A stretch of 64,000 nucleotides of DNA from NCBI GenBank assembly GCA_015489175.1, contig WGAI01000012.1:36307-100306 (forward strand), read 5' to 3'. Positions 1 through 64,000 of the stretch are shown here, one piece after another. The translations under genes were made by a program, and so were the position numbers. The notes beneath the pieces were generated by a model. It was not told the DNA's origin and did not search any database. It worked only from the letters and a program-made list of their open reading frames with translations. This stretch comes from a candidate division WOR-3 bacterium. GTDB taxonomy: Bacteria; Hydrothermota; Hydrothermia; B15-G9. Every line of letters starts with the position of its first letter. Positions within the stretch are counted from its first letter, which is position 1.

Positions 1-645
<645 letters not shown>

Positions 646-717
646 TTATCGGTTTTTCCCTTTGAGTTGATTTTGAGCCCTATGCAAACGGCGTTTCATT
701 GCGTTACCATTACAGGC

Positions 718-1659
718 ATGAGGAGATTACATGAGCCTGTGCTCGTCCGCGAATTCCTTGAACTTGCATCTCCATCTCACGGCGAGGTCTGGGTTGATGC
801 GACGGCCGGCTTCGGCGGACACACCTTCGAGATAGCCAGAGCTGTTGGTGAGGACGGCGTCGTTGTCGCCATCGAAAAGGACCCGGTGACATACGAGATG
901 CTGGTGAACAATATTGCGGAGGTGGGGCTTGGGAATGTTGTGCCAATAAATTCAGACTACATAAAGCTTTCGGAGCTTGTCATTTTACATGTCGGACGGA
1001 GGCCCAACGGCGTTCTGTTCGATCTTGGGATTTCGTCGTTCCACATAGACGGGGCGGGTCGAGGTTTCAGTTATAGGAAGGACGAATATCTTGACATGAG
1101 GTTTGATCCATCGCGCGGCCAGCCACTTGCCGATGTCCTGAATTCGCTGTCTGAGGAGGACATCGCCAGCATAATCTACGCTTTCGGCGAGGAGCGGCGT
1201 GCCCGCAGGATCGCCTCTGCGATCTATCGAGCTGTCAGGAGGGGCGAGCTCACCCGAACGGCGGAGCTGAATGCGGCTATCCGTTCGGTCGTGCCGGCGA
1301 GGATCCTGAACGATGTTTTGCCGCGCGTTTATCAGGCGTTAAGGATTTTTATCAACGAAGAGCTTGAACATGTTGCGATTGGGCTTGCGAACGCTGCCGC
1401 ATCGCTTGAAGATGGCGGCAGACTTGCTATAATCTCTTACCATTCCCTTGAGGATAGGATTGCGAAGCAGCTCGGCAAACTTCCTATCTTTGAGCGGGTT
1501 AACAAAAAGGTTGTGCGGCCGTCAGAAGTGGAGAGGAAGCGCAACCCGCGCTCTCGCAGTGCAAAGATGCGGGTGCTTTTGAAAGTGGGGGATATGGATG
1601 AAAAGGACATTTATAATCATATTGCTGCTTTTGTTCCTCGGTTTCATCGTCGCCCTTGA
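718..1659 (+). CDS. rsmH: 16S rRNA (cytosine1402-N4)-methyltransferase RsmH/MraW
   Basis: ORF 631..1659. The RsmH-like N-terminus begins at internal Met (MRRLHEPVLVREF...). It contains the SAM-MTase GFGGH motif and the DLGISSFH motif typical of MraW. It sits in front of ftsL-ftsI as in dcw clusters. Confidence 0.9.
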   Translation: MRRLHEPVLVREFLELASPSHGEVWVDATAGFGGHTFEIARAVGEDGVVVAIEKDPVTYEMLVNNIAEVGLGNVVPINSDYIKLSELVILHVGRRPNGVLFDLGISSFHIDGAGRGFSYRKDEYLDMRFDPSRGQPLADVLNSLSEEDIASIIYAFGEERRARRIASAIYRAVRRGELTRTAELNAAIRSVVPARILNDVLPRVYQALRIFINEELEHVAIGLANAAASLEDGGRLAIISYHSLEDRIAKQLGKLPIFERVNKKVVRPSEVERKRNPRSRSAKMRVLLKVGDMDEKDIYNHIAAFVPRFHRRP

Positions 1660-1978
1660 GAACACTTTTTCTTATGCGATGGCGAAAAAGACCTATGAGC
1701 TCAAGAGGGAGCGGGATAGCCTCGAAAAAGTTACGGCGGATCTGCGTGACAGGGTGACGCGATTGAAGACCGTATCGAGAATAGAAAGCCTTGCCCGTGA
1801 CATGGGTATGAAATATGTATGGGAGATGGGAAATGTGGAGATTGAAACTCTTAAAATACATGTTCGTCCTCTGGACAATTCTGATTCTTTACTGGCTGTT
1901 CTCTTATCAAATAGTCCGAAAAGAGGCGCCAAAAGTAAAAGCGATCTCAAAAATAACGATACCGGCGAAAAGAGGTGA
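1598..1978 (+). CDS. ftsL: cell division protein FtsL-like (single TM helix plus coiled coil)
   Basis: 126-aa ORF with an N-terminal TM helix (FIIILLLLFLGFIVAL) followed by a coiled-coil-like segment (KRERDSLEKVTADLRDRVTRLK). It lies between rsmH and ftsI, and overlaps both neighbours out of frame. Confidence 0.65.
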   Translation: MKRTFIIILLLLFLGFIVALENTFSYAMAKKTYELKRERDSLEKVTADLRDRVTRLKTVSRIESLARDMGMKYVWEMGNVEIETLKIHVRPLDNSDSLLAVLLSNSPKRGAKSKSDLKNNDTGEKR

Positions 1979-3428
1979 GATTTTCGATAGGTATGGGCGC
2001 GGTTTCGCATTGAATGTGCCCGGCCTGATTGTCTATCAGATCTCTAACAAGGTAGAGCCGTTTGAGCCGCTCGCAAAGTGGATAGGTGACTCGGCCATAA
2101 AACCACTTCCTCAGGGCACATTTGCCCTGTTGCTCGCCTATGACCTGCCAATTCAGGCTTACAACGACCTGAAAAGGGTTAAGGGCATACGGATAGATAA
2201 GTTCTGGAGTCGGGATTACCCTTATGATTACGCCTCTCTGTCGCTGATAGGCCGGGTTGACAGGAACGGGAAGGGCACTCGCGGAGTTGAATCGTCGCTG
2301 AACGACCTGCTGTCAGGCAAATCTGGCTACATGCATGTCTATCGGACCGCTGACGGCAAGCTTATGTTCAGCACCGACCTGCCGCATGAGGAGCCCCAGG
2401 ACGGTATGAACTTCTACCTTACCATAGATGCTGACATTCAGGATTTTGCTTACGATCAACTTAAAAAATGGGTCGTGAAACACGGTGCAAAACACGGACT
2501 TGTGATTGTGGCCGATCCGATGACCGGAGAGATTCTGGCGATCGTCAACTACCCGCCTTCTGACCTCAAGGACTACGCTGTGAAGGATCCCTATGAGCCA
2601 GGATCCACTTTTAAGATAGTGACTTACACTTATGCTTACGAAAACGAAGTAATCGACCCGATGGACTCTGTGAGCACGGGCAACGGGTATCTTGAGATTC
2701 AGAACCACAAAATCAGGGATGTGCATCCCATGGGCAAAATCACATGGAAAGATGCGCTTGTGCATTCGTCGAATGTTGCCACATCGAAACTTGCCTTGAG
2801 AATAGGAAAATACAGGATCGCCCGTGAAGCACTGAAGTTCGGGTTTGGGACATATTCGGGCATACTGTTACCGGCTGAGTCGTTCACGAGCGCACCGAAC
2901 ATGCATGTTTCCCTGTGGGACAGCGTGACATTTGCGGGTTTTGCGATAGGTCAGGGTGTCCTTGTCAACGGCGTGCAGATGGTTATGGCATATTCGGCTC
3001 TGGCCAACGGTGGCTATCTACTCGTCCCGAAGCTGATAAGGGCGTATGAGAGCGACGGCGAGCTGATCAGGACACCAGACAGAATTGTCATTCGGAAAGT
3101 GATGAAACGCAAGACAGCCAGGTTACTTACCGAGATCCTGACTCAGGTCGTCGATTCAGGAACAGGCAGGTTGGCACGGATAAAAGGCGTGAAGATCGCC
3201 GGCAAAACCGGGACCGCCCAGAAATTTGACAAAAAAACAGGTAGATACAGCACTAACCGCGTTACAAGCTCGTTTATCGGATTTTTCCCTGCCGAAGCGC
3301 CGAGATACCTCGTTTATGTCGTGATTGACGAGCCCAAAGGTGTAAATTATGGTGGATATGTGGCCGCCCCGCTTTTCAAACGCATCGCTCTGTTCCTCCT
3401 GAACAGGAACCGATTTAGGTCGTGGTGA
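1815..3428 (+). CDS. ftsI: peptidoglycan D,D-transpeptidase FtsI (class B PBP)
   Basis: N-terminal TM helix, PBP dimerisation region, and transpeptidase motifs STFK, SSN and KTGT (KIAGKTGTAQK). The true start may be one of the Mets at 1815, 1833 or 1857. Confidence 0.9.
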   Translation: MYGRWEMWRLKLLKYMFVLWTILILYWLFSYQIVRKEAPKVKAISKITIPAKRGEIFDRYGRGFALNVPGLIVYQISNKVEPFEPLAKWIGDSAIKPLPQGTFALLLAYDLPIQAYNDLKRVKGIRIDKFWSRDYPYDYASLSLIGRVDRNGKGTRGVESSLNDLLSGKSGYMHVYRTADGKLMFSTDLPHEEPQDGMNFYLTIDADIQDFAYDQLKKWVVKHGAKHGLVIVADPMTGEILAIVNYPPSDLKDYAVKDPYEPGSTFKIVTYTYAYENEVIDPMDSVSTGNGYLEIQNHKIRDVHPMGKITWKDALVHSSNVATSKLALRIGKYRIAREALKFGFGTYSGILLPAESFTSAPNMHVSLWDSVTFAGFAIGQGVLVNGVQMVMAYSALANGGYLLVPKLIRAYESDGELIRTPDRIVIRKVMKRKTARLLTEILTQVVDSGTGRLARIKGVKIAGKTGTAQKFDKKTGRYSTNRVTSSFIGFFPAEAPRYLVYVVIDEPKGVNYGGYVAAPLFKRIALFLLNRNRFRSW

Positions 3429-3796
3429 AATCGGCGATTGAGAGGCTGTTTCAGTTTGGATCTGCCGGGTGTCGCATTGCATTCTCGATAGCATTTCTCG
3501 GCCCCTGATCATCTGGCGATTTTGTATCCCGTGATGCGGACACACATGGCGATTCAAATGCTATCTGACAGGTTTAGGCCAATCTCACGGTGTTCTTTCT
3601 CTCGTGTATGGAGCTTAACTCCTTCTTTAACAAATAAATTCTCTTTCATGGTGCATCGAGAAATGTGGCTGCAGGTCGTTTTTTAAGATTGGTCAATGAC
3701 AGGGTTATCAGGTGTTTTTTTCGATAGCTTGATTTGCCTTGACAGGCTTTTTCTGCAACCATTAAAATGTCCCCAATAAAAGGGAGGCGTTGGAAG

Positions 3797-4252
3797 ATGT
3801 TGAAAGAGCTTTTGAAGAAAGAGCATTTGATCATGAATATGCAGGCGCGGCAGAAAGACGAAGCGCTCGAAGAGCTGGTCAAGGTTCTGAAATTCCCGCC
3901 AGACAAAGAACGCCTGCTCCTTGAAACGCTGAAGAAGCGCGAATCCATAGGTTCGACTGGAATTGGCAAAGGGATTGCCATTCCGCATGCGAGGAGCGTG
4001 GTGCTGGACAAAGTGTATCTTGTCGTAGGGCGTTCTAAGGAGGGCGTGGACTTCGATGCGCTTGACGGCAAGCCTGTGCACCTGTTTTTCATGCTTGCAG
4101 CTCCTCCTCAGGATCCGGGCACACAATACCTTATAGCGCTCGGTAAGATAGCGGCGCTTGCAAGAAAACTGGTCAAAAATCAAGACTATCTCAACATTGA
4201 TGATCCTGATGAGTTCATAGAGTATCTCGTAAAATTAGCTGAGGAAGAATAG
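3797..4252 (+). CDS. ptsN: PTS EIIA type-2 domain protein (PtsN / EIIA-Ntr-like regulator)
   Basis: ORF 3767..4252. An internal ATG at 3797 is preceded by an AAGGGAGG RBS. The IAIPHAR phospho-histidine motif is characteristic of fructose/nitrogen-type EIIA proteins. About 150 aa. Confidence 0.75.
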   Translation: MLKELLKKEHLIMNMQARQKDEALEELVKVLKFPPDKERLLLETLKKRESIGSTGIGKGIAIPHARSVVLDKVYLVVGRSKEGVDFDALDGKPVHLFFMLAAPPQDPGTQYLIALGKIAALARKLVKNQDYLNIDDPDEFIEYLVKLAEEE

Positions 4253-4254
4253 CC

Positions 4255-4647
4255 ATGATAAGCGGAACTCTGGAGATCCTCATAAAGCTCCAGGACCTTG
4301 AGCACATGCTCGAGGAGCTTAACTCCCCTGAATACCTTAACATCCTGAAAGAGTCATCCGGGCTTTCGGATGAGGAAGCACGGGAAAAGATTCAGAAATC
4401 GGTAGAATCTTTGAAAGAGGATATAAAAGGACTTAAAGAAACACTACCCAAGGATATAGTCAAAAAATACGACAGGCTAATAAAGCGTTATGGCAGAGCT
4501 GTGGTGCCTGTTGTAAACGAAACCTGCCTCAATTGCTTCTCTCATATCCCAACATCGTTTCTCACAAAATCAGGTGAATTGGTCGAGTGTCCCAACTGTG
4601 GGGCGTTTCTTTATCTGCCGATACCTGAGAAAGAAAAGAAAAGCTGA
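4255..4647 (+). CDS. C4-type zinc-ribbon domain protein (coiled coil plus CxxC...CxxC)
   Basis: 130 aa. A coiled-coil N-half is followed by CLNCFSHIP...CPNCGAFLY, which resembles the putative zinc-ribbon (zf-RING_7 / DUF164) family. It starts 3 nt after the ptsN-like stop. Confidence 0.6.
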   Translation: MISGTLEILIKLQDLEHMLEELNSPEYLNILKESSGLSDEEAREKIQKSVESLKEDIKGLKETLPKDIVKKYDRLIKRYGRAVVPVVNETCLNCFSHIPTSFLTKSGELVECPNCGAFLYLPIPEKEKKS

Positions 4648-4656
4648 TAATTTTCA

Positions 4657-4690
4657 GGCGGGGCGGCCGAAGGCCGCCCCGCCTTTTCTC
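4657..4690. terminator. bidirectional rho-independent terminator
   Basis: GGCGGGGCGGCC-GAAG-GCCGCCCCGCC hairpin flanked by TTTTCA on the left and TTTTCTC on the right. It sits between convergent genes (zinc-ribbon + / TonB receptor -). Confidence 0.85.
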
Positions 4691-6585
4691 TATCCACCTA
4701 TCACAAAGCCCACCGTGATCGTCCTTCCGGGCATCGGATAATAGGGTTCTTCCTCGTAGAGCGCATCGAACAGATTTTTGACTGAAATGAACCCTTTTAC
4801 TGGACCCCAGATGACCTGTTCTGTGTAAATGTTGGCGACTATGCACGGTGCGAGTATCTTTTCTGGCCAGAACCGCCTGCTGCGGTAGTAAACCGATCCT
4901 CTGATGAGTTGCGTTTTTGACGGCCGATATTCGGCTGAAAGGGTTATTTTGTGGTTGGCTATCCCCGGTAGTATCCTGTGCGTGGTCAAATCCTCTCCTA
5001 TCAGGTTTGTGTAAGAAAATGACAGGTCGAAATAGTTGCCCCGTTTGAACTTAACCGTCAGCTCCGAGCCCGCCGTGAAGGCATTGGCGATATTTCGGTA
5101 TATGGAATCCCTTGAAGGCCTATCGATCATGTCGTTTATGTCGTTGTAAAATCCGATCAGGCTGAGTTTGACAGACCTGTAATCGATCGAAATCCCGCCC
5201 TGAACGCGCGTCGCCTCCTCCGGTTTTAGATGTGGGTTGCCCGATTTTATTGAGAAGAGTTCATGCCCTGTGGGGAAGCGGCTGTTTCGGGAAAGATACA
5301 ACCATGTCTTTGCGAAACTGAGGGGTGAGACTGACACGCCGACCTGAGGGTTGAGTATGTGAGCCCATGCAACCATCGAATCGGTTTTGAAGAATGGAAC
5401 GGATAGGCCTGCTGAAACGATGAAGCTCTCGGTTTGCCTATCTATGTGGGCGACGAGGTTGGCGGTGTTCATCGTGTTCCTTCTCCATGCCGCATTGAGG
5501 TCAGGGTGCCGATTCATCTTATCGAGCCGATACTGGAGGCCGAACTTCAATGTTATGGAGTTCGACGGCGTGTATCTGGTCTCCCACACTGTGCCCCAAT
5601 CGCGCAGGTCATGCAAACTATTCCACCAAATGTCGTTCGGATCGAATTCGCGTGTCCGATAGCTTATCAGGTCGTTGACGAATTTATCGGCATAGAGCTT
5701 GCCCCTTACGCTCAGGTTCACGGTCGGCCTGAACTCTCCACTCAGATCCACAAAGTCGCGGTTCCAGTAGGGAAATCTCCAGAAAGAAGCGTCCATTTTC
5801 ATCGCAGGCGGCACTCCCTTGCTCGACCTGTAACTTCCAACCGACATCCCGACATGGAGCTGTGAGCCGTATCGATAACCCAATTTCAGCTGGATGTTTG
5901 TCCTCGAATAATCGCTGTTGTCTCGGAGCCCTCCATCCTCAAATCCGTTGGGCTCAAATGTGTCGGGCAGCGGAAAGCCCTTTGACGCGCTACTATAAAA
6001 GTTCAATGCGTAGTAAAGTCTGGCGAGGTTGGGCAATGTGAATGGTCTGCCGTTGTTGAGTTTAAAGTCGTAGGTGTTGCCGGAACCGTAATCGAACATT
6101 ATCCGCGTGTAGGGTTTATCGTCAGGTGCCTCTGTCACTATGTTGACTATACCGCCCATGCCGTTAACCGCAACAGTAGGCGCAATGTTCCCCTGAATTA
6201 CATCGATGCGGGAGACATTATCGGTCGTTATCGAGAGCAGATCGGCGCTCCCGTAATACGGATTGTTGACAGGACGGCCATCGACAAGGACGGCTATCCT
6301 TTTTGAGGTGAAACCTTGAATCGTCAGGGAGGCTTCATTTTTGAAGCCTACGGTGATGTCAACGCCGGGAACGAGCTTTACAGCCTCAGCCACAGTGCGC
6401 GCACCCTGTTTCTGAATGGATTTGAGATCGACTTTTTCGGGCGGTATGACCCATTTCGATACCCGTTTCGCGACAACGAACATCTCGCCGAGGAAGTAAG
6501 TCGGCATGGAATCCGTTGATGTCGTGTCACTTTTAACGGCGTGGAGGGGGAAGGCAAACAACAACAGAATTAGGAATTTTTTCAT
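4690..6585 (-). CDS. TonB-dependent outer-membrane receptor
   Basis: Signal peptide, plug domain (ARTVAEAVKLVPGVDI...LVDGRPVN...IDVIQG), and a long beta-barrel region. 631 aa. Confidence 0.85.
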   Translation of the reverse strand: MKKFLILLLFAFPLHAVKSDTTSTDSMPTYFLGEMFVVAKRVSKWVIPPEKVDLKSIQKQGARTVAEAVKLVPGVDITVGFKNEASLTIQGFTSKRIAVLVDGRPVNNPYYGSADLLSITTDNVSRIDVIQGNIAPTVAVNGMGGIVNIVTEAPDDKPYTRIMFDYGSGNTYDFKLNNGRPFTLPNLARLYYALNFYSSASKGFPLPDTFEPNGFEDGGLRDNSDYSRTNIQLKLGYRYGSQLHVGMSVGSYRSSKGVPPAMKMDASFWRFPYWNRDFVDLSGEFRPTVNLSVRGKLYADKFVNDLISYRTREFDPNDIWWNSLHDLRDWGTVWETRYTPSNSITLKFGLQYRLDKMNRHPDLNAAWRRNTMNTANLVAHIDRQTESFIVSAGLSVPFFKTDSMVAWAHILNPQVGVSVSPLSFAKTWLYLSRNSRFPTGHELFSIKSGNPHLKPEEATRVQGGISIDYRSVKLSLIGFYNDINDMIDRPSRDSIYRNIANAFTAGSELTVKFKRGNYFDLSFSYTNLIGEDLTTHRILPGIANHKITLSAEYRPSKTQLIRGSVYYRSRRFWPEKILAPCIVANIYTEQVIWGPVKGFISVKNLFDALYEEEPYYPMPGRTITVGFVIGG

Positions 6586-6638
6586 ATTTATCGCCTCTCA
6601 GAAAGGGAGCTGCCCCGAAAGTTCGGGGCAGCCACAAT

Positions 6639-7379
6639 TCAATCCGAAGGTTTGATTATGGCCTGAAGGAATTTTATTCGGTAAGCACTGCCCATGTCCG
6701 GAACAAACTTGACCTTTCTGGAAACCGTGTTCCAGTATCCGTTGAGCAGCTGCGCACCGGTCACATCCTTCGAATATCCATCAACTGCCCTCAATGTGTA
6801 AACGGCTGTTGTATCCAGCACAAACATTGTGTCAGACGCCTCAAGAACGCTTACGAGCGGCACGCAGAGCGTATCCTCAACCGTCACGGTGTCGCAATCG
6901 TCTATCGGAACCTGAACGCTATCCGTGTCGCCCACAACCCAGAACTGGCGAATCACTTTCAGCGTATCGACATCCCTGATGTTGTAACGACGAGATAGGC
7001 CGAGCGTGGTGTCCCAGAAGACATCCCTTGTTGAGACATCGATGTAGCCGAACTCAAGCTGATCCCATGTGTTGTCAGGCGAGCCCTTCTTGTGGGCGTA
7101 GAAACCGTCCGAGCCGATGAAACGATAGCCGTAAAGTTGATAGAGCTTGTTGCCGTTATCGTCGGTCTCAAGTGGCAGGTCGGATGTGGTCACGAACTCG
7201 GACGCCTGAATCGCCTCAATCCCCCCGACATTGATGTGTGGCAGCTCGCTAAAGTGTTTCTGCAGCTCGACATTCTCGAACTTAACGGTGATGAACTTAT
7301 CCTCCTCCTGTGGGGTCTGAGAACATGCAGTTAACCCCACTATTGCCGCAGCTGTTGCTATTACCAGCAGTCTCCTCAT
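6639..7379 (-). CDS. lipoprotein of unknown function, co-oriented upstream of the TonB receptor
   Basis: Lipobox LTAC after a signal peptide. 246 aa. No recognisable catalytic motifs. Possibly a TBDR-associated surface lipoprotein (DUF4249-like guess). Confidence 0.6.
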   Translation of the reverse strand: MRRLLVIATAAAIVGLTACSQTPQEEDKFITVKFENVELQKHFSELPHINVGGIEAIQASEFVTTSDLPLETDDNGNKLYQLYGYRFIGSDGFYAHKKGSPDNTWDQLEFGYIDVSTRDVFWDTTLGLSRRYNIRDVDTLKVIRQFWVVGDTDSVQVPIDDCDTVTVEDTLCVPLVSVLEASDTMFVLDTTAVYTLRAVDGYSKDVTGAQLLNGYWNTVSRKVKFVPDMGSAYRIKFLQAIIKPSD

Positions 7380-7511
7380 GGCTTTACCTCCTTTCCGAGC
7401 ACGGGAGGCCGACGGATTTCTCCATCGACCCTATCGGCCATGTGCCTTGGGCCACCGCCTTTAGGACACATGGCTCGGAGGCCCGGCATGTGTTTTGTGG
7501 GTGTCCCCAAA

Positions 7512-8489
7512 TCATACGACTCTTGCACGCATCAAGTCGTGTAAATGGATTATCCCGATCGGATGTTTATCCTCATCGACAACGATAAGTGCTGTAATAC
7601 CAAATTCTTCCATCTTCCGAGCCGCCTTGATAGCGAGCTCGTGTTTTTTGATTGTTTTGGGATTTCTTGTCATCACATCACGCGCCTTGAGCGAAAAGAT
7701 GTCTTTTTCCCGTTCAAGCAACCGTCTCAGATCACCGTCTGTGAAGACGCCGACAACCCGGTTTTCGCTGTCAACCACACTCGTTATACCTCTCTTGGAT
7801 GTCATTTCGAGTATGACCTCTTTCATGCTCGCATCTTCTGGCACCACAGGGACATACTTCTCGCCTGTCAGCATCATGTCCTCGACTTTGAGCCAAAACT
7901 TCTTGCCGATAGCGCCGCCGGGATGGAGTGCAGCGAAATCCTCGACCTTCAGTCCCTTCTCGTTCATCAAAACGATGGCCAGTGCATCGCCGAGCGCCAT
8001 CGTGGCTGTGGTCGAAGTGGTCGGAGCGATGTCGTAAGGGCAGGCTTCCCGTGTCACGCTCAGATCTATTACGATGTCGGCAAGTTGCGCGAGCTGGGAA
8101 CCCGGGCTTGCTGTGATGGCGATTATGGGCAGTCCCCACCGTTTGAGAAGCGGAATCAGCGCTCTGAACTCGTCCGATTCCCCGCTTTTGGATATGGCGA
8201 TTACTACATCGTCCTTTCCCACGATGCCGAGGTCACCGTGAAGCGACTCGGTCGGATGCAGGAAGATGGCAGGTGTACCCATGCTGGTCAGAGTTGCGGC
8301 TATCTTTTTGCCGACTATGCCGGATTTCCCAACTCCTGTGACGATCACCCTTCCGCTCGGCGAGTGCTCAAGGATAAGCTTGACTGCATCGACGAAGCTC
8401 TGCCCGAGCCCGTTCAATAGCTCTCTGAGGCCCCTTATCTCGGAACGAATTACATTTCTGCCAAGCTCTAAAATCTCTTCATCGCTCAT
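7512..8489 (-). CDS. kdsD: arabinose-5-phosphate isomerase (KdsD/KpsF family, SIS + tandem CBS)
   Basis: SIS-domain motifs (VIVTGVGKSG, AISKSGES) plus two C-terminal CBS domains. 325 aa, typical KpsF/GutQ length. Confidence 0.9.
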   Translation of the reverse strand: MSDEEILELGRNVIRSEIRGLRELLNGLGQSFVDAVKLILEHSPSGRVIVTGVGKSGIVGKKIAATLTSMGTPAIFLHPTESLHGDLGIVGKDDVVIAISKSGESDEFRALIPLLKRWGLPIIAITASPGSQLAQLADIVIDLSVTREACPYDIAPTTSTTATMALGDALAIVLMNEKGLKVEDFAALHPGGAIGKKFWLKVEDMMLTGEKYVPVVPEDASMKEVILEMTSKRGITSVVDSENRVVGVFTDGDLRRLLEREKDIFSLKARDVMTRNPKTIKKHELAIKAARKMEEFGITALIVVDEDKHPIGIIHLHDLMRARVV

Positions 8490-9040
8490 CTTCTCAATCC
8501 TACGGTTTTAAGTTTATCGTAAATCGGGCCTGAAGGCGTCAGAGTGCTCTTGTAGATCACGATTTCCCTGATCGTAAACGGAGGCAGCGACTCATTTTTA
8601 AGTCCGAGCTGTGAGAACCTGACTTTGTGGCCGTATCTGCGCGTCCTCGCTATCGTCAGATGTGCTTGAAACGGTCGTTTTTCGCGCTTGAATCCTATTT
8701 TTGATAGAGCAATGTCGATCTCGTTAGCGATACTGGAAAGCACATCAGCTCCCCTGTCGATGCCCAGCCACAGCACACGAATCGCTCCGCCGGAATCGAA
8801 GGATCCGGGCGCCCCGATCTGAAGCTCAAATGGTCGGTGGTTTGATGCAACTTCCCTGACAACTTTCTCAACTTCATGCAGCCGTTTCTCCTCGATCTCA
8901 CCTAAAAATTTCAATGTGATGTGGAGGTTGATCGGCTCCACCCATTTCAGATCGGGATATTTAATCCTTGCTGGCTTTATGGAAGATGCAATTCTCTTTT
9001 TATGGCTTTCCGGCAGGTCAACTGCGATAAAAGTTCTCAT
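8486..9040 (-). CDS. thpR: RNA 2',3'-cyclic phosphodiesterase ThpR (2H phosphoesterase, LigT-like)
   Basis: Two HxT/S motifs (HITLKFLG and HLTIAR) at the expected spacing. 184 aa. Confidence 0.85.
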   Translation of the reverse strand: MRTFIAVDLPESHKKRIASSIKPARIKYPDLKWVEPINLHITLKFLGEIEEKRLHEVEKVVREVASNHRPFELQIGAPGSFDSGGAIRVLWLGIDRGADVLSSIANEIDIALSKIGFKREKRPFQAHLTIARTRRYGHKVRFSQLGLKNESLPPFTIREIVIYKSTLTPSGPIYDKLKTVGLRR

Positions 9041-9297
9041 GGCGCTGAGATTTTAACTGAAAGAAAAGCCCTTTTCAATTTGGCGCACTGCGCATCGTTA
9101 TGGCTTTTAAATTCAGTTGGTTATGATGAAATCCTTATCATAGCCATGAAATGCGGCGTCGGACTTCGAGATAGGTTGAGAGATTAAGATAATCTTTTAT
9201 GTGGCATCCGCTGAGCGACGAATTGTCTCTGCGCCAAGTGATTGCATAACATGGCCTAACACATTAAAATTCAAGGCCAAACGAGGGAGAGAGTGTC

Positions 9298-11901
9298 ATG
9301 GCCGACAGAGCAGCCAAAAAAGCGGAAGAATATCCAGCTCACGAAATTGAGCCTAAATGGCGTGAATGGTGGGAGAAGATCGGGCTATACAAAGCGCCGC
9401 GAGTTCCTGGCAAGAAATACTATGTGCTTGAGATGTTTCCGTATCCATCGGGCTCATCGCTACACATGGGACATCTGAAAAACTACTTTATCGGCGATGT
9501 GGTTGCTCGCGTGAAACTTATGGAGGGTTACGATGTCCTGCATCCGATGGGATGGGACGCATTCGGGTTGCCTGCCGAGAACGCAGCCATAAAGACCGGC
9601 GTTCACCCCAAGGTCTCGGTCGAAAACAACATCAAAAACTTCAAAGAGACCCTGAAAATTGCCGGGATTAGCTATGACTGGGATCGTGAATTGGCGACAT
9701 GCGATCCCGATTATTATCGCTGGACACAGTGGATTTTCCTTAAACTTTATGAGAAAGGACTTGCTTACAGGGCAGACGCCTATGTGAATTACTGCCCGAA
9801 CTGCAAAACGGTTCTTGCAAACGAGCAGGTTATAGACGGAAAGTGTGAGCGGTGCCACACCCCGGTCATCAAGAAGAAACTAACGCAGTGGTTTTTCAAG
9901 ATAACGGATTATGCTGACAGGCTTTTGGAAGATCTGAAAAAGCTTGAAGGCAAATGGCCTGAGCTCGTCATCAAGCAGCAGGAAAACTGGATAGGCAAAT
10001 CTTATGGCACCACGATCGTGTTCAAACTTGAGGACGGCACTGATTTTCCCGTGTTTACAACCCGTGCGGATACGGTTTTCGGCGTGACATTTATGACCAT
10101 CGCGCCAGAACATGACCTCGTTGAAAAATTGATCGAAGGTTCGCCTAACAAGGATGAAATCCAGCATTATGTCCAGCATGCGCTTCTCAAGACCGAAGTT
10201 GAAAGGACAAGCGCTGAGCGGGAAAAAACAGGCGTTTTCACCGGCAAGTATGCGATTCATCCGTTCACGGGCGAGAGGATTCCGATCTGGGTCGGAGATT
10301 ATGTGCTCGCCGCCTACGGAACAGGCATCGTGATGGGCGTTCCGGCACACGATCAGCGCGATTTTGAGTTCGCAAAGAAATACGGGCTCGACATAAAGGT
10401 CGTGATAAAACCCGTCGATGGACCGGAACCAGATCCGAAAACCATGACCGAGGCGTTCGAGGACTACGGCATTATGGTCAATTCCGGAGAATTCACTGGC
10501 ATGACCTCGGAAGAAGGCATCAAAGCAATTCAGAGAGCGCTTGAGGAGAAGGGACTGGGCGGAAAAACCGTCACTTACCGCATCCGCGACTGGCTCATCT
10601 CAAGGCAGAGGTATTGGGGCACACCAATTCCGGTTGTGCATTGCCCCAAATGCGGAGTTGTGCCCGTGCCGGAGGAGCAGTTGCCTGTCAAACTGCCTGA
10701 AAACATCAAAGACTTCAAACCCAAAGGCCGTTCACCGCTTGAAGATGTGCCTGAATTCATCAACACGACATGCCCCAAATGTGGCGGGCCGGCCAGAAGG
10801 GATCCCGACACGATGGACACTTTCGTCGATTCCTCATGGTATTTCCTGCGGTTTATCGATCCCAAAAACGACAAAGAGATATTCGAGAAAGAGGTTGAAG
10901 ATAAGTGGATGCCGGTCGATCAATACATCGGTGGCATAGAGCATGCCACGAAGCACTTAATTTACGCGAGGTTTATCCAGAAAGTCCTCTACGACATGGG
11001 CTACACATCACACGATGAGCCTTTTGAATACCTTTTCACGCAGGGACTTGTTCTCAAAAACTTCTACTGGTGTCCTAAATGTCTTGCAGTTGTGCCTGAC
11101 GACGAGGTCTATGAACGGGACGGTAAGTTTTACCACAGACACGGGGACGAGGAACATGAGGTGGAACAGCGGCTTGAGATGATGTCCAAGTCGAGGGGCA
11201 ATATCGTGCCGGCCAAACCGTTTATCGAGGAATACGGCTCCGATGTGGCGAGGATAACGATACTTTTTGCGGCGCCCGCCGAGAAAAGCATGGAATGGAG
11301 CGATGCAGGTGTTGAGGGAGCGAGAAGGTTCATCAACCGCGTGTGGCGCCTCTACATGAAGCACATAGACGATCTATCGACTGAGCCGCCGAAAGTTGAC
11401 CCCGAGAAGCTATCGAAGGATGAGAAAGAGCTCTATGTAGCGCTCCAGAAGACTATCTTTGAGGTTCGCAGGGATTCCAACGAGTTTCACTTCAACACTG
11501 CGATTGCCCGAATTATGGAGCTTGTTAACGAGCTTTACGGTTTCCAGAACACGCAATCAGATGTGTTCAAACTTGCGCTGCACCAGCTTGTGTTGCTTCT
11601 TGCGCCGTTCACGCCGCACATGGCGGAGGAGCTGTGGCATCGCATGGGCAACGAGGATTCCATCTTCAGGGCAAGGTTCCCTCAATACGACGAGCGGTAT
11701 CTTGTCTCTGACGAGGTGGAGATACCGGTTCAGGTCAATGGGCGTGTGCGTGGCAGGATCAAAGTCGCAAGAGATGCCGATGAGGAGACCGTGCTTGAAG
11801 CTGCTAAGGCGGAACCGAATGTCGTAAGGCACATCAAGGACAGGGAGATCAGAAAGGTCATCTACATCAAAGGCAAGCTTCTGAACATAGTTGTGAAGTG
11901 A
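9298..11901 (+). CDS. leuS: leucine--tRNA ligase
   Basis: HMGH motif (HMGHLKNY), KMSKS motif (KMSKSRGN), editing-domain insertion. 867 aa. Confidence 0.95.
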   Translation: MADRAAKKAEEYPAHEIEPKWREWWEKIGLYKAPRVPGKKYYVLEMFPYPSGSSLHMGHLKNYFIGDVVARVKLMEGYDVLHPMGWDAFGLPAENAAIKTGVHPKVSVENNIKNFKETLKIAGISYDWDRELATCDPDYYRWTQWIFLKLYEKGLAYRADAYVNYCPNCKTVLANEQVIDGKCERCHTPVIKKKLTQWFFKITDYADRLLEDLKKLEGKWPELVIKQQENWIGKSYGTTIVFKLEDGTDFPVFTTRADTVFGVTFMTIAPEHDLVEKLIEGSPNKDEIQHYVQHALLKTEVERTSAEREKTGVFTGKYAIHPFTGERIPIWVGDYVLAAYGTGIVMGVPAHDQRDFEFAKKYGLDIKVVIKPVDGPEPDPKTMTEAFEDYGIMVNSGEFTGMTSEEGIKAIQRALEEKGLGGKTVTYRIRDWLISRQRYWGTPIPVVHCPKCGVVPVPEEQLPVKLPENIKDFKPKGRSPLEDVPEFINTTCPKCGGPARRDPDTMDTFVDSSWYFLRFIDPKNDKEIFEKEVEDKWMPVDQYIGGIEHATKHLIYARFIQKVLYDMGYTSHDEPFEYLFTQGLVLKNFYWCPKCLAVVPDDEVYERDGKFYHRHGDEEHEVEQRLEMMSKSRGNIVPAKPFIEEYGSDVARITILFAAPAEKSMEWSDAGVEGARRFINRVWRLYMKHIDDLSTEPPKVDPEKLSKDEKELYVALQKTIFEVRRDSNEFHFNTAIARIMELVNELYGFQNTQSDVFKLALHQLVLLLAPFTPHMAEELWHRMGNEDSIFRARFPQYDERYLVSDEVEIPVQVNGRVRGRIKVARDADEETVLEAAKAEPNVVRHIKDREIRKVIYIKGKLLNIVVK

Positions 11902-11932
11902 GTTAGCTTTTGATAACTCGTTCGTATTTCAA

Positions 11933-11958
11933 GGCGCCCCGAAGGGGCGCCTTTTAAA
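11933..11958 (+). terminator. rho-independent terminator after leuS
   Basis: GGCGCCCC-GAAG-GGGCGCC hairpin followed by TTTTAAAAT. Confidence 0.8.
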
Positions 11959-12388
11959 ATCTGGACGGCTTGAGGATGCACAAGTCCATAAGGTTAAGCA
12001 CCTTCAGCAAATACTCCTCCCCAATTGTCCGAAGTGTGGAAAGCGATTGGATGTATGTTGGATCAAGAGGGGGAGGGGAGTGGATGATGATGGCCGATTG
12101 CAATGACCTTTGGCAGCTAAATTGAATGTGCTGAAGATATCCAACAATCGCTGTGTTTATTCGCTGTCTTTACCATTTACCAGATTCCTTATCTCATCTT
12201 TTATCAGGTTTTCCCTCAAAGTTGTAAATCGATCAAATTTTTCCTTTATGGATTAAGCGGGGAATTTAGTTAAAATGGGCTATGTAAGACCTTGAGCCTA
12301 AAAATATTCACTGTCCTAAACCTATTCAGCCGCTTTGATGTAATTTCATGCCCCAAAATTTTATAATCCATGCTGTTGAAACAGGAGG

Positions 12389-12724
12389 ATGGCAATGAAA
12401 CGATTGTGGATAGCCATAATTGTCGGTTTTCTGACTGGCCTGCTGTGTGTTTGGGGTGCATCCCAGAGGGGAATCTGGGACACATGGATGCTCGTATCGG
12501 CAGTTGCTAACCGCACGCTTATCGGTTTTGCGATCGGCATGTCCAGGTTCAAGATGCACTGGGCTCTTCACGGCGCGCTAATAGGCGCAATCTTCGGGCT
12601 GCCGCTTAGCCTTGCGGCGCTCCAGAGCGGTTTTGCATCGTTTCTGGCATTCGAGCTGGCGTCCATAGTGTATGGATTTGTCGTGGAACTGGTCACCGCC
12701 GTGATTTTCAAAGCAAAACCATGA
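12389..12724 (+). CDS. small integral membrane protein (3-4 TM), unknown function
   Basis: 111-aa hydrophobic ORF with an AGGAGG-like RBS (acaggaggatggcaATG). It follows a ~430-nt non-coding leader. Confidence 0.55.
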   Translation: MAMKRLWIAIIVGFLTGLLCVWGASQRGIWDTWMLVSAVANRTLIGFAIGMSRFKMHWALHGALIGAIFGLPLSLAALQSGFASFLAFELASIVYGFVVELVTAVIFKAKP

Positions 12725-12746
12725 TCCCTGCCGCAATTCAGAATTG

Positions 12747-12775
12747 AAAAAGGGGAGGCAGCGCGCCTCCCCAAT
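12747..12775. terminator. bidirectional terminator between convergent genes
   Basis: GGGGAGGC-AGCGC-GCCTCCCC hairpin. An A-tract on the left (T-tract for the minus-strand 978-aa gene) and AATCGTTT on the right. Confidence 0.7.
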
Positions 12776-12799
12776 CGTTTAACCCGTCATGATAGCCGT

Positions 12800-15736
12800 T
12801 CACCGATTAATCTTAACTATTCGCCTCACGATAGTGCGTTTACCATCGATCGAGGCCCTCACCAGATAAACGCCTGAAGCTACTCTGTGGCCGCTCATGT
12901 CAGTCCCGTCCCACCTGAACTTGTGGATGCCTGCCTTAAATCTGCCCTGTCCAAGTTCGTTTATCAGCCTGCCCGATACATCAAAGATCGAAATCTCGAG
13001 ATCCGATGGCCTGTCGAGGGATAGCATTATCTCGGTGGCGTCAGCAGATGGATTGGGCGCAACCATAATGTCCGGTTTGCCCATCGACGGGTGTGTCTCC
13101 TCGATGCCCTGCGCCATACCGCTGACATGCAGGTAGTAGATGTTGCCGTCGGTTGGGACATTAGGGCCGCCGCTCGTGATCATCCAAACATCGCCCGGTG
13201 CCGGCGGCACGGTCATGTTGTTTCGCAAGTTAAACCAGTAATACTGGCCTGAAAGGTAGAAGCAGCGATGGACTGACGGATCCAGATAGCGGCTCGGTGC
13301 GTTCGGAAGCCCGATGAACCAGTTGTCGCCCGGCGTTGAGTCGAACGGCACCTCCACACCGTTAGTCATATCAACGACGCGGAGCGTGGTCTGTCCTGTC
13401 GCCGAGTCCTGAACCCAGTAAATCATGTAGTCAGAGCCTCTGAAGGCCCAGCGCAGATTGGCGTTCGGCGGCGCCGTGCCCATGCTGTCCATCCCCGCAA
13501 TCTGGAGTGTCCCATCAAATCCGCTGACATTGCGGACGATCCGAAATCCTGTGATCCTGAACAGGGCACCGTCGATCATTGATGTGAACTCGAAGGTTAT
13601 GCCGCCGATAACGGGCGAGTAGTCCTTTATCATGTGGCCGTCCAGTCCCACTGAGAGATGACCCTCAGCGAGCAGATCCCTCGTTGCGCTGTCTATGATG
13701 GTGTAAGTGTATGTCGGCTCGGGTTGAATTCGGTTAAACCTTATCTCGTATGTCCTTGCCGTGAGCGATTCTGGATAGTAAACGAGCGGGTTAATCGATA
13801 CGGTGTTACATCCGCCATGAGCGTGGACAAGTCCGTCTATCACCTGATGATCGTTCAGCACCGTAATCATTGAATAGGACGAATCTACGGCGAATGTGTC
13901 CGCATCGTGCGCCTCAACGAACAGGCGATACGATGTGTTGTGCACCAGAGCTGAGTTGAAAGTGTAACTGCCTGTGTTTTCCAGCCCTCGTGCGAGGTAA
14001 AATTTGTCGCCTGTCATCGCATGGACGAGGTAGATGTCGATCGAAAGCGGATCGCCGTCTGCATCGGCCGCCCACCATCTGACCTCAGCGTCTCCTGAGA
14101 GGGTGCCCCGTTGCGGGCTCAGCAACAGCAGGTCGGGCACGCCGTTGCCCGGATTGTTGACGGTAAAGACGGTGTCAGACACATCCTCGCCAACCGCAAG
14201 TGTATCATAGACTGAAACCCTTATGCGATAACGGGTTCCATCGGGGACATCGTTCGTATGCCAGATGTATGAACCTGCATCTGGTATGCCCTGAGCTATC
14301 GGAACCCATGTCTCGCCGTTGTCCCGCGAGTAGAAGAGATCGACCAACATGTCGGCTCCGAACGCACTGGAATCCTGCCATGTGATCTCCACATCGCCGT
14401 AAACCGTCTCTCCGCCATTCGGATAATCGACATGTGCCCAGTTAGTCACGAAGTTGATATCGTAGAGCGTTTGGGCGAGGTCGGAATTTGCCTGAAGGTC
14501 GGCCAGATCCTCGCCCATGATGACTGCTATCACTATCTTTGCGGTGTCGCCGGGCGCAAGGTCGAACGGGCCTGTGAACTGGAGGAACCTGATGTCGGTG
14601 GGGGTAGATATGCTGTCGAACGGATGATATTCTCCTGTCGTGTAGTTGTAGCCTGCCGCAAGCTGATAGGCCTGATCGTCGTTATCTGGATCCGGCTCGC
14701 CCGGCCCGCCGACGCCGGGGTTGTGTATGATCTTGAAAGCAGTTAGGCCAAGCTGGTTGCCGGTCGTATCGGTCGGACTTTCAAGGAAGTCGAAGCCCAC
14801 ATATCCGGGCGGATTTGACCAGCCCGGCACGCTCCCGTCCGAATCGAAGGCATAACCCAGATTGCGGTCAGTGTCGAAGCCCGCGAGGTCGTCCTGATAA
14901 TCGCCTGCCCCGACATCCGCATCGCAAACCACGCCCATGTAAATGTGTTCGAGCGTGTCGTCCGTCGCATTCACCACATAGTAGTTCAGGAACAGGAAGT
15001 CCTGATAAAGGGTGTAGTTCCAGCAATATCCGACCTGTATCACCTTTATGCCGAGCGGATGGTCAGCCCTTGACGAGTCCATGTCGTTGCCTATCGCATA
15101 GCTATCCTCGGTGGAGATCACCACAGGGGCACCTGTTGCGTCGCGCACCGGCCATAGCGCAGTGTCAGACGGCTCGTTTGAGAACAACACACGCTCGGTG
15201 GTGTCCGTGTAGCCGGGTTCGTTCGGGAGGTCGCCGGGAACAAGCTCAGTGCCTCCGTTCGATGGGTTGTAGCCCATGTCAAGTGCAGCGTAGTAGGCTA
15301 TCATCTCCTCACCTGCGTTGTGCGTCACGGCCGTCGTGCTGGCAAAGCCGCGGATACACGAAAGCAATGTGTCGCCTGAAATCCCGTGATAATGCACAAA
15401 CTCATTGCCAATCTTCAGGATACCTGTTGAATCGAGGCCGTCGATCGATGTCACACGGATTGCGTTCGCATCCGCTGTAATGTCCTCGGCAAGGGAGGTG
15501 CTAACTCCCTTCGGTTTCAATGCGCCGACCCATATCCCGGCGCCGAAGATGTAGGTCTGTCCTGTGCCTTTCGGCCATTCTGCTGCGTTCTGGTAGCCAA
15601 AACGGCCGAAGTTCGTTATGGCGAGCCTGAGCAGCCCATCATCATGCCATCTCGTTGACCAGATGGCGAACAGGTTGCTCGCACTCAAAAACATCATGAA
15701 AACTACAACACCTGAAATTTTGATCTTGCGAATCAT
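12800..15736 (-). CDS. large secreted protein with T9SS type-A C-terminal sorting domain (cargo of unknown function)
   Basis: Signal peptide (MIRKIKISGVVVFMMFLSASNLFA). 978 aa. The C-terminus ...SGVYLVRASIDGKRTIVRRIVKINR matches the conserved T9SS CTD (SGVYxxR...K-hydrophobic end). Asp/Gly-rich Ca-binding-like stretches. Confidence 0.7.
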   Translation of the reverse strand: MIRKIKISGVVVFMMFLSASNLFAIWSTRWHDDGLLRLAITNFGRFGYQNAAEWPKGTGQTYIFGAGIWVGALKPKGVSTSLAEDITADANAIRVTSIDGLDSTGILKIGNEFVHYHGISGDTLLSCIRGFASTTAVTHNAGEEMIAYYAALDMGYNPSNGGTELVPGDLPNEPGYTDTTERVLFSNEPSDTALWPVRDATGAPVVISTEDSYAIGNDMDSSRADHPLGIKVIQVGYCWNYTLYQDFLFLNYYVVNATDDTLEHIYMGVVCDADVGAGDYQDDLAGFDTDRNLGYAFDSDGSVPGWSNPPGYVGFDFLESPTDTTGNQLGLTAFKIIHNPGVGGPGEPDPDNDDQAYQLAAGYNYTTGEYHPFDSISTPTDIRFLQFTGPFDLAPGDTAKIVIAVIMGEDLADLQANSDLAQTLYDINFVTNWAHVDYPNGGETVYGDVEITWQDSSAFGADMLVDLFYSRDNGETWVPIAQGIPDAGSYIWHTNDVPDGTRYRIRVSVYDTLAVGEDVSDTVFTVNNPGNGVPDLLLLSPQRGTLSGDAEVRWWAADADGDPLSIDIYLVHAMTGDKFYLARGLENTGSYTFNSALVHNTSYRLFVEAHDADTFAVDSSYSMITVLNDHQVIDGLVHAHGGCNTVSINPLVYYPESLTARTYEIRFNRIQPEPTYTYTIIDSATRDLLAEGHLSVGLDGHMIKDYSPVIGGITFEFTSMIDGALFRITGFRIVRNVSGFDGTLQIAGMDSMGTAPPNANLRWAFRGSDYMIYWVQDSATGQTTLRVVDMTNGVEVPFDSTPGDNWFIGLPNAPSRYLDPSVHRCFYLSGQYYWFNLRNNMTVPPAPGDVWMITSGGPNVPTDGNIYYLHVSGMAQGIEETHPSMGKPDIMVAPNPSADATEIMLSLDRPSDLEISIFDVSGRLINELGQGRFKAGIHKFRWDGTDMSGHRVASGVYLVRASIDGKRTIVRRIVKINR

Positions 15737-15740
15737 GGTC

Positions 15741-17948
15741 TCACCTCACAATCATGAATTTTTTGGTGACCTGCGAATTGTCCGATGCGTTGACGAGCCT
15801 CGCGAAATAAACCCCTGAAGAGAAACCATTTACCGGCAATGTTGTGACATTGTTACCTCTGTTAAGCCGCAATGTGTTGATTACCCTACCCGTGATGTCC
15901 AGAATGTTGAGCCGGTAACCTTCGTCTGGAGCAAATGCCGTCAACTTGACGGAGCTGTTTGAAAGTGCTACATCAAGTCGGGGCAGTTTTTGGGCTGCGA
16001 TCGGCTCGTCCTCCTCGACAGACGGCAGCAGCCTGTAAAGCACGATATGGGCCCATGTGTATTTCGTGGTGGTCATCCCATCCTCGTTCGAGATCAGCAG
16101 TTTCCACCGTCCTTCTGGCATGGTCAGGTAGGCCTGTTCGGTTATCGGGATGTCCTCCGCCATCGATGCCGCCGTGAACCTGTGCCCCATCTGGTATTCA
16201 TCAAAATTAGAGCTATCCATGACATAGTAGTCGAGCCTGATCTGATCCTCATCGATGAGGTTGCCGTATGTGTGATAAAACCCTGTATCCCCTGCATTTC
16301 TGCGGCATCTGACATAGCCGTGTTCGACGCCAATGCCCCCATCAGTCGTTATCTCAACCATGTAAGCTGTCTCATCGCTGCTTGTTGTGTCAGCCCACGG
16401 CGATGGGGTGAAGTTCGGAATGGTCACCGTGACATAGTATTGAGCGCCGGTCTGTGAGTTCTCGATTATCTGCACGATCGTGTTGGGATCCTCAGGGTAG
16501 TCTCCGATCGGCGAATTGACATGGATGTAGAAGTTGCGCAGCTCGCCTATCTCGAAGTTCGCAATTCCGTTCTGATCGGTGAACAGCCATGAGCTCACAC
16601 TGTAACCGCCATACCAGCCCTCGGTGTAGAGCAACACGCGTGCGCCCGGCACAGGCTTGTTTCGCCAATCGACAACCTGCACATGGAGCGAACAGACATC
16701 CGAGTAGATATGCGTCATCGTGGTGGTGTAGCCGTCAGACCTCCAGTCGAGGACAGATGAGATGTGTTTTCCGCCGCCGTAATCGTCGTCCATGGCTATT
16801 CCCGGCGCATTGATGCTGGTTGGCCCGCCATACCAGCCTACCTGATACGGATACCAGTTGCCGTCGAAGTAGAAAGCGGTGAACACATGGTCTTCTGCCA
16901 GCGTGAAGTGCGAGGTTATCGGAATAAGTGCGGCTCTCGCGCCCGCCACAAGGGCATCCTGAAGCTCGCCGCAGTTACCGTTGTGCTCATGGATTATCAC
17001 ATTTGGCTGAATTGGGCGGTCACCCGTCGCAGTCGTTGGGATATTGTAGCCGACCCAGTTGCCGACGATGTCGAGCGCATAACTCGTTGAGTCAAACGGG
17101 CGAAATCTCGGCAAATTCACAGGCGTGTCGGAAACGACCCAGAGCGTTTTCACGCCGCGCATAACATCCGCAAGCCTCGGATAGCCCGAATCCGCATGGT
17201 AAAACAGGTAGTCGCGCCAAAACCTGTTGTAAACATACCCGTCCATCCTCGGCATCTCGTCCGACAGTTCAGGATGGACTATGTAGTAGTAATAGATCCA
17301 GTAAGGGATGGTCGTGTAAGCGGTGTCGCCGTTGGCGTCGATGTAGCGATACCGCGCCGTTGTGAAGTAGTCCTCGCCTGTCGTGTCCTCGACCAGCTCA
17401 ACATAATCGAGCGAATCCGCATTCCGATAGATGTATTCAGCGTTGACCTCGACAAGTTGAGGGTCAAACACGGAATCCATCAGTATCTCAGGCGATAGAG
17501 CCGCAACTACGAAGGCTATCTCGTCACGATACCGGTCGTCCGTTGGGTTGATTATCATCTGAGCGTAAATATCTTGAAACTCAGGTGTTAGCCTGTGCAT
17601 GTTGTCGGCGAGCAGTGGTCTGAGCCAGTCAGGGGCTATATCTATGGCCTGAAGTGCATTGGTTGTTAGGCCGGTATCGGGATAATCCGTCAGCGTTAGG
17701 CCTGTGGAATCGATGTCGAAGATGATGCGTTCGCCGGGCCACATCAGCAAGAACAGGTCTTTTCGATCCACAACCTGCCATTGCGTGTCTGGCGGCATCG
17801 TCTGAACGGACGGCAGGTGCCCAAAACCCTCAGCACCTTCAAACGGTTGGACTATGTGCCTGATAATTCTGGGGTTGTCCAGATGCGGAGGGGACATCGT
17901 CGTGATGCCCTGTCCAACGACAAGGGTTACAATTACCAGCCAGTTCAT
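15741..17948 (-). CDS. transglutaminase-like cysteine-protease-fold protein with T9SS C-terminal domain
   Basis: Signal peptide. The transglutaminase core signature GNCGELQDALVAGARAALIPI...DHVFTAFYFDGNWYPY matches the GxC...H...D pattern of PF01841. C-terminal ...SGVYFARLVNASDNSQVTKKFMIVR is a T9SS CTD. Confidence 0.65.
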   Translation of the reverse strand: MNWLVIVTLVVGQGITTMSPPHLDNPRIIRHIVQPFEGAEGFGHLPSVQTMPPDTQWQVVDRKDLFLLMWPGERIIFDIDSTGLTLTDYPDTGLTTNALQAIDIAPDWLRPLLADNMHRLTPEFQDIYAQMIINPTDDRYRDEIAFVVAALSPEILMDSVFDPQLVEVNAEYIYRNADSLDYVELVEDTTGEDYFTTARYRYIDANGDTAYTTIPYWIYYYYIVHPELSDEMPRMDGYVYNRFWRDYLFYHADSGYPRLADVMRGVKTLWVVSDTPVNLPRFRPFDSTSYALDIVGNWVGYNIPTTATGDRPIQPNVIIHEHNGNCGELQDALVAGARAALIPITSHFTLAEDHVFTAFYFDGNWYPYQVGWYGGPTSINAPGIAMDDDYGGGKHISSVLDWRSDGYTTTMTHIYSDVCSLHVQVVDWRNKPVPGARVLLYTEGWYGGYSVSSWLFTDQNGIANFEIGELRNFYIHVNSPIGDYPEDPNTIVQIIENSQTGAQYYVTVTIPNFTPSPWADTTSSDETAYMVEITTDGGIGVEHGYVRCRRNAGDTGFYHTYGNLIDEDQIRLDYYVMDSSNFDEYQMGHRFTAASMAEDIPITEQAYLTMPEGRWKLLISNEDGMTTTKYTWAHIVLYRLLPSVEEDEPIAAQKLPRLDVALSNSSVKLTAFAPDEGYRLNILDITGRVINTLRLNRGNNVTTLPVNGFSSGVYFARLVNASDNSQVTKKFMIVR

Positions 17949-18030
17949 GGCTCACCTCCCTGTTTGCAATCCAAAATGATTTTAAATCGAATTCTCTACA
18001 AATTCACATCAAACAAGGGGGTTAAACGAC

Positions 18031-19713
18031 TTACAAAAATTTTCCTAAATTCCTAATGATGTTATTAAATCCGAGCGACTTGATTAGTCTTCGGTAGTGT
18101 TTCAGCAACCTGAATGTTGCCGAAATTTTTGCGATATGGTTGTTGTGAAACATGGAGATGCCAGCGAGTTCGGCTATATCCCTGAGGCCGACATTGTAGG
18201 GATACCACCAGAGCTGAGAATTGATTGAGCCGAAATCCTCGCTCACAAACTTTATGTTCACCAGCTCGTGGAGGCCAAATCTGCCGTGTGTCCTGCCCAC
18301 ACCTGAGAACCTTACGCCGCCCCATGCGCCTTCCGGCTCTCCGAAGCTGAACACATGATCGTTGACCGTGATGTTTCCTGCCTCGACCTCCTCGATGAAT
18401 TTCCTCGTTACCTTCCTGTCGCGCGTCCAGACCGACGCTGTGAGCCCGTATTTCGTGTCGTTTGCAAGCGAGATAGCTTCATCTATCGTCTTGAACTTCA
18501 TGATCGGCGCGACCGGGCCGAATGTCTCATCCTGCATGATCGACATCGAATGATTTACTCCGACCATCACGATTGGGGTCAGGAAGAACCCGTTTTCCGA
18601 TGTGCGGCCGCCTGTCGTGATGGTTGCACCTGCCGATACGGCATCTCTCACCTGCATCAAGACCTTGTTCAGCTGCATCGGGGTGGTCATCGGGCCGATT
18701 TCCGTGTCGTGAGCCATCGGATCGCCAACTTTCAGGCTGGAAGCGCGCTCAGTCATCCTCTCGACAAACTCATCGTAGATAGACTCATGGACATAAATCC
18801 TTTCGATTGAGGCGCATGTCTGTCCAGAATTCATGAATGCGCCCCAGAGTATGCCGTTTACCGCCCGATCCATGTCCGTATCGGGCATAACGACTGCTGC
18901 ATCTTTGCCGCCAAGCTCAAGAACGAGTTTTTTCAGGCTGTTTGCCGATTTCTCGTAGATGTATTTGCCGGTCTCAACGGAGCCCGTGAACATCACGACC
19001 CTGACAGAATTGCTGCTTATGAGCTTTTGCCCCACATCCGATTTTCCGATAAGGAGGTTGAAAGTGCCTTCGGGAAATCCTGCACGCTCGAAGAGCTTTG
19101 CTATCTTGATGCCTGTCAAAGGCGTTACCGATGACGGCTTCAGAACCACGGCGTTGCCTGAAACGAGAGCAGCAACTGCATCTAAGAACGGGATTACAAA
19201 CGGGTAGTTCCACGGCGATATGATCGCGACAACGCCCAGCGGGTCGAACCGATAATAGGCCATTTTGTTTTTGAAAAGCGCCTGCCAGTGCCTGACTTTT
19301 AAAGGATGCAGGTATCTGGCGGCCTTTGAGATGTAAAAGTCGAGGCTGTCGATCGCCGGCAGAACCTCGACGAGAAGCGCCTCGGTGTAAGGCTTACCCT
19401 GTTCCGTTGCAACGACACGGGCGATATCGGTTATCTCGCTCAAAATTGCCGATTTGAGCCTTTTTAGATACTCGACCCTGTCCTCGACGCTCAGTTTTGA
19501 CCACTTTTTGAAGCCGTTTTCCGCCGCTTCGATCGCAAGTTCCACAGTTTTACCGTCAGCAGCCACCACTTCCGCAATGGGCTGACCCGTTGATGGGTTA
19601 ATTGTTTGAAACGGCTGACCCTCTGCGAGCCATGAGCCGTTGACGAAAGAGCCGTTTTCACTCGCCATCCCGTTCATCGACCAACCTCCTGAGGCGCTCG
19701 ACCTCCTGTTCAA
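18031..19713 (-). CDS. NAD(P)-dependent aldehyde dehydrogenase family protein
   Basis: ALDH motifs VLELGGKDA and the catalytic Cys in GQTCASIERIYV. 560 aa with N- and C-terminal extensions. The annotated start overlaps the lpxD 3' end, so the real start is probably an internal Met (M13 or M16). Confidence 0.85.
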   Translation of the reverse strand: MNRRSSASGGWSMNGMASENGSFVNGSWLAEGQPFQTINPSTGQPIAEVVAADGKTVELAIEAAENGFKKWSKLSVEDRVEYLKRLKSAILSEITDIARVVATEQGKPYTEALLVEVLPAIDSLDFYISKAARYLHPLKVRHWQALFKNKMAYYRFDPLGVVAIISPWNYPFVIPFLDAVAALVSGNAVVLKPSSVTPLTGIKIAKLFERAGFPEGTFNLLIGKSDVGQKLISSNSVRVVMFTGSVETGKYIYEKSANSLKKLVLELGGKDAAVVMPDTDMDRAVNGILWGAFMNSGQTCASIERIYVHESIYDEFVERMTERASSLKVGDPMAHDTEIGPMTTPMQLNKVLMQVRDAVSAGATITTGGRTSENGFFLTPIVMVGVNHSMSIMQDETFGPVAPIMKFKTIDEAISLANDTKYGLTASVWTRDRKVTRKFIEEVEAGNITVNDHVFSFGEPEGAWGGVRFSGVGRTHGRFGLHELVNIKFVSEDFGSINSQLWWYPYNVGLRDIAELAGISMFHNNHIAKISATFRLLKHYRRLIKSLGFNNIIRNLGKFL

Positions 19714-20695
19714 GCTGTTTGATTCTGGAGACGAGCTCAGGCAATTTCATCATCAGTGAATAGGCTTTGAGGAACTTCATGTGCTCGGTGACATAATACC
19801 CTGCGTAAAGCTTCCCTGGTGCAAGGTCTTTGTGGACGCCAGTCTTCGCCGTTATGACAGCGCCTCGGCCAATTTTCAGGTGGTCGGCTATGCCCACGAA
19901 GCCAGCAATTACCACATCGTCCTCGACCACCGAGCTGCCGGCTACGCCGCTGTTGCCGGCTATGACCACATTGCGCCCAATTTTGACATTGTGGCCAACC
20001 TGAACAAGGTTGTCGATCTTCGTGCCCTTTCGGATGACCGTTTCGCCGATCGTCGCCCTGTCAACACAGGTGTTTGCGCCAAGCTCCACATCGTCCTCGA
20101 TCACGACGGTGCCTATCTGCGGAATTTTGACATATTCGTCTCCCATGCGCCTGAAGCCAAATCCGTCGGCTCCAAGTTTCACACCGGCGTGGAGTATCAC
20201 CCTGTTGCCGACCCGCACATTGTAGCCGATGAAGACGAACGGGTGGATGACCGTATCTTCGCCTACCACCGCATTTTGACCGATGTATGCGAAAGGATGG
20301 ATGACCGTGTTTTTGCCTATCCTTGCGCCCCTGTCGATGAATGCAAACGGACGGACGACAACCCCATCCTCAAGTTTCGCTTCAGGATGGACATAGGCCA
20401 TATCGCTTATTCCAGCGCTGTATGTGGGCTCTTCGCTGAATGTCCTGAGCAGCTTGATGAAAGTTGACTGGATGTCATCGACGACTATGGTGCAGCGGGC
20501 ATCGACGGACGGGAGAGGTTCTGGCGCGACAACACAGTTGAACTTCCTGCCCGACAGTAGATTGGCCTTCTTCATGTCCAGCAAAATGACAAGGTTGTTT
20601 TCCAATGCTGTTTCTATCGGAGCTATCTTCCCGACTTCTACATCTTCGCCGATGAGCTTGCCGTTCAGTATTTTTGTGAGCTCAGATGCCTTCAT
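19658..20695 (-). CDS. lpxD: UDP-3-O-(3-hydroxyacyl)glucosamine N-acyltransferase
   Basis: N-terminal LpxD domain, hexapeptide-repeat left-handed beta-helix (IGKNTVIHPFAYIGQNAVVGEDTVIHPFVFIG...), C-terminal helix. 345 aa. Confidence 0.9.
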   Translation of the reverse strand: MKASELTKILNGKLIGEDVEVGKIAPIETALENNLVILLDMKKANLLSGRKFNCVVAPEPLPSVDARCTIVVDDIQSTFIKLLRTFSEEPTYSAGISDMAYVHPEAKLEDGVVVRPFAFIDRGARIGKNTVIHPFAYIGQNAVVGEDTVIHPFVFIGYNVRVGNRVILHAGVKLGADGFGFRRMGDEYVKIPQIGTVVIEDDVELGANTCVDRATIGETVIRKGTKIDNLVQVGHNVKIGRNVVIAGNSGVAGSSVVEDDVVIAGFVGIADHLKIGRGAVITAKTGVHKDLAPGKLYAGYYVTEHMKFLKAYSLMMKLPELVSRIKQLEQEVERLRRLVDERDGE

Positions 20696-20710
20696 TGACT
20701 ACCTCCTATC

Positions 20711-20735
20711 GAAAAAGGGGCGGCGTAGCCGCCCC
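20711..20735 (-). terminator. rho-independent terminator of dacB (minus strand)
   Basis: On the minus strand: GGGGCGGC-TAC-GCCGCCCC followed by TTTTTCG. Confidence 0.8.
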
Positions 20736-20769
20736 TAATGATTAAATTACCCGTTTGATGGTTGCACAC

Positions 20770-22338
20770 TCATTTTTGAGGCTGAACCGTCGCCGTTGTG
20801 TCTGTTTTTCCGACATAGCACTCGTAGATGGCCTTAACTATCTCATCCTGAACGGCTTGTGCGGGCTTTGCTGAGCCCACAAAGTTGTTCATCAGGATGG
20901 AGAACACAACCGGGGGCTTGTTTTCGGGCCAGACATAGCCAGTGAGCGCCGATACGCCTGACATCGTGCCTGTTTTCGCACGCACATGGCGGCCGCCGCT
21001 GTCCCATACCATGCGTTTCTCAAGTGTGCCGTCAATTCCGCCAACGGGCATCGCGGTCAGGAACTCCGGCATGAGCTTCCTGTTCTTGAATGCCCATCTC
21101 AAAAGCGCCACATGCAGTTTTGGCGAAACGAGGTCATACCTTGAGAGACCGGAGCCGTCAACGAGGCGGAACTGGAGTGTGTCCGCTCCGAGCACCTCAT
21201 CCGACAGCATCTTTTTGACAGCGGCTATCCCTTTTGCGGCCGTGCCGGGAGGCGAATCAGTTGCCGCACCAACGGCTTTGAGCAGCATCTCGGCCTTCTG
21301 GTTGTTGCTTGCCTTCAGCATGTCAGCCACTATCTCGAAAAGCGGCTTTGAACCATGCACATACACCAGCTCGGCATCCGATGGAACGGTGTCACGCCTC
21401 ACACGCCCTCTAACTTTTATGCCCAGCTGCTTGAGCATAGATGCGAACACATAGCCGACATGGAGCGTGGGATTGTCGATGTTCCTGTAACGGATGATGT
21501 TGTCAGTGTTCACATTTATGTTGCCTTTCACCACGACCCAGTTTTCGTTGTCCTTGATCACCCTATCGACGAGAATCCTGCTCCTTCCTGTGTCCGTAGT
21601 GATGGCCTCATTTTTGACCTTTATGAAATTGGATGGCGGGTAGATCGAAATCTTTGGCGGGCGGCCGGGCTTCGTCGGCCAGACTGTAACCTCGATGATG
21701 TTCCAGTCGAGCGAGAGCGCGCTGAGCCGTGCCATGAACGGGTATGGATCATCGTCCCACATCCACCCGTGACCAAGCCTCAGTGTGTCGTAATACGAGT
21801 CATCCACAATGATGTCGTTGACCTTTTTGACGCCCAACTGTGCGAAATGCACCGCCATCCCGTAGAGGTCGCCTGTGGAGAAGGATGGGTCGCCGAAGCC
21901 CTTAAGGTAAACATTCGCCTTTTTGTCAATGTAGAGGTTGGTCAGGAATTTGTATTCCGAGCCGAGATAGTGGAGCGCTGCGACGGCTGTGAATACCTTT
22001 GCTGTCGATGCAGGCGTAAAAAGTTTATCCCCGTTTCTGCTGAAGAGCATGTTCCCGTGTATGTCGGAGACGAACACCCCGGTGACGGCCGTGCCAAGTG
22101 CTGTGGCTGTGTCGATTGCGGTGTTGATCCGTCTGGCAAGTTCTGCGGTGTCGATTATCGTCGATTGAGCGTGTGCAAGGCTGTCGGCCACTTTTTGATA
22201 CACAATTTGTTTCTGGGCTTGCACCCTCAAAGGCTTATTTGTGGCGCAACCGCTTACTATCAGAAATGCAAGAACCGCTAATTTAACCGTTTTTTTCATC
22301 ATGCCTATGATTTTAACCTCCTGACGAGACTCAAACAA
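20770..22338 (-). CDS. dacB: D-alanyl-D-alanine carboxypeptidase/endopeptidase (PBP4, peptidase S13), lipoprotein
   Basis: SxxK (PASTAKV), SNN and KTGT motifs in S13 order. Lipobox LIVSGC. The true start is probably the internal MMKKTVKL (about 22302). Confidence 0.85.
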   Translation of the reverse strand: MFESRQEVKIIGMMKKTVKLAVLAFLIVSGCATNKPLRVQAQKQIVYQKVADSLAHAQSTIIDTAELARRINTAIDTATALGTAVTGVFVSDIHGNMLFSRNGDKLFTPASTAKVFTAVAALHYLGSEYKFLTNLYIDKKANVYLKGFGDPSFSTGDLYGMAVHFAQLGVKKVNDIIVDDSYYDTLRLGHGWMWDDDPYPFMARLSALSLDWNIIEVTVWPTKPGRPPKISIYPPSNFIKVKNEAITTDTGRSRILVDRVIKDNENWVVVKGNINVNTDNIIRYRNIDNPTLHVGYVFASMLKQLGIKVRGRVRRDTVPSDAELVYVHGSKPLFEIVADMLKASNNQKAEMLLKAVGAATDSPPGTAAKGIAAVKKMLSDEVLGADTLQFRLVDGSGLSRYDLVSPKLHVALLRWAFKNRKLMPEFLTAMPVGGIDGTLEKRMVWDSGGRHVRAKTGTMSGVSALTGYVWPENKPPVVFSILMNNFVGSAKPAQAVQDEIVKAIYECYVGKTDTTATVQPQK

Positions 22339-22442
22339 ATTTTTAGTTTCTCATGCATAAAACTCATGCCGCATTGTGCTTTAATTGGTAAAATGCTCTC
22401 CTAATCGATAAAATATCCTGCCAGATAAAGGAGGAGGTAGTT

Positions 22443-25400
22443 ATGACAGCGTTGATTTATGCATTGATCGCTTTAAACATGCGGCTTTCAATTGATTTAG
22501 GTGAAAATTTTTCGATTTTCCGTTCCGACAGCGGCGAAATCATCCAGATGGACGGCGCTGTTCCGTTGCTGGAGTATGGCGAGCCGGAACTCCCGATAAA
22601 GCCGATCTTCGTCTCGATACCTCAGGGCTACTCCATAGGTAGCGTTGAGGTTTTAAATGCGGACAGCATTAAGGTAGATGTGGATTGGGATGACCTTTTG
22701 CGCAACATGGCAGAGGAATTTTCCAATGATCACGGCAAAAATTCGCTTTCCAGCCGTTATAGCTCAAACATCGTGGAGCTTCTAAATACATGGACATCGT
22801 TTGGTTTCAGGATTGGGGTGTTAAATGTTTATCCAGTGAGGCATAACGAGAGCACAGGGGAGACCTTTCTGGTTAATCACATAGATGTTGAGCTAAACCT
22901 CGTTCCGACGAGTTACGGGACCCCCACCGTCATGAGGCGCAGCGATTTTGAGTATGTTAAGCGCGTTCTGGGCACGCTTGTCGTCAACCCTTATGACCTT
23001 GATGTGAACTCGCCGTCCCTGAGGCTTGTCGATAAGGTCGATGTAACCTCGAACATCTACCCCTATGTGATAATCACCAGGGACGAGCTTGTGCCCTATT
23101 TCGATGAGCTTACGGCCATTTTCGCCATGGAAGGGTATCCGAGCATCGTCAGATCGATTTCATGGATAGAATCGCATTACACCGGAAGTGACAGACTTGA
23201 GAGAGTCCGTAACTTTATACGCGACATGTATCTACATCATGGCACGGTGTGGGTTCTACTTGGCGCCGACAGCCCGTTCCTCCCCTCGAGGGTGGTCAAC
23301 ATTCCCATAGGCACGGGCTACTACGACGATGTCCCGACAGACCTTTATTTTTCTTGCCTTGACGGCACATGGGACAGAAACGGCAACGGCCATTATGCTG
23401 AGCTTGAAGATAGTGTTGATCTCATGCCAGATGTGTTCGTCGGGCGCGTTACTTTTCAGGATTCAGCTGAGATCGCCAATGTCGTGCGCAAATACCTTGC
23501 CTATGTTTCGCCATCCGACACGAGCTATTCGGCAACCTCGATGTTCGTTGGTGCTGACCTGTTTTCGAGCGGAGATGGTGCTTCACTCTGCGAAGAATTG
23601 GCCTCCTATGTTCCTTCGAACTTCAACATCATCCGCATGTATGAGACGAATTCACACGATAACTCGTTGTCCGATTTCATGGATGCGATCAACAACGGCG
23701 TCGGACTGGTCACAATGGAGGTTCACGGGTGGTACACATTTATCAATCTCAACTCCACGCCTCGCATTTCGTTCACTTACAACAACGCCGACACACTTGC
23801 GAACATAGACAGGCCAGCGGTTTTCAACATCGTATCCTGTGAGACGGGTGGATTTGACCGCGAATGCATCGTCGAGCACATGATGCGTGCGCCGGGCGGC
23901 GCAATCGCGGTCCTATCGAGCACGAGAAACAACTATCCGTATGTGGTTCAGCCATACAACATTATGTTCTTCCAGAGACTTTACCAGAACCATATAAGGG
24001 AAATTGCGGCACTCGACCTGTTGTCCAGAAGCGTTTTTTTGGCTTACTCAGGCGCTTACAACCACTCGAGATATGCGCTGTTTTCATACAACCTCATGGG
24101 AATGCCACAGCTAAGGCTCTGGAGCAGCGTGCCGTCGAGGACGCATTTCGTGAATGTGCCTCCGTTCGTCTCAACAGGGCTTCAGGACATAACTGTGACA
24201 CTTGTAGATAACAACGGTAATCCGTTGCCCGGAAAGGTGGTATCGGTTTACAAAACGGGCGAAACCTACGACATCGACACCACCGACGCCAGCGGAAGGG
24301 CAAGCTTCACGATAAGCCCATTGACCCCCGGCCCGCTCTACATCGGCAGCTTCGATCCGACCATCACAGCCGTCGTCGAGACCGTGGTCGTCACATCAGG
24401 CACAGGTGTCCCGTTTCTCGCATCTTACGATGTCACATATCCGTCGGTTGTCTCCGCAGGTGACAGCGTTGAACTCAGCCTTTCCATCGGCAATGACGGT
24501 GTTGCCAGCTTCTCCAACATCGTGGTGCAGGCTGAAGATATCGATACGGCCATCGACCTGCTGGTAGATTCCCTGTTGTTGGATTCCTTGCCGAGGATGG
24601 ACACGGTTGATGTAGAGGAACCGCTTGTTCTGCGTGTGCACGATGGGGTGACTGATGGCTATGTGGCCTCAATTCCAGTTATCTTCAAGCGAGGCAGCGA
24701 GATCATGAGCGTTGACACGATAGGCCTTGAGGTAGCAGCCCCGCAAATCACATTGATACGCAAGAGGATCGAGCATCATGTTGGCAGCCAAATTTACAAA
24801 CTGTGGCCCGTTATCAGCAACTACGGCAATGGGATAGCCAGACATGTTTCGGTGCGGCTTCTGGGGGCTGACAACATCGCACTTATCGATTCCAGCGCCA
24901 AAGTGGGCGACATCGAACCGTTCTCCGAAGCCATGCCCGATAACCCGCTGAGATTTATGCTATACGGCCCGACGCCCGATCTGACGCTCACGATCAGGGT
25001 GCAGGCGGACAACATCATGGGTTATCAGGATTTCCATGTTACTTTCTCGGAGATTGCGAGGCCTGAAAGCGTCGATGTTTCCACAAACATCTCGGGCATA
25101 AAACTCAGATGGCACCCTGTGGACGACGGAGGGCTGCGCGGCTACATCGTCTATCGTGCGCTCAACAGCCACAAGTTCAGCCCGATAACGAGCTATCCGC
25201 TTGATCACCCGGAATTTGTCGATGTTAATGTCGAATACGGGCACACTTACCGCTACTTTGTGGTGGCAGTTGATACATCTGGAACCGAGAGTCCCACATC
25301 TGACACCGTTGAAGGGTTTTATTATCAAGAGCTTAACGGATGGCCGGTTGTTGTCATGGGTCCCTCTGCGCCGCTGATCGCTGATATCGACCCGTATCCG

Positions 25401-26858
25401 GGCAAGGAGATCATACTCGGCTCTGAGGACGGCAAAGTTTATGCCTTCCATGACGATGGTACGCCTGTCGATGGCTGGCCTGTTGACATCGGCGGAACGG
25501 TCATAACAAGCCCTGCCGCCGGAGACCTCGATGGCGATGGCTATGATGAGGTGGTCGTGATACCAGGCAATCGCCATTCGTATCTCTACGCCCTCAACGG
25601 AGATGGCACACCGGTTGATGGCTGGCCGAAGGACATCTGCGGCCGATCATGGGCTGCTCCGACGCTTTACGACCTTGATGGAGACGGCCATCTCGAGGTT
25701 ATTGTGCACTCCACATGCGGCAAACTTTATGCTTTCAGGTCTAACGGCTCACCATACCTATCTGACACGAGCGGTGTCTTTTACGACCTACCTGAGCCCA
25801 GCGGTGGGTTTGCCGAGATCGCAGTCGCCGACATCAACAACGACGGCACACCGGAAGTCGTTACAGGTGACAGGTATGATGGAATTATCGCCATAACTTA
25901 CTACGGACAGGCGTTGCCTGGCTTTCCTGTGAACGGGACGCAGACGAGGACCGAGATTGCGGTCGCCGATTTCGTGCCGTCCGAGCCCGGACTTGAAATT
26001 GCGACCTATGTCGGCCGAAATACGATTTACATGGTAACAGCCGACGGGCGGATAGTGAGCGGCTGGCCTGTGGAGATCGGGGACACAAACGCCAATTTCT
26101 ACAACTTTTCAATGCATGTCATAGCCGCTGACATAGACAACGACAGCGTGCCCGAAGTGGTTTCAAACGCCAGCGATGGCATTCTGGCTTACAACGGCGA
26201 TGGAACGCCGGTCCATGGTTTCCCGTATCGGTTCAGGGAATACATGTATACCGAGCAATCGCCTGTGGCAGCGGATGTTGATGGCGATGGTTCCACCGAA
26301 GGATTTATGATCAGCTACTACAAGGTTTACGGCGTGGCGTCCGATGGCACTGATTACGGAAGCTTCCCGTTCGATGTCGTGTCAGGAAGCCATAAGACGC
26401 CTGCGATAGATGACATCGATGGTGACGGCGCCGCCGAGATGGTCATTCCGGCGTCGGACGGATTTGTCCATGTGATCAAGCTGCCCGGCTTATGGCATTT
26501 CAACGGATGGCCGCAATACCAGCACGACAAGCAGAAGACTGGCACATACGGGTTTGAGCCGAGACGGATAAACTCGTGCAATGAAGCTTTTCCTTCTCCA
26601 AAAACCGAGCTCAAAGGTGTGACCGCGACCGTCAACCGTGCTGAGGTGACTTTCATGGCATCCGTCAGGAGCGGAGCGAGGGTCTCGGTTCAAATATTCA
26701 GCGTGGATGGACGGCTTATCGATGAGATAAACAGCGTGGCCCGCAATAAGTGCTTCAGCCTGAAATGGAATGCCTCAGGTGTCCACAGCGGCGTCTATTT
26801 CTACAGGATGTCATCTGATGGTGTGGTGAAAACCGGCAAGTTCGTCGTAGTTAAGTGA
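22443..26858 (+). CDS. gingipain-like peptidase C25 fused to FN3, FG-GAP/VCBS beta-propeller repeats and T9SS C-terminal domain
   Basis: 1471 aa. C25 catalytic dyad context MEVHGWYTF...(about 35 aa)...NIVSCETGGFDRE...APGGAIAV. At least 6 FG-GAP-like Ca-binding repeats (DLDGDGYDEVVV, DLDGDGHLEVIV, DINNDGTPEVV, DIDNDSVPEVV, DVDGDGSTEG, DIDGDGAAEMVI). C-terminal ...SGVYFYRMSSDGVVKTGKFVVVK is a T9SS CTD. Confidence 0.75.
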   Translation: MTALIYALIALNMRLSIDLGENFSIFRSDSGEIIQMDGAVPLLEYGEPELPIKPIFVSIPQGYSIGSVEVLNADSIKVDVDWDDLLRNMAEEFSNDHGKNSLSSRYSSNIVELLNTWTSFGFRIGVLNVYPVRHNESTGETFLVNHIDVELNLVPTSYGTPTVMRRSDFEYVKRVLGTLVVNPYDLDVNSPSLRLVDKVDVTSNIYPYVIITRDELVPYFDELTAIFAMEGYPSIVRSISWIESHYTGSDRLERVRNFIRDMYLHHGTVWVLLGADSPFLPSRVVNIPIGTGYYDDVPTDLYFSCLDGTWDRNGNGHYAELEDSVDLMPDVFVGRVTFQDSAEIANVVRKYLAYVSPSDTSYSATSMFVGADLFSSGDGASLCEELASYVPSNFNIIRMYETNSHDNSLSDFMDAINNGVGLVTMEVHGWYTFINLNSTPRISFTYNNADTLANIDRPAVFNIVSCETGGFDRECIVEHMMRAPGGAIAVLSSTRNNYPYVVQPYNIMFFQRLYQNHIREIAALDLLSRSVFLAYSGAYNHSRYALFSYNLMGMPQLRLWSSVPSRTHFVNVPPFVSTGLQDITVTLVDNNGNPLPGKVVSVYKTGETYDIDTTDASGRASFTISPLTPGPLYIGSFDPTITAVVETVVVTSGTGVPFLASYDVTYPSVVSAGDSVELSLSIGNDGVASFSNIVVQAEDIDTAIDLLVDSLLLDSLPRMDTVDVEEPLVLRVHDGVTDGYVASIPVIFKRGSEIMSVDTIGLEVAAPQITLIRKRIEHHVGSQIYKLWPVISNYGNGIARHVSVRLLGADNIALIDSSAKVGDIEPFSEAMPDNPLRFMLYGPTPDLTLTIRVQADNIMGYQDFHVTFSEIARPESVDVSTNISGIKLRWHPVDDGGLRGYIVYRALNSHKFSPITSYPLDHPEFVDVNVEYGHTYRYFVVAVDTSGTESPTSDTVEGFYYQELNGWPVVVMGPSAPLIADIDPYPGKEIILGSEDGKVYAFHDDGTPVDGWPVDIGGTVITSPAAGDLDGDGYDEVVVIPGNRHSYLYALNGDGTPVDGWPKDICGRSWAAPTLYDLDGDGHLEVIVHSTCGKLYAFRSNGSPYLSDTSGVFYDLPEPSGGFAEIAVADINNDGTPEVVTGDRYDGIIAITYYGQALPGFPVNGTQTRTEIAVADFVPSEPGLEIATYVGRNTIYMVTADGRIVSGWPVEIGDTNANFYNFSMHVIAADIDNDSVPEVVSNASDGILAYNGDGTPVHGFPYRFREYMYTEQSPVAADVDGDGSTEGFMISYYKVYGVASDGTDYGSFPFDVVSGSHKTPAIDDIDGDGAAEMVIPASDGFVHVIKLPGLWHFNGWPQYQHDKQKTGTYGFEPRRINSCNEAFPSPKTELKGVTATVNRAEVTFMASVRSGARVSVQIFSVDGRLIDEINSVARNKCFSLKWNASGVHSGVYFYRMSSDGVVKTGKFVVVK

Positions 26859-28102
26859 AACCTCGCCTTCTGCTGGTAGCGTATTACTTTCCGCCCCATA
26901 ACTTTGTCGGGGCATACAGGCCGTTGAGGCTGGCTCGCTATCTGCACCGACGCGGATGGGAGATAACAGTTTTGTCAGCTCGTGGGCCTGAGAAAAGGCG
27001 GCGTGATCCTCAACTGCTGAGCTTCCTGTCTGAGGATGTGAGGGTTTTCAGAGTGCCTTCCCCCGAAGGCGGCGAGCCAAATGCCGGCCGAACTGCCATC
27101 TTCAAGAAATTTATCCGCGAAACGCTCAACCTTTTGATGTTTCCCGACAAAAAGGTGGTCTGGGCGCTAAGAGCAGCCCGCGCATCCGTGGCCATTATCA
27201 ACAGGTTCAAACCCGATGTGGTTCTTATCACAGCGCCTCCATATTCTGCGCTCATAACCGGGCTTGTCGCAACCAGATATGGGGTGCCGTGGGTGGCTGA
27301 TTTCCGCGATGCGTGGGTCAGGGATGCGCTCGGCGCTTACAGGACGCCAATTCACAGAAAACTGGCAGTGGAAGGCGAGCGGTGGGCGGTTAGGCGAGCC
27401 GCTGCCTGCACATTTGTCAACAGACGACTCATGCATGATGTCATGGAGAGGAATCCGATGGAGGCGCATAAATTCGTTCTTGTGAGAAACGGCTTTGACC
27501 CCGAAATGCTGCCTCAAGATGTTCATCTGTCCAAAGACTTTACGATATCCTACATCGGAACGCTATACGGGCACAGGAAACCTCATATCCTGCTCAGAGG
27601 CATCGCTGAGTTCAGAAAAATGGTCCCTGATGCGGAGATAAAGCTAATCTTTGTTGGCAGAAGCGAATTTGACATCGTTGGGGCAGCTGTGGAGTTCGGC
27701 TTACCAGTTGATTGGGTGAGGCACATTGACTTTTTGGGCTATTCTGAAGCTGCACGGATCGGGATGGCGTCCACCGCTCTATGGCTCATCGTCTCGCCGA
27801 AAGAAAAAGCTGCACCTCTCACAGCGCCCGGTAAACTCTACGATTACATCGGATTCATGCGCCCAATCATCGCATCGGTTCCTGACGGGATAGTTGCCGA
27901 ATTAGTCTCGTCTCTTGACGATAGCTTTGTCGTAGATCCGAACGATGCACATGGGCTGGCAGGCGCCATAGCCGAATTGTATCGCAGGTTTCAGAGCGGT
28001 CAGATCACGGTCAACAGGGAGGCAAGGATGGAATACCACATTGCGAAATCGGCAGCGGTTCTTGATGAGGTGCTGCGCAGGACGGCGAGGTTGCGTCGAT
28101 AA
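26855..28102 (+). CDS. glycosyltransferase family 4 (GT-B fold)
   Basis: N-terminal GT4-type start (LLLVAYYFPPHNFVGAYRPLRLARYL) and a C-terminal GT-B domain. Its ATGA start/stop overlaps the C25 gene. Confidence 0.75.
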   Translation: MKPRLLLVAYYFPPHNFVGAYRPLRLARYLHRRGWEITVLSARGPEKRRRDPQLLSFLSEDVRVFRVPSPEGGEPNAGRTAIFKKFIRETLNLLMFPDKKVVWALRAARASVAIINRFKPDVVLITAPPYSALITGLVATRYGVPWVADFRDAWVRDALGAYRTPIHRKLAVEGERWAVRRAAACTFVNRRLMHDVMERNPMEAHKFVLVRNGFDPEMLPQDVHLSKDFTISYIGTLYGHRKPHILLRGIAEFRKMVPDAEIKLIFVGRSEFDIVGAAVEFGLPVDWVRHIDFLGYSEAARIGMASTALWLIVSPKEKAAPLTAPGKLYDYIGFMRPIIASVPDGIVAELVSSLDDSFVVDPNDAHGLAGAIAELYRRFQSGQITVNREARMEYHIAKSAAVLDEVLRRTARLRR

Positions 28103-28143
28103 CCGTTCGGTCACGGCTGCGGCCGCTTTATAATCCATGCACC

Positions 28144-29277
28144 ATGCAATTGCTAGAGCTTAAAGCCGTTCACAGATTCAGTGATGAGGATTTCATGCGC
28201 CTTGCTCTCCAGCTCGCGGAGCTGGGCAGAGGTTTCACACGACCAAATCCGATGGTCGGCTCCGTGATCGTGCGGAATGGCAGGATAGTCGGCGTCGGAT
28301 ACCACAAGATGGCCGGTTTGCCTCATGCTGAACGGGTTGCGCTCGCGGATTCTGGAGAACGCGCGAGAGGTGGCACGATTTATGTCACGCTTGAACCATG
28401 CGTCCATTACGGCAGGACGCCGCCCTGCGCCGATGCGATAATCGAAGCCGGCCTCAAACGCGCAGTCATAGCCACACTTGATCCCAATCCGATCGTCCAC
28501 GGCAAAGGTGTGAAGAAACTGCGAGATGCCGGTCTGGATGTCACAGTGGGAGTTCTGGAACAGGAGGCCATCGAGCTCAACGAGGTGTTCTTCAAGTTCA
28601 TGCGCACCCACAAGCCCTTTGTAGCACTAAAGCTCGCCATGACCCTTGACGGTTTCATTGCGGACAGCACTGGGAAATCTAAGTGGATAAGCAACAACGC
28701 ATCAAGGCGATATGTGCATAAGCTGAGGGGGGAGTTCGATGTCATAGCGGTTGGCGTTGGCACCGTCATCGCCGATGATCCCATGCTCAACGCAAGGGAT
28801 TTTTACTCTCCGTTTCAGCCACACAGGTTGATTCTGGACTCCAGCTTGAGGATACCGGAGGACTCTAAAGTCGTCGCCACCGCCTATGAGATTCCGACGA
28901 TCGTCGTCACGACAAAATCCACCATCAGACCTATGCGCGAGAAGGCTGAACGGCTCAGGAAGAGCGGGGTCACCGTGTGGGCTGTGGACTCAGATGAGAA
29001 CGGACTGGTTGATATTGAAAAACTGCTGGAGCACGCTGCGGGTGAGAACATTCAGTCGATACTGTTTGAAGGTGGCTCAAGGGTCGCCGGCAGACTTATC
29101 CGACTTGGCATAATCGATAAACTTTACATATTCAGCTCTAACAGGATATTGGGCGATGGAATTGCACCTTTCGGCGGCATCAAACGGGCTATGGATGACG
29201 CTATGGACGGCTTTGTGCTGAAGCACATCGAAGAATTCGACGGCGATGTGCTCAAGGTTTACTCGAAAGGGGGATAG
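28144..29277 (+). CDS. ribD: bifunctional riboflavin biosynthesis protein RibD (deaminase + reductase)
   Basis: CDA zinc motifs HAE...PCxxC (GLPHAERVAL...LEPCVHYGRTPPCADA) plus a C-terminal RibD reductase domain. 377 aa. Confidence 0.9.
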   Translation: MQLLELKAVHRFSDEDFMRLALQLAELGRGFTRPNPMVGSVIVRNGRIVGVGYHKMAGLPHAERVALADSGERARGGTIYVTLEPCVHYGRTPPCADAIIEAGLKRAVIATLDPNPIVHGKGVKKLRDAGLDVTVGVLEQEAIELNEVFFKFMRTHKPFVALKLAMTLDGFIADSTGKSKWISNNASRRYVHKLRGEFDVIAVGVGTVIADDPMLNARDFYSPFQPHRLILDSSLRIPEDSKVVATAYEIPTIVVTTKSTIRPMREKAERLRKSGVTVWAVDSDENGLVDIEKLLEHAAGENIQSILFEGGSRVAGRLIRLGIIDKLYIFSSNRILGDGIAPFGGIKRAMDDAMDGFVLKHIEEFDGDVLKVYSKGG

Positions 29278-29362
29278 GTCGGGGGATGTGAGATACAGAG
29301 AATAAACCACCGGTTTTGCCAATTGAAATTTAGGATAGCCAACGGCAAATAGCCCTGCCTTG

Positions 29363-29392
29363 TTGACCTCAATTTTTGTAAAGCTTTAAAAT
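29363..29392 (+). promoter_or_regulatory. sigma70-like promoter upstream of the pyrophosphatase gene
   Basis: TTGACC, 17-18 nt spacer, TAAAAT (TTGACCtcaatttttgtaaagctTTAAAAT), about 25 nt upstream of the start codon. Confidence 0.4.
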
Positions 29393-29415
29393 TTTCAAAA
29401 ATAGGGGGATGAATT

Positions 29416-31521
29416 ATGGTGCTCTATGGATTGATAGGTGGGTCGTTGGCGATACTGTTTGCGCTTTACCTGATTTATCGTGTAATGCAGCATGATGAGG
29501 GAACCCAGAGGATGGTCGAGATCGCGTCCTATGTGCGAGAAGGAGCCCAGTCCTATCTCAAACAGCAATACAAAGTTGTGGCCATCGTGTTTGTGATAAT
29601 TGCTGTTCTGATGCTTATCCTTGTGGCTGCGGACATGATGGAGGCACCTGCTCCATGGCTGTTCCTTGGTGGTGGTTTTCTGTCTGCCCTTGCCGGTTAC
29701 ATCGGAATGAGCATAGCTACAAGAGCGAGTGCCCGCACTGCCAATGCAGCTCGTGAAAGCCTCAACAAGGCGTTGAGGATAGCGTTTTCCGCTGGTGCTG
29801 TCATGGGTTTGATGGTCGTTGGCCTTGCCCTTCTCGGAATTACCATCTCCTATATCATTTTGAAGGCCGTTTATGGAGGGGATCTTACAAAGATAACCGT
29901 TGTGTTGCTCAACTTTGGGATGGGGGCGTCGTTCGCTGCCCTGTTCGCCCGTGTTGGCGGCGGAATTTTCACCAAAGCCGCTGATGTCGGAGCCGATCTC
30001 TCAGGTAAAGTTGAGGAGAATATCCCTGAAGACGACCCGCGTAATCCGGCTGTTATCGCTGACAATGTTGGCGACAATGTGGGTGATGTTGCGGGTATGG
30101 GGGCAGACCTTTATGAGAGTTATGTAGGCTCGATAATCGCCACGATGTCTCTGGCAACGGTCGCCGGGCTTGGTATGAAAGGGGTTGCTCTGCCGGTTAT
30201 GGTCGCAGCCGCCGGCATAGTTTCGTCGATAATAGGCACTTTCTTCGTCAAAGCCAGAGAAGATGCCTCTCAGCAAAACCTTTTGATGGCGCTGCGTCGC
30301 GGAATTTGGTCTGCAAGTATAATCATAATCATTTTGGCTTATCTCCTTGTGAAACAGCAAATTCCCGGTAACATCGGTGTCTTCTGGGCTGTGATCATAG
30401 GCCTGATTGCCGGCTTGATCATTGGTTACAGCACTGAGGTGTTCACATCTGACGCCTATCGATGGACGAGAAAGATATCCGAATCCGCCCAAACCGGAGC
30501 TGCAACCGTGATCTTGCGCGGCCTGTCTGTTGGAATGATCTCGACCGCCATCCCTGTCATCGTGGTGGCCACTGCGATAGTTGCAAGTTATTTCGTTGCA
30601 GGTGGATGGAAGGATTTCAACATGGGGCTATATGGCATCGGGCTTTCGGCAGTTGGCATGCTCTCGGTGCTTGGCATAACGCTTGCCACTGACGCCTACG
30701 GCCCTGTGGCTGACAACGCCGGCGGGAACGCTGAGATGAGCGGGCTTCCTGAGGAGGTGCGCAACAGGACTGATGCACTCGATGCTCTCGGAAACACAAC
30801 AGCAGCGACAGGTAAAGGTTTTGCCATAGGTTCGGCCGCTCTCACGGCACTCGCTCTGGTGGCTTCTTACCGCAATGCATTGCAGTTCTGGATAGACAAG
30901 TTCCAACTTCCGCCTGAGACGGTGCACAATCTTATCAAGCCGATTCTGACTGATCCCATGACCATTGCGGGCGTGTTTGTCGGAGCGATGATGCCGTTCC
31001 TGTTCTCCGCATTCGCCATCGACGCGGTCAGCGAGGCGGCTGAGAGAATAGTCGATGAAGTCAGACGTCAATTCAGGGAAATCAAGGGGCTGCTCGAAGG
31101 GAAGGCTAAGCCCGATTATGCCAGAGCTGTCGAGATCGCCACGAAAGAGGCACAGAAGAGGATGACGGTGCCATCCCTCATGGCTGTTATCGTGCCGATT
31201 TTGATAGGTTTTCTTCTTGGCCCCAACGGCGTGATAGGACTTTTGATAGGTGCTCTGACTGCCGGCTTTGCCATGGCTCTGTTTATGGCTAATTCAGGTG
31301 GTGCGTGGGACAACGCCAAAAAATACATAGAGAAAGGTAACCTCGGTGGCAAAGGCACAGATGCCCACAAGGCATCTGTCGTGGGTGATACCGTTGGTGA
31401 TCCACTTAAGGATACTGCTGGTCCTTCGCTCAACATCTTGATCAAACTCATGTCGATGGTTTCGATCGCATTCGCCGGATTTGTGCTCAAGATCACGATC
31501 GTCAGGCTTTTCATCAAGTAG
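29416..31521 (+). CDS. hppA: membrane-bound K+-dependent H+/Na+-translocating pyrophosphatase
   Basis: The DNVGDNVGD motif and multiple TM helices. GNTTAATGKG has Ala rather than Lys, the K+-dependent subfamily signature. 701 aa. Confidence 0.92.
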   Translation: MVLYGLIGGSLAILFALYLIYRVMQHDEGTQRMVEIASYVREGAQSYLKQQYKVVAIVFVIIAVLMLILVAADMMEAPAPWLFLGGGFLSALAGYIGMSIATRASARTANAARESLNKALRIAFSAGAVMGLMVVGLALLGITISYIILKAVYGGDLTKITVVLLNFGMGASFAALFARVGGGIFTKAADVGADLSGKVEENIPEDDPRNPAVIADNVGDNVGDVAGMGADLYESYVGSIIATMSLATVAGLGMKGVALPVMVAAAGIVSSIIGTFFVKAREDASQQNLLMALRRGIWSASIIIIILAYLLVKQQIPGNIGVFWAVIIGLIAGLIIGYSTEVFTSDAYRWTRKISESAQTGAATVILRGLSVGMISTAIPVIVVATAIVASYFVAGGWKDFNMGLYGIGLSAVGMLSVLGITLATDAYGPVADNAGGNAEMSGLPEEVRNRTDALDALGNTTAATGKGFAIGSAALTALALVASYRNALQFWIDKFQLPPETVHNLIKPILTDPMTIAGVFVGAMMPFLFSAFAIDAVSEAAERIVDEVRRQFREIKGLLEGKAKPDYARAVEIATKEAQKRMTVPSLMAVIVPILIGFLLGPNGVIGLLIGALTAGFAMALFMANSGGAWDNAKKYIEKGNLGGKGTDAHKASVVGDTVGDPLKDTAGPSLNILIKLMSMVSIAFAGFVLKITIVRLFIK

Positions 31522-31548
31522 TGACTGCATGGATTTCGACAAAACGAT

Positions 31549-31579
31549 GGGGCAGGGATTTACCTGCCCCATTATTCTA
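31549..31579 (+). terminator. rho-independent terminator after hppA
   Basis: GGGGCAGG-GATTTA-CCTGCCCC followed by ATTATTCT. Confidence 0.7.
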
Positions 31580-31612
31580 AGCAGAACCTGATAACTCGCC
31601 GCCGCGCTTCTG

Positions 31613-34600
31613 TTGACTTTGATTTACGACAAAACTATAATCACCAGCATGAAAGGACTGCTTCTTAGAAGGGCAAGGGAACTTGAAGCAGCAGGTTTGC
31701 TCGATGAAGCCCTCAAGGTATATGATGAATTGATTTACATGTATCCAGCTGACCCTTCACTTTACAACTTTTATGCCGATCTCCTCCTGCGAAACAACAG
31801 AGTTCAGGATGCGATTGAAAGGTTATACAGGGCTGGTGAAATTTACGAAAAGTCAGGTTTTGACAAGTATGTGGAGGCTATTTTTAAGAAGATACTCTCC
31901 ATAAATCCCTTTGAAAGACGAGCTTTGATAAAGTTGACCCAATACTATTTGAAACACGACGAGGTGGATAAAGCGCTCGAATTCCGGAATCTTTACATAC
32001 AGTATCTTCAGGAGAATGGATTTGACATAGGGTTTGCTTCTGTGCTCAATGACATGAATTACCTCGTCCAAAACTTCAGCGATGACATGGATTTTGTCAA
32101 AAAGACAGCTGAAATAGCACTAAATTTCCCCACAGAGGCGGACACCGGCGACTTTCTTTTTTCAGTCGCAAAAATTTTCGAGACAAACGGAGAGGTCGAT
32201 TACTCGATCGAACTTTACCGTCAGATAGTCAGGAAAAATGCTCGGTGTTACAAAGCGTATTACGCTCTTGGACGGCTCACCAGCAACAGGGAATACCTTG
32301 AGAGGGCTAAAGAAGAGGCAATCAAGAGGCTGCTCAACAGCTTTGATTACAATGCTGCCCAAGTCGTTGCGAATGTGCTCCTCTCGGAAGGAAACAGAAG
32401 GGAAGCTTCCAGATTTCTATCTCTGGCCGCCAGACTTGCACTCGAGAAAGGTGACAGGAAATCCGCTCAAAAACATTTCCTCAAGGCCTATGAAACCAAT
32501 AATAACAACTTTGATGCCCTTGAAAGCTACCTTGAACTCGTTGACCAGCACGATGATGGGGCTCAGATTGCGTCGTATTACATAGCACTTGCGGCTCACC
32601 ACATCACGCTTGGCAACCTGAGAAAGGCAGAGGCTTTTCTGAGGGAAGCCGGCAACTATATCGAAAATTCGAGCGGGATCGATAAAATCATACGGAATAT
32701 CAAGGTGTTCAGAAGGGTAAAGTATGCAGGTCACGGGATTAAGGATCTGCTTGTTTCCTCCTTCATTCAGCCTGATGTTGACACGGAACTGCCGACAGGG
32801 ATCGATTTTCATTCGGAAATCTTCGAGCTCATCAACATGAAAGAAAGATTTTCGTTCGCATTGCTCAGGATTGACGGCATTTTTGAGCTTGAGGAGAAGC
32901 ATGGTTCGGATGCTGCTGATGCGTTTTTGAAAAAGGCTGAAACTTATCTTATCAAGGAGCTGGGCGGAGCGAAACTCGGACGACATGATCGAGACACTTT
33001 CATGGCACTATGGATTGGGATTGACCCCGAGACTGATAAGATAGTCGATAAAATTAAGTCCGCTCAATCTAAATTCAGTCAGGATGTGTTTCTTGAGAAT
33101 TACCGCGACTATCGGACAGGATTTTCAGCTGGTATTATGAGTTCTAAAGGCTCCGTTGAGCTTGTAGATTTCCTCAGGACATTTAAGAAAGCTCTTGATA
33201 TGCTGAAAACCGTGCGGGACAGCGTTTTTGAGGTGGAGGTTGAACGAGCTGCGATTCCAGATCTTTCCGTTTTCACTGGGAGGGAATCGATTTTGTCTGA
33301 TATGCAAAGCCGCGCCTTTGGCAGAGTTCAACTCGTGACAGGAAGCACTGGTCTTGGCAAATCTGTGCTACTCAATGAGTTCATAGACCGCATGGAGAGC
33401 GAAGATGTCTATCTAATTCCAGTCAGAGGGACGCCGACACCCAATCGCCGCGACTTTGAACCGTTGCTCTCAGGCATAGTGAAATTCATGAGCTCGCTAC
33501 CGCCTGCCGAAAAGAAAACCATCACCGCAAGAACAGGCGGAGAACTTCCCATCCCCGAAAATATGCCGTTTTCGCCCGATGACAAAAAGTTCGCTGTCTT
33601 CAAATGGATAGATAAACTGCTCGACCACATCGACCAAAATGGCAAACGCATTGTTTTTGTAGTCGATGACATGCACCACCTGGACAGTTCAAGCCTTGAT
33701 GTGATTCTCCACATCGCCAATAACCTTACGCAAAAGATCAGTTTGGTTCTGAGCATCAATCCCAACTCTGAAAACGCCACAGCGAAAAGCGCACTTGCTC
33801 AATTGGAACAAACTGATGGGTTTCTTAGGATCGAGCTTAAGCCATTTGGGACCAGCGAGATCACGGATTATCTGCTGAAAGTCTATCACGCATCTGAAAT
33901 CCCCGAGGGACTTGCTGATTTCATATCCGAAATGACGGGTGGCAACCCGTTTTCTGTTGCGGAACTTGTGCTTTTCATGGACAGAAACGGTCACATAGTC
34001 TCTTCTGACGGCAAGATTAGTTGGAATAGGCTCGAAGGTGCAGCCTTCCCATCAACGCTTGATGAACTTCTGGAAAACAAGATCGCTTCACAGGATTCCA
34101 CGCTCCTCAGAATCCTCCAGACGGCAGCTGTATTCGGTTATGCATTTGACTTTGATCTCATCAGAACCACATTCAAGGATTTCGATGGCAATGTTTTGCT
34201 CCGGCTAATGGAAAACGCAATTGCGGAAGACATTGTCAGAAGCGGCGTCAATTACGGCTACGATTACGAGTTTGTAAACGAGTTGGTCAGGGACGGGGTG
34301 ATCAACTCGATACAACCTGACAAAGCTCATGTAGTGCACAATGCGATAGCTCAATATCTTGAAAACGAGTATCTGGCTGGCCGAGGGGATGTGGTCGAGG
34401 ACATGGTGAGGCACTTTGGTAAAGCAGGTGATACCCGCAAAACCATGATTTATGCGATAATAGCGGGAGAGAGGGCGCTGTCCGACTTCCGATTTGACGA
34501 GGCAAAGAGTTATTTCAGCAAGGGCGTCGAGCTTTTCAGGCAGGACAGCGTGGAGCTTCCCGAAGGGTTTATCACAAGGCTTTTTGAGGGGTATGCGAAG

Positions 34601-36133
34601 GCGCTCGAACGGCTTGGCGAATACGAAAAGGCTGACAAGGTTTTGAAGGAAGCGCTTGAGGTTGTCCCAGACAATGCGAGGATCTACAATGCGATTGGCA
34701 ACATCAAACTTACGAGATCCGAGTTCAACGATGCGCTTGATGCGTTTTACAAAGCCCTTGAGCTTTCCAGCGAGGATATTAACAAAGCTACCACCTTGAT
34801 CAACATAGGCAAAACTTATTTCATTCAAATGGAATACGGCCATGCAATCTCATCGCTCATGAAGGCCGAGAGGATTTTGCTCGAACTCGAAAATAGAACC
34901 CTGCTGAGTGAGGTAAAGTTGTTCATAGGGGCAGTGATGCGAGCGCGGGGAGAGCTCTCAAAGGCCAGAATAAACTACAAGGAAGCACTTGAAATCGCCC
35001 GTTCAGTGGGAAATCTGCGCGGAGAGATACACGCACTCAACAATCTCGGCTCAGTCTTGAGAGCTATTGGTGATGTTGAACAAGCTGAGAGATTTTTGAG
35101 AGAAGCATTTGAGCTGGCTCAAAAGGCTGGTGATATCAGGGCACGCATCGTAGCATCGAACAACCTCGGCATGGTCAAAAAGGACAGAGGGGAGCTCAAA
35201 TCGGCAATAGAAATATTTAACTCTGTTATCCATCAATCCGAAAAACTCGGGCTCAGGGACTCTGTTACAATCGCCCACATCGAGCTCGCAGAAATCAATT
35301 TCCTACTCGGGAACCTTTCCGAGGCGGAAAAGTTTGCGCGCACTGCCATTGACATGGCGGTCGAACTCGGCAGAAACCACTATGAAGCCCTTGCTATGCG
35401 GCATCTTGCACTTATAAGGCTATACACAGGCGAATTCAAGGAAGCGCTTGACCTGATCGAGAAAGCAGAGAAAAAGCTTGGGTTCAGGTATTCTATAGAG
35501 TATCTGCCGCTGATAAAACTTTCGCGTGGAGACTATTATTACAGGTTGAAACGGTTTAGTGAGGCCATATTTGCGTATCGAGATGCCCTTAATAGGGTCG
35601 AGCTTGCAGATGTGAAGAAAGTTAAAGCTATTGCGTTGTCATCACTTGTGAACATCTACATCAACACTGATGACCTACTTGATGCCGATAAGTCCTTAAT
35701 AGAAGCTGATGTCAGCATGGGCAACTCACCAATCGCCGAAGCAAAAGTCAGGTATCTTGTTGCAAAAGCAGGCATAAATGCGATCAAAAACCTCAAGGAA
35801 GAGGCAATAGACGACATCGAAAGCGCAATTTCTGCCGTGAAAAGGGACGAGATCAAAATCTACACCCCTGAAATTCTGTTGATGAAGGCCTATGTCCTGA
35901 GCAAATTCGGCGACATTAAGGAAGCAGTTGATGTCCTACTTGACGCTTACAAAATCAGCCTGGATATGGGGATTTGGGGCGTTGCGTGGGAGATAGGATA
36001 TAGGCTTTTGCAACTGGCTCCACAGCAAGCGCCAAACATAGCGGGCGAACTCAAAGAAATGATATCTCGATTCAGGGAACAGGGCAATGAGTTTGTGCCA
36101 TCAATAAAACTACCTGACGAGGACGAAGCATGA
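31613..36133 (+). CDS. 1506-aa multidomain protein: N-terminal TPR - degenerate GGDEF-like domain - P-loop NTPase (AAA_16/STAND-like) - long C-terminal TPR array
   Basis: GGDEF-fold alignment FALLRIDGIFELEEKHGSDAADAFL...KLGRHDRDTFMAL...FSAGIMS...FKKALDMLK, with RHDRDTF replacing RYGGEEF. Walker A VTGSTGLGKSV. Walker B RIVFVVDDMHHLD. At least 10 TPR-like repeats with NNLG/NAIG cores downstream. Confidence 0.7.
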   Translation: MTLIYDKTIITSMKGLLLRRARELEAAGLLDEALKVYDELIYMYPADPSLYNFYADLLLRNNRVQDAIERLYRAGEIYEKSGFDKYVEAIFKKILSINPFERRALIKLTQYYLKHDEVDKALEFRNLYIQYLQENGFDIGFASVLNDMNYLVQNFSDDMDFVKKTAEIALNFPTEADTGDFLFSVAKIFETNGEVDYSIELYRQIVRKNARCYKAYYALGRLTSNREYLERAKEEAIKRLLNSFDYNAAQVVANVLLSEGNRREASRFLSLAARLALEKGDRKSAQKHFLKAYETNNNNFDALESYLELVDQHDDGAQIASYYIALAAHHITLGNLRKAEAFLREAGNYIENSSGIDKIIRNIKVFRRVKYAGHGIKDLLVSSFIQPDVDTELPTGIDFHSEIFELINMKERFSFALLRIDGIFELEEKHGSDAADAFLKKAETYLIKELGGAKLGRHDRDTFMALWIGIDPETDKIVDKIKSAQSKFSQDVFLENYRDYRTGFSAGIMSSKGSVELVDFLRTFKKALDMLKTVRDSVFEVEVERAAIPDLSVFTGRESILSDMQSRAFGRVQLVTGSTGLGKSVLLNEFIDRMESEDVYLIPVRGTPTPNRRDFEPLLSGIVKFMSSLPPAEKKTITARTGGELPIPENMPFSPDDKKFAVFKWIDKLLDHIDQNGKRIVFVVDDMHHLDSSSLDVILHIANNLTQKISLVLSINPNSENATAKSALAQLEQTDGFLRIELKPFGTSEITDYLLKVYHASEIPEGLADFISEMTGGNPFSVAELVLFMDRNGHIVSSDGKISWNRLEGAAFPSTLDELLENKIASQDSTLLRILQTAAVFGYAFDFDLIRTTFKDFDGNVLLRLMENAIAEDIVRSGVNYGYDYEFVNELVRDGVINSIQPDKAHVVHNAIAQYLENEYLAGRGDVVEDMVRHFGKAGDTRKTMIYAIIAGERALSDFRFDEAKSYFSKGVELFRQDSVELPEGFITRLFEGYAKALERLGEYEKADKVLKEALEVVPDNARIYNAIGNIKLTRSEFNDALDAFYKALELSSEDINKATTLINIGKTYFIQMEYGHAISSLMKAERILLELENRTLLSEVKLFIGAVMRARGELSKARINYKEALEIARSVGNLRGEIHALNNLGSVLRAIGDVEQAERFLREAFELAQKAGDIRARIVASNNLGMVKKDRGELKSAIEIFNSVIHQSEKLGLRDSVTIAHIELAEINFLLGNLSEAEKFARTAIDMAVELGRNHYEALAMRHLALIRLYTGEFKEALDLIEKAEKKLGFRYSIEYLPLIKLSRGDYYYRLKRFSEAIFAYRDALNRVELADVKKVKAIALSSLVNIYINTDDLLDADKSLIEADVSMGNSPIAEAKVRYLVAKAGINAIKNLKEEAIDDIESAISAVKRDEIKIYTPEILLMKAYVLSKFGDIKEAVDVLLDAYKISLDMGIWGVAWEIGYRLLQLAPQQAPNIAGELKEMISRFREQGNEFVPSIKLPDEDEA

Positions 36134-37626
36134 AGCAGCACATAATTTATGCCCATAAGGCATTTATAGACGGCAAATTTGACGAAAATGTCACCATCAG
36201 AATCATAGGCGATAAGATCGCAAGCGTTACTAAAGAGAGGGTTCCGGGATTTGGCAGCTACATAAGCATAGGGCCGGGTTATGCCCTATTGCCCGCTTTC
36301 GTTGATACTCACACCCACATGATCGGACGAGGTCTCCATCTTGTAAGGCCTAAACTGGACAAAGCAAGAACGCTCAAGGATGCACTTGAGGTTGTGGAGC
36401 AAGCAGTGAAGAACTACGATCTATCTGAAGTTGTTATCATTGAGGGATATGACGAGAGTTTCTGGCCTGAAGGCAGGGCGCCCACGCGTCAGGAGCTGGA
36501 TCAGGTTGCCCCTGCCCGGCCCGTGGTTTTGAGGCGAATTTGTGGACACATTGGAGTTGCCAATAGCAAAGCCCTCTCTATGATACCCATTGAAACCCCC
36601 GGAGTTGATAGGCGAGGTGGATTGCTCGTGGAGACCGTTCCGCTCAATATTTCAGACTATTTTCCGCCGACTGATAAGGAGCTTCAGGCTGCCTTATCCG
36701 CCGCCCAGAAGGAATTCTGGTCGCTTGGCATAGGCACAGTCAGCGAATTCGGGAAATGGGAGTTTATGCGGGTGTATCAGGAAGCACTTCGGAAGAGACA
36801 GCTGAAAATAAGGGTTTACTTCTCGTATTACCTCGAGCTTTTTGATGCCATAAAAAGGCTTGGGCTTCAAAGTGGTTTTGGTGATTCATATCTGAGAATT
36901 GGTGGTATAAAACTGTTTGCTGATGGTTCTGTTGGTGCGCGGACAGCGGCATTTTTCGATCCCTACAACGACGATCCTGAGAACTTTGGCAAGCTATTTT
37001 TCGACGCAAAGCGGATAGCTGACATTATTAGGCTTGCTGAAGAAGCAGGGCTTCAGGTCATCATCCATGCGATCGGCGATCGTGCAATCGAGGCGGCGAT
37101 AGATGGCATATCTCATGGCACGGATGGGAACAAAAACATGTTGCATCACAGAATTGAACACTTTGAGTTTCCGACGAAAGGGCAGATAGAGCGTGCCGCC
37201 AGCCTTAACATCAGAATCTCGATACAGCCTAACTTTGCGGTCAGATGGGGAGTCCCCAACGGCATGTATGAAAAAAGGCTTGGCAAGGAGCGGATGTATA
37301 GGAACAACCCGATTAAGTCCCTGATAGATTCTGGCGTTAAGTTCGCTTTCGGTTCCGACGCTATGCCTCCCTCACCTGCGCTCGGCATCAAAGCGGCAAT
37401 GATGCATCCCATTCCCAGAGAGCGCATCGACATGGAAACAGGGATAAGGCTTTACACCGAAGCCGCTCAGGATCTCATGTTTATGCCGGGAATAGGCAAA
37501 ATTCAGAGGGGATATTTCGCCGATTTCATCATCGTGAAACTGATAGATCTATCGGTTCAGGCTCTGGCCATAGGCGGGGATTTCGTTTACATGGTGCCCG
37601 AATATCGAAATTTGTTCAGAGTCTGA
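36130..37626 (+). CDS. metal-dependent amidohydrolase (Amidohydro_3 family), translationally coupled to the upstream multidomain NTPase
   Basis: VDTHTHM, carboxylated-Lys context IKLFADGS, HAIGDRA, HRIEH and GSDA motifs in amidohydrolase order. 498 aa. The start overlaps the upstream stop (ATGA). Confidence 0.8.
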   Translation: MKQHIIYAHKAFIDGKFDENVTIRIIGDKIASVTKERVPGFGSYISIGPGYALLPAFVDTHTHMIGRGLHLVRPKLDKARTLKDALEVVEQAVKNYDLSEVVIIEGYDESFWPEGRAPTRQELDQVAPARPVVLRRICGHIGVANSKALSMIPIETPGVDRRGGLLVETVPLNISDYFPPTDKELQAALSAAQKEFWSLGIGTVSEFGKWEFMRVYQEALRKRQLKIRVYFSYYLELFDAIKRLGLQSGFGDSYLRIGGIKLFADGSVGARTAAFFDPYNDDPENFGKLFFDAKRIADIIRLAEEAGLQVIIHAIGDRAIEAAIDGISHGTDGNKNMLHHRIEHFEFPTKGQIERAASLNIRISIQPNFAVRWGVPNGMYEKRLGKERMYRNNPIKSLIDSGVKFAFGSDAMPPSPALGIKAAMMHPIPRERIDMETGIRLYTEAAQDLMFMPGIGKIQRGYFADFIIVKLIDLSVQALAIGGDFVYMVPEYRNLFRV

Positions 37627-37628
37627 GG

Positions 37629-38510
37629 CTAATCGATATTTTTAAAACCTTCTCCAAAAACTTCATGCACATGAGAGACCATCATGAATGCCCTGGGATC
37701 TTCTTCCCGAACAATGCTTTTCACCCTTGCGAGCTCGCGCCGCCTTCTTAACACAGTCAGAACAACATCGATGTCCTTTCCGCTGTATGCTCCCTGTCCT
37801 TTCAAAAATGTGACGCCGCGGTTGACCTCGTTTATGATTCGTTTCGCTATTTTCTTGCCGTGCATGCTGATTATGATGACTTGAGTTGAGATCGCGACAC
37901 CTGTCAAAACGGAATCGATTGTGAAAGAATTCACTATTACGGCGAGAAGGGAATACATGCCTATCGTAATGCCAAAAGACGCGGCTGCGAAAAGTGTTAT
38001 TGTGAAATCTATCAGCAAAAGTCCTTTAGGCACATCGAGATCCGTCAGTTTTTTAAGTATCATAGCGATTATGTCGGTACCGCCTGTGGATGCGTCGGTG
38101 GAAAAGACCAGTGCCATGCCGGTGCCAGTTAGGAAGTCGCCAAACAGCACGGCCAGAATCATGTCGTTTGTGAGTCCATTCGGGGGCAAAAACCTTGAAA
38201 GTAGGTCAACAAAAACGGACAGCGCTACCGTGGCATAGAAGCTTTTGATACCAAATCCGAGGCTCAGTATCCTGATTGCTATCAAGAATAGCAATGCATT
38301 CAGAACCAGCATCGTGGCGCCTACCGGGACATGAAGGAGGTAATGCAATATGGTTGCAAGCCCGCTTACTCCACCAGCGGCTATCCTGTTGGGAACGAGA
38401 AAAAGGTCCAACCCCAATGCTACCAGTATAACTCCAAGAGTGATAACAGCGTAGGTTTTCAAAGGCCTGAAGTCCAATTGTCTGTTTTTTTGATGGGATT
38501 TCTTCTTCAT
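37629..38510 (-). CDS. YitT-family membrane protein (DUF161 + DUF2179)
   Basis: Five TM helices with the GGTD motif region (STGGTDIIAMIL) and a C-terminal DUF2179-like domain. 293 aa. Confidence 0.75.
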   Translation of the reverse strand: MKKKSHQKNRQLDFRPLKTYAVITLGVILVALGLDLFLVPNRIAAGGVSGLATILHYLLHVPVGATMLVLNALLFLIAIRILSLGFGIKSFYATVALSVFVDLLSRFLPPNGLTNDMILAVLFGDFLTGTGMALVFSTDASTGGTDIIAMILKKLTDLDVPKGLLLIDFTITLFAAASFGITIGMYSLLAVIVNSFTIDSVLTGVAISTQVIIISMHGKKIAKRIINEVNRGVTFLKGQGAYSGKDIDVVLTVLRRRRELARVKSIVREEDPRAFMMVSHVHEVFGEGFKNID

Positions 38511-38540
38511 AGTGGGCTCCGATTGGGGTAAAACGAAAAG

Positions 38541-38612
38541 AGCGGGAGACGGGATTTGAACCCGCGACCCCTACCTTGGCAAGGTAGTGCTCTACCACTG
38601 AGCTACTCCCGC
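38541..38612 (-). tRNA. tRNA-Gly (anticodon GCC)
   Basis: Minus-strand sequence GCGGGAGTAGCTCAGTGGTAGAGCACTACCTTGCCAAGGTAGGGGTCGCGGGTTCAAATCCCGTCTCCCGCT. It forms a cloverleaf with a 7-bp acceptor stem and TPsiC loop GGTTCAAATCC. The anticodon loop is CTTGCCAAG. Discriminator U; no encoded CCA. Confidence 0.9.
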
Positions 38613-38629
38613 TCAAATAAAGCGCTCAA

Positions 38630-38659
38630 ATTATAACCAAAAATTTTGTTTTCTGTCAA
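38630..38659 (-). promoter_or_regulatory. near-consensus sigma70 promoter for tRNA-Gly
   Basis: On the minus strand: TTGACA, 18 nt spacer, TATAAT, then 17 nt to the tRNA 5' end (TTGACAgaaaacaaaatttttggtTATAATttgagcgctttatttgaGCGGGAG). Confidence 0.6.
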
Positions 38660-38678
38660 CACGCCGACATCACTCATT

Positions 38679-38959
38679 TAAAATGTTACCGAAATGAGAC
38701 CGCTCACCAAATGATAATGTTACCAAAACGGAGGTAAAATATGCATAAAGTCCACCTATGAGCTTCTCTGAAAGGCGCAAACATTTGCTCCTGATGAGAC
38801 CTCGCTATAAAAAGCCTCAAGAAAGACATATCCTCCTCGATGAAATGCAACAGATCACAGCTCTCCACCGTAAGTCAATCATCCTGCTTCGCCTACCTTT
38901 CCCGATCAAGGAAATACACTTCGATAATGGGAGCTAACATTTTCTCGGTAACATTTTCA
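38679..38959. repeat. inverted/direct repeat set (AAAATGTTACCGA core) upstream of the tRNA-Gly promoter
   Basis: AAAATGTTACCGAAA at 38679-38693, related ATAATGTTACCAAAA at 38714-38728, and the reverse complement TCGGTAACATTTTCA at 38945-38959. GAAATGAGA also recurs at 38691 and 39006. Confidence 0.5.
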
Positions 38960-39099
38960 TTTGACTTGAAACGGCGAATCCTGCTGAACATAACACCACA
39001 AAATATGAAATGAGATGTGAAAAAAATGTTTTTTTCATTTCAACAAAATCTCAACCTTCGTGTCAAACTTGGGTTCGGGCTAAAGTGGCAGTGGACACG

Positions 39100-39133
39100 A
39101 AAAATAAAAGGGTGCCACCATAAGGTGACACCC
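39100..39133 (-). terminator. rho-independent terminator of the alpha-galactosidase-like gene (minus strand)
   Basis: On the minus strand: GGGTGTCACC-TTAT-GGTGGCACCC followed by TTTTATTTTTCG. Confidence 0.85.
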
Positions 39134-39156
39134 TCCAGACCGGTTACTTCCCGTCG

Positions 39157-41061
39157 TTAACCAAGTTTCTTTAGCTCAACATAACCGCCCACAGGAACCT
39201 TAACTTTGTCGATCACTTGCCTGTATCCCTTCTCGACCATATTGTGAGCGTAATCGTATGCCCTGTATTCCATAGCATCAGGCGCTTCTGTCTCTGCAAC
39301 AAACAGCTCCTCCCTTGATGTAGCGTTCAGGATGAGAATCCTATCTCTGTAAGGCAGGAACGGAATTTCAAGCGCTGGGTGCAACACGGTTATCATAGCC
39401 GTGTGGCCGTCATCCCTTTTCCAGACCATCAGTGACGGATCAAGCGGCTCAAAATCGCCGTCACGGTAGAGCGGTAACAACGAGTTGAACAGGCCGAGCC
39501 ATGCGCGCATGATTCGCTTCTGCTTCTCAGGCATCTTCAGCGGGTTGATAGTGAAATTGGGCACCCCCATAGAGACTTGCCTAATTAACAACAGTGCGAG
39601 ATGCTCCGGTGACTCGTATTCCGTCCAGATGCCGTAATCGTTATGCACCACAGGCACATAGGCCGAAGGATACATGGAGCGCAACATCATTATGTTCGGA
39701 TCAAACGGCGAATCGCCGCCTCTGACCACGCTCGCATAAACGCTGAGTTCCACATTCCCGTAATTGTTTTTGATACTATACATGAAGTCGGGATCGCGCT
39801 TCCGCGCCGCCTCAAAAAGCTCGCGGTAAATCAATCTGATGCCGTCCGATGTCGTGGGCACATCGTGCTCGTGGTCGGCGTCGCACGGCTCATCCGGCAT
39901 GTAGTCGAAGAGGTCAATCTTAACGCCTCCTGCACCGTAATCTATGAGCTTCAATAGGTTGTCTATCATGATCTGGCGCGCCTCAGGGTTCCTGACGCAA
40001 AGTGTGTGGAACCCGGCGGGGCACTTGTAAAGCTTCCCATTCACATGGGCCAGATACGGCCTGTACCGCTCAAGGTTGCGCGAATGTGGGCCGACACATA
40101 TCGGGCAATACCACAAAATCGGGTTAATTCCGATCTTCTTAAGCTCCTTGATCGTGTCTCTGATGTCGTCGAACTTGCCAGGCACCGTTATCGGCCAATC
40201 GCCTATGTCGATCACCATCGACACGGAATCGAGACCGTGGCCATACCAGCCATCGTCGAATATGAACGCCTTAAGTCCGAGGTCGGCCGCCGCCTTCGCA
40301 GCTTCAACCACCCACTCATGCGTCATGTGGTCGGAGTTGATTACTCGCCATGTGCACATTGCGGGGTAAAATGCGCGGTCGGTCTTGTAGAATTTCAGGT
40401 TGCGCATGGCCTGATACTTGCGGCCATACCTGCGAAGCTCATGCCACCATGTCTTTTCACTGCCTCCGACATAGAACCCGTCCTCAAAAACTTTCAACCT
40501 GCCAAGCGTTATCCCTTTGCCGACTGGCTTCGTTATGCGGAATTTCAGCCTGCCACCTTGCACGGTCAGAGAGTTTTTTCGGTTAGCTCCTGGCGAGAAG
40601 AAATGAAATTCCGTGTCCTTTAGGTCGCCGAGCAGGCCAAGCGCAAAGAGCGGCTTCTCCTGAAGGTCCAGCAGCGCAATGAACGGGTTGCCGAACGCGC
40701 GCCCGGTCAGAGTGAACTTCCTCGACCACACCTGTCGCGGCAGAAAATGGTTCATGTAAAAGCGGCCAGAATCCGGGACGATTACTTTGCCGAAATTCAG
40801 GAGCGGCAAACTAAATGTGTAAATGACACGCGTTAAATCCATCTCCTTGCCGTCTTCCCGATAAAACTTGAACCTCGGATGCCCATCCTCATCGAACCAC
40901 AGCTCAACCACATAACCGTCGCGGTGGTAAACTCCTTCCCGTATGGTGGAAATACCCTGAAAGTTAACTTTTTTGCCGTCAACCTCGGCCATAAAGTAGA
41001 ACCTTTTGAGCTTCACCTTCATGGTTTCCCTCCATTTTTGAGGCGTATTTTTACAACCCAA
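39157..41061 (-). CDS. alpha-galactosidase/melibiase-like glycoside hydrolase (GH36/GH27 clan)
   Basis: TIM-barrel motifs KAFIFDDGWYG and GVKIDLFDY, typical of the DDGW and KxD nucleophile regions in clan GH-D. 634 aa. Probable start at internal MKVKLKRFYF (about 41022). No signal peptide. Confidence 0.65.
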   Translation of the reverse strand: MGCKNTPQKWRETMKVKLKRFYFMAEVDGKKVNFQGISTIREGVYHRDGYVVELWFDEDGHPRFKFYREDGKEMDLTRVIYTFSLPLLNFGKVIVPDSGRFYMNHFLPRQVWSRKFTLTGRAFGNPFIALLDLQEKPLFALGLLGDLKDTEFHFFSPGANRKNSLTVQGGRLKFRITKPVGKGITLGRLKVFEDGFYVGGSEKTWWHELRRYGRKYQAMRNLKFYKTDRAFYPAMCTWRVINSDHMTHEWVVEAAKAAADLGLKAFIFDDGWYGHGLDSVSMVIDIGDWPITVPGKFDDIRDTIKELKKIGINPILWYCPICVGPHSRNLERYRPYLAHVNGKLYKCPAGFHTLCVRNPEARQIMIDNLLKLIDYGAGGVKIDLFDYMPDEPCDADHEHDVPTTSDGIRLIYRELFEAARKRDPDFMYSIKNNYGNVELSVYASVVRGGDSPFDPNIMMLRSMYPSAYVPVVHNDYGIWTEYESPEHLALLLIRQVSMGVPNFTINPLKMPEKQKRIMRAWLGLFNSLLPLYRDGDFEPLDPSLMVWKRDDGHTAMITVLHPALEIPFLPYRDRILILNATSREELFVAETEAPDAMEYRAYDYAHNMVEKGYRQVIDKVKVPVGGYVELKKLG

Positions 41062-41444
41062 CCACCTGATTACAAGATTGAAAAAAGATTTTTCGCCCCA
41101 CGATACAAAATTTCAATCAAAAATCAGAACCTGATGGGTATCACTCTGATTACAAATATGTTATGCTTCACATATCCGATAATGGATAAAACTTTGGGCA
41201 TCCTACAGCTTCCAAAAGTTTCAATGTTATCGGGAAAAGAGAGAACTGGAACGCCAAAAATTTGCTGTTTGCGTACAGATGTTGAGAATTATATCAATGT
41301 AATACAAAATGTTACAACATAAGGCCATTTAAGACCGTGACGGGATGTGTGGCGCAGAAAATGGATTTTTCCGAAGACATGTTTTCGATGATTCTGAGGA
41401 TGGTTTACACTACAATAATCCACCACAGAGCACGGGAGGAAATT

Positions 41445-42635
41445 ATGAAACTGCTTTTGTTGATGGTTTTCGCTTTTGGTGATACGCTGCACCTGACGAT
41501 GGACAAAGCAGTTGAAATCGCTTTAAAAAACAGTCCGACATTGAATTCGAGCCGTGAGCAGTCTCGAATGGGCAGGCTGAACTTCATGGAATCAGCTCTG
41601 TCGTATGGGGTTGTGCCGACGCTAAGCTTCAACAAGATCGACACAATGCCGTCAACCCAGAACTTCACCCTTAACCTCACCATTTTCAGCATAAACGGCT
41701 TAAATTCAGTGGTGAACTCATTCGCATCTGCCCGCTCATCGTCATACGCGCTCCAGCAGAGCAGGAATTCGCTCATCCTCAATGTGAAAACGAGCTATCT
41801 CATGGCCCTGTCCGCGCAAAAGTCATACATGGCGCGCGTTAAGCAGCTCAAAAGGGCTCAGGAGAACCTCAGGTTTGTCCAGGCGCAATACGAGCTCGGC
41901 AACGCAAGCCGACTTGACCTTCTCGGCGCAAAAGTTCAAGCTGGACAGGCAAAGCTCAATGTGCTCAAGGCTGAAACCGATTACCGCAACAGCATAAGCA
42001 ACTTAGCGGTCGTGCTCGGATTTGACCCGTCGAGGCCAATTCTGTGCGATGACATTGAGATGGAGATCGATACTGCACTGCTCCCCCCCGATTCGCTTGT
42101 GAAGATTGCAATGGAAAACAGACCTGATCTGCGTTCGCTGAGGGCGTCACTTTGTGCTTCAAAGGCATCGTTCTGGCTCAAAACCTTCTCGTTCCTGCCG
42201 AGCGTGAGCTACAACTTAGAATGGGACAGGAAGGAAGGTCAGGCGTGGACGAAAACTGGCCCGAAAAGATACATCTCCCTACAGTTCAACATACTCGGCT
42301 ATCCATTCCGTGTGGCTGGAGGTCTTGGTTCAGTGAGAAAAGCGGAGTTTGAATATCGAGCCGCTTACCTTCAGGCCGCCAACGAAATAATTTCAAGGTA
42401 TAACGACTTTAAGACCGCTTACAGCAGTTACATGCTGGCAAAAGAGGTGTTTGAGCAGGCGAAAGCCGCCTATGAGCTTGCGAAAGTTCAACATCAGGCC
42501 GGCCAGATAGGCATTATCGAGCTATTCAAAGCCGAAAGCGACCTCGCTGATGCAGAATCGCAGCTCTATTCCGCACGGTATCAGCTATACATCGCAAAGG
42601 AAAAACTGGATTACTCGGTCGGCACAATTCAGTAA
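41445..42635 (+). CDS. TolC-family outer-membrane efflux protein (orphan)
   Basis: ORF 41337..42635. The start at 41445 (MKLLLLMVFAF signal peptide) is preceded by a GGGAGGA RBS. Two OEP repeats with coiled-coil character. No adjacent periplasmic adaptor or transporter. Confidence 0.75.
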   Translation: MKLLLLMVFAFGDTLHLTMDKAVEIALKNSPTLNSSREQSRMGRLNFMESALSYGVVPTLSFNKIDTMPSTQNFTLNLTIFSINGLNSVVNSFASARSSSYALQQSRNSLILNVKTSYLMALSAQKSYMARVKQLKRAQENLRFVQAQYELGNASRLDLLGAKVQAGQAKLNVLKAETDYRNSISNLAVVLGFDPSRPILCDDIEMEIDTALLPPDSLVKIAMENRPDLRSLRASLCASKASFWLKTFSFLPSVSYNLEWDRKEGQAWTKTGPKRYISLQFNILGYPFRVAGGLGSVRKAEFEYRAAYLQAANEIISRYNDFKTAYSSYMLAKEVFEQAKAAYELAKVQHQAGQIGIIELFKAESDLADAESQLYSARYQLYIAKEKLDYSVGTIQ

Positions 42636-45600
42636 CCTGTGACGCTCCTTCTCCTCAGGAATTCGACGATGCCTATCGGTGCAGTTCCGTCGCAGTTGCC
42701 AGCTACACCCGGCTGAGCTGATGGCATGATTTGCGTCATCCTGTCCTCGATGAACTGAATTAGCTCTCCGAGCGAGACAACGCCGTCGCCATCGCCGTCA
42801 GCATCACCATGTAACCCACTGTCTATCAAATACATGAACAGAGTGTAAGACCTGTTGTTGTATGGATAGAGGTAGCTCGTGGACTGGAGTTGAGACGATG
42901 ATATGAGGCAAATGCTCTGGACGGAATCGCCCACGGCAAGAACCGCGTCGTTGAGGCTTGAAAGGAAATCGCTGAAATCGCTATACATCGATGTCGCCTG
43001 ACTTTTCTGATAATACCATTTCAGCATCCTATCGTTAACGCCGTCGAAAAACAAGATCTTCCGACTGCGGTTGATCCTCATCGTGTTCTTCAGCATGTAG
43101 CTTGCTATGGAGCTTGACGGGATGTCATTCGGCTTCGTGTAGTAGCCTAAAATGTAGAAAGCATAAGGGTTTTGCGGATCAATTATCGCCGGTGCAAACA
43201 GCCCAACTATCACGAGTCCGGTGTCACCGGCCTGCATAACGAACCTCCTGAGCCTCTCGATGAACCTTGACGGAATTGCATTTTTACCTACGAAGTAGGC
43301 GACATTGCTGCGTTTGAGGGCAAGTCCTTCTCTGAGGTCCTGGTAGAAAGCACGCGCAGAGGTGGTGTAACCGTTCACAGCAGGGAACTGCGGATCTCCC
43401 GGCGCATCAAGCCCATAGACTATGAGGTAGATGTTGCTAACTTCCCCTACCTTCAGGAAATAGCTTTTGGTGATGATCTGGCCGTCCTGCTTAATCCCCT
43501 GAAGGACAAGTTGATAGATGCCCGGTGAAGGCGCCTGAATGTTGATGCTGAAGTTGCCGTTTGCATCGATACTGAGCTCAGGGTTGTAGGCAATGTGCTG
43601 CCCCACAATAGGTTTCAGGTTATACATCAGGTTGAGCGGCATGACGCTGAGGTTGACATGTCCTCTCAGGACGGTGATGGTGGACTGAGAGTAAGGGATC
43701 GATATAATTCTGTTACGCAACGGCATTGGGGAGGTGATAAACAGGTCGTTGGTCTCTTTTTTGGGCAAACTTTGAACGGTCATTCGAGGCTCAGACTGAG
43801 CTGTGGTTGGCTGCGTTCTTTCGGCCTGCGGCATTGTGATCGATGGCGTGTGGTTCGGCGGAGATTGTGATTGAAGGTCGTTAGCCTCGATGTTCGCGTC
43901 CTGACTAACATCGGGGTTACTGGAAGCATTCGGAGATGGCAGTGATGTGGGTGGGACGAACGGTTGATTTCCCTTGGTTCCCACCGTCACGGGCTCATCA
44001 GCCTCTGTTTTATACGCCTCGGGTTGGGCTTCAGCCGTCGCGACAAAACTGCTTGCATTGTAATCGGTTGAGCCATAATTGATTTCCATGACGGAGATTC
44101 TGCCGTAATCGTGGAGTAGGGAGATCCGGTCATCATTTGGCGAGAGCGCTATGTTGCAAAGTCCTTTAGTGTGAAGGTTATACATGATGTTTACCGTCCC
44201 TGAGTTCATGGCAAGCACCAGCATGGCGGATGGATAGGCAACGAGCAGGTAGCCGGCCCTTTTCATAAACTGCATCTTCACAACAGGCTCCTCAAAATCG
44301 GTGAACCGGGCCAAATGGTAGAACCTGTTGTTTTTTAAGGAGTAAAATGACACCTCACCTGTCCGATATCCAACCGCCAACAGCCCATGAACGGGGGAGT
44401 AATCTATAGATGTAACCTCTTGCTGCACAGTGGTATTTATGGAGATAGGGGACGAAGGACTGCCGTTGTATCGGATGAAAAACACGCGCCCGTTCTTCGT
44501 GCCTGCGAAAAGCATCATCTCGCCCTGTCCGACACTTACGACATTGAGTTCGGAGATCGCCGTGCCGGCCGCACTGGTGAGCCGAATCCGCGATTCGACG
44601 GCGTGATTTCTGCGAACAACCACGATCACGCCGTCATCGCCGCCGACGAAAAATCTGTTGTCCGCCACATCCATCGCCGTAACACGGGTCAACTCAGGCG
44701 CGTTAAAACTGTCAACCACAGTGCCATCCCTGAAAATCAGCACGGTGCCATCTAAGTTGACCGCAACACCCCCGCCCTCACCCGGCATGGTGGATATGTC
44801 CACAAAACGGTTCTGGAAGTCGGAAGGCAGAGCGTTGTCAATGCTAAAGGTGGTATCGTTCAAAAACAGAAAGCTGTTCTCCGTTATTAAAATAAGTTTG
44901 TTGGTGTCCGTGTAAGCCATCGGCGACGGATTTGTGGGACTGCCAACATCGTTTATGAAGCCGTCCACGCTCCACAACAGGGCGCGCGTCTCTGGCTCCA
45001 GCGCTATGACACTGTGGTAAAGAGAAGTTATTGCCAGATAACCACCTAACGGCTCATCAGAAGGTATGAACAGCATGAAATTTATCCTGGCCTTGAGCAT
45101 ATCGACGCCCATCGGCTTGCTTCTCTGCATAGTATCCAGCGAAATGACGCTGATGTAGGTGGTTGGTTTGCCGTAGCTCGAATAATGGGCGACAAACAGG
45201 TATTTTGAATCCATTGAGAACTCGATGGAAGTCACAAACAGGGTTGTCTGGAATTTACCTACCACTTTGTTGTTTGATGCGTTTAAAACAGTGACGCTGT
45301 TCTGCTGCCCATACGCAAGGTATTTGCCATCAGGGCTATACCGCAAAATTATGGAGTAACTTGAGTTGCTCTTAAGGGATAAAGGCGTTAGAGGCTTCAG
45401 CTCTTTGTCCGTGTATCGAAAAAAGTAGATCGCATTCTTGCCGGCTGTCGTAACTGCCAGCACTTTTTGACGGTAGTTGTAAGCAGCCGAGTGTATCTTG
45501 CTCCCCGACTCAAACAGACTGCCTTCTGTTATTTTACCGGATTTGTATGGCGTTAATCCGTTGATTATGTGGTATTTGCTATTGAAATAGACTACGAGGA

Positions 45601-46045
45601 GGTGATTTTTGTCGATGGCCACGAGATAGGACACCGGATTATCGGGGTCGCCGGTGCCGTTATCGATTACTGAAGGGGCCATCGGACGGTTTATGTTCCA
45701 TAACCACACCTTTCCATCATCTCCTCCTCCTGTAACAAATTCGGTATCAATAAATTCCACCACCTGGATTTGCAGGTTGGTATCCACATTGTCCACTTTT
45801 TTGACGAGCAGGTTACGGTATGTGTAACGGGTCTTATCGCCTCTTTCGGCCACGACGACCCCCATCCCGCATGCTATCGCAATGTGCTGTCTGTCAGGAG
45901 AAAGAGAAAGAGAATACGGCTTATCGCTTAAATTACCATAGCCGATGTTACCCAACATCTTAAAGGTTACTGCCCGGATAGATGTCCCCTGTCCCCAGAT
46001 AATCCCCGCGTAAATCGCGATCACAAGTGATCTTTTGAAGTTCAT
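42629..46045 (-). CDS. 1138-aa secreted beta-propeller (WD40/TolB-like) protein with carboxypeptidase-regulatory-like domain and C-terminal EF-hand/dockerin-like Ca-binding loop
   Basis: Signal peptide. Repeated YSPDGKYLAYG-type propeller blades. A P/S/T/Q-rich linker. CarboxypepD_reg-like SPGIYQLVLQGIKQDGQII. C-terminal DADGDGDGVVSLGELIQFIE. No T9SS CTD. Confidence 0.6.
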   Translation of the reverse strand: MNFKRSLVIAIYAGIIWGQGTSIRAVTFKMLGNIGYGNLSDKPYSLSLSPDRQHIAIACGMGVVVAERGDKTRYTYRNLLVKKVDNVDTNLQIQVVEFIDTEFVTGGGDDGKVWLWNINRPMAPSVIDNGTGDPDNPVSYLVAIDKNHLLVVYFNSKYHIINGLTPYKSGKITEGSLFESGSKIHSAAYNYRQKVLAVTTAGKNAIYFFRYTDKELKPLTPLSLKSNSSYSIILRYSPDGKYLAYGQQNSVTVLNASNNKVVGKFQTTLFVTSIEFSMDSKYLFVAHYSSYGKPTTYISVISLDTMQRSKPMGVDMLKARINFMLFIPSDEPLGGYLAITSLYHSVIALEPETRALLWSVDGFINDVGSPTNPSPMAYTDTNKLILITENSFLFLNDTTFSIDNALPSDFQNRFVDISTMPGEGGGVAVNLDGTVLIFRDGTVVDSFNAPELTRVTAMDVADNRFFVGGDDGVIVVVRRNHAVESRIRLTSAAGTAISELNVVSVGQGEMMLFAGTKNGRVFFIRYNGSPSSPISINTTVQQEVTSIDYSPVHGLLAVGYRTGEVSFYSLKNNRFYHLARFTDFEEPVVKMQFMKRAGYLLVAYPSAMLVLAMNSGTVNIMYNLHTKGLCNIALSPNDDRISLLHDYGRISVMEINYGSTDYNASSFVATAEAQPEAYKTEADEPVTVGTKGNQPFVPPTSLPSPNASSNPDVSQDANIEANDLQSQSPPNHTPSITMPQAERTQPTTAQSEPRMTVQSLPKKETNDLFITSPMPLRNRIISIPYSQSTITVLRGHVNLSVMPLNLMYNLKPIVGQHIAYNPELSIDANGNFSINIQAPSPGIYQLVLQGIKQDGQIITKSYFLKVGEVSNIYLIVYGLDAPGDPQFPAVNGYTTSARAFYQDLREGLALKRSNVAYFVGKNAIPSRFIERLRRFVMQAGDTGLVIVGLFAPAIIDPQNPYAFYILGYYTKPNDIPSSSIASYMLKNTMRINRSRKILFFDGVNDRMLKWYYQKSQATSMYSDFSDFLSSLNDAVLAVGDSVQSICLISSSQLQSTSYLYPYNNRSYTLFMYLIDSGLHGDADGDGDGVVSLGELIQFIEDRMTQIMPSAQPGVAGNCDGTAPIGIVEFLRRRSVTGY

Positions 46046-46258
46046 CGTAAATGCTCCTTGCTATTTTTACAGAACAGAAATCTTTTCAATTTTAAGCCGT
46101 AGATCTCACAGCTTCCTATTTCGCTCAATTTCTGCTATCAAAACGAGATTCTGCCACAGATGGCTTTCCTCATAACGGTCAATCACCATCTGCCTCAAAG
46201 ACAGAACAAAAGCGATTAAACTTGTAAAATCCATTGTGTTGCAGGAAAATTCACGGCC

Positions 46259-47686
46259 ATGATAAAACGGCAGTTTTCCGAATTAGACATCCTGATCGTG
46301 GCTCGAGAAGTGTCCAAGTTTCTCAAAAAGCGCAAGGTTAAACAGATAAACAGATTATCGAGGGGCTATATTATACATTTTTTTAAAACTTCGTTGCACT
46401 TTGTGATCGTGCCACATCCTGCCTCGCCACACACATACTTGACAGAGACCGAGATAGAGGCATCGGAAGGGCACAGGTTCTCGCCGCTCTTGACGGGTTA
46501 CATCTTAGACAGCGTCAAAGTCGTTAAGGGCGACCGCATCATGTTCCTGAGGTTTAGCAAGAAAAGGCCATATCCTGACCACAACATCCTCGCCTTAGAG
46601 TTCACTGGCAAGGACTCAAACAGCTGCGTGGTAAACGATGAGGGCCAGATCGTGGCCGTCTCAAGGATTACAAAGAGGTTGGCAGTAGGAAAACCGTATT
46701 CGCCGCCAAAGCCCCGCTTTTCCCTGTTCGATGCCGATGAGCCAGCATTGAAAAAGATCATCCCGTGGCTCATGGACGAGTTCCTGCACCGTTTTGGCGA
46801 CTTCGAGGGGCAGAAATGGCGCAATTTCCTCATGCAGATAGTGGAATCGCCTGAGCCAACGCTGTATTGCGAAAACAACCAGCCCGTGATGTTCTCTCCG
46901 ACGCCGCTCAACGCATTCGAGCACCTTCAAACATGCAGTTTTGAGTTGTATTCTCAGGCGGTGGAGGCGTTTTTCTCGGAAAACAGCTTTCGTGAGGCTG
47001 AAAGTCGGGCCGAGCGCACTCGAAAAAGGATCATGGACGAGATCAGGAAGCTGTCGGATTTCGAGAAATACAGACGATGGGGCGAGTATATCATCGCTCA
47101 CATCAACGAGATACCCCCGGATGCACGGGAAATCGAGATAGATGGCGATAAGGTCAGACTGGATGTGGCCGACACGGTGGCTGAAGCCGCTGAGCACTAC
47201 TTTTCCGTATATCGCAAGCAAAAGCGCGGGCTTGAGAAGCTCATGCAGAGGCTCAAGGAACTGTCCTCCAGCGATGGAACCGAACGCTTTTCCCATCAGA
47301 AGAGGAGCAGCAGGCAAAACCAGAATCCTGCCCACCCATATCGGGTGTTCTATTCACCATCAGGGTTCAGGGTTTTGGTGGGGAAGTCAGCGGCAGGAAA
47401 CGAGTTGATAACATTCGGCCTCGCAGCTGACCATGACTTGTTCTTCCACGCACGCGGTGTGCCGGGTGCCCATGTCATCCTGAAAAGGGATGCCCCGTCG
47501 ATCGATGTCCCTCAGGAGGATGTCGAGTTTGCAGCGAGACTTGCCTTGAAGCACAGCAGGGCGGCAAAGGACGGTAAAGGCGATGTCACATACACGGAAA
47601 GGCGGTTTGTCAAAAAACCGTCAGGCTCGCCCACCGGACTCGTCATATTAGAACGGGAAAATGTCATAAATGTGCGTTTGGATTGA
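46259..47686 (+). CDS. NFACT-family protein (FbpA/RqcH-like, N-terminal NFACT-N plus C-terminal DUF814)
   Basis: C-terminal NFACT-R/DUF814 signature FFHARGVPGAHVILKRD...DVEFAARLALKHSRA. The N-terminal region resembles FbpA. 475 aa. Confidence 0.65.
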   Translation: MIKRQFSELDILIVAREVSKFLKKRKVKQINRLSRGYIIHFFKTSLHFVIVPHPASPHTYLTETEIEASEGHRFSPLLTGYILDSVKVVKGDRIMFLRFSKKRPYPDHNILALEFTGKDSNSCVVNDEGQIVAVSRITKRLAVGKPYSPPKPRFSLFDADEPALKKIIPWLMDEFLHRFGDFEGQKWRNFLMQIVESPEPTLYCENNQPVMFSPTPLNAFEHLQTCSFELYSQAVEAFFSENSFREAESRAERTRKRIMDEIRKLSDFEKYRRWGEYIIAHINEIPPDAREIEIDGDKVRLDVADTVAEAAEHYFSVYRKQKRGLEKLMQRLKELSSSDGTERFSHQKRSSRQNQNPAHPYRVFYSPSGFRVLVGKSAAGNELITFGLAADHDLFFHARGVPGAHVILKRDAPSIDVPQEDVEFAARLALKHSRAAKDGKGDVTYTERRFVKKPSGSPTGLVILERENVINVRLD

Positions 47687-47788
47687 CCTTGCCGAAATCC
47701 CGCCCTCACTCTACTGACACGCTTCAAAAATGGACAAAAAATCCAGTCCTGCCATTAAAATAGAGACCTGAAACCTTAAAGATGGAGG

Positions 47789-48691
47789 ATGGATATGCCG
47801 AAAACAGCGTTTATGTTCCCCGGTCAGGGCTCCCAGAAGGTGGGAATGGGCAGAGAGGCTTACAATTCGAGCCGAAATGCGCGTGTCCTCTTTGAGCGTG
47901 CATCCGAAATAGTGGGATTTGATGTGGCTAAACTCTGTTTTGAGGGACCTGAGGAGCAGTTAAACGATACAAGGTTTACCCAGCCGGCGCTGTTCGTAAC
48001 GGAGATGGCCATCGTGGAGGCCTTAAAAGAAAGAGGCGAACTTGACACGCCTGACATGGTTTTCGGTCACAGTCTTGGCGAATTTATGGCACTGGCTTTC
48101 GCTGAGGTTTTCACATTTGAGGATGGCCTCCTTCTTGTGAAGGAGCGCGGTCGGCTGATGGCAGAGGCCGGCGAGAAACATCCGGGCAAGCTGGCAGCAA
48201 TAATCGGGCTGCCACTTGACCGCATCAAGGAAATAGTCAACTCGGTGGACGGCGTTGTCGTGGCGGCGAACATCAACTCGCCAATTCAGACCGTCATCTC
48301 CGGCGAGGCAGATGCCGTTGAGAAGGCAGCGAAAATGGCAAAGGAGAGCGGGGCGAAACGAGCCATCGTCCTCAAAGTATCGGTGGCATCCCACTCCCCC
48401 CTGATGTCCGAAGCCGCCGAAAAGTTCAGGAGCCTCCTCGAAGATGTCGAATTTCGTTCTCCGAAGGTTCCCGTCATCCAGAATGCCGTTGCGAAGCCGG
48501 TATCCGATCCGCAGGAGATCAAGGAGAACCTTGCCAGACAGCTTGTTTCATCGGTTCTGTGGGTGGACACCCTACGGTATGCCTTCGACAATGGCGTTCG
48601 GCGTTTCATCGAGATAGGCCCGGGCAAAGTCCTGACCGGACTTGCAAAACAGACATTCAAAGACATCGAACTTATCAACATAACGGGGTGA
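47789..48691 (+). CDS. fabD: malonyl CoA-acyl carrier protein transacylase
   Basis: FMFPGQGSQ start region and the GHSLGEF active-site serine motif. 300 aa. Confidence 0.92.
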   Translation: MDMPKTAFMFPGQGSQKVGMGREAYNSSRNARVLFERASEIVGFDVAKLCFEGPEEQLNDTRFTQPALFVTEMAIVEALKERGELDTPDMVFGHSLGEFMALAFAEVFTFEDGLLLVKERGRLMAEAGEKHPGKLAAIIGLPLDRIKEIVNSVDGVVVAANINSPIQTVISGEADAVEKAAKMAKESGAKRAIVLKVSVASHSPLMSEAAEKFRSLLEDVEFRSPKVPVIQNAVAKPVSDPQEIKENLARQLVSSVLWVDTLRYAFDNGVRRFIEIGPGKVLTGLAKQTFKDIELINITG

Positions 48692-48697
48692 AAACCA

Positions 48698-49954
48698 ATG
48701 GGTTACACAGTAGTGATAGGGCTCCAATGGGGCGATGAAGGCAAAGGGCGCATCGTGGATTATCTGGCAGAGTCTCACTCCGTAGTCGCGCGATTTCAGG
48801 GTGGTGCAAACGCTGGTCACACCGTGTCAGTCAATGGAGAAGACCATATATTCCATCTCATACCGTCCGGAATGCTCCGAAAAGAAGTGATAGGACTTAT
48901 CGGAGCGGGCACAGTCCTCGATCTGGAAGTCCTTGTGGACGAGATTGATAGGATTGAAAAACTTACAGGTGTTTCTACGGAAGGGCGCCTCTTTGTAGAT
49001 GGCAGGGCGTCGGTGGTGATGCCCTACCACAAATCGGAAGACCAATGGGAAGAGGTTTATCGCGGCGGAATTGGCACGACGAAGCGCGGAATTGGGCCGG
49101 CATATCGCGACAGGTATGCGCGCATCGGGCTTATAGTCGCTGACCTGTTCGCAAAAGACTTGAAATCGAAGGTCGAGCGGGCTCTTGACTTCAACAACCA
49201 GATACTCGGAAGCCGCTACGGAAAGCCGCCTTTCTCCGTCGGCAAGATGATGGACTACCTTACCGCACTGCGCGATCGCATCCGCTCGTTCGTGGCAGAT
49301 GTGCCCGCAAAATTGAAACAGCTTGAGGACGAAGGCCACGAAATCCTGTTAGAGGGCGCTCAAGGCACCTATCTTGACATATTTTTCGGCACATATCCCT
49401 TTGTAACCTCGTCACATACAGTATCAGGCGGGGCAAGCGTGGGGCTTGGGATTGGCCCGAATAAAATCCAGCGCATCATAGGGGTTACAAAGGCATACAC
49501 GACCCGCGTCGGTAGGGGGCCGTTCCCAACCGAACTGAATGACGAGATGGGGGAACTAATTCGCTCAAACGGCAACGAGTTTGGCGCCACAACGGGCAGA
49601 CCACGCCGCTGCGGCTGGCTCGACCTCGTTGCACTCCGATACTCCGTGCTGCTCAACGGAGTTACCGAACTGGCGATCACAAAAATCGATGTGCTGTCGG
49701 GCATTGAGGAGATCAAGGCCGCAGTCGAGTATGATATGGACGGCGAGAGAATCAAATATCCGCCGATCACGGTCGATGATTGGGCAAGGATTAAGCCTAT
49801 TTACAGGTCATTCAAAGGATGGGAAAAGTTCTGGGGCACCATGCTGCCTGTTGAGGCGGAAGAATTTGTGAAATTCATTGAAGGCGAGCTCGGCGTCAAA
49901 GCGACGCTCGTTTCGACGGGCAAAGAAAGAAACAGCATGGCCAAAAGATGGTGA
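48698..49954 (+). CDS. purA: adenylosuccinate synthetase
   Basis: GLQWGDEGKGRIVD P-loop, GGANAGHTV, and the GTTKRGIGPAY motif. 418 aa. Confidence 0.95.
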   Translation: MGYTVVIGLQWGDEGKGRIVDYLAESHSVVARFQGGANAGHTVSVNGEDHIFHLIPSGMLRKEVIGLIGAGTVLDLEVLVDEIDRIEKLTGVSTEGRLFVDGRASVVMPYHKSEDQWEEVYRGGIGTTKRGIGPAYRDRYARIGLIVADLFAKDLKSKVERALDFNNQILGSRYGKPPFSVGKMMDYLTALRDRIRSFVADVPAKLKQLEDEGHEILLEGAQGTYLDIFFGTYPFVTSSHTVSGGASVGLGIGPNKIQRIIGVTKAYTTRVGRGPFPTELNDEMGELIRSNGNEFGATTGRPRRCGWLDLVALRYSVLLNGVTELAITKIDVLSGIEEIKAAVEYDMDGERIKYPPITVDDWARIKPIYRSFKGWEKFWGTMLPVEAEEFVKFIEGELGVKATLVSTGKERNSMAKRW

Positions 49955-49959
49955 GCAAC

Positions 49960-50532
49960 ATGGAGATCGAGGATATAAAACTGGAGATCATCAAATACGG
50001 CCGTCTCCTTTACGAAAAGGATTACATCACGGCAACCGACGGCAATCTCAGCGTCAGATTGAAGGACGGCAACATCCTGATCACCCCAACAGGTTTCCGC
50101 AAAGCCGAGCTGACGCCCGATGACCTGATCGTTGTGGACTCGGAGGGCAAAATCGTTGATGGCTTACGAAAGCCCTCGATGGAGATGTGGATGCACCTGT
50201 GGAGCTACGAGAGCAGGCCAGACATAAGCGCCATCATCCACGCACATCCGCCGTTCCTGACGGCTTACTCCTTCCAGATGCCGCGCGAATACGAGCCGCA
50301 GCTCCCGGAAGTGAAGGATTACATCGGCCCGCTCGGATTTGTGCCGTATAGGCCGGCCGGTTCAAGGGAGCTGGCGGAATTCGTCAAGGAAAAAGCACCA
50401 GACCACAATGTCCTTATCCTCCAGAAACATGGCGTCGTCTGCTTCGGAAAGTCCTTGTTCGAGGCCTTTAACTCCCTCGAAAGGGTCGAATTCGAGTTCA
50501 AAATCAAGGGTCTGAGGACGCTGTTCAGATGA
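49960..50532 (+). CDS. class II aldolase/adducin-family protein (fuculose-phosphate aldolase / MtnB-like)
   Basis: TATDGNLSVRL, ILITPTG and the IHAHPP zinc-ligand region. Start moved to MEIEDIKL to avoid overlap with the purA stop. Confidence 0.75.
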   Translation: MEIEDIKLEIIKYGRLLYEKDYITATDGNLSVRLKDGNILITPTGFRKAELTPDDLIVVDSEGKIVDGLRKPSMEMWMHLWSYESRPDISAIIHAHPPFLTAYSFQMPREYEPQLPEVKDYIGPLGFVPYRPAGSRELAEFVKEKAPDHNVLILQKHGVVCFGKSLFEAFNSLERVEFEFKIKGLRTLFR

Positions 50533-51980
50533 TCGCACTGCTCGCCTCGACACTCATAGCCCTCTCAGTCACGAACATCTCCCGGTTTGACGATGTGCAT
50601 TCACTAAGCCTGAATTTCGATAGGTTGTATGTCGGTTCAAGTGGCGGCATAGTCATCTACGACATCGTGACAGACGAAATCGTCGCAACGCTCATCGGCT
50701 ACGATGTCGAGCTGGCGACTCCGGATCCGATGTCAAACGATGTGTATTTCGTGTCCGAAGGCGGGCTTTACCGCTGGTATCCTAAGTTTTCGATGGGGGT
50801 GGATTTCATCGGCGTGGTCGGCATGCCAACATCGCTCGGCGTGGGCAAAGATTCAATCTATCTCGAATACAACGGCGTTTTCAAAGCGACATCAAAGTTC
50901 ATTTTCAACCTCAGGCCGTCATCGGAGCCGCGTGGTAACGGGATAACCCAATGGTCGGGCGCTGTGGTAGAGATCGATAGGCGCAGCGATGAGGCCACTT
51001 TTCTAATTCCGTTCTCTGAGGCTGTTACTGGCATGGGATTCGTCCACTACACGGTGATCTATCGGAGCGGAGGCCGCATCTGGGTCGGCACCGATGGCGA
51101 CGGCGTGCGGGAGTATCGGGAATTCGATTACGGGTTTGTGAAAAAATTGAAGTTCGGTATCGCATCGAGCGATGTCGCATCCATCGAATTTGAGGGGGAT
51201 ACCCTGTGGCTCGGCGGTTACGGCGGAATTACGAAGATTTACGGCCGAAACCGCCAGTTTTTCACGCCTCGAGGCACAATCGCAATGCGATGCGACTCGA
51301 TCGTGGACATCGTGGTCTCCAATGATGGAGGTGTCTGGTTCGCAACTGATTGCAACATAATGCACTACACATCCAATATGTTCTGGGGTTACAACCCACT
51401 TTACGAGCCAACCTGCATCTATGCGACCGATGATGGGCTGCTCATCGGCACGGAGCGCGGCCTGTTTGAACTCGATTTTCAGGACGGGACTATCTCACGC
51501 AAGGGATGGAACATCACGGCTCCGATAAAGGAGATAGACGGGCCGAACAGCAGGAACCTCATGGTGCTGACATCGTTCGGCACATACTGGGTGGACGACT
51601 CTGGCGCACACAGGGTGGCCGATCCGAGAGGCTGGCTGAGCGGCATCGGGATGGCGGAAAAGTGGCTCGCCGATACAGGATTTGTGGTGACATCAGACGG
51701 ATTCCTGATAATCACGGACTCCACAATCGACTATTACGATCCGATATTCCCTGCCAGCAGGACGCCTGTCTATGACATAGAAGTTACAGATTACAGGGTC
51801 TGGTTTGCGACAAGGGATGGGCTCTTCTATTTTGACCGAGATACGAAGATGTGGGGCAAGTTTTTTGCCTCAAGCAGGTTCCCTCAGTGCCAGGTTTATG
51901 CCGTTAAGGCCAGGAGTGACACGATTTTTGTCGGCACAGCAGAGGGACTTTCGATAATAACAGATTGGAGGGAACGATGA
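50529..51980 (+). CDS. secreted beta-propeller protein with two-component-regulator-propeller (Reg_prop)-like repeats
   Basis: Signal peptide. Repeated motifs RIWVGTDGDGVREY, LWLGGYGGITKIY, VWFATDCNIMHY, LLIGTERGLFELD, VWFATRDGLFYFD and IFVGTAEGLSII resemble PF07494 repeats. No kinase or HTH. Confidence 0.55.
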   Translation: MIALLASTLIALSVTNISRFDDVHSLSLNFDRLYVGSSGGIVIYDIVTDEIVATLIGYDVELATPDPMSNDVYFVSEGGLYRWYPKFSMGVDFIGVVGMPTSLGVGKDSIYLEYNGVFKATSKFIFNLRPSSEPRGNGITQWSGAVVEIDRRSDEATFLIPFSEAVTGMGFVHYTVIYRSGGRIWVGTDGDGVREYREFDYGFVKKLKFGIASSDVASIEFEGDTLWLGGYGGITKIYGRNRQFFTPRGTIAMRCDSIVDIVVSNDGGVWFATDCNIMHYTSNMFWGYNPLYEPTCIYATDDGLLIGTERGLFELDFQDGTISRKGWNITAPIKEIDGPNSRNLMVLTSFGTYWVDDSGAHRVADPRGWLSGIGMAEKWLADTGFVVTSDGFLIITDSTIDYYDPIFPASRTPVYDIEVTDYRVWFATRDGLFYFDRDTKMWGKFFASSRFPQCQVYAVKARSDTIFVGTAEGLSIITDWRER

Positions 51981-52699
51981 GAATTTTAACGATAGGCATC
52001 GCTGCACTTATAACTTTATCAGCCTCAAATCCCAAACAGCTGAATTACGAGATATTTTCGGACAACACAAAGGTGGGCGTAGCACGCTATTATGTGACTA
52101 ACAACTACATCAACGGCGTGAAATACTACGCATATCTCGGCAAAACGGTGATCGATTCAGTCAGCGGGATGCTGGACGAAAGGTTCAGGCCTGTCAGGAC
52201 GCATCGGCATGAGCTTGTGGATCTGAAGTTTCACGGCTCATGGGACTATTCGTCCGACGCTTATTACCTCGAAGATGAGATACAGATTTCCCTTGGGAAC
52301 GAAGACACAACGATTCATCTCAGTGAAAAGCTACCGATAGTGGACTTCGACCTGCTGCTGTTCCAGTTGCCGCACATATTTCCCCGACTGGAAAGCGGCG
52401 ATTCGGCCGCATTCTACCTCGTTTTGCCGATGGGTAAACGGGCCGAGCGATGCGTCGCAAAAGTGGGTAAAGGCGAAATAGTGTATTTTGGCGGCGATAC
52501 GCTTGCCACCCTGCGAATTTATTTCACAAGGCCGGGCTACAAGTCGCCGATTAGCCTGTGGATCACCCCTGACCTGACCCCGATTCGGTATTACGACGCC
52601 GCTTCGGGCTACCAGATGTTTTTAGTGATGCCGCAGCAGCCCGCAAAGCCTCAAGCTCGCGCTCAGAGTGGAAACGGACGCGATAGTAAAGCTCGATAA
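51977..52699 (+). CDS. hypothetical secreted protein
   Basis: ORF 51965..52699. The internal start MRILTIGIAALITLSASN is a signal peptide. No recognisable motifs. The 3' end overlaps the convergent gene by about 137 nt. Confidence 0.45.
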   Translation: MRILTIGIAALITLSASNPKQLNYEIFSDNTKVGVARYYVTNNYINGVKYYAYLGKTVIDSVSGMLDERFRPVRTHRHELVDLKFHGSWDYSSDAYYLEDEIQISLGNEDTTIHLSEKLPIVDFDLLLFQLPHIFPRLESGDSAAFYLVLPMGKRAERCVAKVGKGEIVYFGGDTLATLRIYFTRPGYKSPISLWITPDLTPIRYYDAASGYQMFLVMPQQPAKPQARAQSGNGRDSKAR

Positions 52700-54605
52700 A
52701 GCTTTCGAGAGCAGGATCTTCAATGCTTCTGGCAAACTCAAGCGGCGTCTCTGACGGCTTCTTCCTGCGGTAAAGCCGTTCATATCTGTGGATAACAGAC
52801 CGGTAAATCCTGATGTATTCGGGGGTTTTGATGCTTTTCACAATAAAAACCGCAAGTCGCCACAACGATATGATGAGCCCGATGAGGAGCGCCAGAAGGA
52901 CGATCGACCTGAAGTTGAGCGAAAACCTGCCAGAAAACATGCCAAACAAGGGGCTGAACAGGTTGCGCTGCCTCTCAAATGTGTAGTTGACCACATCGCC
53001 ATACCACACAATTTTTATGTAATCGATGTAGTTTTCTAACTTCCTTTTCAGTGAGGTGATGAAGCTCCGTCCCGGCGATACAGTCTCGACGAACGGGGTT
53101 GGATCGAGTCTCAGCCATATCGAATCGCCGATAACCGCCTCAACCCACATGTGCGCCATTTTGCTGCGCACGATGTAATACTTGCCGTAATCGTTCCACT
53201 CACCGCCACGAAACCCACCGACAGCCCTCGACGGAATACCCATCTCACGCAAAATCAGGACGGCGGCCGTGGCAAAATACTCACAATAACCAGCTTTTGC
53301 CTTGAAAAAGGGATCGAGCGGGTCTTCACCAGGCCCTGTGCGGTAAAACCGCAGCGTGTAACGGAAATTGTCTCGAAAGTAGCTTTCTACAGCCAGTGCC
53401 CTCTCTAAATCGCTTGCGTAACGGGACTTGATCTCATTCGCTATCCTTAGGATTTCAGGATGAACCTTAGACGGCAGTTGGAGGTAAAAGCTGGTATCGA
53501 CATCCCATGTGTGGATAGGAGCGAGTTCTGAGTAAGTCTGGTAAATCAAACGACTTGAACCTCGCCTCGAATACTGAATTGAGTAGTCCTTCGAGACTCT
53601 GAATGTCAGCTCAAAGCCGGGCTTTGATATGAATTCAACAGGATGGTCAAGTGTGTAAAGTATCTTTGAGGTGGTCGGTTCGAGGTAGTAGGTCACTTTG
53701 ACAGACGACACATTTTTGTGTTTCTGTCCGAGGAAGAAATGAAAACCACGGACCGGCAGTCGAATCAACCGGTTGTCCCACGCATACCCATCGTAGAAGT
53801 CATAAGTCACGCTGCGCCAATAAAGTAAATCTTCGGAGACGGGATGATCAGGCACAGCCCTGAACACCACGCTGTTGTCCTCGATAAGCTCGCCGACATA
53901 TCCAAGTCTAACATCCTCAGGAAAACCGCGATTTTGTTTCAAGTCAACGAAATTGCCCGTAAAGAATGAGAACGGGGTTCGTGGCATCAGCAGGAAGAAA
54001 CCAGCCGCCAGAATCATGGAAAAGATTGGGGTCAGCGATATTATGGCCGTGAACGGACGGAGCTCACGCCATGCGACGGGCCTGTCTCCCATCTCGTCCG
54101 AGATGTTGATGATGGCAAAAACAAGTGCCGATGATATGAAGAACACCATAAGCGCGACAGCAAAAATGAGGTCGATCGTAAACACGGCGCCCATCAACAG
54201 ATTGAACAGCCCGATCACCATAATCTGGATTATATCCCTTATTCGTTTGGGGCTCAAAATCTTGGCTGTTTCGAGCATAAGCAATAGGTTCAGCAGGGTG
54301 TAGATGGAGAAGTTGATGAAAACGGTATAAATCGTCGCTGCCAGAAGGATCGGCGTGAAGATGTATTTGTGGCCGGAGCCCGGTATGGATGGCCTGCCGA
54401 TGTAATCGTGATAAACGGCCCAGACAAGCGGGATAAAAAACCACCATGTGATGGACGAAACCTCTTTCAAAATGGGCAAAAAAGCGGCTGCAATGCCGAG
54501 ATACAGCGCAAGAAACAGCGGCTTCCTCAGATGAGGGTTAAGCTCGCCTGCGCCAGCCGGTTTCCCGGCTATGTCATCTTTCCATCTCGTCCAGCGTAAC
54601 CTCAT
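52563..54605 (-). CDS. transglutaminase-like membrane protein (TgpA-like: DUF3488 TM region + TGase core + C-terminal helical region)
   Basis: Six or more N-terminal TM helices. TGase core AKAGYCEYFATAAVLILREMGIPSRAVGGF...KMAHMWVEAVIGDSIWLRLDPTP matches the Cys-His-Asp pattern. A further TM helix follows before the C-terminus. 680 aa. Confidence 0.75.
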   Translation of the reverse strand: MRLRWTRWKDDIAGKPAGAGELNPHLRKPLFLALYLGIAAAFLPILKEVSSITWWFFIPLVWAVYHDYIGRPSIPGSGHKYIFTPILLAATIYTVFINFSIYTLLNLLLMLETAKILSPKRIRDIIQIMVIGLFNLLMGAVFTIDLIFAVALMVFFISSALVFAIINISDEMGDRPVAWRELRPFTAIISLTPIFSMILAAGFFLLMPRTPFSFFTGNFVDLKQNRGFPEDVRLGYVGELIEDNSVVFRAVPDHPVSEDLLYWRSVTYDFYDGYAWDNRLIRLPVRGFHFFLGQKHKNVSSVKVTYYLEPTTSKILYTLDHPVEFISKPGFELTFRVSKDYSIQYSRRGSSRLIYQTYSELAPIHTWDVDTSFYLQLPSKVHPEILRIANEIKSRYASDLERALAVESYFRDNFRYTLRFYRTGPGEDPLDPFFKAKAGYCEYFATAAVLILREMGIPSRAVGGFRGGEWNDYGKYYIVRSKMAHMWVEAVIGDSIWLRLDPTPFVETVSPGRSFITSLKRKLENYIDYIKIVWYGDVVNYTFERQRNLFSPLFGMFSGRFSLNFRSIVLLALLIGLIISLWRLAVFIVKSIKTPEYIRIYRSVIHRYERLYRRKKPSETPLEFARSIEDPALESFIELYYRVRFHSERELEALRAAAASLKTSGSPKRRRNTESGSGQG

Positions 54606-54897
54606 TTAACCACTTCCAGTAAGCTTCGTTTATCTCCGCCACATCTATCAGGATTATGGGCGGCACTTTGTAAGGATGTAGCTCCTTGAGCCTGTCTTTC
54701 AACCGCTGATAAAGTGATTTTTTCGTTTTTATTATGACGCCAACCTCATCCCCCGACTCGATGTTGCCCTGCCATGTGTAGATCGATTTGATTTTGAAGA
54801 TGTTGCAGCAGCCCGCAAGTCTCTCGGAAACAATCTGTTTACAGATTTCAGATGCCACGCCTTCATCTGGCAAAGTGGTGTAAACGATAGCCATCAT
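54574..54897 (-). CDS. cutA: divalent-cation tolerance protein CutA
   Basis: 107 aa. The CutA1 fold signature matches across the whole length (MAIVYTTLPDEGVASEICKQIVSERLAGCCNI...YTWQGNIESGDEVGVIIKT). Confidence 0.85.
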   Translation of the reverse strand: MMAIVYTTLPDEGVASEICKQIVSERLAGCCNIFKIKSIYTWQGNIESGDEVGVIIKTKKSLYQRLKDRLKELHPYKVPPIILIDVAEINEAYWKWLNEVTLDEMER

Positions 54898-55243
54898 CGC
54901 CTCTCACCTCCTGCTACGGGAGTGTTTATATGCCCATTCGAAAGGCTGTCAAGGTGGGAAAACTTCGTTCGCCTTGTTACCTCAAGAAAAATAAATCTCG
55001 TTTGACTCATGAAATGAAATATTCTATCTCTTCGTAATACCTCATCACCATAGCCGCATTGTATATAATAGTTTTGAGGGCTGTGGAACACTGTGCTCTC
55101 AAGGTTACTTTTTCTCAGAGATGTGGTAGTTTGCTGTGATGCCAGAGGTTGAGCTCATCGCGTCTTATAACAGGAGGTGAATCCGAATTCTCAGGACCCA
55201 TCGCTGCCTGTAAACTAAAAGGCATCACTGAAAACGGAGGAAG

Positions 55244-56092
55244 TTGATGAAAAGAAAGCTATTGCTGATCGCTTTTGCTATTGTGTCTTTTGGGTTTGTA
55301 AGCGGTTGCGGTCTCACCAGTTCAGGTGGCAAATTCGTGGTGGCGGACACAACCCAGGTCGATGTTAAAGCAATAAAAGACATCCGCATCGATGTTGTCA
55401 ACGGGGAAATAAAGATCAAGGCTGTTCCCGATGTAAAGGGCATCGATTTCGTGCTCATCAAAGAGGCGCACGGGAGAACGCAATCCAGTGCCCGCAAAAA
55501 CCTCGACAAGTTTAAGATAACGATGAACATCGGGGATTCATCGCTCACGATCTCAGATGACACCCCGCGTGAGCTCAAAAACGGCCGAAAGGTCAAGATA
55601 TATATAACCATGCCGTCAACACTGAACTCCGCCAAATTGACCATGGTCAACGGTGAGATCTCACTTGAAGGGAGACTGGATTCCGCCACAATCAAGGGAG
55701 TTAACGGGGTTCTGAGCTTCAAAGGGCACGCTTCCAACCTGACAGTAGGCCTTGTTAACGGCACGATTCACACATCTGGTGGGTTCAACAGGTTCGCCTG
55801 CAGCGTCGTGAACGGCAACATAGATGGAAATATCGATGAGATCCTGGACGGTAGCGCCTCGTGCGTCAACGGTTCAATTCATTTCACCATCTCAGGCCTC
55901 AAAAACCTCAAGGTTGTCGCTTCAGCTTTAAAGCCGGAATACATTGATATTACGGGGTTTGATAATGTGAGTGAGAAGGACAACAAGGTCATTGCTGTAC
56001 TCGGAGACGGCATCAACATGCTCCAGCTCTCCACTGTAACCGGAAAAATACAGGTTGAGGCTGTCAGGAATGTTTACGCCTTGAGAAATTGA
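55244..56092 (+). CDS. lipoprotein with DUF4097-like (putative adhesin / LiaG-like beta-helix) repeats
   Basis: Lipobox FVSGC. Repeated VNGxI strands (VVNGEIKIK, MVNGEISLEG, GVNGVLSF, LVNGTIHTSG, VVNGNIDG, CVNGSIHFT) typical of DUF4097. 282 aa. Confidence 0.6.
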   Translation: MMKRKLLLIAFAIVSFGFVSGCGLTSSGGKFVVADTTQVDVKAIKDIRIDVVNGEIKIKAVPDVKGIDFVLIKEAHGRTQSSARKNLDKFKITMNIGDSSLTISDDTPRELKNGRKVKIYITMPSTLNSAKLTMVNGEISLEGRLDSATIKGVNGVLSFKGHASNLTVGLVNGTIHTSGGFNRFACSVVNGNIDGNIDEILDGSASCVNGSIHFTISGLKNLKVVASALKPEYIDITGFDNVSEKDNKVIAVLGDGINMLQLSTVTGKIQVEAVRNVYALRN

Positions 56093-58827
56093 GTTCCGCA
56101 TCAGTCCTGCTTCTGCTCATATCGTTGATTTCCATCGATGTGCGTGGCCCAACGGCCGTTCTACACTCAACAGCGTTTCGCGAGTTCAGGGTATTCAGAG
56201 GTGATACCCCTATTACGGTTTTCCGATACGAAAACGATACGCTTTACCTGCCCGATAGCGGGAGTTTCACGGTCGTTTTCGATACCCTTGAGCTGAAACC
56301 CTCATATTCATACGGCGGAAAGTCCCAATCGAATCGGATGCCTCAATCGGACACGGTCAGTGCCAGCCATCTGACAGAATCGACATGGCTAAAAATCAAG
56401 GGCAACAGGCGAATTGGACTCATGGTTGGCAGATCCGTCTCGGTGAGGCAGTCGCTTGATATTCTCATAGACGGGAGGCTGACGGACTCGGTTGAGGTCG
56501 AAGGCAGGCTCAGCGACGACGATGTCAATACAAATCAAGATGTCTTTGCAAGTCGGCTCAGCGATTTCCAGAGTGCCAGCATCATGTTGCGCTCTCGAAG
56601 CTTAAAGCTTCAGCTTGGAGACCTCACGCTGCCGAACGACGCATCGGTGAAGTATCGCGGCGTTTCGATGAGCTACGATTTGTCACACTCAACCAGCTAT
56701 CTGACAGTGGCTTATTCGCGGTCATCGAGGCGGAAGGTGGCGTTTGTGGGGACGGACGGTAAACAGGGACCTTATTTTCTGAGAGGTCCTGATGGAGAAA
56801 ATGTCACAATCGTGCCTTTGAGCGAGCATGTTACAGTCAACTCGATCGAGATGAGGCGTGGGATAGATCACGATTACACAATCGATTACGAACAGGGGAC
56901 GCTCGTTTTCACGCCGTCGAGGCCGATTCGGGACGGCGACAGCATAGTGGTGAGTTTCGCATACATTCAGGATGTCTATGCGCGGCGCATCGTGCAGGTG
57001 GGGACGGACATCGAATGGCTTAAAATCGCTGCAACTGAGTCGAAAGACGACATCTCCGGCCTCTCCGATGAGGACATTATGACCATATCCCGTGCGGATT
57101 CGGCCTCGTGGATAAGCGGTTACAGGTTCGTCGGGCATGGCAGGGGCGATTACCAGCTTCAGGACGGCCATTTTGTGTTTGTGGGCGCGGGGCGGGGCGA
57201 TTACATCGTCCACTTCGAGTATGTCGGCGATGGCGAGGGCGATTACGAATACCTTGCTGAAGGCTATTTTCGCTATGTGGGGCAGGGGAGTGGGGCGTTC
57301 AGGGTTGGCCGAAGCGTCTCGCCTCCGTCTTACGACCGCGTGGTCTCGTTTTCCATGTTAAAGTGGCTCAACATCAACGCATTGGCCGGGTTTCACAGCG
57401 ATAACCTGCTAAATCCGTCGATGAAACGGAAGATTTATCTCATCTCAGGGGACTTTGAAAGAAAAATCGGAATGGCGGGCGTCGATGTGAAGTTTGGAAC
57501 GAGAAGCAGCGACTTTCCTATTCGGCTCATGCCAATGGATTTCATGCCTATCGCATACATGACGACAACCCTGAAGCTCGGCAGTATGAACCGATTCATC
57601 GGAATCCGCATGTTCACGACGAGGGACACTAACTACCGAACTCACGGCAGTGAGCTCATCTTCAGCTTCAACGGCGATGCATCGGTAAGTGGCTCGATGA
57701 GATCGGAGATCATAAACCTGAGATCGAGGAAAAGCATCAACGCCAGATTTGGAGTCGGTGGCTTCTTTGCAGCTTATTCGGATTTCTCAGGCGATACATC
57801 TGCATCATCCATCTCGGTGGGCTACGATTTGAAGGCCTTCAGGACGACTTTTCAGGACAAACGGGACGCGGGAGGCAGCCACAAGGTGGCGCTCGTCGCT
57901 TTTTCCCATAGCTGGTCGTCGAAATCAAGCATCTCGTTGAGCGGAAATATCTTTGTCACGAACGATACGGTTCGCAAAACGGCATCGTTCATCTGGAGAT
58001 ACGGCTTTTGGAGAGGTTCCCACGAAATTAACTACGGCGCAAGCTTCTTGAGCATGGATATCTACCAGTTTGTCGGGGAGGGCAACGGCAATTACTCCTT
58101 CGATCCGGCCAGCGGGCACTACTATCAGGACGACGGCGGAAGCTACATAAAGATCAGGAAGAGATTGCCGTCAAAAGAGCCATCTCTGTGGTTCAAAAAC
58201 CATGTTGAAACAGCTTACACCAGCGATCGCATGAGCTTCATGTCGTCGATCACATTGAACGAGGGCAAAAACGGCAGCTACAATCACCGAGCTGACATGT
58301 CAGCTCGCATCAGGTTGACCGAGAAGCTCTCCGTCTCGGCGAATTTCAACGGGTTTAAATCAGCGGACCCGTTTGCGGGAGAGTTGATTGACTATAACGG
58401 TGAGCTCAGGCTTGAACAGGACAGGATTTCAGCGTTTGGAGGCACTGGGAGAAGCAAGACGAGTTACATGCCTGAGAGAAGAAACATCTGGTTAGGCTTG
58501 GCTTTCCGTCACGGCAAAGGCGACATCACGGCAAAGGTGGAGAGGATCAGCGGAGCGGCAGAGATCAATGTGCTTTCGGTTTCGCATGACATAAACATCT
58601 CGGTCGGAAAAATCCCCATCTCGTTCAGCGCTGAGGCTTATTATGGTTTCCTTAATTCCATTAGGGACAGCATGATAGTAACGCCGTTGACCATGCCGAT
58701 AGGGTTCGGCTACCGATATCGCATAACTGCGTCTCAGAGAATCAGGAACAGAACTGACCTGAAAGTCACACTCAACGGGACGAGGTTCAGGACACACTTC
58801 TATGTGTCGCTCGACATGAAATTCTAA
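56089..58827 (+). CDS. 912-aa putative outer-membrane beta-barrel protein with internal (F/Y)VGxGxGDY tandem repeats
   Basis: Start overlaps the upstream stop (ATGA). Signal-like N-terminus. Amphipathic beta-strand periodicity. C-terminal ...FYVSLDMKF ending in Phe. Four ~16-aa repeats: FVGHGRGDY / FVGAGRGDY / YVGDGEGDY / YVGQGSGAF. Confidence 0.5.
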   Translation: MSSASVLLLLISLISIDVRGPTAVLHSTAFREFRVFRGDTPITVFRYENDTLYLPDSGSFTVVFDTLELKPSYSYGGKSQSNRMPQSDTVSASHLTESTWLKIKGNRRIGLMVGRSVSVRQSLDILIDGRLTDSVEVEGRLSDDDVNTNQDVFASRLSDFQSASIMLRSRSLKLQLGDLTLPNDASVKYRGVSMSYDLSHSTSYLTVAYSRSSRRKVAFVGTDGKQGPYFLRGPDGENVTIVPLSEHVTVNSIEMRRGIDHDYTIDYEQGTLVFTPSRPIRDGDSIVVSFAYIQDVYARRIVQVGTDIEWLKIAATESKDDISGLSDEDIMTISRADSASWISGYRFVGHGRGDYQLQDGHFVFVGAGRGDYIVHFEYVGDGEGDYEYLAEGYFRYVGQGSGAFRVGRSVSPPSYDRVVSFSMLKWLNINALAGFHSDNLLNPSMKRKIYLISGDFERKIGMAGVDVKFGTRSSDFPIRLMPMDFMPIAYMTTTLKLGSMNRFIGIRMFTTRDTNYRTHGSELIFSFNGDASVSGSMRSEIINLRSRKSINARFGVGGFFAAYSDFSGDTSASSISVGYDLKAFRTTFQDKRDAGGSHKVALVAFSHSWSSKSSISLSGNIFVTNDTVRKTASFIWRYGFWRGSHEINYGASFLSMDIYQFVGEGNGNYSFDPASGHYYQDDGGSYIKIRKRLPSKEPSLWFKNHVETAYTSDRMSFMSSITLNEGKNGSYNHRADMSARIRLTEKLSVSANFNGFKSADPFAGELIDYNGELRLEQDRISAFGGTGRSKTSYMPERRNIWLGLAFRHGKGDITAKVERISGAAEINVLSVSHDINISVGKIPISFSAEAYYGFLNSIRDSMIVTPLTMPIGFGYRYRITASQRIRNRTDLKVTLNGTRFRTHFYVSLDMKF
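57120..57310 (+). repeat. in-frame tandem repeat (4 units of about 48 nt) encoding GRGDY-type peptide repeats
   Basis: DNA repeats ggcaggggcgattac / gcggggcggggcgattac / gatggcgagggcgattac / gggcaggggagtggggcg encode (F/Y)VGxGxGDYxxxxxG(H/Y)F units. Confidence 0.7.
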
Positions 58828-60899
58828 CCGTTGTTCCTCGTATTTCCGAGCTGGAGGGTGTAGAGGTAGTAGTAAAACCCTTTTCGTTCCATAAGCTGGG
58901 CGTGGGTGCCCCTTTCGACTATCTTGCCGTGCGACAACACTATGATCTCGTCCGCATCCCTGATGGTTGACAGCCTGTGTGCGATTACAATGGATGTGCG
59001 ACCCTCAAGCAACTTCTTGACAGCCTCCTGGATGAGGTGCTCGGTCTCCGAGTCGATGCTGGAGGTTGCCTCATCAAGTATCAAAATCCTTGGGTTGAAA
59101 GCAATTGCGCGTGCAAACGAGATCAGCTGCCTCTGCCCGACCGAAATGTTGAGCCCCCGCTCGCCCAGTTCGGAGTTGTAACTTTCCGGTAGCCTCTCGA
59201 TAAAGCTGTCCGCATACACATACCGCGCTGCCTGCTTCACATCCTCGTCCGAAATATCGTCGGAATGCAACCTGATGTTGTCCTTAACGCTGCCGGAGAA
59301 TATGAACACATCCTGAAGCACAAGCGCTATCTGACGCCTCAGGAACCTGAGATCGAGCTCTCTGATGTCCGTTCCATCCAGCTTGATGCTGCCTTTCTGT
59401 ATATCATAGAAACGGAGCAGGATGCTGATTATGGATGTCTTGCCCGAGCCTGTGGGGCCGACGATGGCGAATGTCCTGCCCGGCTCCACATGGAAGGATA
59501 TGCCTTTAAGCACCCATTCCTCATCGACATAGGCGAACCACACATCCTCAAATTTCACGTCGCCTTTAACCTTCGGCAGGGTCTTGCCCTCGTAGTTCTC
59601 GATCGGCGTGTCTAAAACGCCAAAGATGCGCTCGGCGGCCGCCATGGCGCCCTGCATGATGTTGAACTTATCGGCGAGCTCGATGATCGGCTGGAAGAAC
59701 ATGCGCACATAGGAGATGAAAGCTACAAGTGCGCCGAACGACAGTGCGCCGCGCACGACCTGACCGCCGCCATACCAGACTATCAACGCAAGGCCAGTCG
59801 AACGGAGCAGCTCAACAGCAGGCCTGAATGTTCCGAAAATGTAAATAAGCCCGATGGTTGCGTCGAAATACTCTTTGTTTACCCTGTCGAACTTGTGGAT
59901 GACCACATTCTCGGCTCCGAGAAGCCTGACCACCTCGATGCCGCTCAAATGCTCCTGTATGAATGCGTTTATCCTTGCAATCGCCTTCCTGACTTTTCTG
60001 AACTGTTTCCTCGCCGCATTCTGGAACCATGTCGTCAGGGCAACCAGTATCGGGATGAGCAGGAGGATGAGAAACGAGAGCCTCACATTCATCTTCAACA
60101 TGATTATGAATATTCCGATGGCCATCAGTATGTCGCGGAAGAAGTAAATCAGAACATCCGTATACATCTGGTTTATGGCGAGGATGTCGTTTGTGGCACG
60201 GGTCACGATTCTTCCGACCGGATTTTTGTCGAAGAACGGGATCGGGAGCCTCAGAATGTGCCCGAAAACCTCTTTTCGCATGTCATACATTATCTTCTGG
60301 CCGGCGTAGCTCAGAGAGTAGGTCTGCACGGTGGAGAATATCATGTTGAGCACCAACACGACCAGGAAGATGATGGCATATTTGATGACACCCCTTAAGT
60401 CTCTGCCCCTTAGAGCGGTGATTTCCTTTCTCGACAACAGCCTGGTTTTGTTGGCTGGAAAAAGCAACATCCGCCCATTTTCGATGCGCTCAAAAAGCTG
60501 CTGGTGTTTTTTGACTACCTCAAGAGCAGCTCCTTTCGGCTCGACGAGGATGTATCTCGAAGGGAGTATCGCTCCCTTCGCCTTCAGGAGTTCAACGATG
60601 TGCTTCGGCGTCTCGCTCATGTTTATCAGTAGAAGGGAATCGTCGAGCGGTATTCCTTTGACCCTTATGCTATCGGCCTTTCTAAGGTCAACCTTCACAT
60701 ATCCGGGCACGATGAACCTGTCAATTGCCGTCTTTGTGATGTAAGGCGTGATAACCTGAAATACCGTTGTGAACAGCAACAGGATGGCTGTAATGATGAA
60801 TATCGGTCGATGCGGATACGCGTAGCGAATCATGCGTTTGAAAAGTCGGGAGTCGTAGATTTTTCCGCCGGTATCATCCGTATCGTGAAAGTGTCTCAT
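58824..60899 (-). CDS. ABC exporter (fused TMD-NBD, MsbA/ABCB-like) with about 110-aa extracytoplasmic insertion after TM1
   Basis: Walker A GPTGSGKTS, signature LSVGQRQ, Walker B ILILDEAT and an H-loop. 691 aa, about 100 aa longer than typical. The extra segment lies between TM1 and TM2. Confidence 0.85.
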   Translation of the reverse strand: MRHFHDTDDTGGKIYDSRLFKRMIRYAYPHRPIFIITAILLLFTTVFQVITPYITKTAIDRFIVPGYVKVDLRKADSIRVKGIPLDDSLLLINMSETPKHIVELLKAKGAILPSRYILVEPKGAALEVVKKHQQLFERIENGRMLLFPANKTRLLSRKEITALRGRDLRGVIKYAIIFLVVLVLNMIFSTVQTYSLSYAGQKIMYDMRKEVFGHILRLPIPFFDKNPVGRIVTRATNDILAINQMYTDVLIYFFRDILMAIGIFIIMLKMNVRLSFLILLLIPILVALTTWFQNAARKQFRKVRKAIARINAFIQEHLSGIEVVRLLGAENVVIHKFDRVNKEYFDATIGLIYIFGTFRPAVELLRSTGLALIVWYGGGQVVRGALSFGALVAFISYVRMFFQPIIELADKFNIMQGAMAAAERIFGVLDTPIENYEGKTLPKVKGDVKFEDVWFAYVDEEWVLKGISFHVEPGRTFAIVGPTGSGKTSIISILLRFYDIQKGSIKLDGTDIRELDLRFLRRQIALVLQDVFIFSGSVKDNIRLHSDDISDEDVKQAARYVYADSFIERLPESYNSELGERGLNISVGQRQLISFARAIAFNPRILILDEATSSIDSETEHLIQEAVKKLLEGRTSIVIAHRLSTIRDADEIIVLSHGKIVERGTHAQLMERKGFYYYLYTLQLGNTRNNG

Positions 60900-61058
60900 G
60901 TTGACGCCGATTATAGCTCAGCTTAAGGGAAGCGGCAAGAGTAAAAAATCCTTTTCTCATCTTCAACAGCTCGATGGCGGCATTCTGTGCCTGTTAGATG
61001 CATTCCCCACAGATTTGAGGCAACAACCAAAAATTTTTGTTGAGATTAAAAAACTCGA

Positions 61059-61595
61059 TCATTTAGTGAGCCTTATCCATATCCCAATAACCAGATTGAC
61101 GATAGATAGGATTATCCCAACTATAGCCAGGGTTCTGTATTTTTCTTTCCCTTCTAATTGAGGGTGCTCTGTAAATTTCAAAGTGGCGAAACCTGTGAAA
61201 ACTCCCAAAATCGGGATTATCCATGTGAGGAAATTTGACCGGGCGACTACACTTATCAGCTTAGTATTTATTTTTTCACGCTTGATATACGATTTTGCCC
61301 AAAGATTTCCTATGAAGCCAGCCCCCGCGAAAATTATTAAAAAAGCTATGAGACCAATAGCATAAGGTCCAAGAAATCTAACAATAGCGGACACAACAAA
61401 AGCTACAAGAATGCTCAAGATCAACTCCAAGATCTTTTTTTCAGCATTGTTCTCTCTGCTCTGGGATTTATCCTGATCGTTTTGATACGCATTATCTTTC
61501 CGCTCCATGGCATTACCTCCTTTTACACAAACTGAACCAAATACGATGATAATCAAGCGAGAAGCAAAATTAATCCCTTTCATCCAGATCGGCAA
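61059..61595 (-). CDS. small membrane protein (2-3 TM), AT-rich gene
   Basis: 178-aa ORF, with the likely start at internal MERKDNAYQ (about 61508). Hydrophobic helices ILELILSILVAFVVSAIV, GLIAFLIIFAGAGFIG and LAIVGIILSIVNLVIGIWI. GC is visibly lower than the flanks. Confidence 0.45.
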   Translation of the reverse strand: MPIWMKGINFASRLIIIVFGSVCVKGGNAMERKDNAYQNDQDKSQSRENNAEKKILELILSILVAFVVSAIVRFLGPYAIGLIAFLIIFAGAGFIGNLWAKSYIKREKINTKLISVVARSNFLTWIIPILGVFTGFATLKFTEHPQLEGKEKYRTLAIVGIILSIVNLVIGIWIRLTK

Positions 61596-61639
61596 GCCCC
61601 AATTTTTTAGATCATTCAGCGATTAAAAAAGCGCCTTGC

Positions 61640-62512
61640 CTAATCCCTGATGATGCCGAGTTTTCTGAAGTAATCCGCTGATTTGTAAGAGCTTCTAACC
61701 AGAGGGCCCGAAGCCACATAGAGGAAACCCATCTCCTCGCCTTTCTTCCTGTATCGCTCAAACTCCTCAGGCGTGACATATCGCTGAACAGGGTAATGTT
61801 TCGGAGTTGGCTGAAGATACTGGCCGATCGTGACGATGTCACATCCGACGCTTTTCAGATCCTCAAGCGCCTCATAGACTTCCTCCTCAGTCTCACCGAT
61901 GCCCACCATAAGCCCCGATTTTGTGTAAATGCGGTCGGACAGCGATTTTGCCTGTTTCAGCACATTGAGCGATTTCTCGTAGCTTGCCCTCCGATCGCGG
62001 ATCAACGGGGATATGCGTTTGACCACCTCGATGTTGTGTCCGAGCACATCCACGCCGGAATTGACTACCATCTCCAGCCTCTCATCTAAGTAATCGGGGA
62101 TAAGCGCCTCGACAAAGGTGTTGGGCGACATCTCTTTTATGAGCCTGATCGTCTCCGCGAAGATGTACGCACCGCCGTCAGGGAGGTCGTCGCGCGTCAC
62201 CGATGTCAGGATGACATAGGACAACCCGATCTCCTTAACCGCCTGAGCCACTCGATGGGGTTCATCCCTGTCAACAACGCCACGAGGATGCCCAGTTTTG
62301 ACGGCGCAGAACCTGCAGTTTCTCGTGCATACATCACCGAGAATCATGAAGGTCGCTGTTCCTGAGCCCCAGCACTCGAATATGTTGGGGCATCTGGCTT
62401 CCTCACACACCGTGTGAAGCCGCATCTTTTTGATTATTCGGCTGATACGAACCATGTCGTCGTTGGTCCGCAGCCTGATTTTCAGCCATTCCGGTTTCCT
62501 CTGAAGTTTCAT
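61640..62512 (-). CDS. lipA: lipoyl synthase
   Basis: Radical-SAM CxxxCxxC (CTRNCRFC) plus the N-terminal auxiliary-cluster cysteines (CEEARCPNIFEC). 290 aa. Confidence 0.93.
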   Translation of the reverse strand: MKLQRKPEWLKIRLRTNDDMVRISRIIKKMRLHTVCEEARCPNIFECWGSGTATFMILGDVCTRNCRFCAVKTGHPRGVVDRDEPHRVAQAVKEIGLSYVILTSVTRDDLPDGGAYIFAETIRLIKEMSPNTFVEALIPDYLDERLEMVVNSGVDVLGHNIEVVKRISPLIRDRRASYEKSLNVLKQAKSLSDRIYTKSGLMVGIGETEEEVYEALEDLKSVGCDIVTIGQYLQPTPKHYPVQRYVTPEEFERYRKKGEEMGFLYVASGPLVRSSYKSADYFRKLGIIRD

Positions 62513-62545
62513 CTTCCGCTCCTTATTGTCGTTAATTTTAACCCA

Positions 62546-63991
62546 TCATATCTCCATAGTTAGGCCGCCTTCATTCGTGATGATGATGTCGTGGGGCTTG
62601 CTCTCGCTCCAGCCGGCGGCTGTCACCCTGACGAAAACAGCCTTTTCCTTGAGCTCCTTGATATTTTGGGCGCCGACATAACCCATGCCTGACCGCAAGC
62701 CGCCTGTCAGATATGCGATAACCTCGGCGACGGTGCCGCTGTAAGGCACCATGCCCTCGACCCCTTCAGGTGTGAGTTTTACAGCTTCGTCCTGGAAGTA
62801 TCTGGAGGCACTACCTTTACGCATGGCCGACTCGGAACCCATGCCTCGATATGTCTTGAACTTCCTGCCGTTTAGGTAGATGACCTGTCCGGGCGATTCA
62901 TCCGTGCCGGCAAGGATGTTGCCTATCATCACAGAATCCGCTCCTGCCGCAAGTGCCTTGACGATGTCGCCTGAACGCCTGATGCCGCCGTCGGCGATGA
63001 CAGGCACATCTCCGCCGCATATCCCATCGACCACATCCATAATCGCCGTGAGTTGAGGCACACCCACGCCCGCAACAAGGCGCGTCGTGCAGATTGAGCC
63101 CGGCCCGATGCCGACCTTTACGGCGTCAACGCCGAGATCGACGAGCATCCTCGCCGCCTCGCCAGTGGCTATATTGCCTGCTATGAGCTGGATATCAGGC
63201 CAGTTATCCCGAATTTCGCGCACCATGTCGGCAACCCTTTTGGTGTGTGCGTGCGCCGTGTCAACAACGATGACATCCACACCGGCTTTGATCAACGCTT
63301 CGACCCTCTCGCCAAATCCGGCCTCCGGGCTGACCGCAGCGCCGACCCTGAGACGGCCAGCCTCGTCTCTGACTTCAAGGCTGTTTTGCATCTTGCGAGT
63401 CAGATCTTTCAGCGTTATAAGGCCGACAAGCCGCCCCTCATCGTCCACAATCGGCAGCTTCTCGATGCCGTGCTCTGACAGTTTCCTGTATGCCTCCTCA
63501 AGGGAAATGCCTCTTTGCGCCACTATCGGCTTACGCATGACATCGCTGAGCTTTGTGTCGGGCTTTTTTACGAATTTCAGGTCTCGCCTTGTGACGATGC
63601 CAACGAGCTTGCCGTCAGATGTGACCACTGGCACGCCGCTGATAGCCTTAGTGTGCATTAACTTACGGGCTGCCTCAACTGTCGCATCGGGCCGAAGTGT
63701 GTAAGGCTGCTCCACGAACCAGCTCTCGGTCCGTTTCACGATCTCGACCTCACGAACCTGCTCCTCAACGGTCATGTTTTTGTGGATAATACCAATTCCT
63801 CCGTTTCGCGCCATTGCAATGGCCATCCTCGCCTCAGTGACCGTGTCCATTGCGGCAGATACGATAGGGACTTTCAGGGTGATCTTTCGTGTAAGTTTTG
63901 TCGTGAGATCGACTTCGGCAGGTATAACCTCGCTATACTGCGGCACAAGCAAAACATCGTCAAATGTAAGGCCTATTTGTATTGATTTCAT
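62546..63991 (-). CDS. guaB: inosine-5'-monophosphate dehydrogenase
   Basis: IMPDH TIM barrel with the catalytic [11 protein letters not shown] loop and an inserted CBS pair. 481 aa. N-terminus [20 protein letters not shown]. Confidence 0.95.
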
Positions 63992-64000
63992 GAGCGTCCA

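Follow-up and report, generated by a model that had tools for sequence, protein, structure and literature searches.

Two adjacent genes, A (12800..15736, 978 aa) and B (15741..17948, 735 aa), are found within the 64,000 nucleotides of candidate-division WOR-3 DNA analysed here (the window), and both of them, like all the domains, segments and residues within them that are described below, lie on the minus strand; their coordinates and lengths are exactly those given in an earlier note on this DNA. Gene A, defined by its ORF and by full-length homologs, codes for an all-beta, multidomain T9SS cargo protein, and gene B, defined by its ORF and an AF2 model, for a T9SS cargo protein with a transglutaminase/PNGase-fold core, both being full length against their homologs (query coverage of 100%). 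The two genes are separated by only 4 nt, and a GAGG ribosome-binding site lies inside the last codons of B. At 28 nt past the stop codon of A, a terminator-like hairpin is observed (12752..12772, minus strand; 9-bp stem with seven GC pairs, followed by a T tract) that is likely the end of the transcription unit, although it is a consensus match only and the total of such sites is not above that found in shuffled sequences.

The adjacency of B and A is invariant among A orthologs. In fact, in the 25 loci that are informative (those in which an A ortholog of at least 41% identity has sufficient upstream sequence), B is directly upstream of A and on the same strand without exception (25/25). The tightly spaced pair is found in WOR-3, Stahlbacteria, TA06, Hydrothermota and relatives, the flanking genes otherwise vary between loci, and at one locus (L001) the two genes overlap. 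The closest MAG is that of the candidate division WOR-3 isolate T10_metabat1_scaf2bin.031 (JALVZN01), whose locus L011 is 97% identical. By contrast, B is upstream of none of the 51 remote A-like genes that were inspected, and distant B homologs are either alone or followed by a different protein, indicating that B does not need A. What is new here, beyond mere adjacency, is thus a strictly conserved two-gene B->A module.

Both proteins end in a type-A T9SS sorting domain (CTD), as had been claimed from their C-terminal motifs; when the TIGR04183 profile (cutoff of 23) was run, A scored 35.8 bits (aa 892-975) and B 30.5 bits (aa 674-733). With PF18962 (cutoff of 27), B is above the cutoff (30.4) and A below it (24.5). 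The CTD of A (12803..13072, aa 889-978; C-terminal end ...ASGVYLVRASIDGKRTIVRRIVKINR) is a FlgD_ig-like variant that, unlike a typical type-A CTD, fits FlgD_ig (43.7 bits) better than Por_Secre_tail, and its profile matches the PorU CTD 6za2 with E=5.5e-5. The CTD of B spans 15744..15986 (aa 655-735; C-terminal end ...SSGVYFARLVNASDNSQVTKKFMIVR). Structurally, the domains are Ig-like beta-sandwiches resembling solved CTDs. They are similar, in sequence or structure, to the PorU and PorZ CTDs of Porphyromonas gingivalis and, as with RgpB, PorZ and PorU in that species, the proteins finish in an Ig-like domain of ~80 aa that matches TIGR04183.

It had also been proposed that each protein carries a signal peptide, and this holds, by inspection, for A (15665..15736, aa 1-24, MIRKIKISGVVVFMMFLSASNLFA), where a classical Sec type is observed (MIRKIK, a hydrophobic core and LFA|IW) with an n/h/c layout that is kept in the family. 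In B, the N-terminal hydrophobic segment (17889..17948, aa 1-20, MNWLVIVTLVVGQGITTMSP), modelled as a helix with low pLDDT, is putatively a Sec signal peptide, though an atypical one in that a basic n-region is missing; in B homologs, a classical signal peptide is found at this location, and a signal peptide on B is plausible rather than clear. The host is a diderm with lipid A/LPS, as the window encodes lpxD (TIGR01853, 317 bits versus a cutoff of 242.5), together with a TolC-family protein and a TonB-dependent receptor. A and B share with the type-A cargo of P. gingivalis an LPS-bearing diderm host and, by inspection for A and plausibly for B, an N-terminal signal peptide, but their host, a WOR-3 bacterium, is outside Bacteroidota. 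T9SS core genes were sought within the 64-kb window and none was found. In a related genome, the WOR-3 MAG UBA3079, the B-A pair (L013) is accompanied by a PorV/PorQ-family gene (L085; NF033709, 193 bits versus a cutoff of 90), which is one component and not the core machinery.

The AF2 model of A (pLDDT 87.7, pTM 0.56) is all-beta except for the signal peptide and three short helices, and shows a five-module protein with no recognisable catalytic domain. Its largest module, the N-terminal domain (14444..15664, aa 25-431), is probably a beta super-sandwich of the galactose-mutarotase-like type, in which the Asp-rich loops are conserved and a small beta module is inserted (15311-15502, aa 79-142). 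Two tandem Ig-like domains follow (13856..14440, aa 433-527 and 535-627), which were assigned from AF2 strands, from the PF10342 Kre9_KNH match precomputed in many A homologs and from a PDB profile match to the bacterial Ig domain 9kvu; the first of them contains an Asp-box, SRDNGETW, and a weak BNR match (aa 468-477). A third beta domain (13112..13855, aa 628-875) has neither family (Pfam, NCBIfam) nor PDB sequence matches, and carries a family-conserved His/Cys cluster (H630, H638 and C643), while position 661, an otherwise invariant His, is Arg here. The Asp/Gly-rich stretches described previously are also borne out, since Asp-rich ones are present (CDADVGAGDYQDDLAGFDTDRNLGYAFDSDGS and GEPDPDNDDQ) and largely conserved in the family. 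Among individual residues, C271, D272, D274, D283, D349 and D353 are invariant or nearly so, and further invariant polar residues are D381, N256, Q422, H31, R291 and R383.

When the full A family profile was compared with PDB sequences, only the CTD and Ig regions produced matches; for the body of A, no solved relative is recognisable by sequence. The top structural matches of A are the non-catalytic N-domains of GH15 glucoamylase/glucodextranase and of GH65/GH94 phosphorylases, with which A has only the super-sandwich in common, as it does not have their (alpha/alpha)6 catalytic barrel; the comparison set also includes aldose 1-epimerase and the YidC P1 domain, and identities across the whole set are 4-13%. 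As this (alpha/alpha)6 domain is absent from the all-beta AF2 model, and no GH family HMM (Pfam, NCBIfam) matches A, its assignment as a GH15/GH65/GH94-type enzyme was rejected. The super-sandwich fold is typical of carbohydrate-binding or ancillary domains, and proteins related to A join it only to binding or scaffold modules. Thus, the earlier statement that A has no assignable catalytic motif stands, while the enzymatic identity that had been left open is better described as the lack of a detectable catalytic domain. The A-type domain family is sizeable (~3,100 representative clusters) and has no Pfam model, but now has a fold and a genomic logic.

This logic comes from the A-like paralogs. 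Beside remote A-like genes, a TonB-dependent transporter (TBDT) is observed in 32 loci and both neighbours are present in 28, the order being SusC-like TBDT (CarboxypepD_reg, Plug and barrel), then directly the A-like gene, then directly a PorV/PorQ-family barrel (158-219 bits versus a cutoff of 90). In four loci, the PorV/PorQ-family gene is followed by a C11 peptidase. Such a layout is compatible with a surface-tethered substrate-binding partner, in a manner similar to the SusC/SusD, PorQ-PorZ and PorV-PorU pairs, and suggests that A-type proteins are surface substrate-capture partners. However, A-like proteins are neither homologs of SusD nor lipoproteins, and the analogy is positional only; additionally, unlike the paralog cassettes, the B-linked A of the window has no TBDT or PorV/Q gene nearby. 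A literature search on the TBDT/PorV cassette gave only unrelated papers.

The AF2 model of B (pLDDT 91.5, pTM 0.82) represents a family with at least 150 homologs in WOR-3, TA06, Stahlbacteria and relatives. A helical/beta N-terminal region (17079..17780, aa 57-290), with confident AF2 secondary structure and 48 family-conserved positions, has no match in Pfam or NCBIfam and precedes the transglutaminase/PNGase-like core (16704..17078, aa 291-415). The core is followed by an Ig/macroglobulin-like domain (16413..16703, aa 416-512) and by a weakly conserved beta-sandwich domain (16014..16412, aa 513-645) that was assigned from AF2 strands and has a mean identity of only 22% to relatives outside the subclade. 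The earlier identification of a transglutaminase-like core was sustained by three observations: PF01841 Transglut_core (cutoff of 23), which scores 20.5 bits and thus below the cutoff with the whole protein, is above it with the isolated core (24.3 bits) and matches 24/25 B-family cores (best E=3.9e-9); the papain-like transglutaminase core fold is present; and the core can be aligned with that of PNGase. The window also encodes a canonical TgpA-like transglutaminase (52563-54605), and comparison of the B-family profile with this protein yielded nothing useful, a single-sequence template being too weak. Identity of B to PDB 3isr, a transglutaminase-like putative cysteine protease of Cytophaga hutchinsonii, and to 3e8v, a fragment of a Bacteroides "possible transglutaminase-family protein", is only 15-18%; neither of these is known to have an A-type partner. 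The assignment of B to the LapG/BTLCP-type proteases was rejected, as no such match was obtained in Pfam and NCBIfam at E<=1.

In the active site, the nucleophile Cys326 (16971-16973, within NGNCGELQD) and the general base His354 (16887-16889, within EDH) are intact in sequence, being found in 80/80 and 79/80 B-family members, respectively. By contrast, the His-orienting Asp of the GNCGELQ...H...D motif that had been read here is a Gly in this sublineage: position 371 (16836-16838), in the column of the PNGase Asp, holds Asp in 66/80 relatives, whereas the protein of the window and the three relatives nearest to it (P0121-P0123) have Gly, and no acidic residue was found near Gly371 in the B sequence. 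The same four proteins carry W356F, E358A and Y386M, the first two affecting superfamily-typical residues beside the His. Within the subclade, identity is 92-98% in the core and 48-62% in the CTD, a pattern that shows strong purifying selection on the altered core. The active site of B is thus remodelled and still constrained, and the protein may have altered chemistry or none. Consequently, while the core itself is supported, its reading as a cysteine protease or protein cross-linker is less secure than was assumed, because the Cys-His-Asp triad is incomplete.

With respect to Png1/NGLY1, the Cys and His of B align to the PNGase Cys and His, but a Gly stands where the triad Asp is expected, the Zn-binding CxxC pair is missing, and the flanking domains differ. 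A Zn site defines PNGase cores and, as B contains only three Cys (C326, C419 and C548) and no CxxC, it is PNGase-like in core sequence but not a member of the PNGase family. Additionally, Png1/NGLY1 is cytosolic, whereas B carries a T9SS CTD and is predicted to be extracellular, the CTD pointing to the cell surface and not to the periplasm.

Our preferred explanation is that B and A are co-transcribed and co-inherited T9SS cargo of a diderm candidate-division WOR-3 bacterium that act together. Including the mechanism that follows, we hold it tentatively, regarding it as nearly as apt to be right as wrong. Both proteins would be exported by Sec and then by the T9SS, to be displayed on the outer membrane. 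There, A would be a capture module that binds a polymer, glycan or glycoprotein for the thiol enzyme B, which would be a hydrolase or amidase with an amide or isopeptide bond as its target. The pair would then constitute a small extracellular "binder + cysteine enzyme" unit that harvests or remodels extracellular polymers, and the A-like paralog cassettes with their SusC-like transporter, PorV/PorQ barrel and C11 cysteine peptidase may be a parallel arrangement. A bolder extension, which is improbable and should be taken as speculative, would make the B family a bacterial, surface-displayed counterpart of eukaryotic PNGase-type amidases, with A in the part of the PAW domain, which in animal PNGase binds carbohydrate. 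The pair would then form a two-protein module for glycoprotein/glycopeptide deamidation or deglycosylation whose chemistry has been retuned in this sublineage (Cys-His dyad; D371G, W356F and E358A), and A-type proteins would be a non-Bacteroidota equivalent of SusD. Were this true, A-type proteins would be T9SS-exported capture partners of SusC-like transporters or of secreted cysteine enzymes.

WOR-3, Stahlbacteria, TA06 and relatives are uncultured, and our search for literature on the T9SS in WOR-3 and on T9SS-exported transglutaminase-like proteins gave no description of A or B and one general review only. Two "hypothetical T9SS proteins" become here a defined and conserved module of two genes, for which an enzyme and binder hypothesis can be tested. 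Current understanding is not overturned, as peptidase-like and carbohydrate-binding domains are already common in T9SS cargo. For instance, cysteine peptidases are 3.7% and carbohydrate-binding proteins 8.1% of annotated type-A cargo (PMC11205867).

Among the alternatives, the one that survives best, though we consider it unlikely, is that A is the substrate of B, which would cleave it for maturation or release, or cross-link it into a surface layer through isopeptide bonds. There are precedents, as LapG, a transglutaminase-like protease, releases the adhesin LapA, and the transglutaminase superfamily includes both protease and cross-linking chemistry, so that the fold supports either. The tight gene spacing is in its favour, as is the strict one-directional adjacency, since all A orthologs have a B while B homologs also occur without A, as expected if A depends on B. 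However, A-like paralogs of the same architecture do without B, B has no LapG/BTLCP-type family match, no conserved motif emerged as a candidate for cleavage or as a Gln/Lys acceptor, and the triad is incomplete in the B of the window.

This incomplete triad might also mean that B in this sublineage is a non-catalytic pseudoenzyme, A and B being structural or adhesive surface components; protein 4.2 is a comparable case among animal transglutaminases. We regard this as distinctly unlikely, given that Cys326, His354 and the GNCGE motif are strictly kept, that B is most conserved in its core within the subclade, a pattern that would be unusual if catalytic constraint were gone, and that a Cys-His dyad can be enough in papain-like and transglutaminase-like folds.

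A third alternative, for which we would give no better a prospect, is that A itself represents an undescribed enzyme family (e.g., of lyases, epimerases or metal-dependent hydrolases) and uses the super-sandwich or the His/Cys cluster of the third domain, with B as an accessory. The invariant polar residues (D283, D381, N256, Q422, H31, R291, R383, H630, H638 and C643) are unusually many for a binding module and, against the binder reading, they and the His/Cys cluster could equally mark an unrecognised active site. Moreover, the super-sandwich is catalytic in aldose 1-epimerases and forms part of the active site in some of the polysaccharide lyases found among the structural matches of A. By contrast, A has no family, PDB-sequence or catalytic-domain match, its top structural matches are non-catalytic domains of enzymes whose barrel it lacks, and the co-occurring domains are all of binding or scaffold types.

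Finally, it is very improbable that A and B are unrelated, functionally uncoupled cargo genes lying side by side in a cargo-rich region with a C25 peptidase, because, even if CTD cargo genes often cluster (five are consecutive at L001 and three lie within 14 kb in the window), synteny disfavours it: B->A is kept in all the informative loci, in several candidate phyla and with differing flanks, and C25 is not conserved nearby. In fact, no homolog of the C25 catalytic domain was found near the B-A pair in 27 loci elsewhere (0/27), and in the window the C25 gene is on the opposite strand, behind three housekeeping genes (aldehyde dehydrogenase, lpxD and PBP4). A functional link between the pair and this peptidase was rejected on these grounds. 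Thus, the "local concentration" of cargo that the earlier note saw with the C25 gene at 22443 is a coincidence of the window, in whose 64 kb a local CTD HMM picks out three ORFs with a CTD and no others: A, B and the C25 protein.

The two minus-strand genes, here called B (15741-17948, 735 aa) and A (12800-15736, 978 aa), encode two co-inherited T9SS cargo proteins: B, whose core has a transglutaminase/PNGase fold with the Cys and His and without the Asp, and A, a non-catalytic-looking multidomain partner of the carbohydrate-binding type. Both open reading frames lie where the earlier note had placed them, and the tail and core motifs that it quoted are found in the A and B sequences. B is the upstream gene; its TGA stop codon is followed by four bases and then by the ATG of A, and a GAGG is located within the final codons of B, ahead of the A start. 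The A stop is followed, on the minus strand, by a strong terminator-like hairpin (12772-12752), in a region where terminator consensus sites show no excess over shuffles. Both proteins are full length when compared with their homologs.

Cysteine-peptidase-like and carbohydrate-binding domains are common among T9SS cargo (PMC11205867). In the mechanism that we propose, both proteins would be exported through Sec and then T9SS and displayed at the outer membrane, where A would bind a polymeric substrate, either a glycan or a glycoprotein, and B would cleave or modify an amide or isopeptide bond in a thiol-dependent manner. This reading of A as a binder and B as a cysteine enzyme is offered tentatively, at slightly under an even chance. 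That A would itself be processed or cross-linked by B seems rather unlikely, although the direct adjacency of the genes and the one-sided dependence within the pair would fit it: A orthologs come with B, and distant B homologs occur without A. These distant homologs (≤36% identity) are either solitary or accompanied by a different downstream gene.

The transglutaminase Cys-His-Asp core previously read in B is only partly retained, as Cys326 and His354 are kept but the Asp is replaced by Gly371. In the family alignment, C326 is present in 80/80 relatives and H354 in 79/80, and column 371 is Asp in 66/80; the window protein and the three relatives closest to it have Gly there. All four also carry W356F, E358A and Y386M, at positions that are 91-99% conserved elsewhere, and these changes, together with Gly371, account for the sub-threshold Pfam score of B. 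Among the four members of this subclade no part of B is better conserved than the core (92-98% identity; the second beta-sandwich has 63-95% and the CTD, the type-A T9SS C-terminal sorting domain, 48-90%), which indicates that the altered active site is fixed and constrained rather than decaying. The remodelled site may belong to a Cys-His dyad enzyme whose specificity has changed, or may be a binding site that is conserved but non-catalytic, either of which fits better than a dying gene. A pseudoenzyme role for B, with both proteins structural, is unlikely. A site that is remodelled yet constrained is modestly new; transglutaminase-like proteins with no assigned function, such as 3isr and 3e8v, are widespread in the FCB group.

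The AF2 model of A is all-beta (pLDDT 87.7), with a pTM of 0.56, as would be expected of a beads-on-a-string layout: a signal peptide, a ~400-aa domain (aa 25-431) carrying a small beta module insert (aa 79-142), a pair of Ig-like domains of which the first has an Asp-box, a beta domain of 250 aa (aa 628-875) and the CTD. The family is strongly conserved (294 positions at ≥80%), including the Asp-rich stretches noticed earlier (C271, D272, D274, D283, D316, E319, D349 and D353), whose loops are plausible putative Ca2+ sites. Outside the Ig and CTD parts, A has no Pfam, NCBIfam or PDB-sequence match, and domain 3 has a conserved His/Cys cluster (H630, H638, C643); no recognisable catalytic domain is fused to the A-type domain among the other-architecture proteins scanned. 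An enzyme of an unrecognised kind is an improbable identity for A.

In the A sublineage of the window, His661, 100% conserved elsewhere, is changed to Arg (codon 13752-13754), and C387 of the N-domain (codon 14574-14576) and C862 of domain 3 (codon 13149-13151), elsewhere ≥90% conserved, are lost together, which suggests that an inter-domain disulfide links them in the other family members. These changes parallel those at the active site of B in the same lineage. Additionally, the insert module (window 15311-15502) occurs in 12 tandem copies in P0259 (5123 aa) and 6 in P0362 (1091 aa), two giant proteins from elsewhere, and is thus a repeat module in its own right, for which Pfam has no model.

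The pairing was surveyed in 80 reference-genome loci encoding A relatives and in contigs fetched earlier; many homologs of A share a contig with a homolog of B. B lies directly upstream of A orthologs (≥41% identity), on the same strand, in 25/25 informative loci, that is, those with enough upstream sequence. B is absent at eight orthologous loci, each of which begins within 650 nt of a contig end. WOR-3 loci whose other neighbours differ have B directly before A, with an overlap in L001 and a 9-nt gap in L002. Mere juxtaposition of the two genes is, therefore, very improbable. MAGs that contain the pair bear the labels WOR-3, Stahlbacteria, TA06, Hydrothermota, Zixibacteria and Fermentibacteria, and such a strictly conserved enzyme-partner operon is modestly new. 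In WOR-3 MAG GCA_030643605.1 (L001 127-15258), B and A close a run of five consecutive same-strand CTD-protein genes (927 aa InhA-like, 1196 aa S8 peptidase with FG-GAP, 1095 aa, B, A), a cargo cluster much denser than that of the window. In a Fermentibacterota MAG (L004 87-3541, L005 2558-6012), the gene that begins 2 nt past the stop of a B homolog (34% identity) is not A but encodes an unrelated beta-propeller protein of 411 aa; B-family enzymes may recruit different downstream partners in different lineages.

The nearest reference-genome locus belongs to a candidate division WOR-3 MAG (97% identity), followed by Candidatus Hydrothermota MAGs (79% and 54%). Genes for LpxD (317 bits), for a protein of the TolC family and for a TonB-dependent receptor are present in the window and mark the host as a diderm that has lipid A. 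No T9SS core genes lie within the 64-kb window, its remaining genes being housekeeping. In WOR-3 MAG UBA3079 the B-A pair (L013) is found together with a gene of the PorV/PorQ family (L085; NF033709 score 193 bits, cutoff 90), which is partial, lineage-level evidence for T9SS.

An exhaustive search with A aa 25-432 retrieved 3113 cluster representatives at E≤1e-3, of which 633 reach E≤1e-10, with a conserved core at aa 152-431; a fold and context for this sizeable unannotated family are modestly new. In other architectures the domain is accompanied by Laminin_G_3 (ConA-like lectin), He_PIG, LVIVD, cohesin, dockerin, BNR or fn3, and a Por_Secre_tail/FlgD_ig tail is present in every such protein. 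B was beside none of the remote A-like genes (24-37% identity; 0/51 loci). A different order recurs there: a SusC-like TonB-dependent transporter (TBDT; CarboxypepD_reg, Plug and barrel) immediately 5′, the ~1000-aa A-like protein, and a PorV/PorQ-family outer-membrane barrel immediately 3′ (NF033709 158-219 bits, cutoff 90). By tblastn, 32 of the 51 loci have the TBDT, 28 have both neighbours, and no B-A locus has either. The cassette loci (L035, L045-L048, L050-L058, L060, L061, L063, L064, L066, L067, L069-L073, L078-L083, L085) come from Zixibacteria, KSB1, Calditrichota, Ignavibacteria, WOR-3, TA06, Stahlbacteria and others, many of them candidate FCB-type phyla. A clostripain-family C11 homolog comes next in four (L046, L058, L080, L082), that of L046, the only one scanned in full, having a weak CTD match below cutoff; an amidohydrolase takes its place at one locus. 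In L058 the genes lie at 3929-6862, 6875-10051 (A-like), 10071-11126 and 11126-13069.

The A-like cassette protein holds the gene position equivalent to SusD of Bacteroidota and its genomic position suggests that such proteins capture substrate at the cell surface, as partners of an importer and of a secreted cysteine peptidase. PorQ is known to tether PorZ, and by analogy A-like proteins may be tethered by their dedicated PorV/PorQ-type barrel. Four TBDT-linked paralogs with the full A architecture (L058:6875-10051, L046:6908-10081, L069:6962-10021, L085:7001-9979) end in ~90 aa with a divergent CTD-like tail, WDxL...GIYLY...GKFxII[KRY], which scores 20-40 bits with a local CTD HMM; that of L058, the only one scanned, has no match in Pfam or NCBIfam. 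This tail may serve as a variant signal for sorting or anchoring, suited to the adjacent barrel. Our literature search found no paper on the B-A pair, T9SS in WOR-3 or this cassette.

The C25 (gingipain-family) peptidase (22443-26858, plus strand, 1471 aa), which has a T9SS CTD and beta-propeller repeats of the FG-GAP type, had been proposed to form a local cargo group with A and B. We do not retain this grouping, nor the peptidase as a member of the B-A unit, since it lies on the opposite strand, beyond the housekeeping genes for aldehyde dehydrogenase, lpxD and PBP4, and no homolog of its catalytic domain is detectable near any other B-A locus. Its identification as PorU was also rejected (NF033707, 32 bits against a cutoff of 420), and its C-terminal half has a match, below cutoff (93 bits), to the 'T9SS-dependent M6-like inactivated metalloprotease' model.

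Other window genes include a 912-aa open reading frame (56089-58827, plus strand) without a match in Pfam or NCBIfam, and a multi-beta-propeller (WD40-like) protein (42629-46045, minus strand, 1138 aa) without a match to the local CTD HMM. A TgpA-type transglutaminase-family protein (52563-54605, minus strand; TgpA_N, Transglut_core 83.7 bits, DUF4129) is canonical, without CTD and unrelated to B in architecture; the adjoining frames 50529-51980 and 51965-52699 have no family match. Finally, a STAND-type protein (31613-36133, plus strand, 1506 aa), with an AAA_16/NACHT-like ATPase between many TPR repeats, has the genes of a proton-pumping pyrophosphatase and of an amidohydrolase as neighbours.

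Follow-up and report, generated by a model that had tools for sequence, protein, structure and literature searches.

What kind of protein is encoded by a long open reading frame in the genome of a Candidatus Hydrothermota (WOR-3 lineage) bacterium, and does the glycosyltransferase gene that follows it belong to the same function? The window analyzed here is a 64-kb stretch of DNA, in which the original prediction had read this frame as a gingipain-like C25 peptidase fused to FN3 and FG-GAP domains and exported by a type IX secretion system (T9SS). With good confidence, the gene is best explained as encoding a secreted, latent C25 cysteine endopeptidase of the gingipain type (MEROPS C25).

Gene and domain layout

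The frame opens at the first start codon past an upstream stop in the ORF listing, and this start was accepted as the true one because a strong Shine–Dalgarno sequence precedes it (Table 1). The gene is real, and all the sequence strings quoted earlier were found in its 1471-aa product. An identical protein is present in public data, on a 143-kb contig. The four domain types named in the original prediction (C25, FN3, FG-GAP, and the T9SS C-terminal sorting domain, CTD) were recovered, whereas a prodomain, an Ig-like domain, and two β-sandwich domains had been overlooked. The presumed Sec signal departs from the usual form in lacking a basic n-region. From the comparison of N-termini, this short form is common to close orthologues, and distant homologues carry classic signal peptides.

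Table 1. Coordinates in the window of the peptidase gene, its predicted domains and residues, and the adjoining gene
Feature	Coordinates	Strand	Basis
Shine–Dalgarno GGAGGAGG, strong, 5 nt upstream of ATG	22430..22437	+	Read from sequence
Whole gene, C25 (gingipain-family) multidomain peptidase precursor, 1471 aa	22443..26858	+	ORF listing; Pfam and NCBIfam matches
Short hydrophobic N-terminus MTALIYALIALNM, presumed Sec signal	22443..22481	+	N-termini compared
N-terminal prodomain, gingipain-type latency domain, aa ~14-200	22482..23042	+	Profile, hhalign, Foldseek
Arg87, candidate S1-occupying residue of prodomain inhibitory loop	22701..22703	+	Inference from alignments
C25 catalytic domain, aa 208-559	23064..24119	+	PF01364, profile searches, AlphaFold model
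Catalytic His428 (predicted)	23724..23726	+	Aligned with RgpB His211, Kgp His444
Catalytic Cys466 (predicted)	23838..23840	+	Aligned with RgpB Cys244, Kgp Cys477
Ig-like (IgSF) domain after catalytic domain, aa ~565-650	24135..24392	+	Profile and hhalign, model
Two β-sandwich domains, aa ~657-765 and ~769-867	24411..25043	+	DSSP on second model, pLDDT about 90
FN3 domain, aa ~875-959	25065..25319	+	Family profile, homologue matches
Eight-bladed FG-GAP β-propeller, aa ~965-1360	25335..26522	+	
Type-A T9SS C-terminal sorting domain, aa 1389-1471	26607..26855	+	TIGR04183, PF18962, model
GT4 glycosyltransferase gene, 415 aa, GTG start overlapping peptidase stop	26855..28102	+	

Catalytic domain and prodomain

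PF01364 (Peptidase_C25), the match on which the original prediction had been made to depend, was obtained over the full length of the model (164 bits against a cutoff of 23, E=7.7e-48, model positions 1-374 of 374). The family profile matched the catalytic domains of the Porphyromonas gingivalis gingipains RgpB (gingipain R2; 1cvr, E=5e-30) and Kgp (4rbm, E=6.5e-24). The AlphaFold (AF2) model of aa 1-650 (pLDDT 91.6, pTM 0.92) resembled both enzymes in structure; its top structural matches were RgpB and Kgp (TM 0.74-0.77) together with their prodomains, with 1cvr matched at a Foldseek E-value of 8e-27 and a TM of 0.77. RgpB was the best sequence-profile match as well as the best structural match, at an identity of about 17-18%, and shares the prodomain, C25 dyad, Ig-like domain, and type-A CTD with this protein.

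The histidine and cysteine had been proposed as the gingipain dyad from the strings VHGW (aa 427-430) and VSCETGGFD (aa 464-472). Both HMMER and hhalign (probability 99.1) paired His428 and Cys466 with the RgpB dyad, and each residue was kept in all 75 propeller-bearing relatives. The predicted Cys466/His428 dyad is thus aligned with that of the gingipains and invariant among the relatives. The earlier spacing of about 35 aa needed correction, as the two residues are 38 residues apart.

One alternative is that the C25 domain is a pseudo-protease serving merely as a ligand-binding part of a non-catalytic surface adhesin. Binding-type domains make up about 60% of the protein, and NF052323, a family of T9SS-dependent inactivated M6-like proteases with a similar propeller and CTD, was matched with 93 bits. 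The conservation of the dyad argues against this reading, as does that of Gly429 (74/75) and Glu478 (72/75), and so does the persisting latency prodomain, for which an inactive domain would have no use; we consider the pseudo-protease highly improbable.

It is equally hard to credit that the protein is a T9SS sortase of the PorU kind, in which case it would be a transpeptidase with the C25 fold, cutting the CTDs of other cargo and attaching the cargo to glycolipid instead of digesting protein. PorU also combines a C25-type fold with a CTD, the family profile matched PorU (6za2, E=2e-19), and weak NCBIfam matches were obtained for T9SS_sortase and PorU2. The scores were far from the cutoffs (NF033707, 32 bits vs 420; NF052324, 20 vs 450), the gingipain catalytic domains were far better sequence matches, and PorU was missing among the structural matches of the aa 1-650 model. 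The protein also has a gingipain-type inhibitory prodomain, a region without any PorU match, and tandem paralogues, which fit digestive enzymes, are common in the relatives. On the equivalog score and the prodomain region, PorU identity was rejected.

Homology of the N-terminal domain to the gingipain prodomains was confirmed by sequence comparison. The family profile matched the prodomains of Kgp (5mun, E=4.9e-17) and RgpB (4ief_A, E=7.8e-9), with hhalign probabilities for gingipain prodomains of 97.6 and 93.2, and Foldseek matched the prodomain to 4ief_A (E=1e-8). By homology with RgpB and Kgp, the prodomain would cover the active site and keep the enzyme latent until it is cleaved off, and the covering loop is probably the one bearing Arg87. 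RgpB Arg126 falls in the family column of Arg87 in the HMMER alignment; hhalign places RgpB Arg126 at +1 and Kgp Lys129 at -1 of this residue. The orthologues of 66% and 63% identity retain Arg87, and the one of 43% identity carries a Lys there, within the similar string EIAK. Outside the Hydrothermota clade, where the loop has Arg, its position is taken by Ser, Pro, or Gly and not by a basic residue.

The determinant of S1 specificity is ambiguous from the alignments, as HMMER and hhalign place RgpB Asp163 differently. This residue lies opposite Glu385 in hhalign, next to Glu384, a position at which 50 of the 75 relatives have Glu or Asp, but falls in an insertion without a counterpart in the HMMER alignment, so that the S1 Asp of RgpB is not clearly conserved here. 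The loop bearing the Lys-binding Asp516 of Kgp is absent from this peptidase in the profile alignment. Arg/Lys specificity is plausible but unproven.

Accessory module and sorting domain

Compared with RgpB, the stretch from the Ig-like domain to the CTD is longer by about 750 residues, which comprise the two β-sandwiches, FN3, and the eight-bladed propeller. By profile and hhalign, the Ig-like domain aligned with its IgSF counterparts in RgpB and Kgp, and it formed β strands in the model; its Pfam matches (Big_1 and MG4) were sub-threshold. For the two β-sandwich domains, Pfam gave no match on the single sequence, and the family consensus was CARDB-like, with PF07705 or PF26607 carried by some homologues. 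The segment called FN3-like earlier (GIKLRWHPVDDGGLRGYIVYR, aa 885-905) held up as FN3 at the level of the family profile, which matched FN3 structures (3mpc, E=1.2e-11; PTPRF; titin), and not from Pfam fn3 alone, which had no match to the single sequence. PF00041 is carried by orthologues at this segment, and in a search of 1.8 billion proteins, aa 872-957 matched repeated FN3 units in hundreds of multi-FN3 proteins.

At least six FG-GAP repeats had been predicted, in agreement with the six stretches matched by PF13517 (85.6 bits; PF01839, 47 bits) and with exactly six DxDxDG Ca-type loops (aa 1028, 1077, 1130, 1230, 1278, and 1324). The comparison to integrin alpha did not survive, as the C-terminal model (pLDDT 85) has eight blades, like Bap1, YxaL, BamB, YesW, and Cake8, whereas integrin alpha has seven. 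Ca-type loops occur in six blades, blades 1 and 5 being degenerate. Eight-bladed propellers matched by the model included the Vibrio cholerae biofilm matrix adhesin Bap1 (6mlt). As none of Bap1, YxaL, BamB, and YesW matched the C25 domain, they are not known here as protease fusions, and their ligands and partners are not transferable to this protein. The top Foldseek match of the model was the PL11 rhamnogalacturonan lyase YesW (E=6e-15), and weak Pfam matches to RGL11_C and the lambda-carrageenase propeller were obtained; a bifunctional protein, in which the propeller would itself be an enzyme such as a PL11-type polysaccharide lyase and not a binding module, is nevertheless very unlikely.

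The ~800 residues that separate the sorting signal from the catalytic domain, made up of the Ig-like domain, the β-sandwiches, FN3, and the propeller, are best explained as a stalk with a binding head, whose most likely function is to hold the enzyme on a polymeric substrate or a surface glycan. In Kgp and RgpA, the accessory region consists of haemagglutinin/adhesin domains. That region, too, is a large binding part without catalytic function that follows the catalytic/Ig-like unit and precedes the CTD, at the position taken here by the β-sandwiches, FN3, and the propeller, and by this analogy the accessory module is best explained as playing the part of those domains.

The sorting domain scored above the cutoff of TIGR04183 (27.7 bits vs 23), in line with the predicted T9SS CTD; PF18962 scored 23.4 bits in the whole protein, under its cutoff of 27, and 28.6 bits on the isolated tail. 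The domain was modelled as a seven-strand sandwich, and at the C-terminus the family profile matched the CTD of PorU as well as an Ig domain of FlgD. Two more CTD proteins are encoded within the 64-kb window, in which no T9SS machinery genes were found. T9SS has been reported as possibly present in phyla of the FCB group other than Bacteroidota (PMC11285876). The precursor would cross the inner membrane by Sec, and on the P. gingivalis paradigm the type-A CTD would direct export through T9SS, where it would be removed and the protein released or joined to a surface glycolipid. The mature enzyme would then hydrolyze peptide bonds with the predicted dyad.

Genomic context and biological role

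The GT4 gene is co-transcribed with the peptidase gene and probably translationally coupled to it. The 4-nt overlap proposed earlier is present and the pair is conserved in the clade, but the overlap reads GTGA and not ATGA because GT4 starts with GTG. A public 321-aa call of this GT4 is too short, as the N-terminal 94 aa hold family-invariant residues.

The two genes may form a functional pair, in which GT4 would build the T9SS attachment glycan or linker, or a glycan bound by the propeller, and the genes would travel together for this reason. The pair was found in six loci of the clade, namely overlapping by 4 nt or set 4 nt apart in four (L081, L082, L083, and L084) and abutting in L089, in addition to the window. 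It persists down to 43% peptidase identity, with GT4 orthologue identities (88, 57, 58, and 43%) paralleling those of the peptidase (94, 63, 66, and 43%), and the other neighbours all differ in the four pair loci with informative flanks (the window, L082, L083, and L084). In L086, a GT4 homologue (30% identity) overlaps a gene for an S8 subtilase-FG-GAP-CTD protein by 4 nt, and the S8-GT4 pair was seen again in L156, with the S8 proteins 42% identical. These are also large propeller proteases, each with its gene in tight coupling with one for a same-subfamily GT4, and the L086 protein likewise has a T9SS CTD; they differ in being of the serine class, with the GT4 gene first, whereas the protease here is of the cysteine class and GT4 comes last.

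Against the functional pair, GT4 of this type occurred in none of 80 distant C25-propeller loci, and the GT4 family shows housekeeping synteny, with purD just downstream in 46 of 80 metagenome GT4 loci and, as a common upstream neighbour, guaB or an M24 peptidase. The GT4s adjoining S8 proteases (26-30% identical to that of the window) do not form the sister group of those in Hydrothermota, the top NCBIfam matches of GT4 were far under cutoff, and the pair loci are few, those of the clade possibly sharing ancestry. We regard the functional pair as doubtful, and that GT4 acts on this protease or its anchor as only a tentative possibility.

The architecture had been called unusual, a view that the wider distribution overturns. 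The full arrangement is common to about 25 protein clusters and was found in 67 of the top 80 species-level genome loci, its bearers being uncharacterized proteins from WOR-3, Eisenbacteria, Krumholzibacteriota, Stahlbacteria, and Fibrobacteraceae MAGs. Uncultured relatives of Bacteroidota commonly have the C25-propeller architecture, which is hence fairly ordinary; the identification is sound. The uncharacterized C25-FN3-FG-GAP-CTD proteins have the same full-length layout and keep the dyad throughout; their identity is 22-28%, against 43-94% inside the Hydrothermota clade. They differ in having the Ca motif in all eight blades and in lacking an adjoining GT4.

The source is an environmental Hydrothermota bacterium, whereas RgpB comes from host-associated Bacteroidota. 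In support of this taxon, the LeuRS encoded in the window falls into one 90% cluster with a LeuRS of Candidatus Hydrothermota. At ten distant loci, a gene for a family-5 extracellular solute-binding protein, a neighbour absent from this locus, lies just downstream of the C25 homologue. The family-5 Pfam family includes oligopeptide-binding proteins, and these ten neighbours support a nutritional role. Physiologically, the peptidase most likely serves nutrition by degrading protein outside the cell.

Catalytic domain, prodomain, and predicted specificity

The open reading frame of the C25 peptidase was placed exactly where the original prediction had put it, with the first start codon past the upstream stop as its start. 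The quoted protein strings were all recovered (VHGW at aa 427–430, VSCETGGFD at aa 464–472, and GIKLRWHPVDDGGLRGYIVYR at aa 885–905). Promoter and terminator scans returned nothing exceeding the shuffled expectation, and no further C25 or propeller paralogue was found in the window. The coordinates of the features are collected in the table.

Features of the peptidase, of its neighbourhood in the window, and of the loci fetched for comparison
Feature	Location	Strand	Length	Remark
CTD protein	window 12800–15736	−	978 aa	
CTD protein	window 15741–17948	−	735 aa	adjoins the 978-aa protein
GGAGGAGG	window 22430–22437			upstream of the peptidase start at 22443
C25 peptidase	window 22443–26858	+	1471 aa	
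Two beta-sandwich domains	peptidase aa ~657–765 and ~769–867			model
FN3-like sandwich	peptidase aa ~875–959			model
Eight propeller repeat units	peptidase aa ~978–1346			model
Seven-strand C-terminal sandwich	peptidase aa 1389–1469			model
GT4 glycosyltransferase	window 26855–28102	+	415 aa	directly 3' of the peptidase; GTG start at 26855
STAND-type protein	window 31613–36133	+	1506 aa	
Protein with sub-threshold WD40-type matches	window 42629–46045	−	1138 aa	
ORF	window 56089–58827	+	912 aa	
GT4 immediately upstream of a giant Peptidase_S8 + FG-GAP gene	L086, 6691–12206			4-nt overlap; GT4 is P0129
GT4 immediately upstream of a giant Peptidase_S8 + FG-GAP gene	L156, 992–5387			short gap
SBP_bac_5 gene downstream of a C25-propeller gene	L026, L033, L037, L049, L050, L051, L054, L057, L058, L066			

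The assignment to family C25 was confirmed by PF01364, which matched aa 208–559 over the whole model (1–374 of 374) and scored 164 bits (cutoff 23; E = 7.7e-48). As a single-sequence phmmer search of the PDB missed the gingipains and returned designed Cake propellers as its sole matches, we built a family profile from a 20-sequence alignment of full-architecture homologues, in which H428, G429, and C466 were invariant. The profile matched the Porphyromonas gingivalis gingipains RgpB (E = 5e-30) and Kgp (6.5e-24) and the T9SS sortase PorU (2e-19), together with both gingipain prodomains, FN3 domains, integrin and other FG-GAP propellers, and FlgD-type Ig domains. A PorU-like sortase was excluded by score, NF033707 giving 32.3 bits against a cutoff of 420.

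The proposed dyad fell on that of the gingipains. In the HMMER profile alignment, H428 stood opposite RgpB His211 and Kgp His444, and C466 opposite RgpB Cys244 and Kgp Cys477; the identical pairing was obtained from hhalign using a 71-sequence alignment (probability 99.1). Both residues were kept in all 75 ORFs uniting C25 with a propeller in the fetched loci. An AlphaFold2 model of aa 1–650 (pLDDT 91.6, pTM 0.92), compared with the PDB by Foldseek, reproduced the gingipain fold (RgpB 1cvr, E = 8e-27, TM 0.77; Kgp, TM 0.74), including the Ig-like domain that follows the catalytic domain. The protein is thus a member of family C25 with an aligned and invariant Cys/His dyad, and peptidase activity is predicted from its sequence.

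The same Foldseek comparison matched the RgpB prodomain (4ief_A) at 1e-8 and had the Kgp prodomain among its best matches. As both gingipain prodomains were found, the N-terminal 200 residues were assigned to a gingipain-type prodomain. A dedicated prodomain profile matched the Kgp prodomain 5mun at 4.9e-17 and 4ief_A at 7.8e-9; PF08126 had no match on the single sequence and is annotated in many homologues. The protein is a zymogen, like the gingipains. A pseudo-protease is at odds with the invariance of the dyad and the retention of the prodomain.

Taken together, alignments of the S1 pocket and of the prodomain hint that this clade may prefer basic residues at P1. RgpB Asp163, the S1 residue, was placed opposite Glu385 by hhalign, contrary to the HMMER alignment, in which it was an insertion; at the adjoining Glu384, 50 of the 75 relatives have an acidic residue (Glu or Asp). 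The loop bearing Asp516 in Kgp is absent from the window peptidase. In the prodomain, the S1-inserting Arg126 of RgpB fell in the column of Arg87 with HMMER, and hhalign placed it at +1 and Kgp Lys129 at −1 of that residue. Arg87 is kept in the orthologues of 66% and 63% identity, and the 43% orthologue has Lys in the similar string EIAK; in the wider family, this position is occupied by Ser, Pro, or Gly.

Accessory domains, propeller, and secretion

The model of aa 640–1471 (pLDDT 85) resolved five units. The claimed FG-GAP repeats with calcium loops were borne out by PF13517 (six stretches) and PF01839 (47 bits), and the count of at least six by six canonical DxDxDG loops (aa 1028, 1077, 1130, 1230, 1278, and 1324). 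The family consensus has eight calcium-type loops, and the motif has been lost from blades 1 and 5 of the window protein. The description as an integrin-alpha-like propeller thus held for the repeat type and failed on the blade number, since the model gives eight blades and not seven. The propeller is eight-bladed with six calcium-type loops. In Foldseek, the C-terminal model matched Cake8 (TM 0.87) and YesW (E = 6e-15). The likeness to YesW is structural only, and a PL11-type rhamnogalacturonan lyase propeller was rejected (RGL11_C, 14.8 bits against a cutoff of 27).

The proposed FN3 segment was supported at the level of the family profile, which matched FN3 structures (3mpc, 1.2e-11), but not by Pfam fn3, which had no match at E ≤ 1 even on the isolated segment. 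Pfam also had no matches for either beta-sandwich in the isolated middle segments. In a search of 1.8 billion proteins with aa 560–1000, aa 872–957 matched repeat units in hundreds of multi-FN3 proteins. This unit dominated the matches, of which approximately 16 of the top 150 covered the whole segment, and a clean count of the architecture was not obtained from this search.

The T9SS CTD predicted at the tail was confirmed and is of type A: TIGR04183 scored 27.7 bits (cutoff 23) at the extreme C-terminus, PF18962 scored 23.4 bits in the whole protein (below its cutoff of 27) and 28.6 bits on the isolated tail, and the CTD was modelled as a sandwich of seven strands. Two further CTD proteins are encoded in the window. 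Both are of type A: TIGR04183 matched the 978-aa protein at 35.8 bits, with no other recognizable domain, and the 735-aa protein at 30.5 bits, with a weak transglutaminase-core match. Core T9SS machinery genes were not found within the 64-kb window; T9SS has been reported as possibly present in FCB phyla other than Bacteroidota (PMC11285876). The N-terminus of the peptidase, like that of its close orthologues, is short and hydrophobic, and neither Lys nor Arg precedes the hydrophobic segment, whereas classic signal peptides are seen in distant homologues.

The Bacteroidota O-glycosylation sequon D[ST][AILVMT] occurred 13 times between aa 74 and 1234, against 6.6 expected from shuffles (p ~0.013), with six sites in the first beta-sandwich domain (aa 674–758). 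O-glycosylation was set aside as a reading because the excess is too weak and the motif too specific to Bacteroidota.

From these features, we propose that the protein would be exported by Sec, despite an N-terminus without a basic n-region, and would pass through the T9SS with subsequent removal of the CTD. It may be kept latent through the Arg87 loop and activated by cleavage of the prodomain. The array of Ig, sandwich, and FN3 domains could serve as a stalk, and the propeller could form a binding head comparable to the Kgp and RgpA adhesin domains.

The downstream GT4 gene

The window is ordinary chromosome, with genes for an S13 DD-carboxypeptidase and LpxD upstream of the peptidase on the opposite strand, and GT4, RibD, and H+-pyrophosphatase genes downstream. 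The LeuRS encoded in the window falls into a 90% cluster together with one from Candidatus Hydrothermota, which settles the taxon. Farther along, many TPR repeats lie on both sides of an AAA/NACHT-like ATPase core in the STAND-type protein, and the 3' end of its gene is overlapped by 4 nt by an amidohydrolase gene. The 912-aa ORF had no Pfam or NCBIfam match, and the 1138-aa protein had WD40-type propeller matches below threshold only.

The pairing with GT4 is the sole point at which the evidence exceeds the ordinary. Translational coupling had been proposed from an ATGA overlap; the 4-nt overlap exists, but it reads GTGA, as GT4 starts with GTG. The public gene call (P0123, 321 aa) is 94 residues short, and the missing residues hold the family-invariant F12, P13, P14, and R22 (YYFPP motif); therefore, the 415-aa GTG start overlapping the peptidase stop is correct. 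The protein has GT4 N-terminal and GT1-type C-terminal domains (PF13579, 62.7 bits; PF13439, 51.2 bits; PF13692, 33.1 bits) and matched no specific NCBIfam equivalog.

A GT4 orthologue comes next after the peptidase in the window and in the Hydrothermota-clade loci L084, L082, and L083 (66%, 63%, and 43% peptidase identity, respectively), at a junction of a 4-nt overlap or a 4-nt gap, and all other neighbours differ among these four loci. The same junction was present in L081 (94% identity) and L089 (a 1.5-kb contig). With the window GT4 as query, tblastn found no GT4 in any of the 80 distant loci with C25-propeller genes, which makes the pairing specific to the clade. A functional link between the protease and GT4 is a tentative proposal that we regard as less likely than not.

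Outside the clade, GT4 identity was at most 31%. In L086, one of the nearest outside homologues, P0129 (30%), is paired with the gene of a 1407-aa S8 subtilase that bears an FG-GAP propeller and also a CTD. A second pair of a GT4 of this subfamily with an S8-propeller protease was found in L156, the two S8 proteins being 42% identical. S8 is a second class of protease with which this type of GT4 is paired. The first of these S8-propeller proteins was missed by tblastn with the propeller and found using local HMMs from the family alignment. The C-terminal part of NF052323 ("T9SS-dependent M6-like inactivated metalloprotease") matched aa 1229–1457 of the window peptidase in four stretches (93 bits); hence, at least three classes of protease, namely C25, S8, and M6-like, are followed by the same propeller/CTD module.

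In metagenomic GT4 loci (L090–L168), purD lies just downstream in 46 of 80, and guaB (IMPDH) or an M24 aminopeptidase gene is commonly upstream. From these neighbours, the GT4 subfamily was judged to be mostly stand-alone and of housekeeping type. Such a conserved position is unusually housekeeping-like for a glycosyltransferase. The S8-linked GT4s are not sister to those of Hydrothermota. A bolder and rather improbable reading is that a widespread stand-alone GT4 subfamily of Bacteroidota/FCB was recruited at least twice into translational coupling with giant T9SS proteases carrying FG-GAP propellers, with C25-propeller proteins in Hydrothermota and S8-propeller proteins in another lineage. 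On this reading, GT4 would be partnered with the propeller/CTD module and not with the catalytic domain, and it might make the anchor glycan for the cargo after CTD removal or a polymer bound by the propeller. If true, the two genes would form a dedicated cassette, "protease plus its own anchor glycan", in a group other than Bacteroidota.

Distribution and significance of the family

The architecture had been called unusual, and the counts of clusters and species genomes showed that it is not rare. Approximately 25 of 95 homologous protein clusters contained full-length proteins with both PF01364 and FG-GAP domains. Scanning a single genome for each species returned 578 relatives, and the whole arrangement of C25, sandwich, FN3, and propeller was present in 67 of the best 80 loci, mostly with a CTD. 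The source organisms were WOR-3, Eisenbacteria, Krumholzibacteriota, Stahlbacteria, Fibrobacteraceae, and one Gemmatimonas MAG, and the C25-propeller proteins in these loci were unnamed or "hypothetical" throughout. The window peptidase itself already occurs in public data, on a contig of 143 kb. Literature searches found no paper describing C25 fused to FG-GAP, and a paper on a cultured WOR-3 isolate mentioned neither secretion nor peptidases. The window peptidase belongs to a large, common, and uncharacterized T9SS subfamily of the gingipain family.

Tandem C25 paralogues were frequent in the loci of relatives. In ten loci of distant homologues, the C25-propeller gene is directly followed on the same strand by a gene for a family-5 extracellular solute-binding protein (SBP_bac_5; 227 bits in L058, for example). 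As oligopeptide-binding proteins belong to this Pfam family, such a neighbour is in keeping with a role in nutrition and hints that proteolysis is coupled with peptide uptake in the distant loci.

The identification as a gingipain-family T9SS protease was correct and is now much better resolved, and the finding does not overturn current understanding. The gingipain design joins a latent prodomain and a Cys/His catalytic domain to an Ig-like domain, a large binding module, and a T9SS tail, and it is not confined to Porphyromonas. It recurs with a different binding head, an eight-bladed calcium propeller, in many uncultured FCB (Fibrobacterota–Chlorobiota–Bacteroidota) lineages of sediments, soils, and hydrothermal settings, where the C25-propeller enzymes probably play a major part in breaking down protein outside the cell. 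The conserved protease–GT4 pair offers a testable handle on the anchoring of T9SS cargo outside Bacteroidota. As no C25-propeller member has been characterized, one biochemical study would annotate hundreds of proteins and reveal the ligand of the propeller.

Follow-up and report, generated by a model that had tools for sequence, protein, structure and literature searches.

The locus raises the question of what a giant STAND NTPase does when its gene runs directly into that of a predicted metal-dependent hydrolase. Our analysis considered the window, that is, the whole stretch of 64,000 nucleotides, in which both open reading frames are present on the + strand (31613..36133 for the STAND frame and 36130..37626 for the amidohydrolase). 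The product of the large gene is probably a signal-transduction NTPase of the MalT/AfsR/cyclase-kinase AAA_16 branch of STAND proteins, chromosomally encoded and inherited vertically, which acts as a ligand-gated switch. An earlier note on this DNA had proposed a "sensing or defence-like module"; sensing is reasonable for the large protein, while defence is unsupported.

Gene layout and transcription

The features of the locus are collected in Table 1. The frame previously read as a 1506-aa protein is present, but its true length is 1494 aa from ATG 31649. M1 and K2 are invariant in the alignment of all STAND homologues, and public gene calls likewise give 1494 aa. The TTG at 31613, the longer start, belongs instead to a promoter of consensus type, as part of its -35 hexamer. 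The exact pattern of -35, -10 and ATG occurs once in the window, with none expected by chance, and the promoter layout is the same in 9/9 family loci of both clades, despite differing upstream genes. As the promoter ends so close to the ATG, the STAND gene is predicted to yield an mRNA that is probably leaderless. The hairpin behind hppA, which is also found in the relative of 85% identity (L001), is likely a terminator that parts hppA from the operon.

Table 1 Features of the STAND-amidohydrolase locus, in window coordinates.
Feature	Position	Strand	Basis or remark
G+C-rich hairpin after hppA, likely terminator	31547..31572		terminator-like scan
Sigma-70-type promoter TTGACT-17 nt-TATAAT	31613..31641	+	11/12 consensus matches; ends 7 nt before ATG 31649
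STAND NTPase gene, 1494 aa: TPR, degenerate GGDEF, AAA_16 NOD, TPR	31649..36133	+	
N-terminal TPR region, aa 1-345	31649..32683	+	Pfam TPR_16/TPR_19 aa 6-62; weaker TPR/ARM matches to ~344
GGDEF-fold domain, aa ~378-530	32780..33238	+	Pfam, PDB profile matches, AF2 and Foldseek
NOD module, aa 539-964: P-loop NTPase, helical domain, winged helix	33263..34540	+	
C-terminal TPR sensor array, aa 965-1494	34541..36130	+	TPR_12 E 1.2e-43; TPR_MalT E 6.2e-23
YtcJ-like Amidohydro_3 metal-dependent hydrolase, 498 aa	36130..37626	+	start overlaps STAND stop
YitT/DUF2179 membrane protein gene, convergent	37629..38510	-	Pfam; in conserved block, outside operon
tRNA-Gly(GCC)	38540..38612	-	syntenic with block in relatives

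The STAND stop and the amidohydrolase start share 4 nt (ATGA), and an SD-like GAGGA for the latter lies within the STAND 3' end. This layout fits a single predicted transcription unit driven from a dedicated promoter. The tie between the two genes that was previously proposed from the ATGA is supported by this shared promoter and by a junction that stays tight in all five clade-A loci. By itself, the overlap is weak evidence for a functional unit, since genes in this compact genome often overlap by 4 nt (five same-strand junctions in the window). The setting was also described correctly, with hppA upstream and tRNA-Gly(GCC) downstream, but the YitT/DUF2179 gene intervenes before the tRNA, which has its own promoter (38659-38630, consensus 12/12).

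Domains of the STAND protein and their relatives

Pfam, profile and model matches agree with the domain order first read from the sequence, namely TPR, degenerate GGDEF, AAA_16/STAND and TPR. Walker A (GSTGLGKS, 33341-33364) and Walker B (VFVVDD, 33653-33670; extended VFVVDDMHHLD, 33653-33685) were found where they had been placed, both intact, and 13/13 family clusters keep Walker A GxxGxGK[ST] and the DD of Walker B. The NOD is matched by AAA_16 (Pfam, aa 544-700, E 5.5e-11) and also by ATPase_2, and its profile aligns end to end (~430 positions, 93-196 bits) with the AAA_16 NODs linked to Pkinase, Guanylate_cyc, BTAD and GerE domains. For the AF2 model of the NOD (pLDDT 90.1), the best and sole globally consistent fold match was MalT (8bob_C, E 2.9e-10, TM 0.65/0.67, rmsd 5.6 Å), with the MalT-MalY complex on top, a result that is in part explained by the resting conformation having been modelled. 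Avs3 also matched this model (E 1.7e-9), with a TMq of only 0.38-0.39 and an rmsd of ~20 Å. No domain of the protein is more strongly conserved than the C-terminal array (identity to relatives 93/54/54/41%, dN/dS 0.058), in which TPR_12 and TPR_MalT matches span aa ~980-1320. Domain searches revealed no DNA-binding domain, as had been noted before, and Pfam revealed no nuclease, protease, TIR or other effector domain.

MalT is the activator of the maltose regulon in E. coli. MalT, AfsR and GutR share with the present protein the NOD type (AAA_16 P-loop, helical domain, winged helix) and, like it, are chromosomal non-defence STANDs. MalT and AfsR differ in carrying a LuxR/GerE or SARP DNA-binding domain, where here an N-terminal TPR region and a dead GGDEF domain are found, and the NCBIfam scores of our protein lie far under the cut-offs (MalT 25.6 vs 537; AfsR 41.6 vs 1430). 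In sequence, the NOD is closest to those of the class III adenylate cyclase- and Ser/Thr kinase-AAA_16-TPR proteins, which are COG3899/COG3903-type "predicted ATPases" and include the mycobacterial Rv0386-like cyclases. They share the order effector-NOD-TPR, with cyclase, kinase or BTAD domains directly before AAA_16, so the GGDEF-like domain does occupy the effector position, as the earlier note held; the present protein adds the 345-aa TPR region in front. In the cyclase relatives, the domain before AAA_16 is likewise a palm-fold, nucleotide-cyclase-type domain, and GGDEF domains and class III cyclases are homologous according to the citation of Pei & Grishin 2001 in PMC7159879. Here, however, the palm domain is of GGDEF type and catalytically dead in all members, and no other GGDEF-AAA_16 fusion was found among the best 120 of 307 relatives.

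The GGDEF-like domain escaped the whole-protein Pfam scan and was recovered when scanned alone (PF00990, 24.5 bits, cut-off 23.8); 5/5 clade-A members match PF00990. Its family profile matches solved GGDEF structures (6zxb, E 1.2e-11), and Foldseek with its AlphaFold model (pLDDT 83.8) returned diguanylate-cyclase domains only. In place of GG[DE]EF stands DRDTF (32987-33001, within RHDRDTF, 32981-33001), and the catalytic motif is gone in 13/13 clusters (DRDTF, DDVTF, DESVF, HGDAF; in clade B, Y[DQ][DG][IV]F). Every member has also lost the residues that bind metal and guanine, along with the RxxD inhibitory site, and the output is therefore not c-di-GMP synthesis. This domain is the least conserved of the protein (24-26% identity between sub-clades, dN/dS 0.25), while in the N-terminal TPR region (dN/dS 0.17) the first ~100 residues are almost invariant in clade A.

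The amidohydrolase and the distribution of the pair

The downstream enzyme matches Amidohydro_3 (PF07969, E 2.4e-75) and no NCBIfam equivalog above cut-off. It is homologous over its full length to the uncharacterised YtcJ-like Pyrococcus proteins 3icj (E 7.4e-54) and 3igh, with which it shares HxH, K, H, H and D. These residues lie in the retained motifs HxH, K-FADGS, HAIGD, RIEH and GSD and are presumably binuclear-metal ligands. The enzyme is under strong constraint (dN/dS 0.024) and has changed much less than the STAND protein (identity to relatives 97/82/78/62% vs 85/43/42/36%). YtcJ-like enzymes are widespread in the phylum. The closest other amidohydrolases (44-49% identity, colinear, motifs retained) lie downstream of M23 peptidase genes with a similar overlap, and MatE and NUDIX genes are also among their neighbours.

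The STAND gene is confined to a few uncultured bacteria of candidate division WOR-3/Hydrothermota, to which all family loci with an organism name belong. The family comprises two clades, and it should be noted that the conservation statistics are thin, as they rest on 13 known sequence clusters. An amidohydrolase neighbour is found only in clade A, the clade of the window, where the junction is tight in 5/5 loci (genes overlapping by 4 nt, or 5 and 9 nt apart) over 36-85% STAND identity, while the upstream gene varies (hppA, aminotransferase, PyNP). Clade B has the enzyme next to the STAND gene in 0/3 loci, and the more distant AAA_16-TPR relatives showed no flanking Amidohydro_3 gene at any of ~30 loci. 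As clade A alone is paired and the nearest amidohydrolases follow M23 genes, the pairing is a clade-specific operon. The block STAND-amidohydrolase-YitT-tRNA-Gly is syntenic in relatives of 42-85% identity, with YitT/DUF2179 in place in L001-L004. All STAND domains are under purifying selection (dN/dS 0.06-0.25), and the STAND dS (0.41-0.64) is comparable to that of the flanking hppA (0.54) and YitT (0.39).

Proposed role and alternatives

The most likely role of the large protein is that of a ligand-gated, NTP-dependent oligomerising switch with a protein-protein output. As in characterised STAND proteins, the C-terminal TPR array would keep the NOD off until a conserved endogenous ligand or partner binds; nucleotide exchange at the intact P-loop would then lead to oligomerisation and bring the N-terminal modules together. 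The GGDEF-fold domain stands where related proteins have a cyclase, kinase or DNA-binding effector, and the output would most likely be an oligomerisation-dependent protein-protein contact, with the dead GGDEF domain as dimerising adaptor beside the strongly conserved N-terminal TPR platform. As no recognisable output domain is present, the protein may be a scaffold or chaperone instead of a switch. In clade A, co-transcription and predicted translational coupling with the putative binuclear-metal enzyme may mean a regulatory link, in which the enzyme makes or removes the sensed ligand or is itself the bound partner.

A stronger form of this link, in which the two proteins form a dedicated module, is possible but the less favoured reading. 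The enzyme would make or destroy the small molecule that the TPR sensor detects, or STAND oligomers would recruit and control the enzyme via the N-terminal TPR region. MalT offers a precedent: the enzymes MalY and Aes control it by binding to it directly, and its complex with MalY ranks first among the fold matches. Further to the single promoter and the SD-like element, a C-terminal tail ([VA]PEY[RQ]..F..) is common to 4/5 STAND-paired amidohydrolases and missing in unpaired ones, and the persistence of the tight junction at 36-43% protein identity hints that the tie to the enzyme is stronger than the switch reading assumes. The enzyme-free clade B and distant loci, the M23-linked enzymes with the same kind of overlap, the routine nature of such overlaps and the far slower evolution of the enzyme all count against it.

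A role as second-messenger receptor, in which the degenerate GGDEF domain would have kept its affinity for GTP, c-di-GMP or another nucleotide and would link nucleotide levels to STAND oligomerisation, is improbable. The fold of the domain is intact and under purifying selection, the R-H pair before the former motif is invariant in clade A, and RHD[DE].TF-type variants occur in other proteins (P0305; P0295 with RYDEDTF). A canonical GGDEF protein gene near the relative locus L003 means that c-di-GMP signalling exists in the lineage, and inactive cyclase-like domains that "merely bind a nucleotide" were proposed in other NTPase systems (PMC7159879). Nonetheless, the RxxD site is missing, the guanine-binding Asn/Asp and the metal-binding Asp are replaced by residues not conserved even inside the family, clade B has R-L/F-Y instead of R-H, and no domain of the protein is less conserved. 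The GGDEF domains of FimX (3hva) and DosP, which were among the matches, also keep the fold without the catalytic motif, but they are paired with EAL and bind c-di-GMP or GTP elsewhere, whereas here the partner is the STAND NOD and the nucleotide-binding residues are not conserved.

An anti-phage system, with an Avs-like sensor and an amidohydrolase effector in the manner of the RADAR ATPase/amidohydrolase-superfamily pair, is very improbable, even though a large STAND NTPase with an N-terminal "effector position", a long C-terminal repeat sensor, an adjoining hydrolase, the Avs3 fold match and a G+C (0.465-0.483) slightly under the window average would fit it. PADLOC models for Avs, RdrA, RdrB and other defence proteins match neither protein (the matches were limited to generic TPR models and to a P-loop stretch of 26 residues), no effector enzyme is present, the global fold fit to Avs is poor, and a sensor that is the most conserved domain, rather than diversifying, is contrary to an arms-race receptor. 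The Avs-type, RADAR-like and accessory-cargo readings of the earlier note are unsupported, although it had rightly placed the hydrolase in a subfamily other than that of RADAR (Amidohydro_3, not adenosine deaminase). The neighbours are housekeeping genes in a syntenic, vertically inherited block with core-like dS; no integrase, att repeats or further defence genes were found around the locus, and no relatives on viral contigs. The earlier note had named grouping with core regulators, invariant synteny and a hydrolase that clusters with a metabolic enzyme unrelated to the upstream gene as telling against its proposal, and the findings largely point that way: in the relatives examined, the pair keeps its synteny with YitT and tRNA-Gly, the nearest amidohydrolases of other genomes adjoin unrelated genes, NTPase-Amidohydro_3 co-occurrence is confined to clade A, and the NOD sits with AAA_16 signalling proteins of the AfsR, MalT, LuxR, SARP, cyclase and kinase types. 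Non-defence STAND clades, MalT, GutR and AfsR among them, are interspersed with defence clades (PMC13581612).

Gene limits, promoter and domains

Two overlapping forward open reading frames had been described in the earlier note, the first encoding a TPR/degenerate-GGDEF/NTPase/TPR protein (hereafter the STAND protein) and the second a hydrolase. Both frames, the domains and the quoted motifs lie where it placed them, with an ATGA stop/start overlap between the genes, while the start codon, the order of the genes downstream and the weight given to the overlap had to be revised. The 1506-aa reading opens at a TTG that lies too far upstream, as TTGACT at this position is the -35 hexamer of a promoter. 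Given this hexamer, together with an alignment in which all homologues open with MK[GA]LL at ATG 31649 and public gene calls of 1494 aa, we take this ATG to be the true start. As 4-nt overlaps are found at five same-strand junctions within the window, such an overlap by itself tells little. The assignment of the second gene to Amidohydro_3 was borne out (PF07969, 255 bits against a cut-off of 29.7; E 2.4e-75). This gene does not, however, lie straight next to tRNA-Gly, a convergent YitT/DUF2179 gene being found in between.

The promoter of the STAND gene (TTGACT, 17 nt, TATAAT; 11/12 consensus) ends 7 nt before the ATG, and the upstream gene hppA closes with a hairpin that is kept in L001, the relative of 85% identity. 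The layout TTGAC[T/A/G], 17-18 nt, TATAAT, 7 nt and ATG was found at nine of nine family loci (the window and the relatives' loci L001, L002, L003, L005, L031, L049, L050 and L051), despite different upstream genes. These loci include both the window's own clade (clade A) and its distant sister (clade B; eight clusters, ~1585 aa), whose proteins share only 20-22% identity with the window protein. A single copy of the exact promoter-ATG pattern is present in the window, where 0 would be expected, and no comparable -35/-10 pair abuts the start of any other long open reading frame there. The promoter-ATG spacing thus predicts a leaderless STAND mRNA, and a conserved start codon abutting its promoter could be of interest for leaderless translation in deep-branching bacteria. 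As the promoter of tRNA-Gly(GCC) is a perfect 12/12 match (TTGACA, 18 nt, TATAAT), canonical sigma-70-type promoters appear to be used in this organism, which supports the promoter call at 31613. Since the STAND gene has its own promoter and an SD-like GAGGA for the amidohydrolase start sits inside the 3' end of the STAND frame, the two genes most likely form one bicistronic unit.

In the STAND protein, Pfam reports an N-terminal TPR region, AAA_16/ATPase_2 (PF13191, E 5.5e-11, past cut-off) and a dense C-terminal TPR_12/TPR_MalT array (E 1.2e-43 and 6.2e-23, respectively), the repeat sensor. Walker A (GSTGLGKS) and Walker B (VFVVDD) are intact and invariant across the 13 clusters of the family. 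A 20-nt direct repeat family (AAGGAAGCGCTTGA...), with five copies 333-480 nt apart, mirrors the recurring K-E-A-L-E/D starts of TPR helices, one copy lying in the amidohydrolase (KDALE), and is coding rather than regulatory.

Positions of the features in the window, unless another locus is named, with residues of the STAND protein and with dN/dS and dS between the window and L001
Feature	Position (strand)	Residues	dN/dS	dS
Protein ending in FlgD_ig	12800-15736
Protein ending in Por_Secre_tail	15741-17948
Peptidase_C25 protein	22443-26858 (+)
GT4 glycosyltransferase	26855-28102 (+)
hppA			0.005	0.54
Hairpin closing hppA	31547-31572
STAND promoter to ATG	31613-31651
-35 hexamer TTGACT	31613-31618
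Frame read from TTG	31613-36133 (+)
STAND gene	31649-36133 (+)
N-terminal TPR			0.17	0.43
GGDEF-like domain		~378-530	0.25	0.41
NOD			0.23	0.50
AAA_16/ATPase_2 match		544-772
C-terminal TPR		965-1494 (Pfam array ~980-1320)	0.058	0.64
20-nt direct repeats	34646-36395
Amidohydrolase	36130-37626 (+)		0.024	0.58
YitT			0.047	0.39
tRNA-Gly(GCC) promoter	38630-38659 (-)
WD40/beta-propeller protein	42629-46045 (-)
Amidohydrolase coupled to Peptidase_M23	L025 7174-9515
Amidohydrolase coupled to Peptidase_M23	L027 7198-9449
Amidohydrolase coupled to Peptidase_M23	L029 7204-9443
Ser/Thr-kinase-AAA_16-TPR STAND	L049 1-1203 (-)

Pairing with the amidohydrolase and inheritance

The amidohydrolase conserves the motifs HTH, K-LFADGS, HAIGD, RIEH and GSD, of which we take the HxH, carboxylated K, H, H and D to be the metal ligands of the superfamily. 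PDB entry 3icj matches at E 7.4e-54, the closest structures being uncharacterised, and no NCBIfam equivalog was found at cut-off.

In clade A, the amidohydrolase lies directly 3' of the STAND gene in five of five loci, the two genes overlapping by 4 nt in the window, L001 and L002 and lying 5 nt apart in L003 and 9 nt apart in L005. The gene upstream of STAND varies among these loci (hppA, an aminotransferase or a pyrimidine-nucleoside phosphorylase), and the convergent YitT gene followed by tRNA-Gly(GCC) is found in the window and L001-L003. In the three clade-B loci, the gene that comes after STAND codes for a polyprenyl synthase or, convergently, for a NUDIX protein, and never for the amidohydrolase. 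The nearest amidohydrolases outside clade A (44-49% identity, colinear, same HxH, K, H, H, D motifs) occupy housekeeping neighbourhoods, 3' of Peptidase_M23 with short overlaps and 5' of MatE or NUDIX, and no Amidohydro_3 was found in the flanks of ~30 distant AAA_16-TPR loci. A general co-occurrence of Amidohydro_3 with AAA_16-TPR proteins was also rejected, as tblastn over 48 loci matched only the clade-A loci and those fetched with the amidohydrolase. As clade B, the outside enzymes and the distant relatives are all unpaired, the pairing is real and kept within clade A and is not a trait of either family. That the two genes form a dedicated module, as their constant adjacency in clade A would suggest, is possible but, given these unpaired relatives, rather doubtful. 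In sister lineages, three of the four contexts examined show the orthologous-looking amidohydrolase translationally coupled to Peptidase_M23 in place of STAND, a possible hint that the enzyme takes part in the metabolism of cell-wall peptides.

Purifying selection acts on each of the domains. Among those of STAND, the C-terminal sensor shows the highest identity to the relatives (93/54/54/41%) and the GGDEF-like domain the lowest (80/26/25/24%). Divergence of the block has kept pace with that of the core genes beside it, and its inheritance was vertical; the G+C content of the region is only a little lower (0.465-0.483, as compared to ~0.51).

The GGDEF-like domain and the extent of the family

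The whole-protein Pfam scan did not report a GGDEF domain in the STAND protein. When the corresponding residues were scanned alone, PF00990 reached 24.5 bits against a cut-off of 23.8, and it was matched in five of five close family members (best E 1e-17). The domain profile finds solved GGDEF domains (DgcR, 6zxb, E 1.2e-11), and with the AlphaFold model of the domain (pLDDT 83.8, pTM 0.80), the top 50 Foldseek matches in the PDB were all GGDEF/diguanylate-cyclase domains (TM 0.55-0.70). Compared with DgcR 6zxb, the domain has R-H-D-R-D-T-F in place of the canonical R-F-G-G-E-E-F (DRDTF for GGEEF) and R-I-D-G-I-F-E-L-E-E…G-S-D-A-A-D in place of D-I-D-K-F-K-N-I-N-D…G-H-x-x-G-D. Assuming roles as in PleD/DgcR, the metal-binding Asp, the guanine-binding Asn, both glycines and the catalytic Glu are thus presumably lost. 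Before the motif, where the window reads KELGGAKLGRH-DRDTF and an inhibitory, allosteric RxxD I-site would be expected at a distance of five residues, no RxxD is conserved in any member of the alignment. A degenerate motif is found in all 13 clusters (DRDTF, DDVTF, DESVF and HGDAF in clade A, Y[DQ][DG][IV]F in clade B).

Judged by these motifs, the domain is catalytically dead, and an active diguanylate cyclase was rejected. The dead domain might still serve as a nucleotide receptor; as the substituted active-site residues vary among family members and are not kept, which argues against retained nucleotide binding, we consider this quite improbable. Two unrelated database proteins, P0305 (495 aa) and P0295 (1274 aa), carry GGDEF domains with ARHDDETF and ARYDEDTF in place of RxGGDEF, so that degenerate GGDEF domains whose motif is acidic and of the HDDxTF type may form a broader class that is as yet undescribed.

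The relatives belong to candidate division WOR-3/Ca. Hydrothermota, and a contig of assembly GCA_027052935.1 matches the window. Among the best 120 of 307 matches of a search in 5.8 billion proteins, the full architecture was present in only five proteins (100, 85, 43, 42 and 36% identity). When 1.84 billion cluster representatives were searched exhaustively by HMMER with an N-terminal profile of 555 positions, only the distant P0248 was added to the two known clusters; this protein has an identical architecture and defines clade B. Scans of JGI metagenomes and IMG/VR viral contigs yielded no further members, and a scan of genome contigs, with patterns that would miss clade B, found three species. 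Outside the 13 clusters, the order TPR, degenerate GGDEF, AAA_16 NOD (P-loop NTPase, helical domain and winged helix) and TPR was absent in these searches. No described GGDEF-STAND fusion was found in the literature, the closest mention concerning vWA-MoxR conflict systems, which are unrelated and rarely contain GGDEF domains (PMC7159879). The chassis and its logic are already known, and what sets the 13 clusters apart is the combination of domains. Since only a handful of genomes, all of uncultured WOR-3/Hydrothermota, carry the family, its practical value is limited.

Type of NTPase and proposed output

The STAND protein is a signalling protein that is rare and restricted to one lineage. A NOD profile of 435 positions aligned over ~4-432 with more than 50 AAA_16 proteins (93-196 bits). 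The remaining matches among the best 120 of 307 were AAA_16+TPR proteins fused to a Ser/Thr kinase, class III cyclase, SARP/BTAD, LuxR/GerE or winged-helix domain. In such relatives, whose NOD is homologous end to end, the effector domain directly precedes AAA_16, the slot that holds the dead GGDEF domain here. With the AF2 model of the NOD (pLDDT 90.1), the sole globally consistent Foldseek match was MalT of the MalT-MalY complex (8bob_C, E 2.9e-10, TM 0.65/0.67, rmsd 5.6 Å), whereas Avs3, Apaf-1, CED-4 and ORC/Cdc6 matched only locally (TMq 0.3-0.4, rmsd >12 Å). On the basis of this profile alignment, the effector slot, the MalT fold match and the lack of any defence model, sequence and modelled fold place the protein in the signalling branch (AAA_16; MalT/AfsR/cyclase-kinase) of STAND NTPases. 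With MalT it shares the NOD fold and a C-terminal sensor matching TPR_MalT; MalT and AfsR, however, have a DNA-binding domain of their own. The earlier note had seen no such domain, and indeed PF00196, PF00486 and PF03704 are all without a Pfam match in the window protein, which is thus not a member of the MalT/AfsR transcription-factor families. In NCBIfam, neither protein of the pair reaches any family cut-off, the MalT and AfsR scores lying far below theirs. The N-terminal ~110 residues were rejected as a specific shared module, as their matches are generic all-TPR proteins that start with TPR. In the clade-B genome of L049, a Ser/Thr-kinase-AAA_16-TPR STAND gene lies ~6 kb from the GGDEF-STAND gene; several signalling STANDs thus coexist in these small genomes.

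Defence and non-defence clades are interspersed in the STAND phylogeny, MalT, GutR and AfsR being non-immune (PMC13581612). Anti-phage defence, proposed earlier by analogy with Avs and RADAR, is unsupported and extremely improbable, as the C-terminal sensor, which in a receptor for phage should be diversifying, shows the strongest conservation of all STAND domains and dS is core-like. The suggested PADLOC scan of the locus proteins gave nothing specific to defence: for the STAND protein nothing beyond generic TPR models, a weak CARF match and a match to mad8 over 26 aa of P-loop, for the amidohydrolase 0 families, and for neither protein an Avs, RdrA or RdrB model. The Avs-type reading also fails on the poor Avs3 fold match, on an N-terminus holding only TPR and degenerate GGDEF, with no nuclease, protease, TIR or SIR2-type effector, and on housekeeping neighbours, no relatives on viral contigs and no defence gene nearby; for RADAR, the enzyme is Amidohydro_3/YtcJ-like. 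Neither accessory cargo nor a tRNA-linked island fits a locus with no integrase among its ORFs, no att repeats, no tRNA-derived repeats in 29000-40000, and a block and tRNA that are syntenic in relatives. If this is right, a large STAND protein with an adjacent hydrolase is insufficient by itself to call a defence system.

The signalling protein has the STAND architecture with an intact P-loop, carries a dead GGDEF domain where its relatives have their effector, and lacks any output domain that binds DNA or is catalytic. Its sensor is conserved, and in clade A only, its gene is most likely co-transcribed with that of a YtcJ-like hydrolase. By analogy with characterised STAND proteins, the TPR sensor would bind a conserved endogenous ligand or partner, which would release the NOD to exchange nucleotide and oligomerise and so cluster the N-terminal modules. 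Domains of the GGDEF type and those of class III cyclases both function as dimers. A plausible history is therefore that a diguanylate cyclase fused to STAND was the ancestral form, switched on by oligomerisation, and that catalysis was lost later. The dead domain may have been retained as a dimerising adaptor, and the nearly invariant N-terminal TPR platform could be the surface that engages downstream proteins. The amidohydrolase would be a candidate partner of this platform, or a maker or remover of the ligand. The enzymes MalY and Aes are direct regulators of MalT, itself a STAND protein, and the best fold match of the NOD is to MalT bound to MalY. A non-transcriptional, non-lethal output, in which the oligomerised dead-GGDEF/TPR platform recruits and switches the amidohydrolase or another client and the leaderless transcript sets the stoichiometry of the pair, is a speculative and, in our estimate, unlikely proposal. 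If true, what is read out would be the activity of an enzyme, and neither gene expression nor cell death. If the main reading as a signalling STAND protein is right, it would be another case of a MalT-type STAND chassis swapping its output module, here for a GGDEF domain that later lost catalysis, and a data point on dead cyclase domains as adaptors.

Elsewhere in the window, Peptidase_C25 (gingipain-like), Big_1 and FG-GAP repeats are combined in a protein of 1471 aa, whose gene shares 4 nt with that of a GT4 glycosyltransferase. Large proteins nearby end in FlgD_ig or Por_Secre_tail, which suggests T9SS-type secreted cargo. A 1138-aa protein with several WD40/beta-propeller regions gave only sub-threshold matches to eukaryote-derived propeller models, and its gene adjoins an outer-membrane efflux (OEP) gene.
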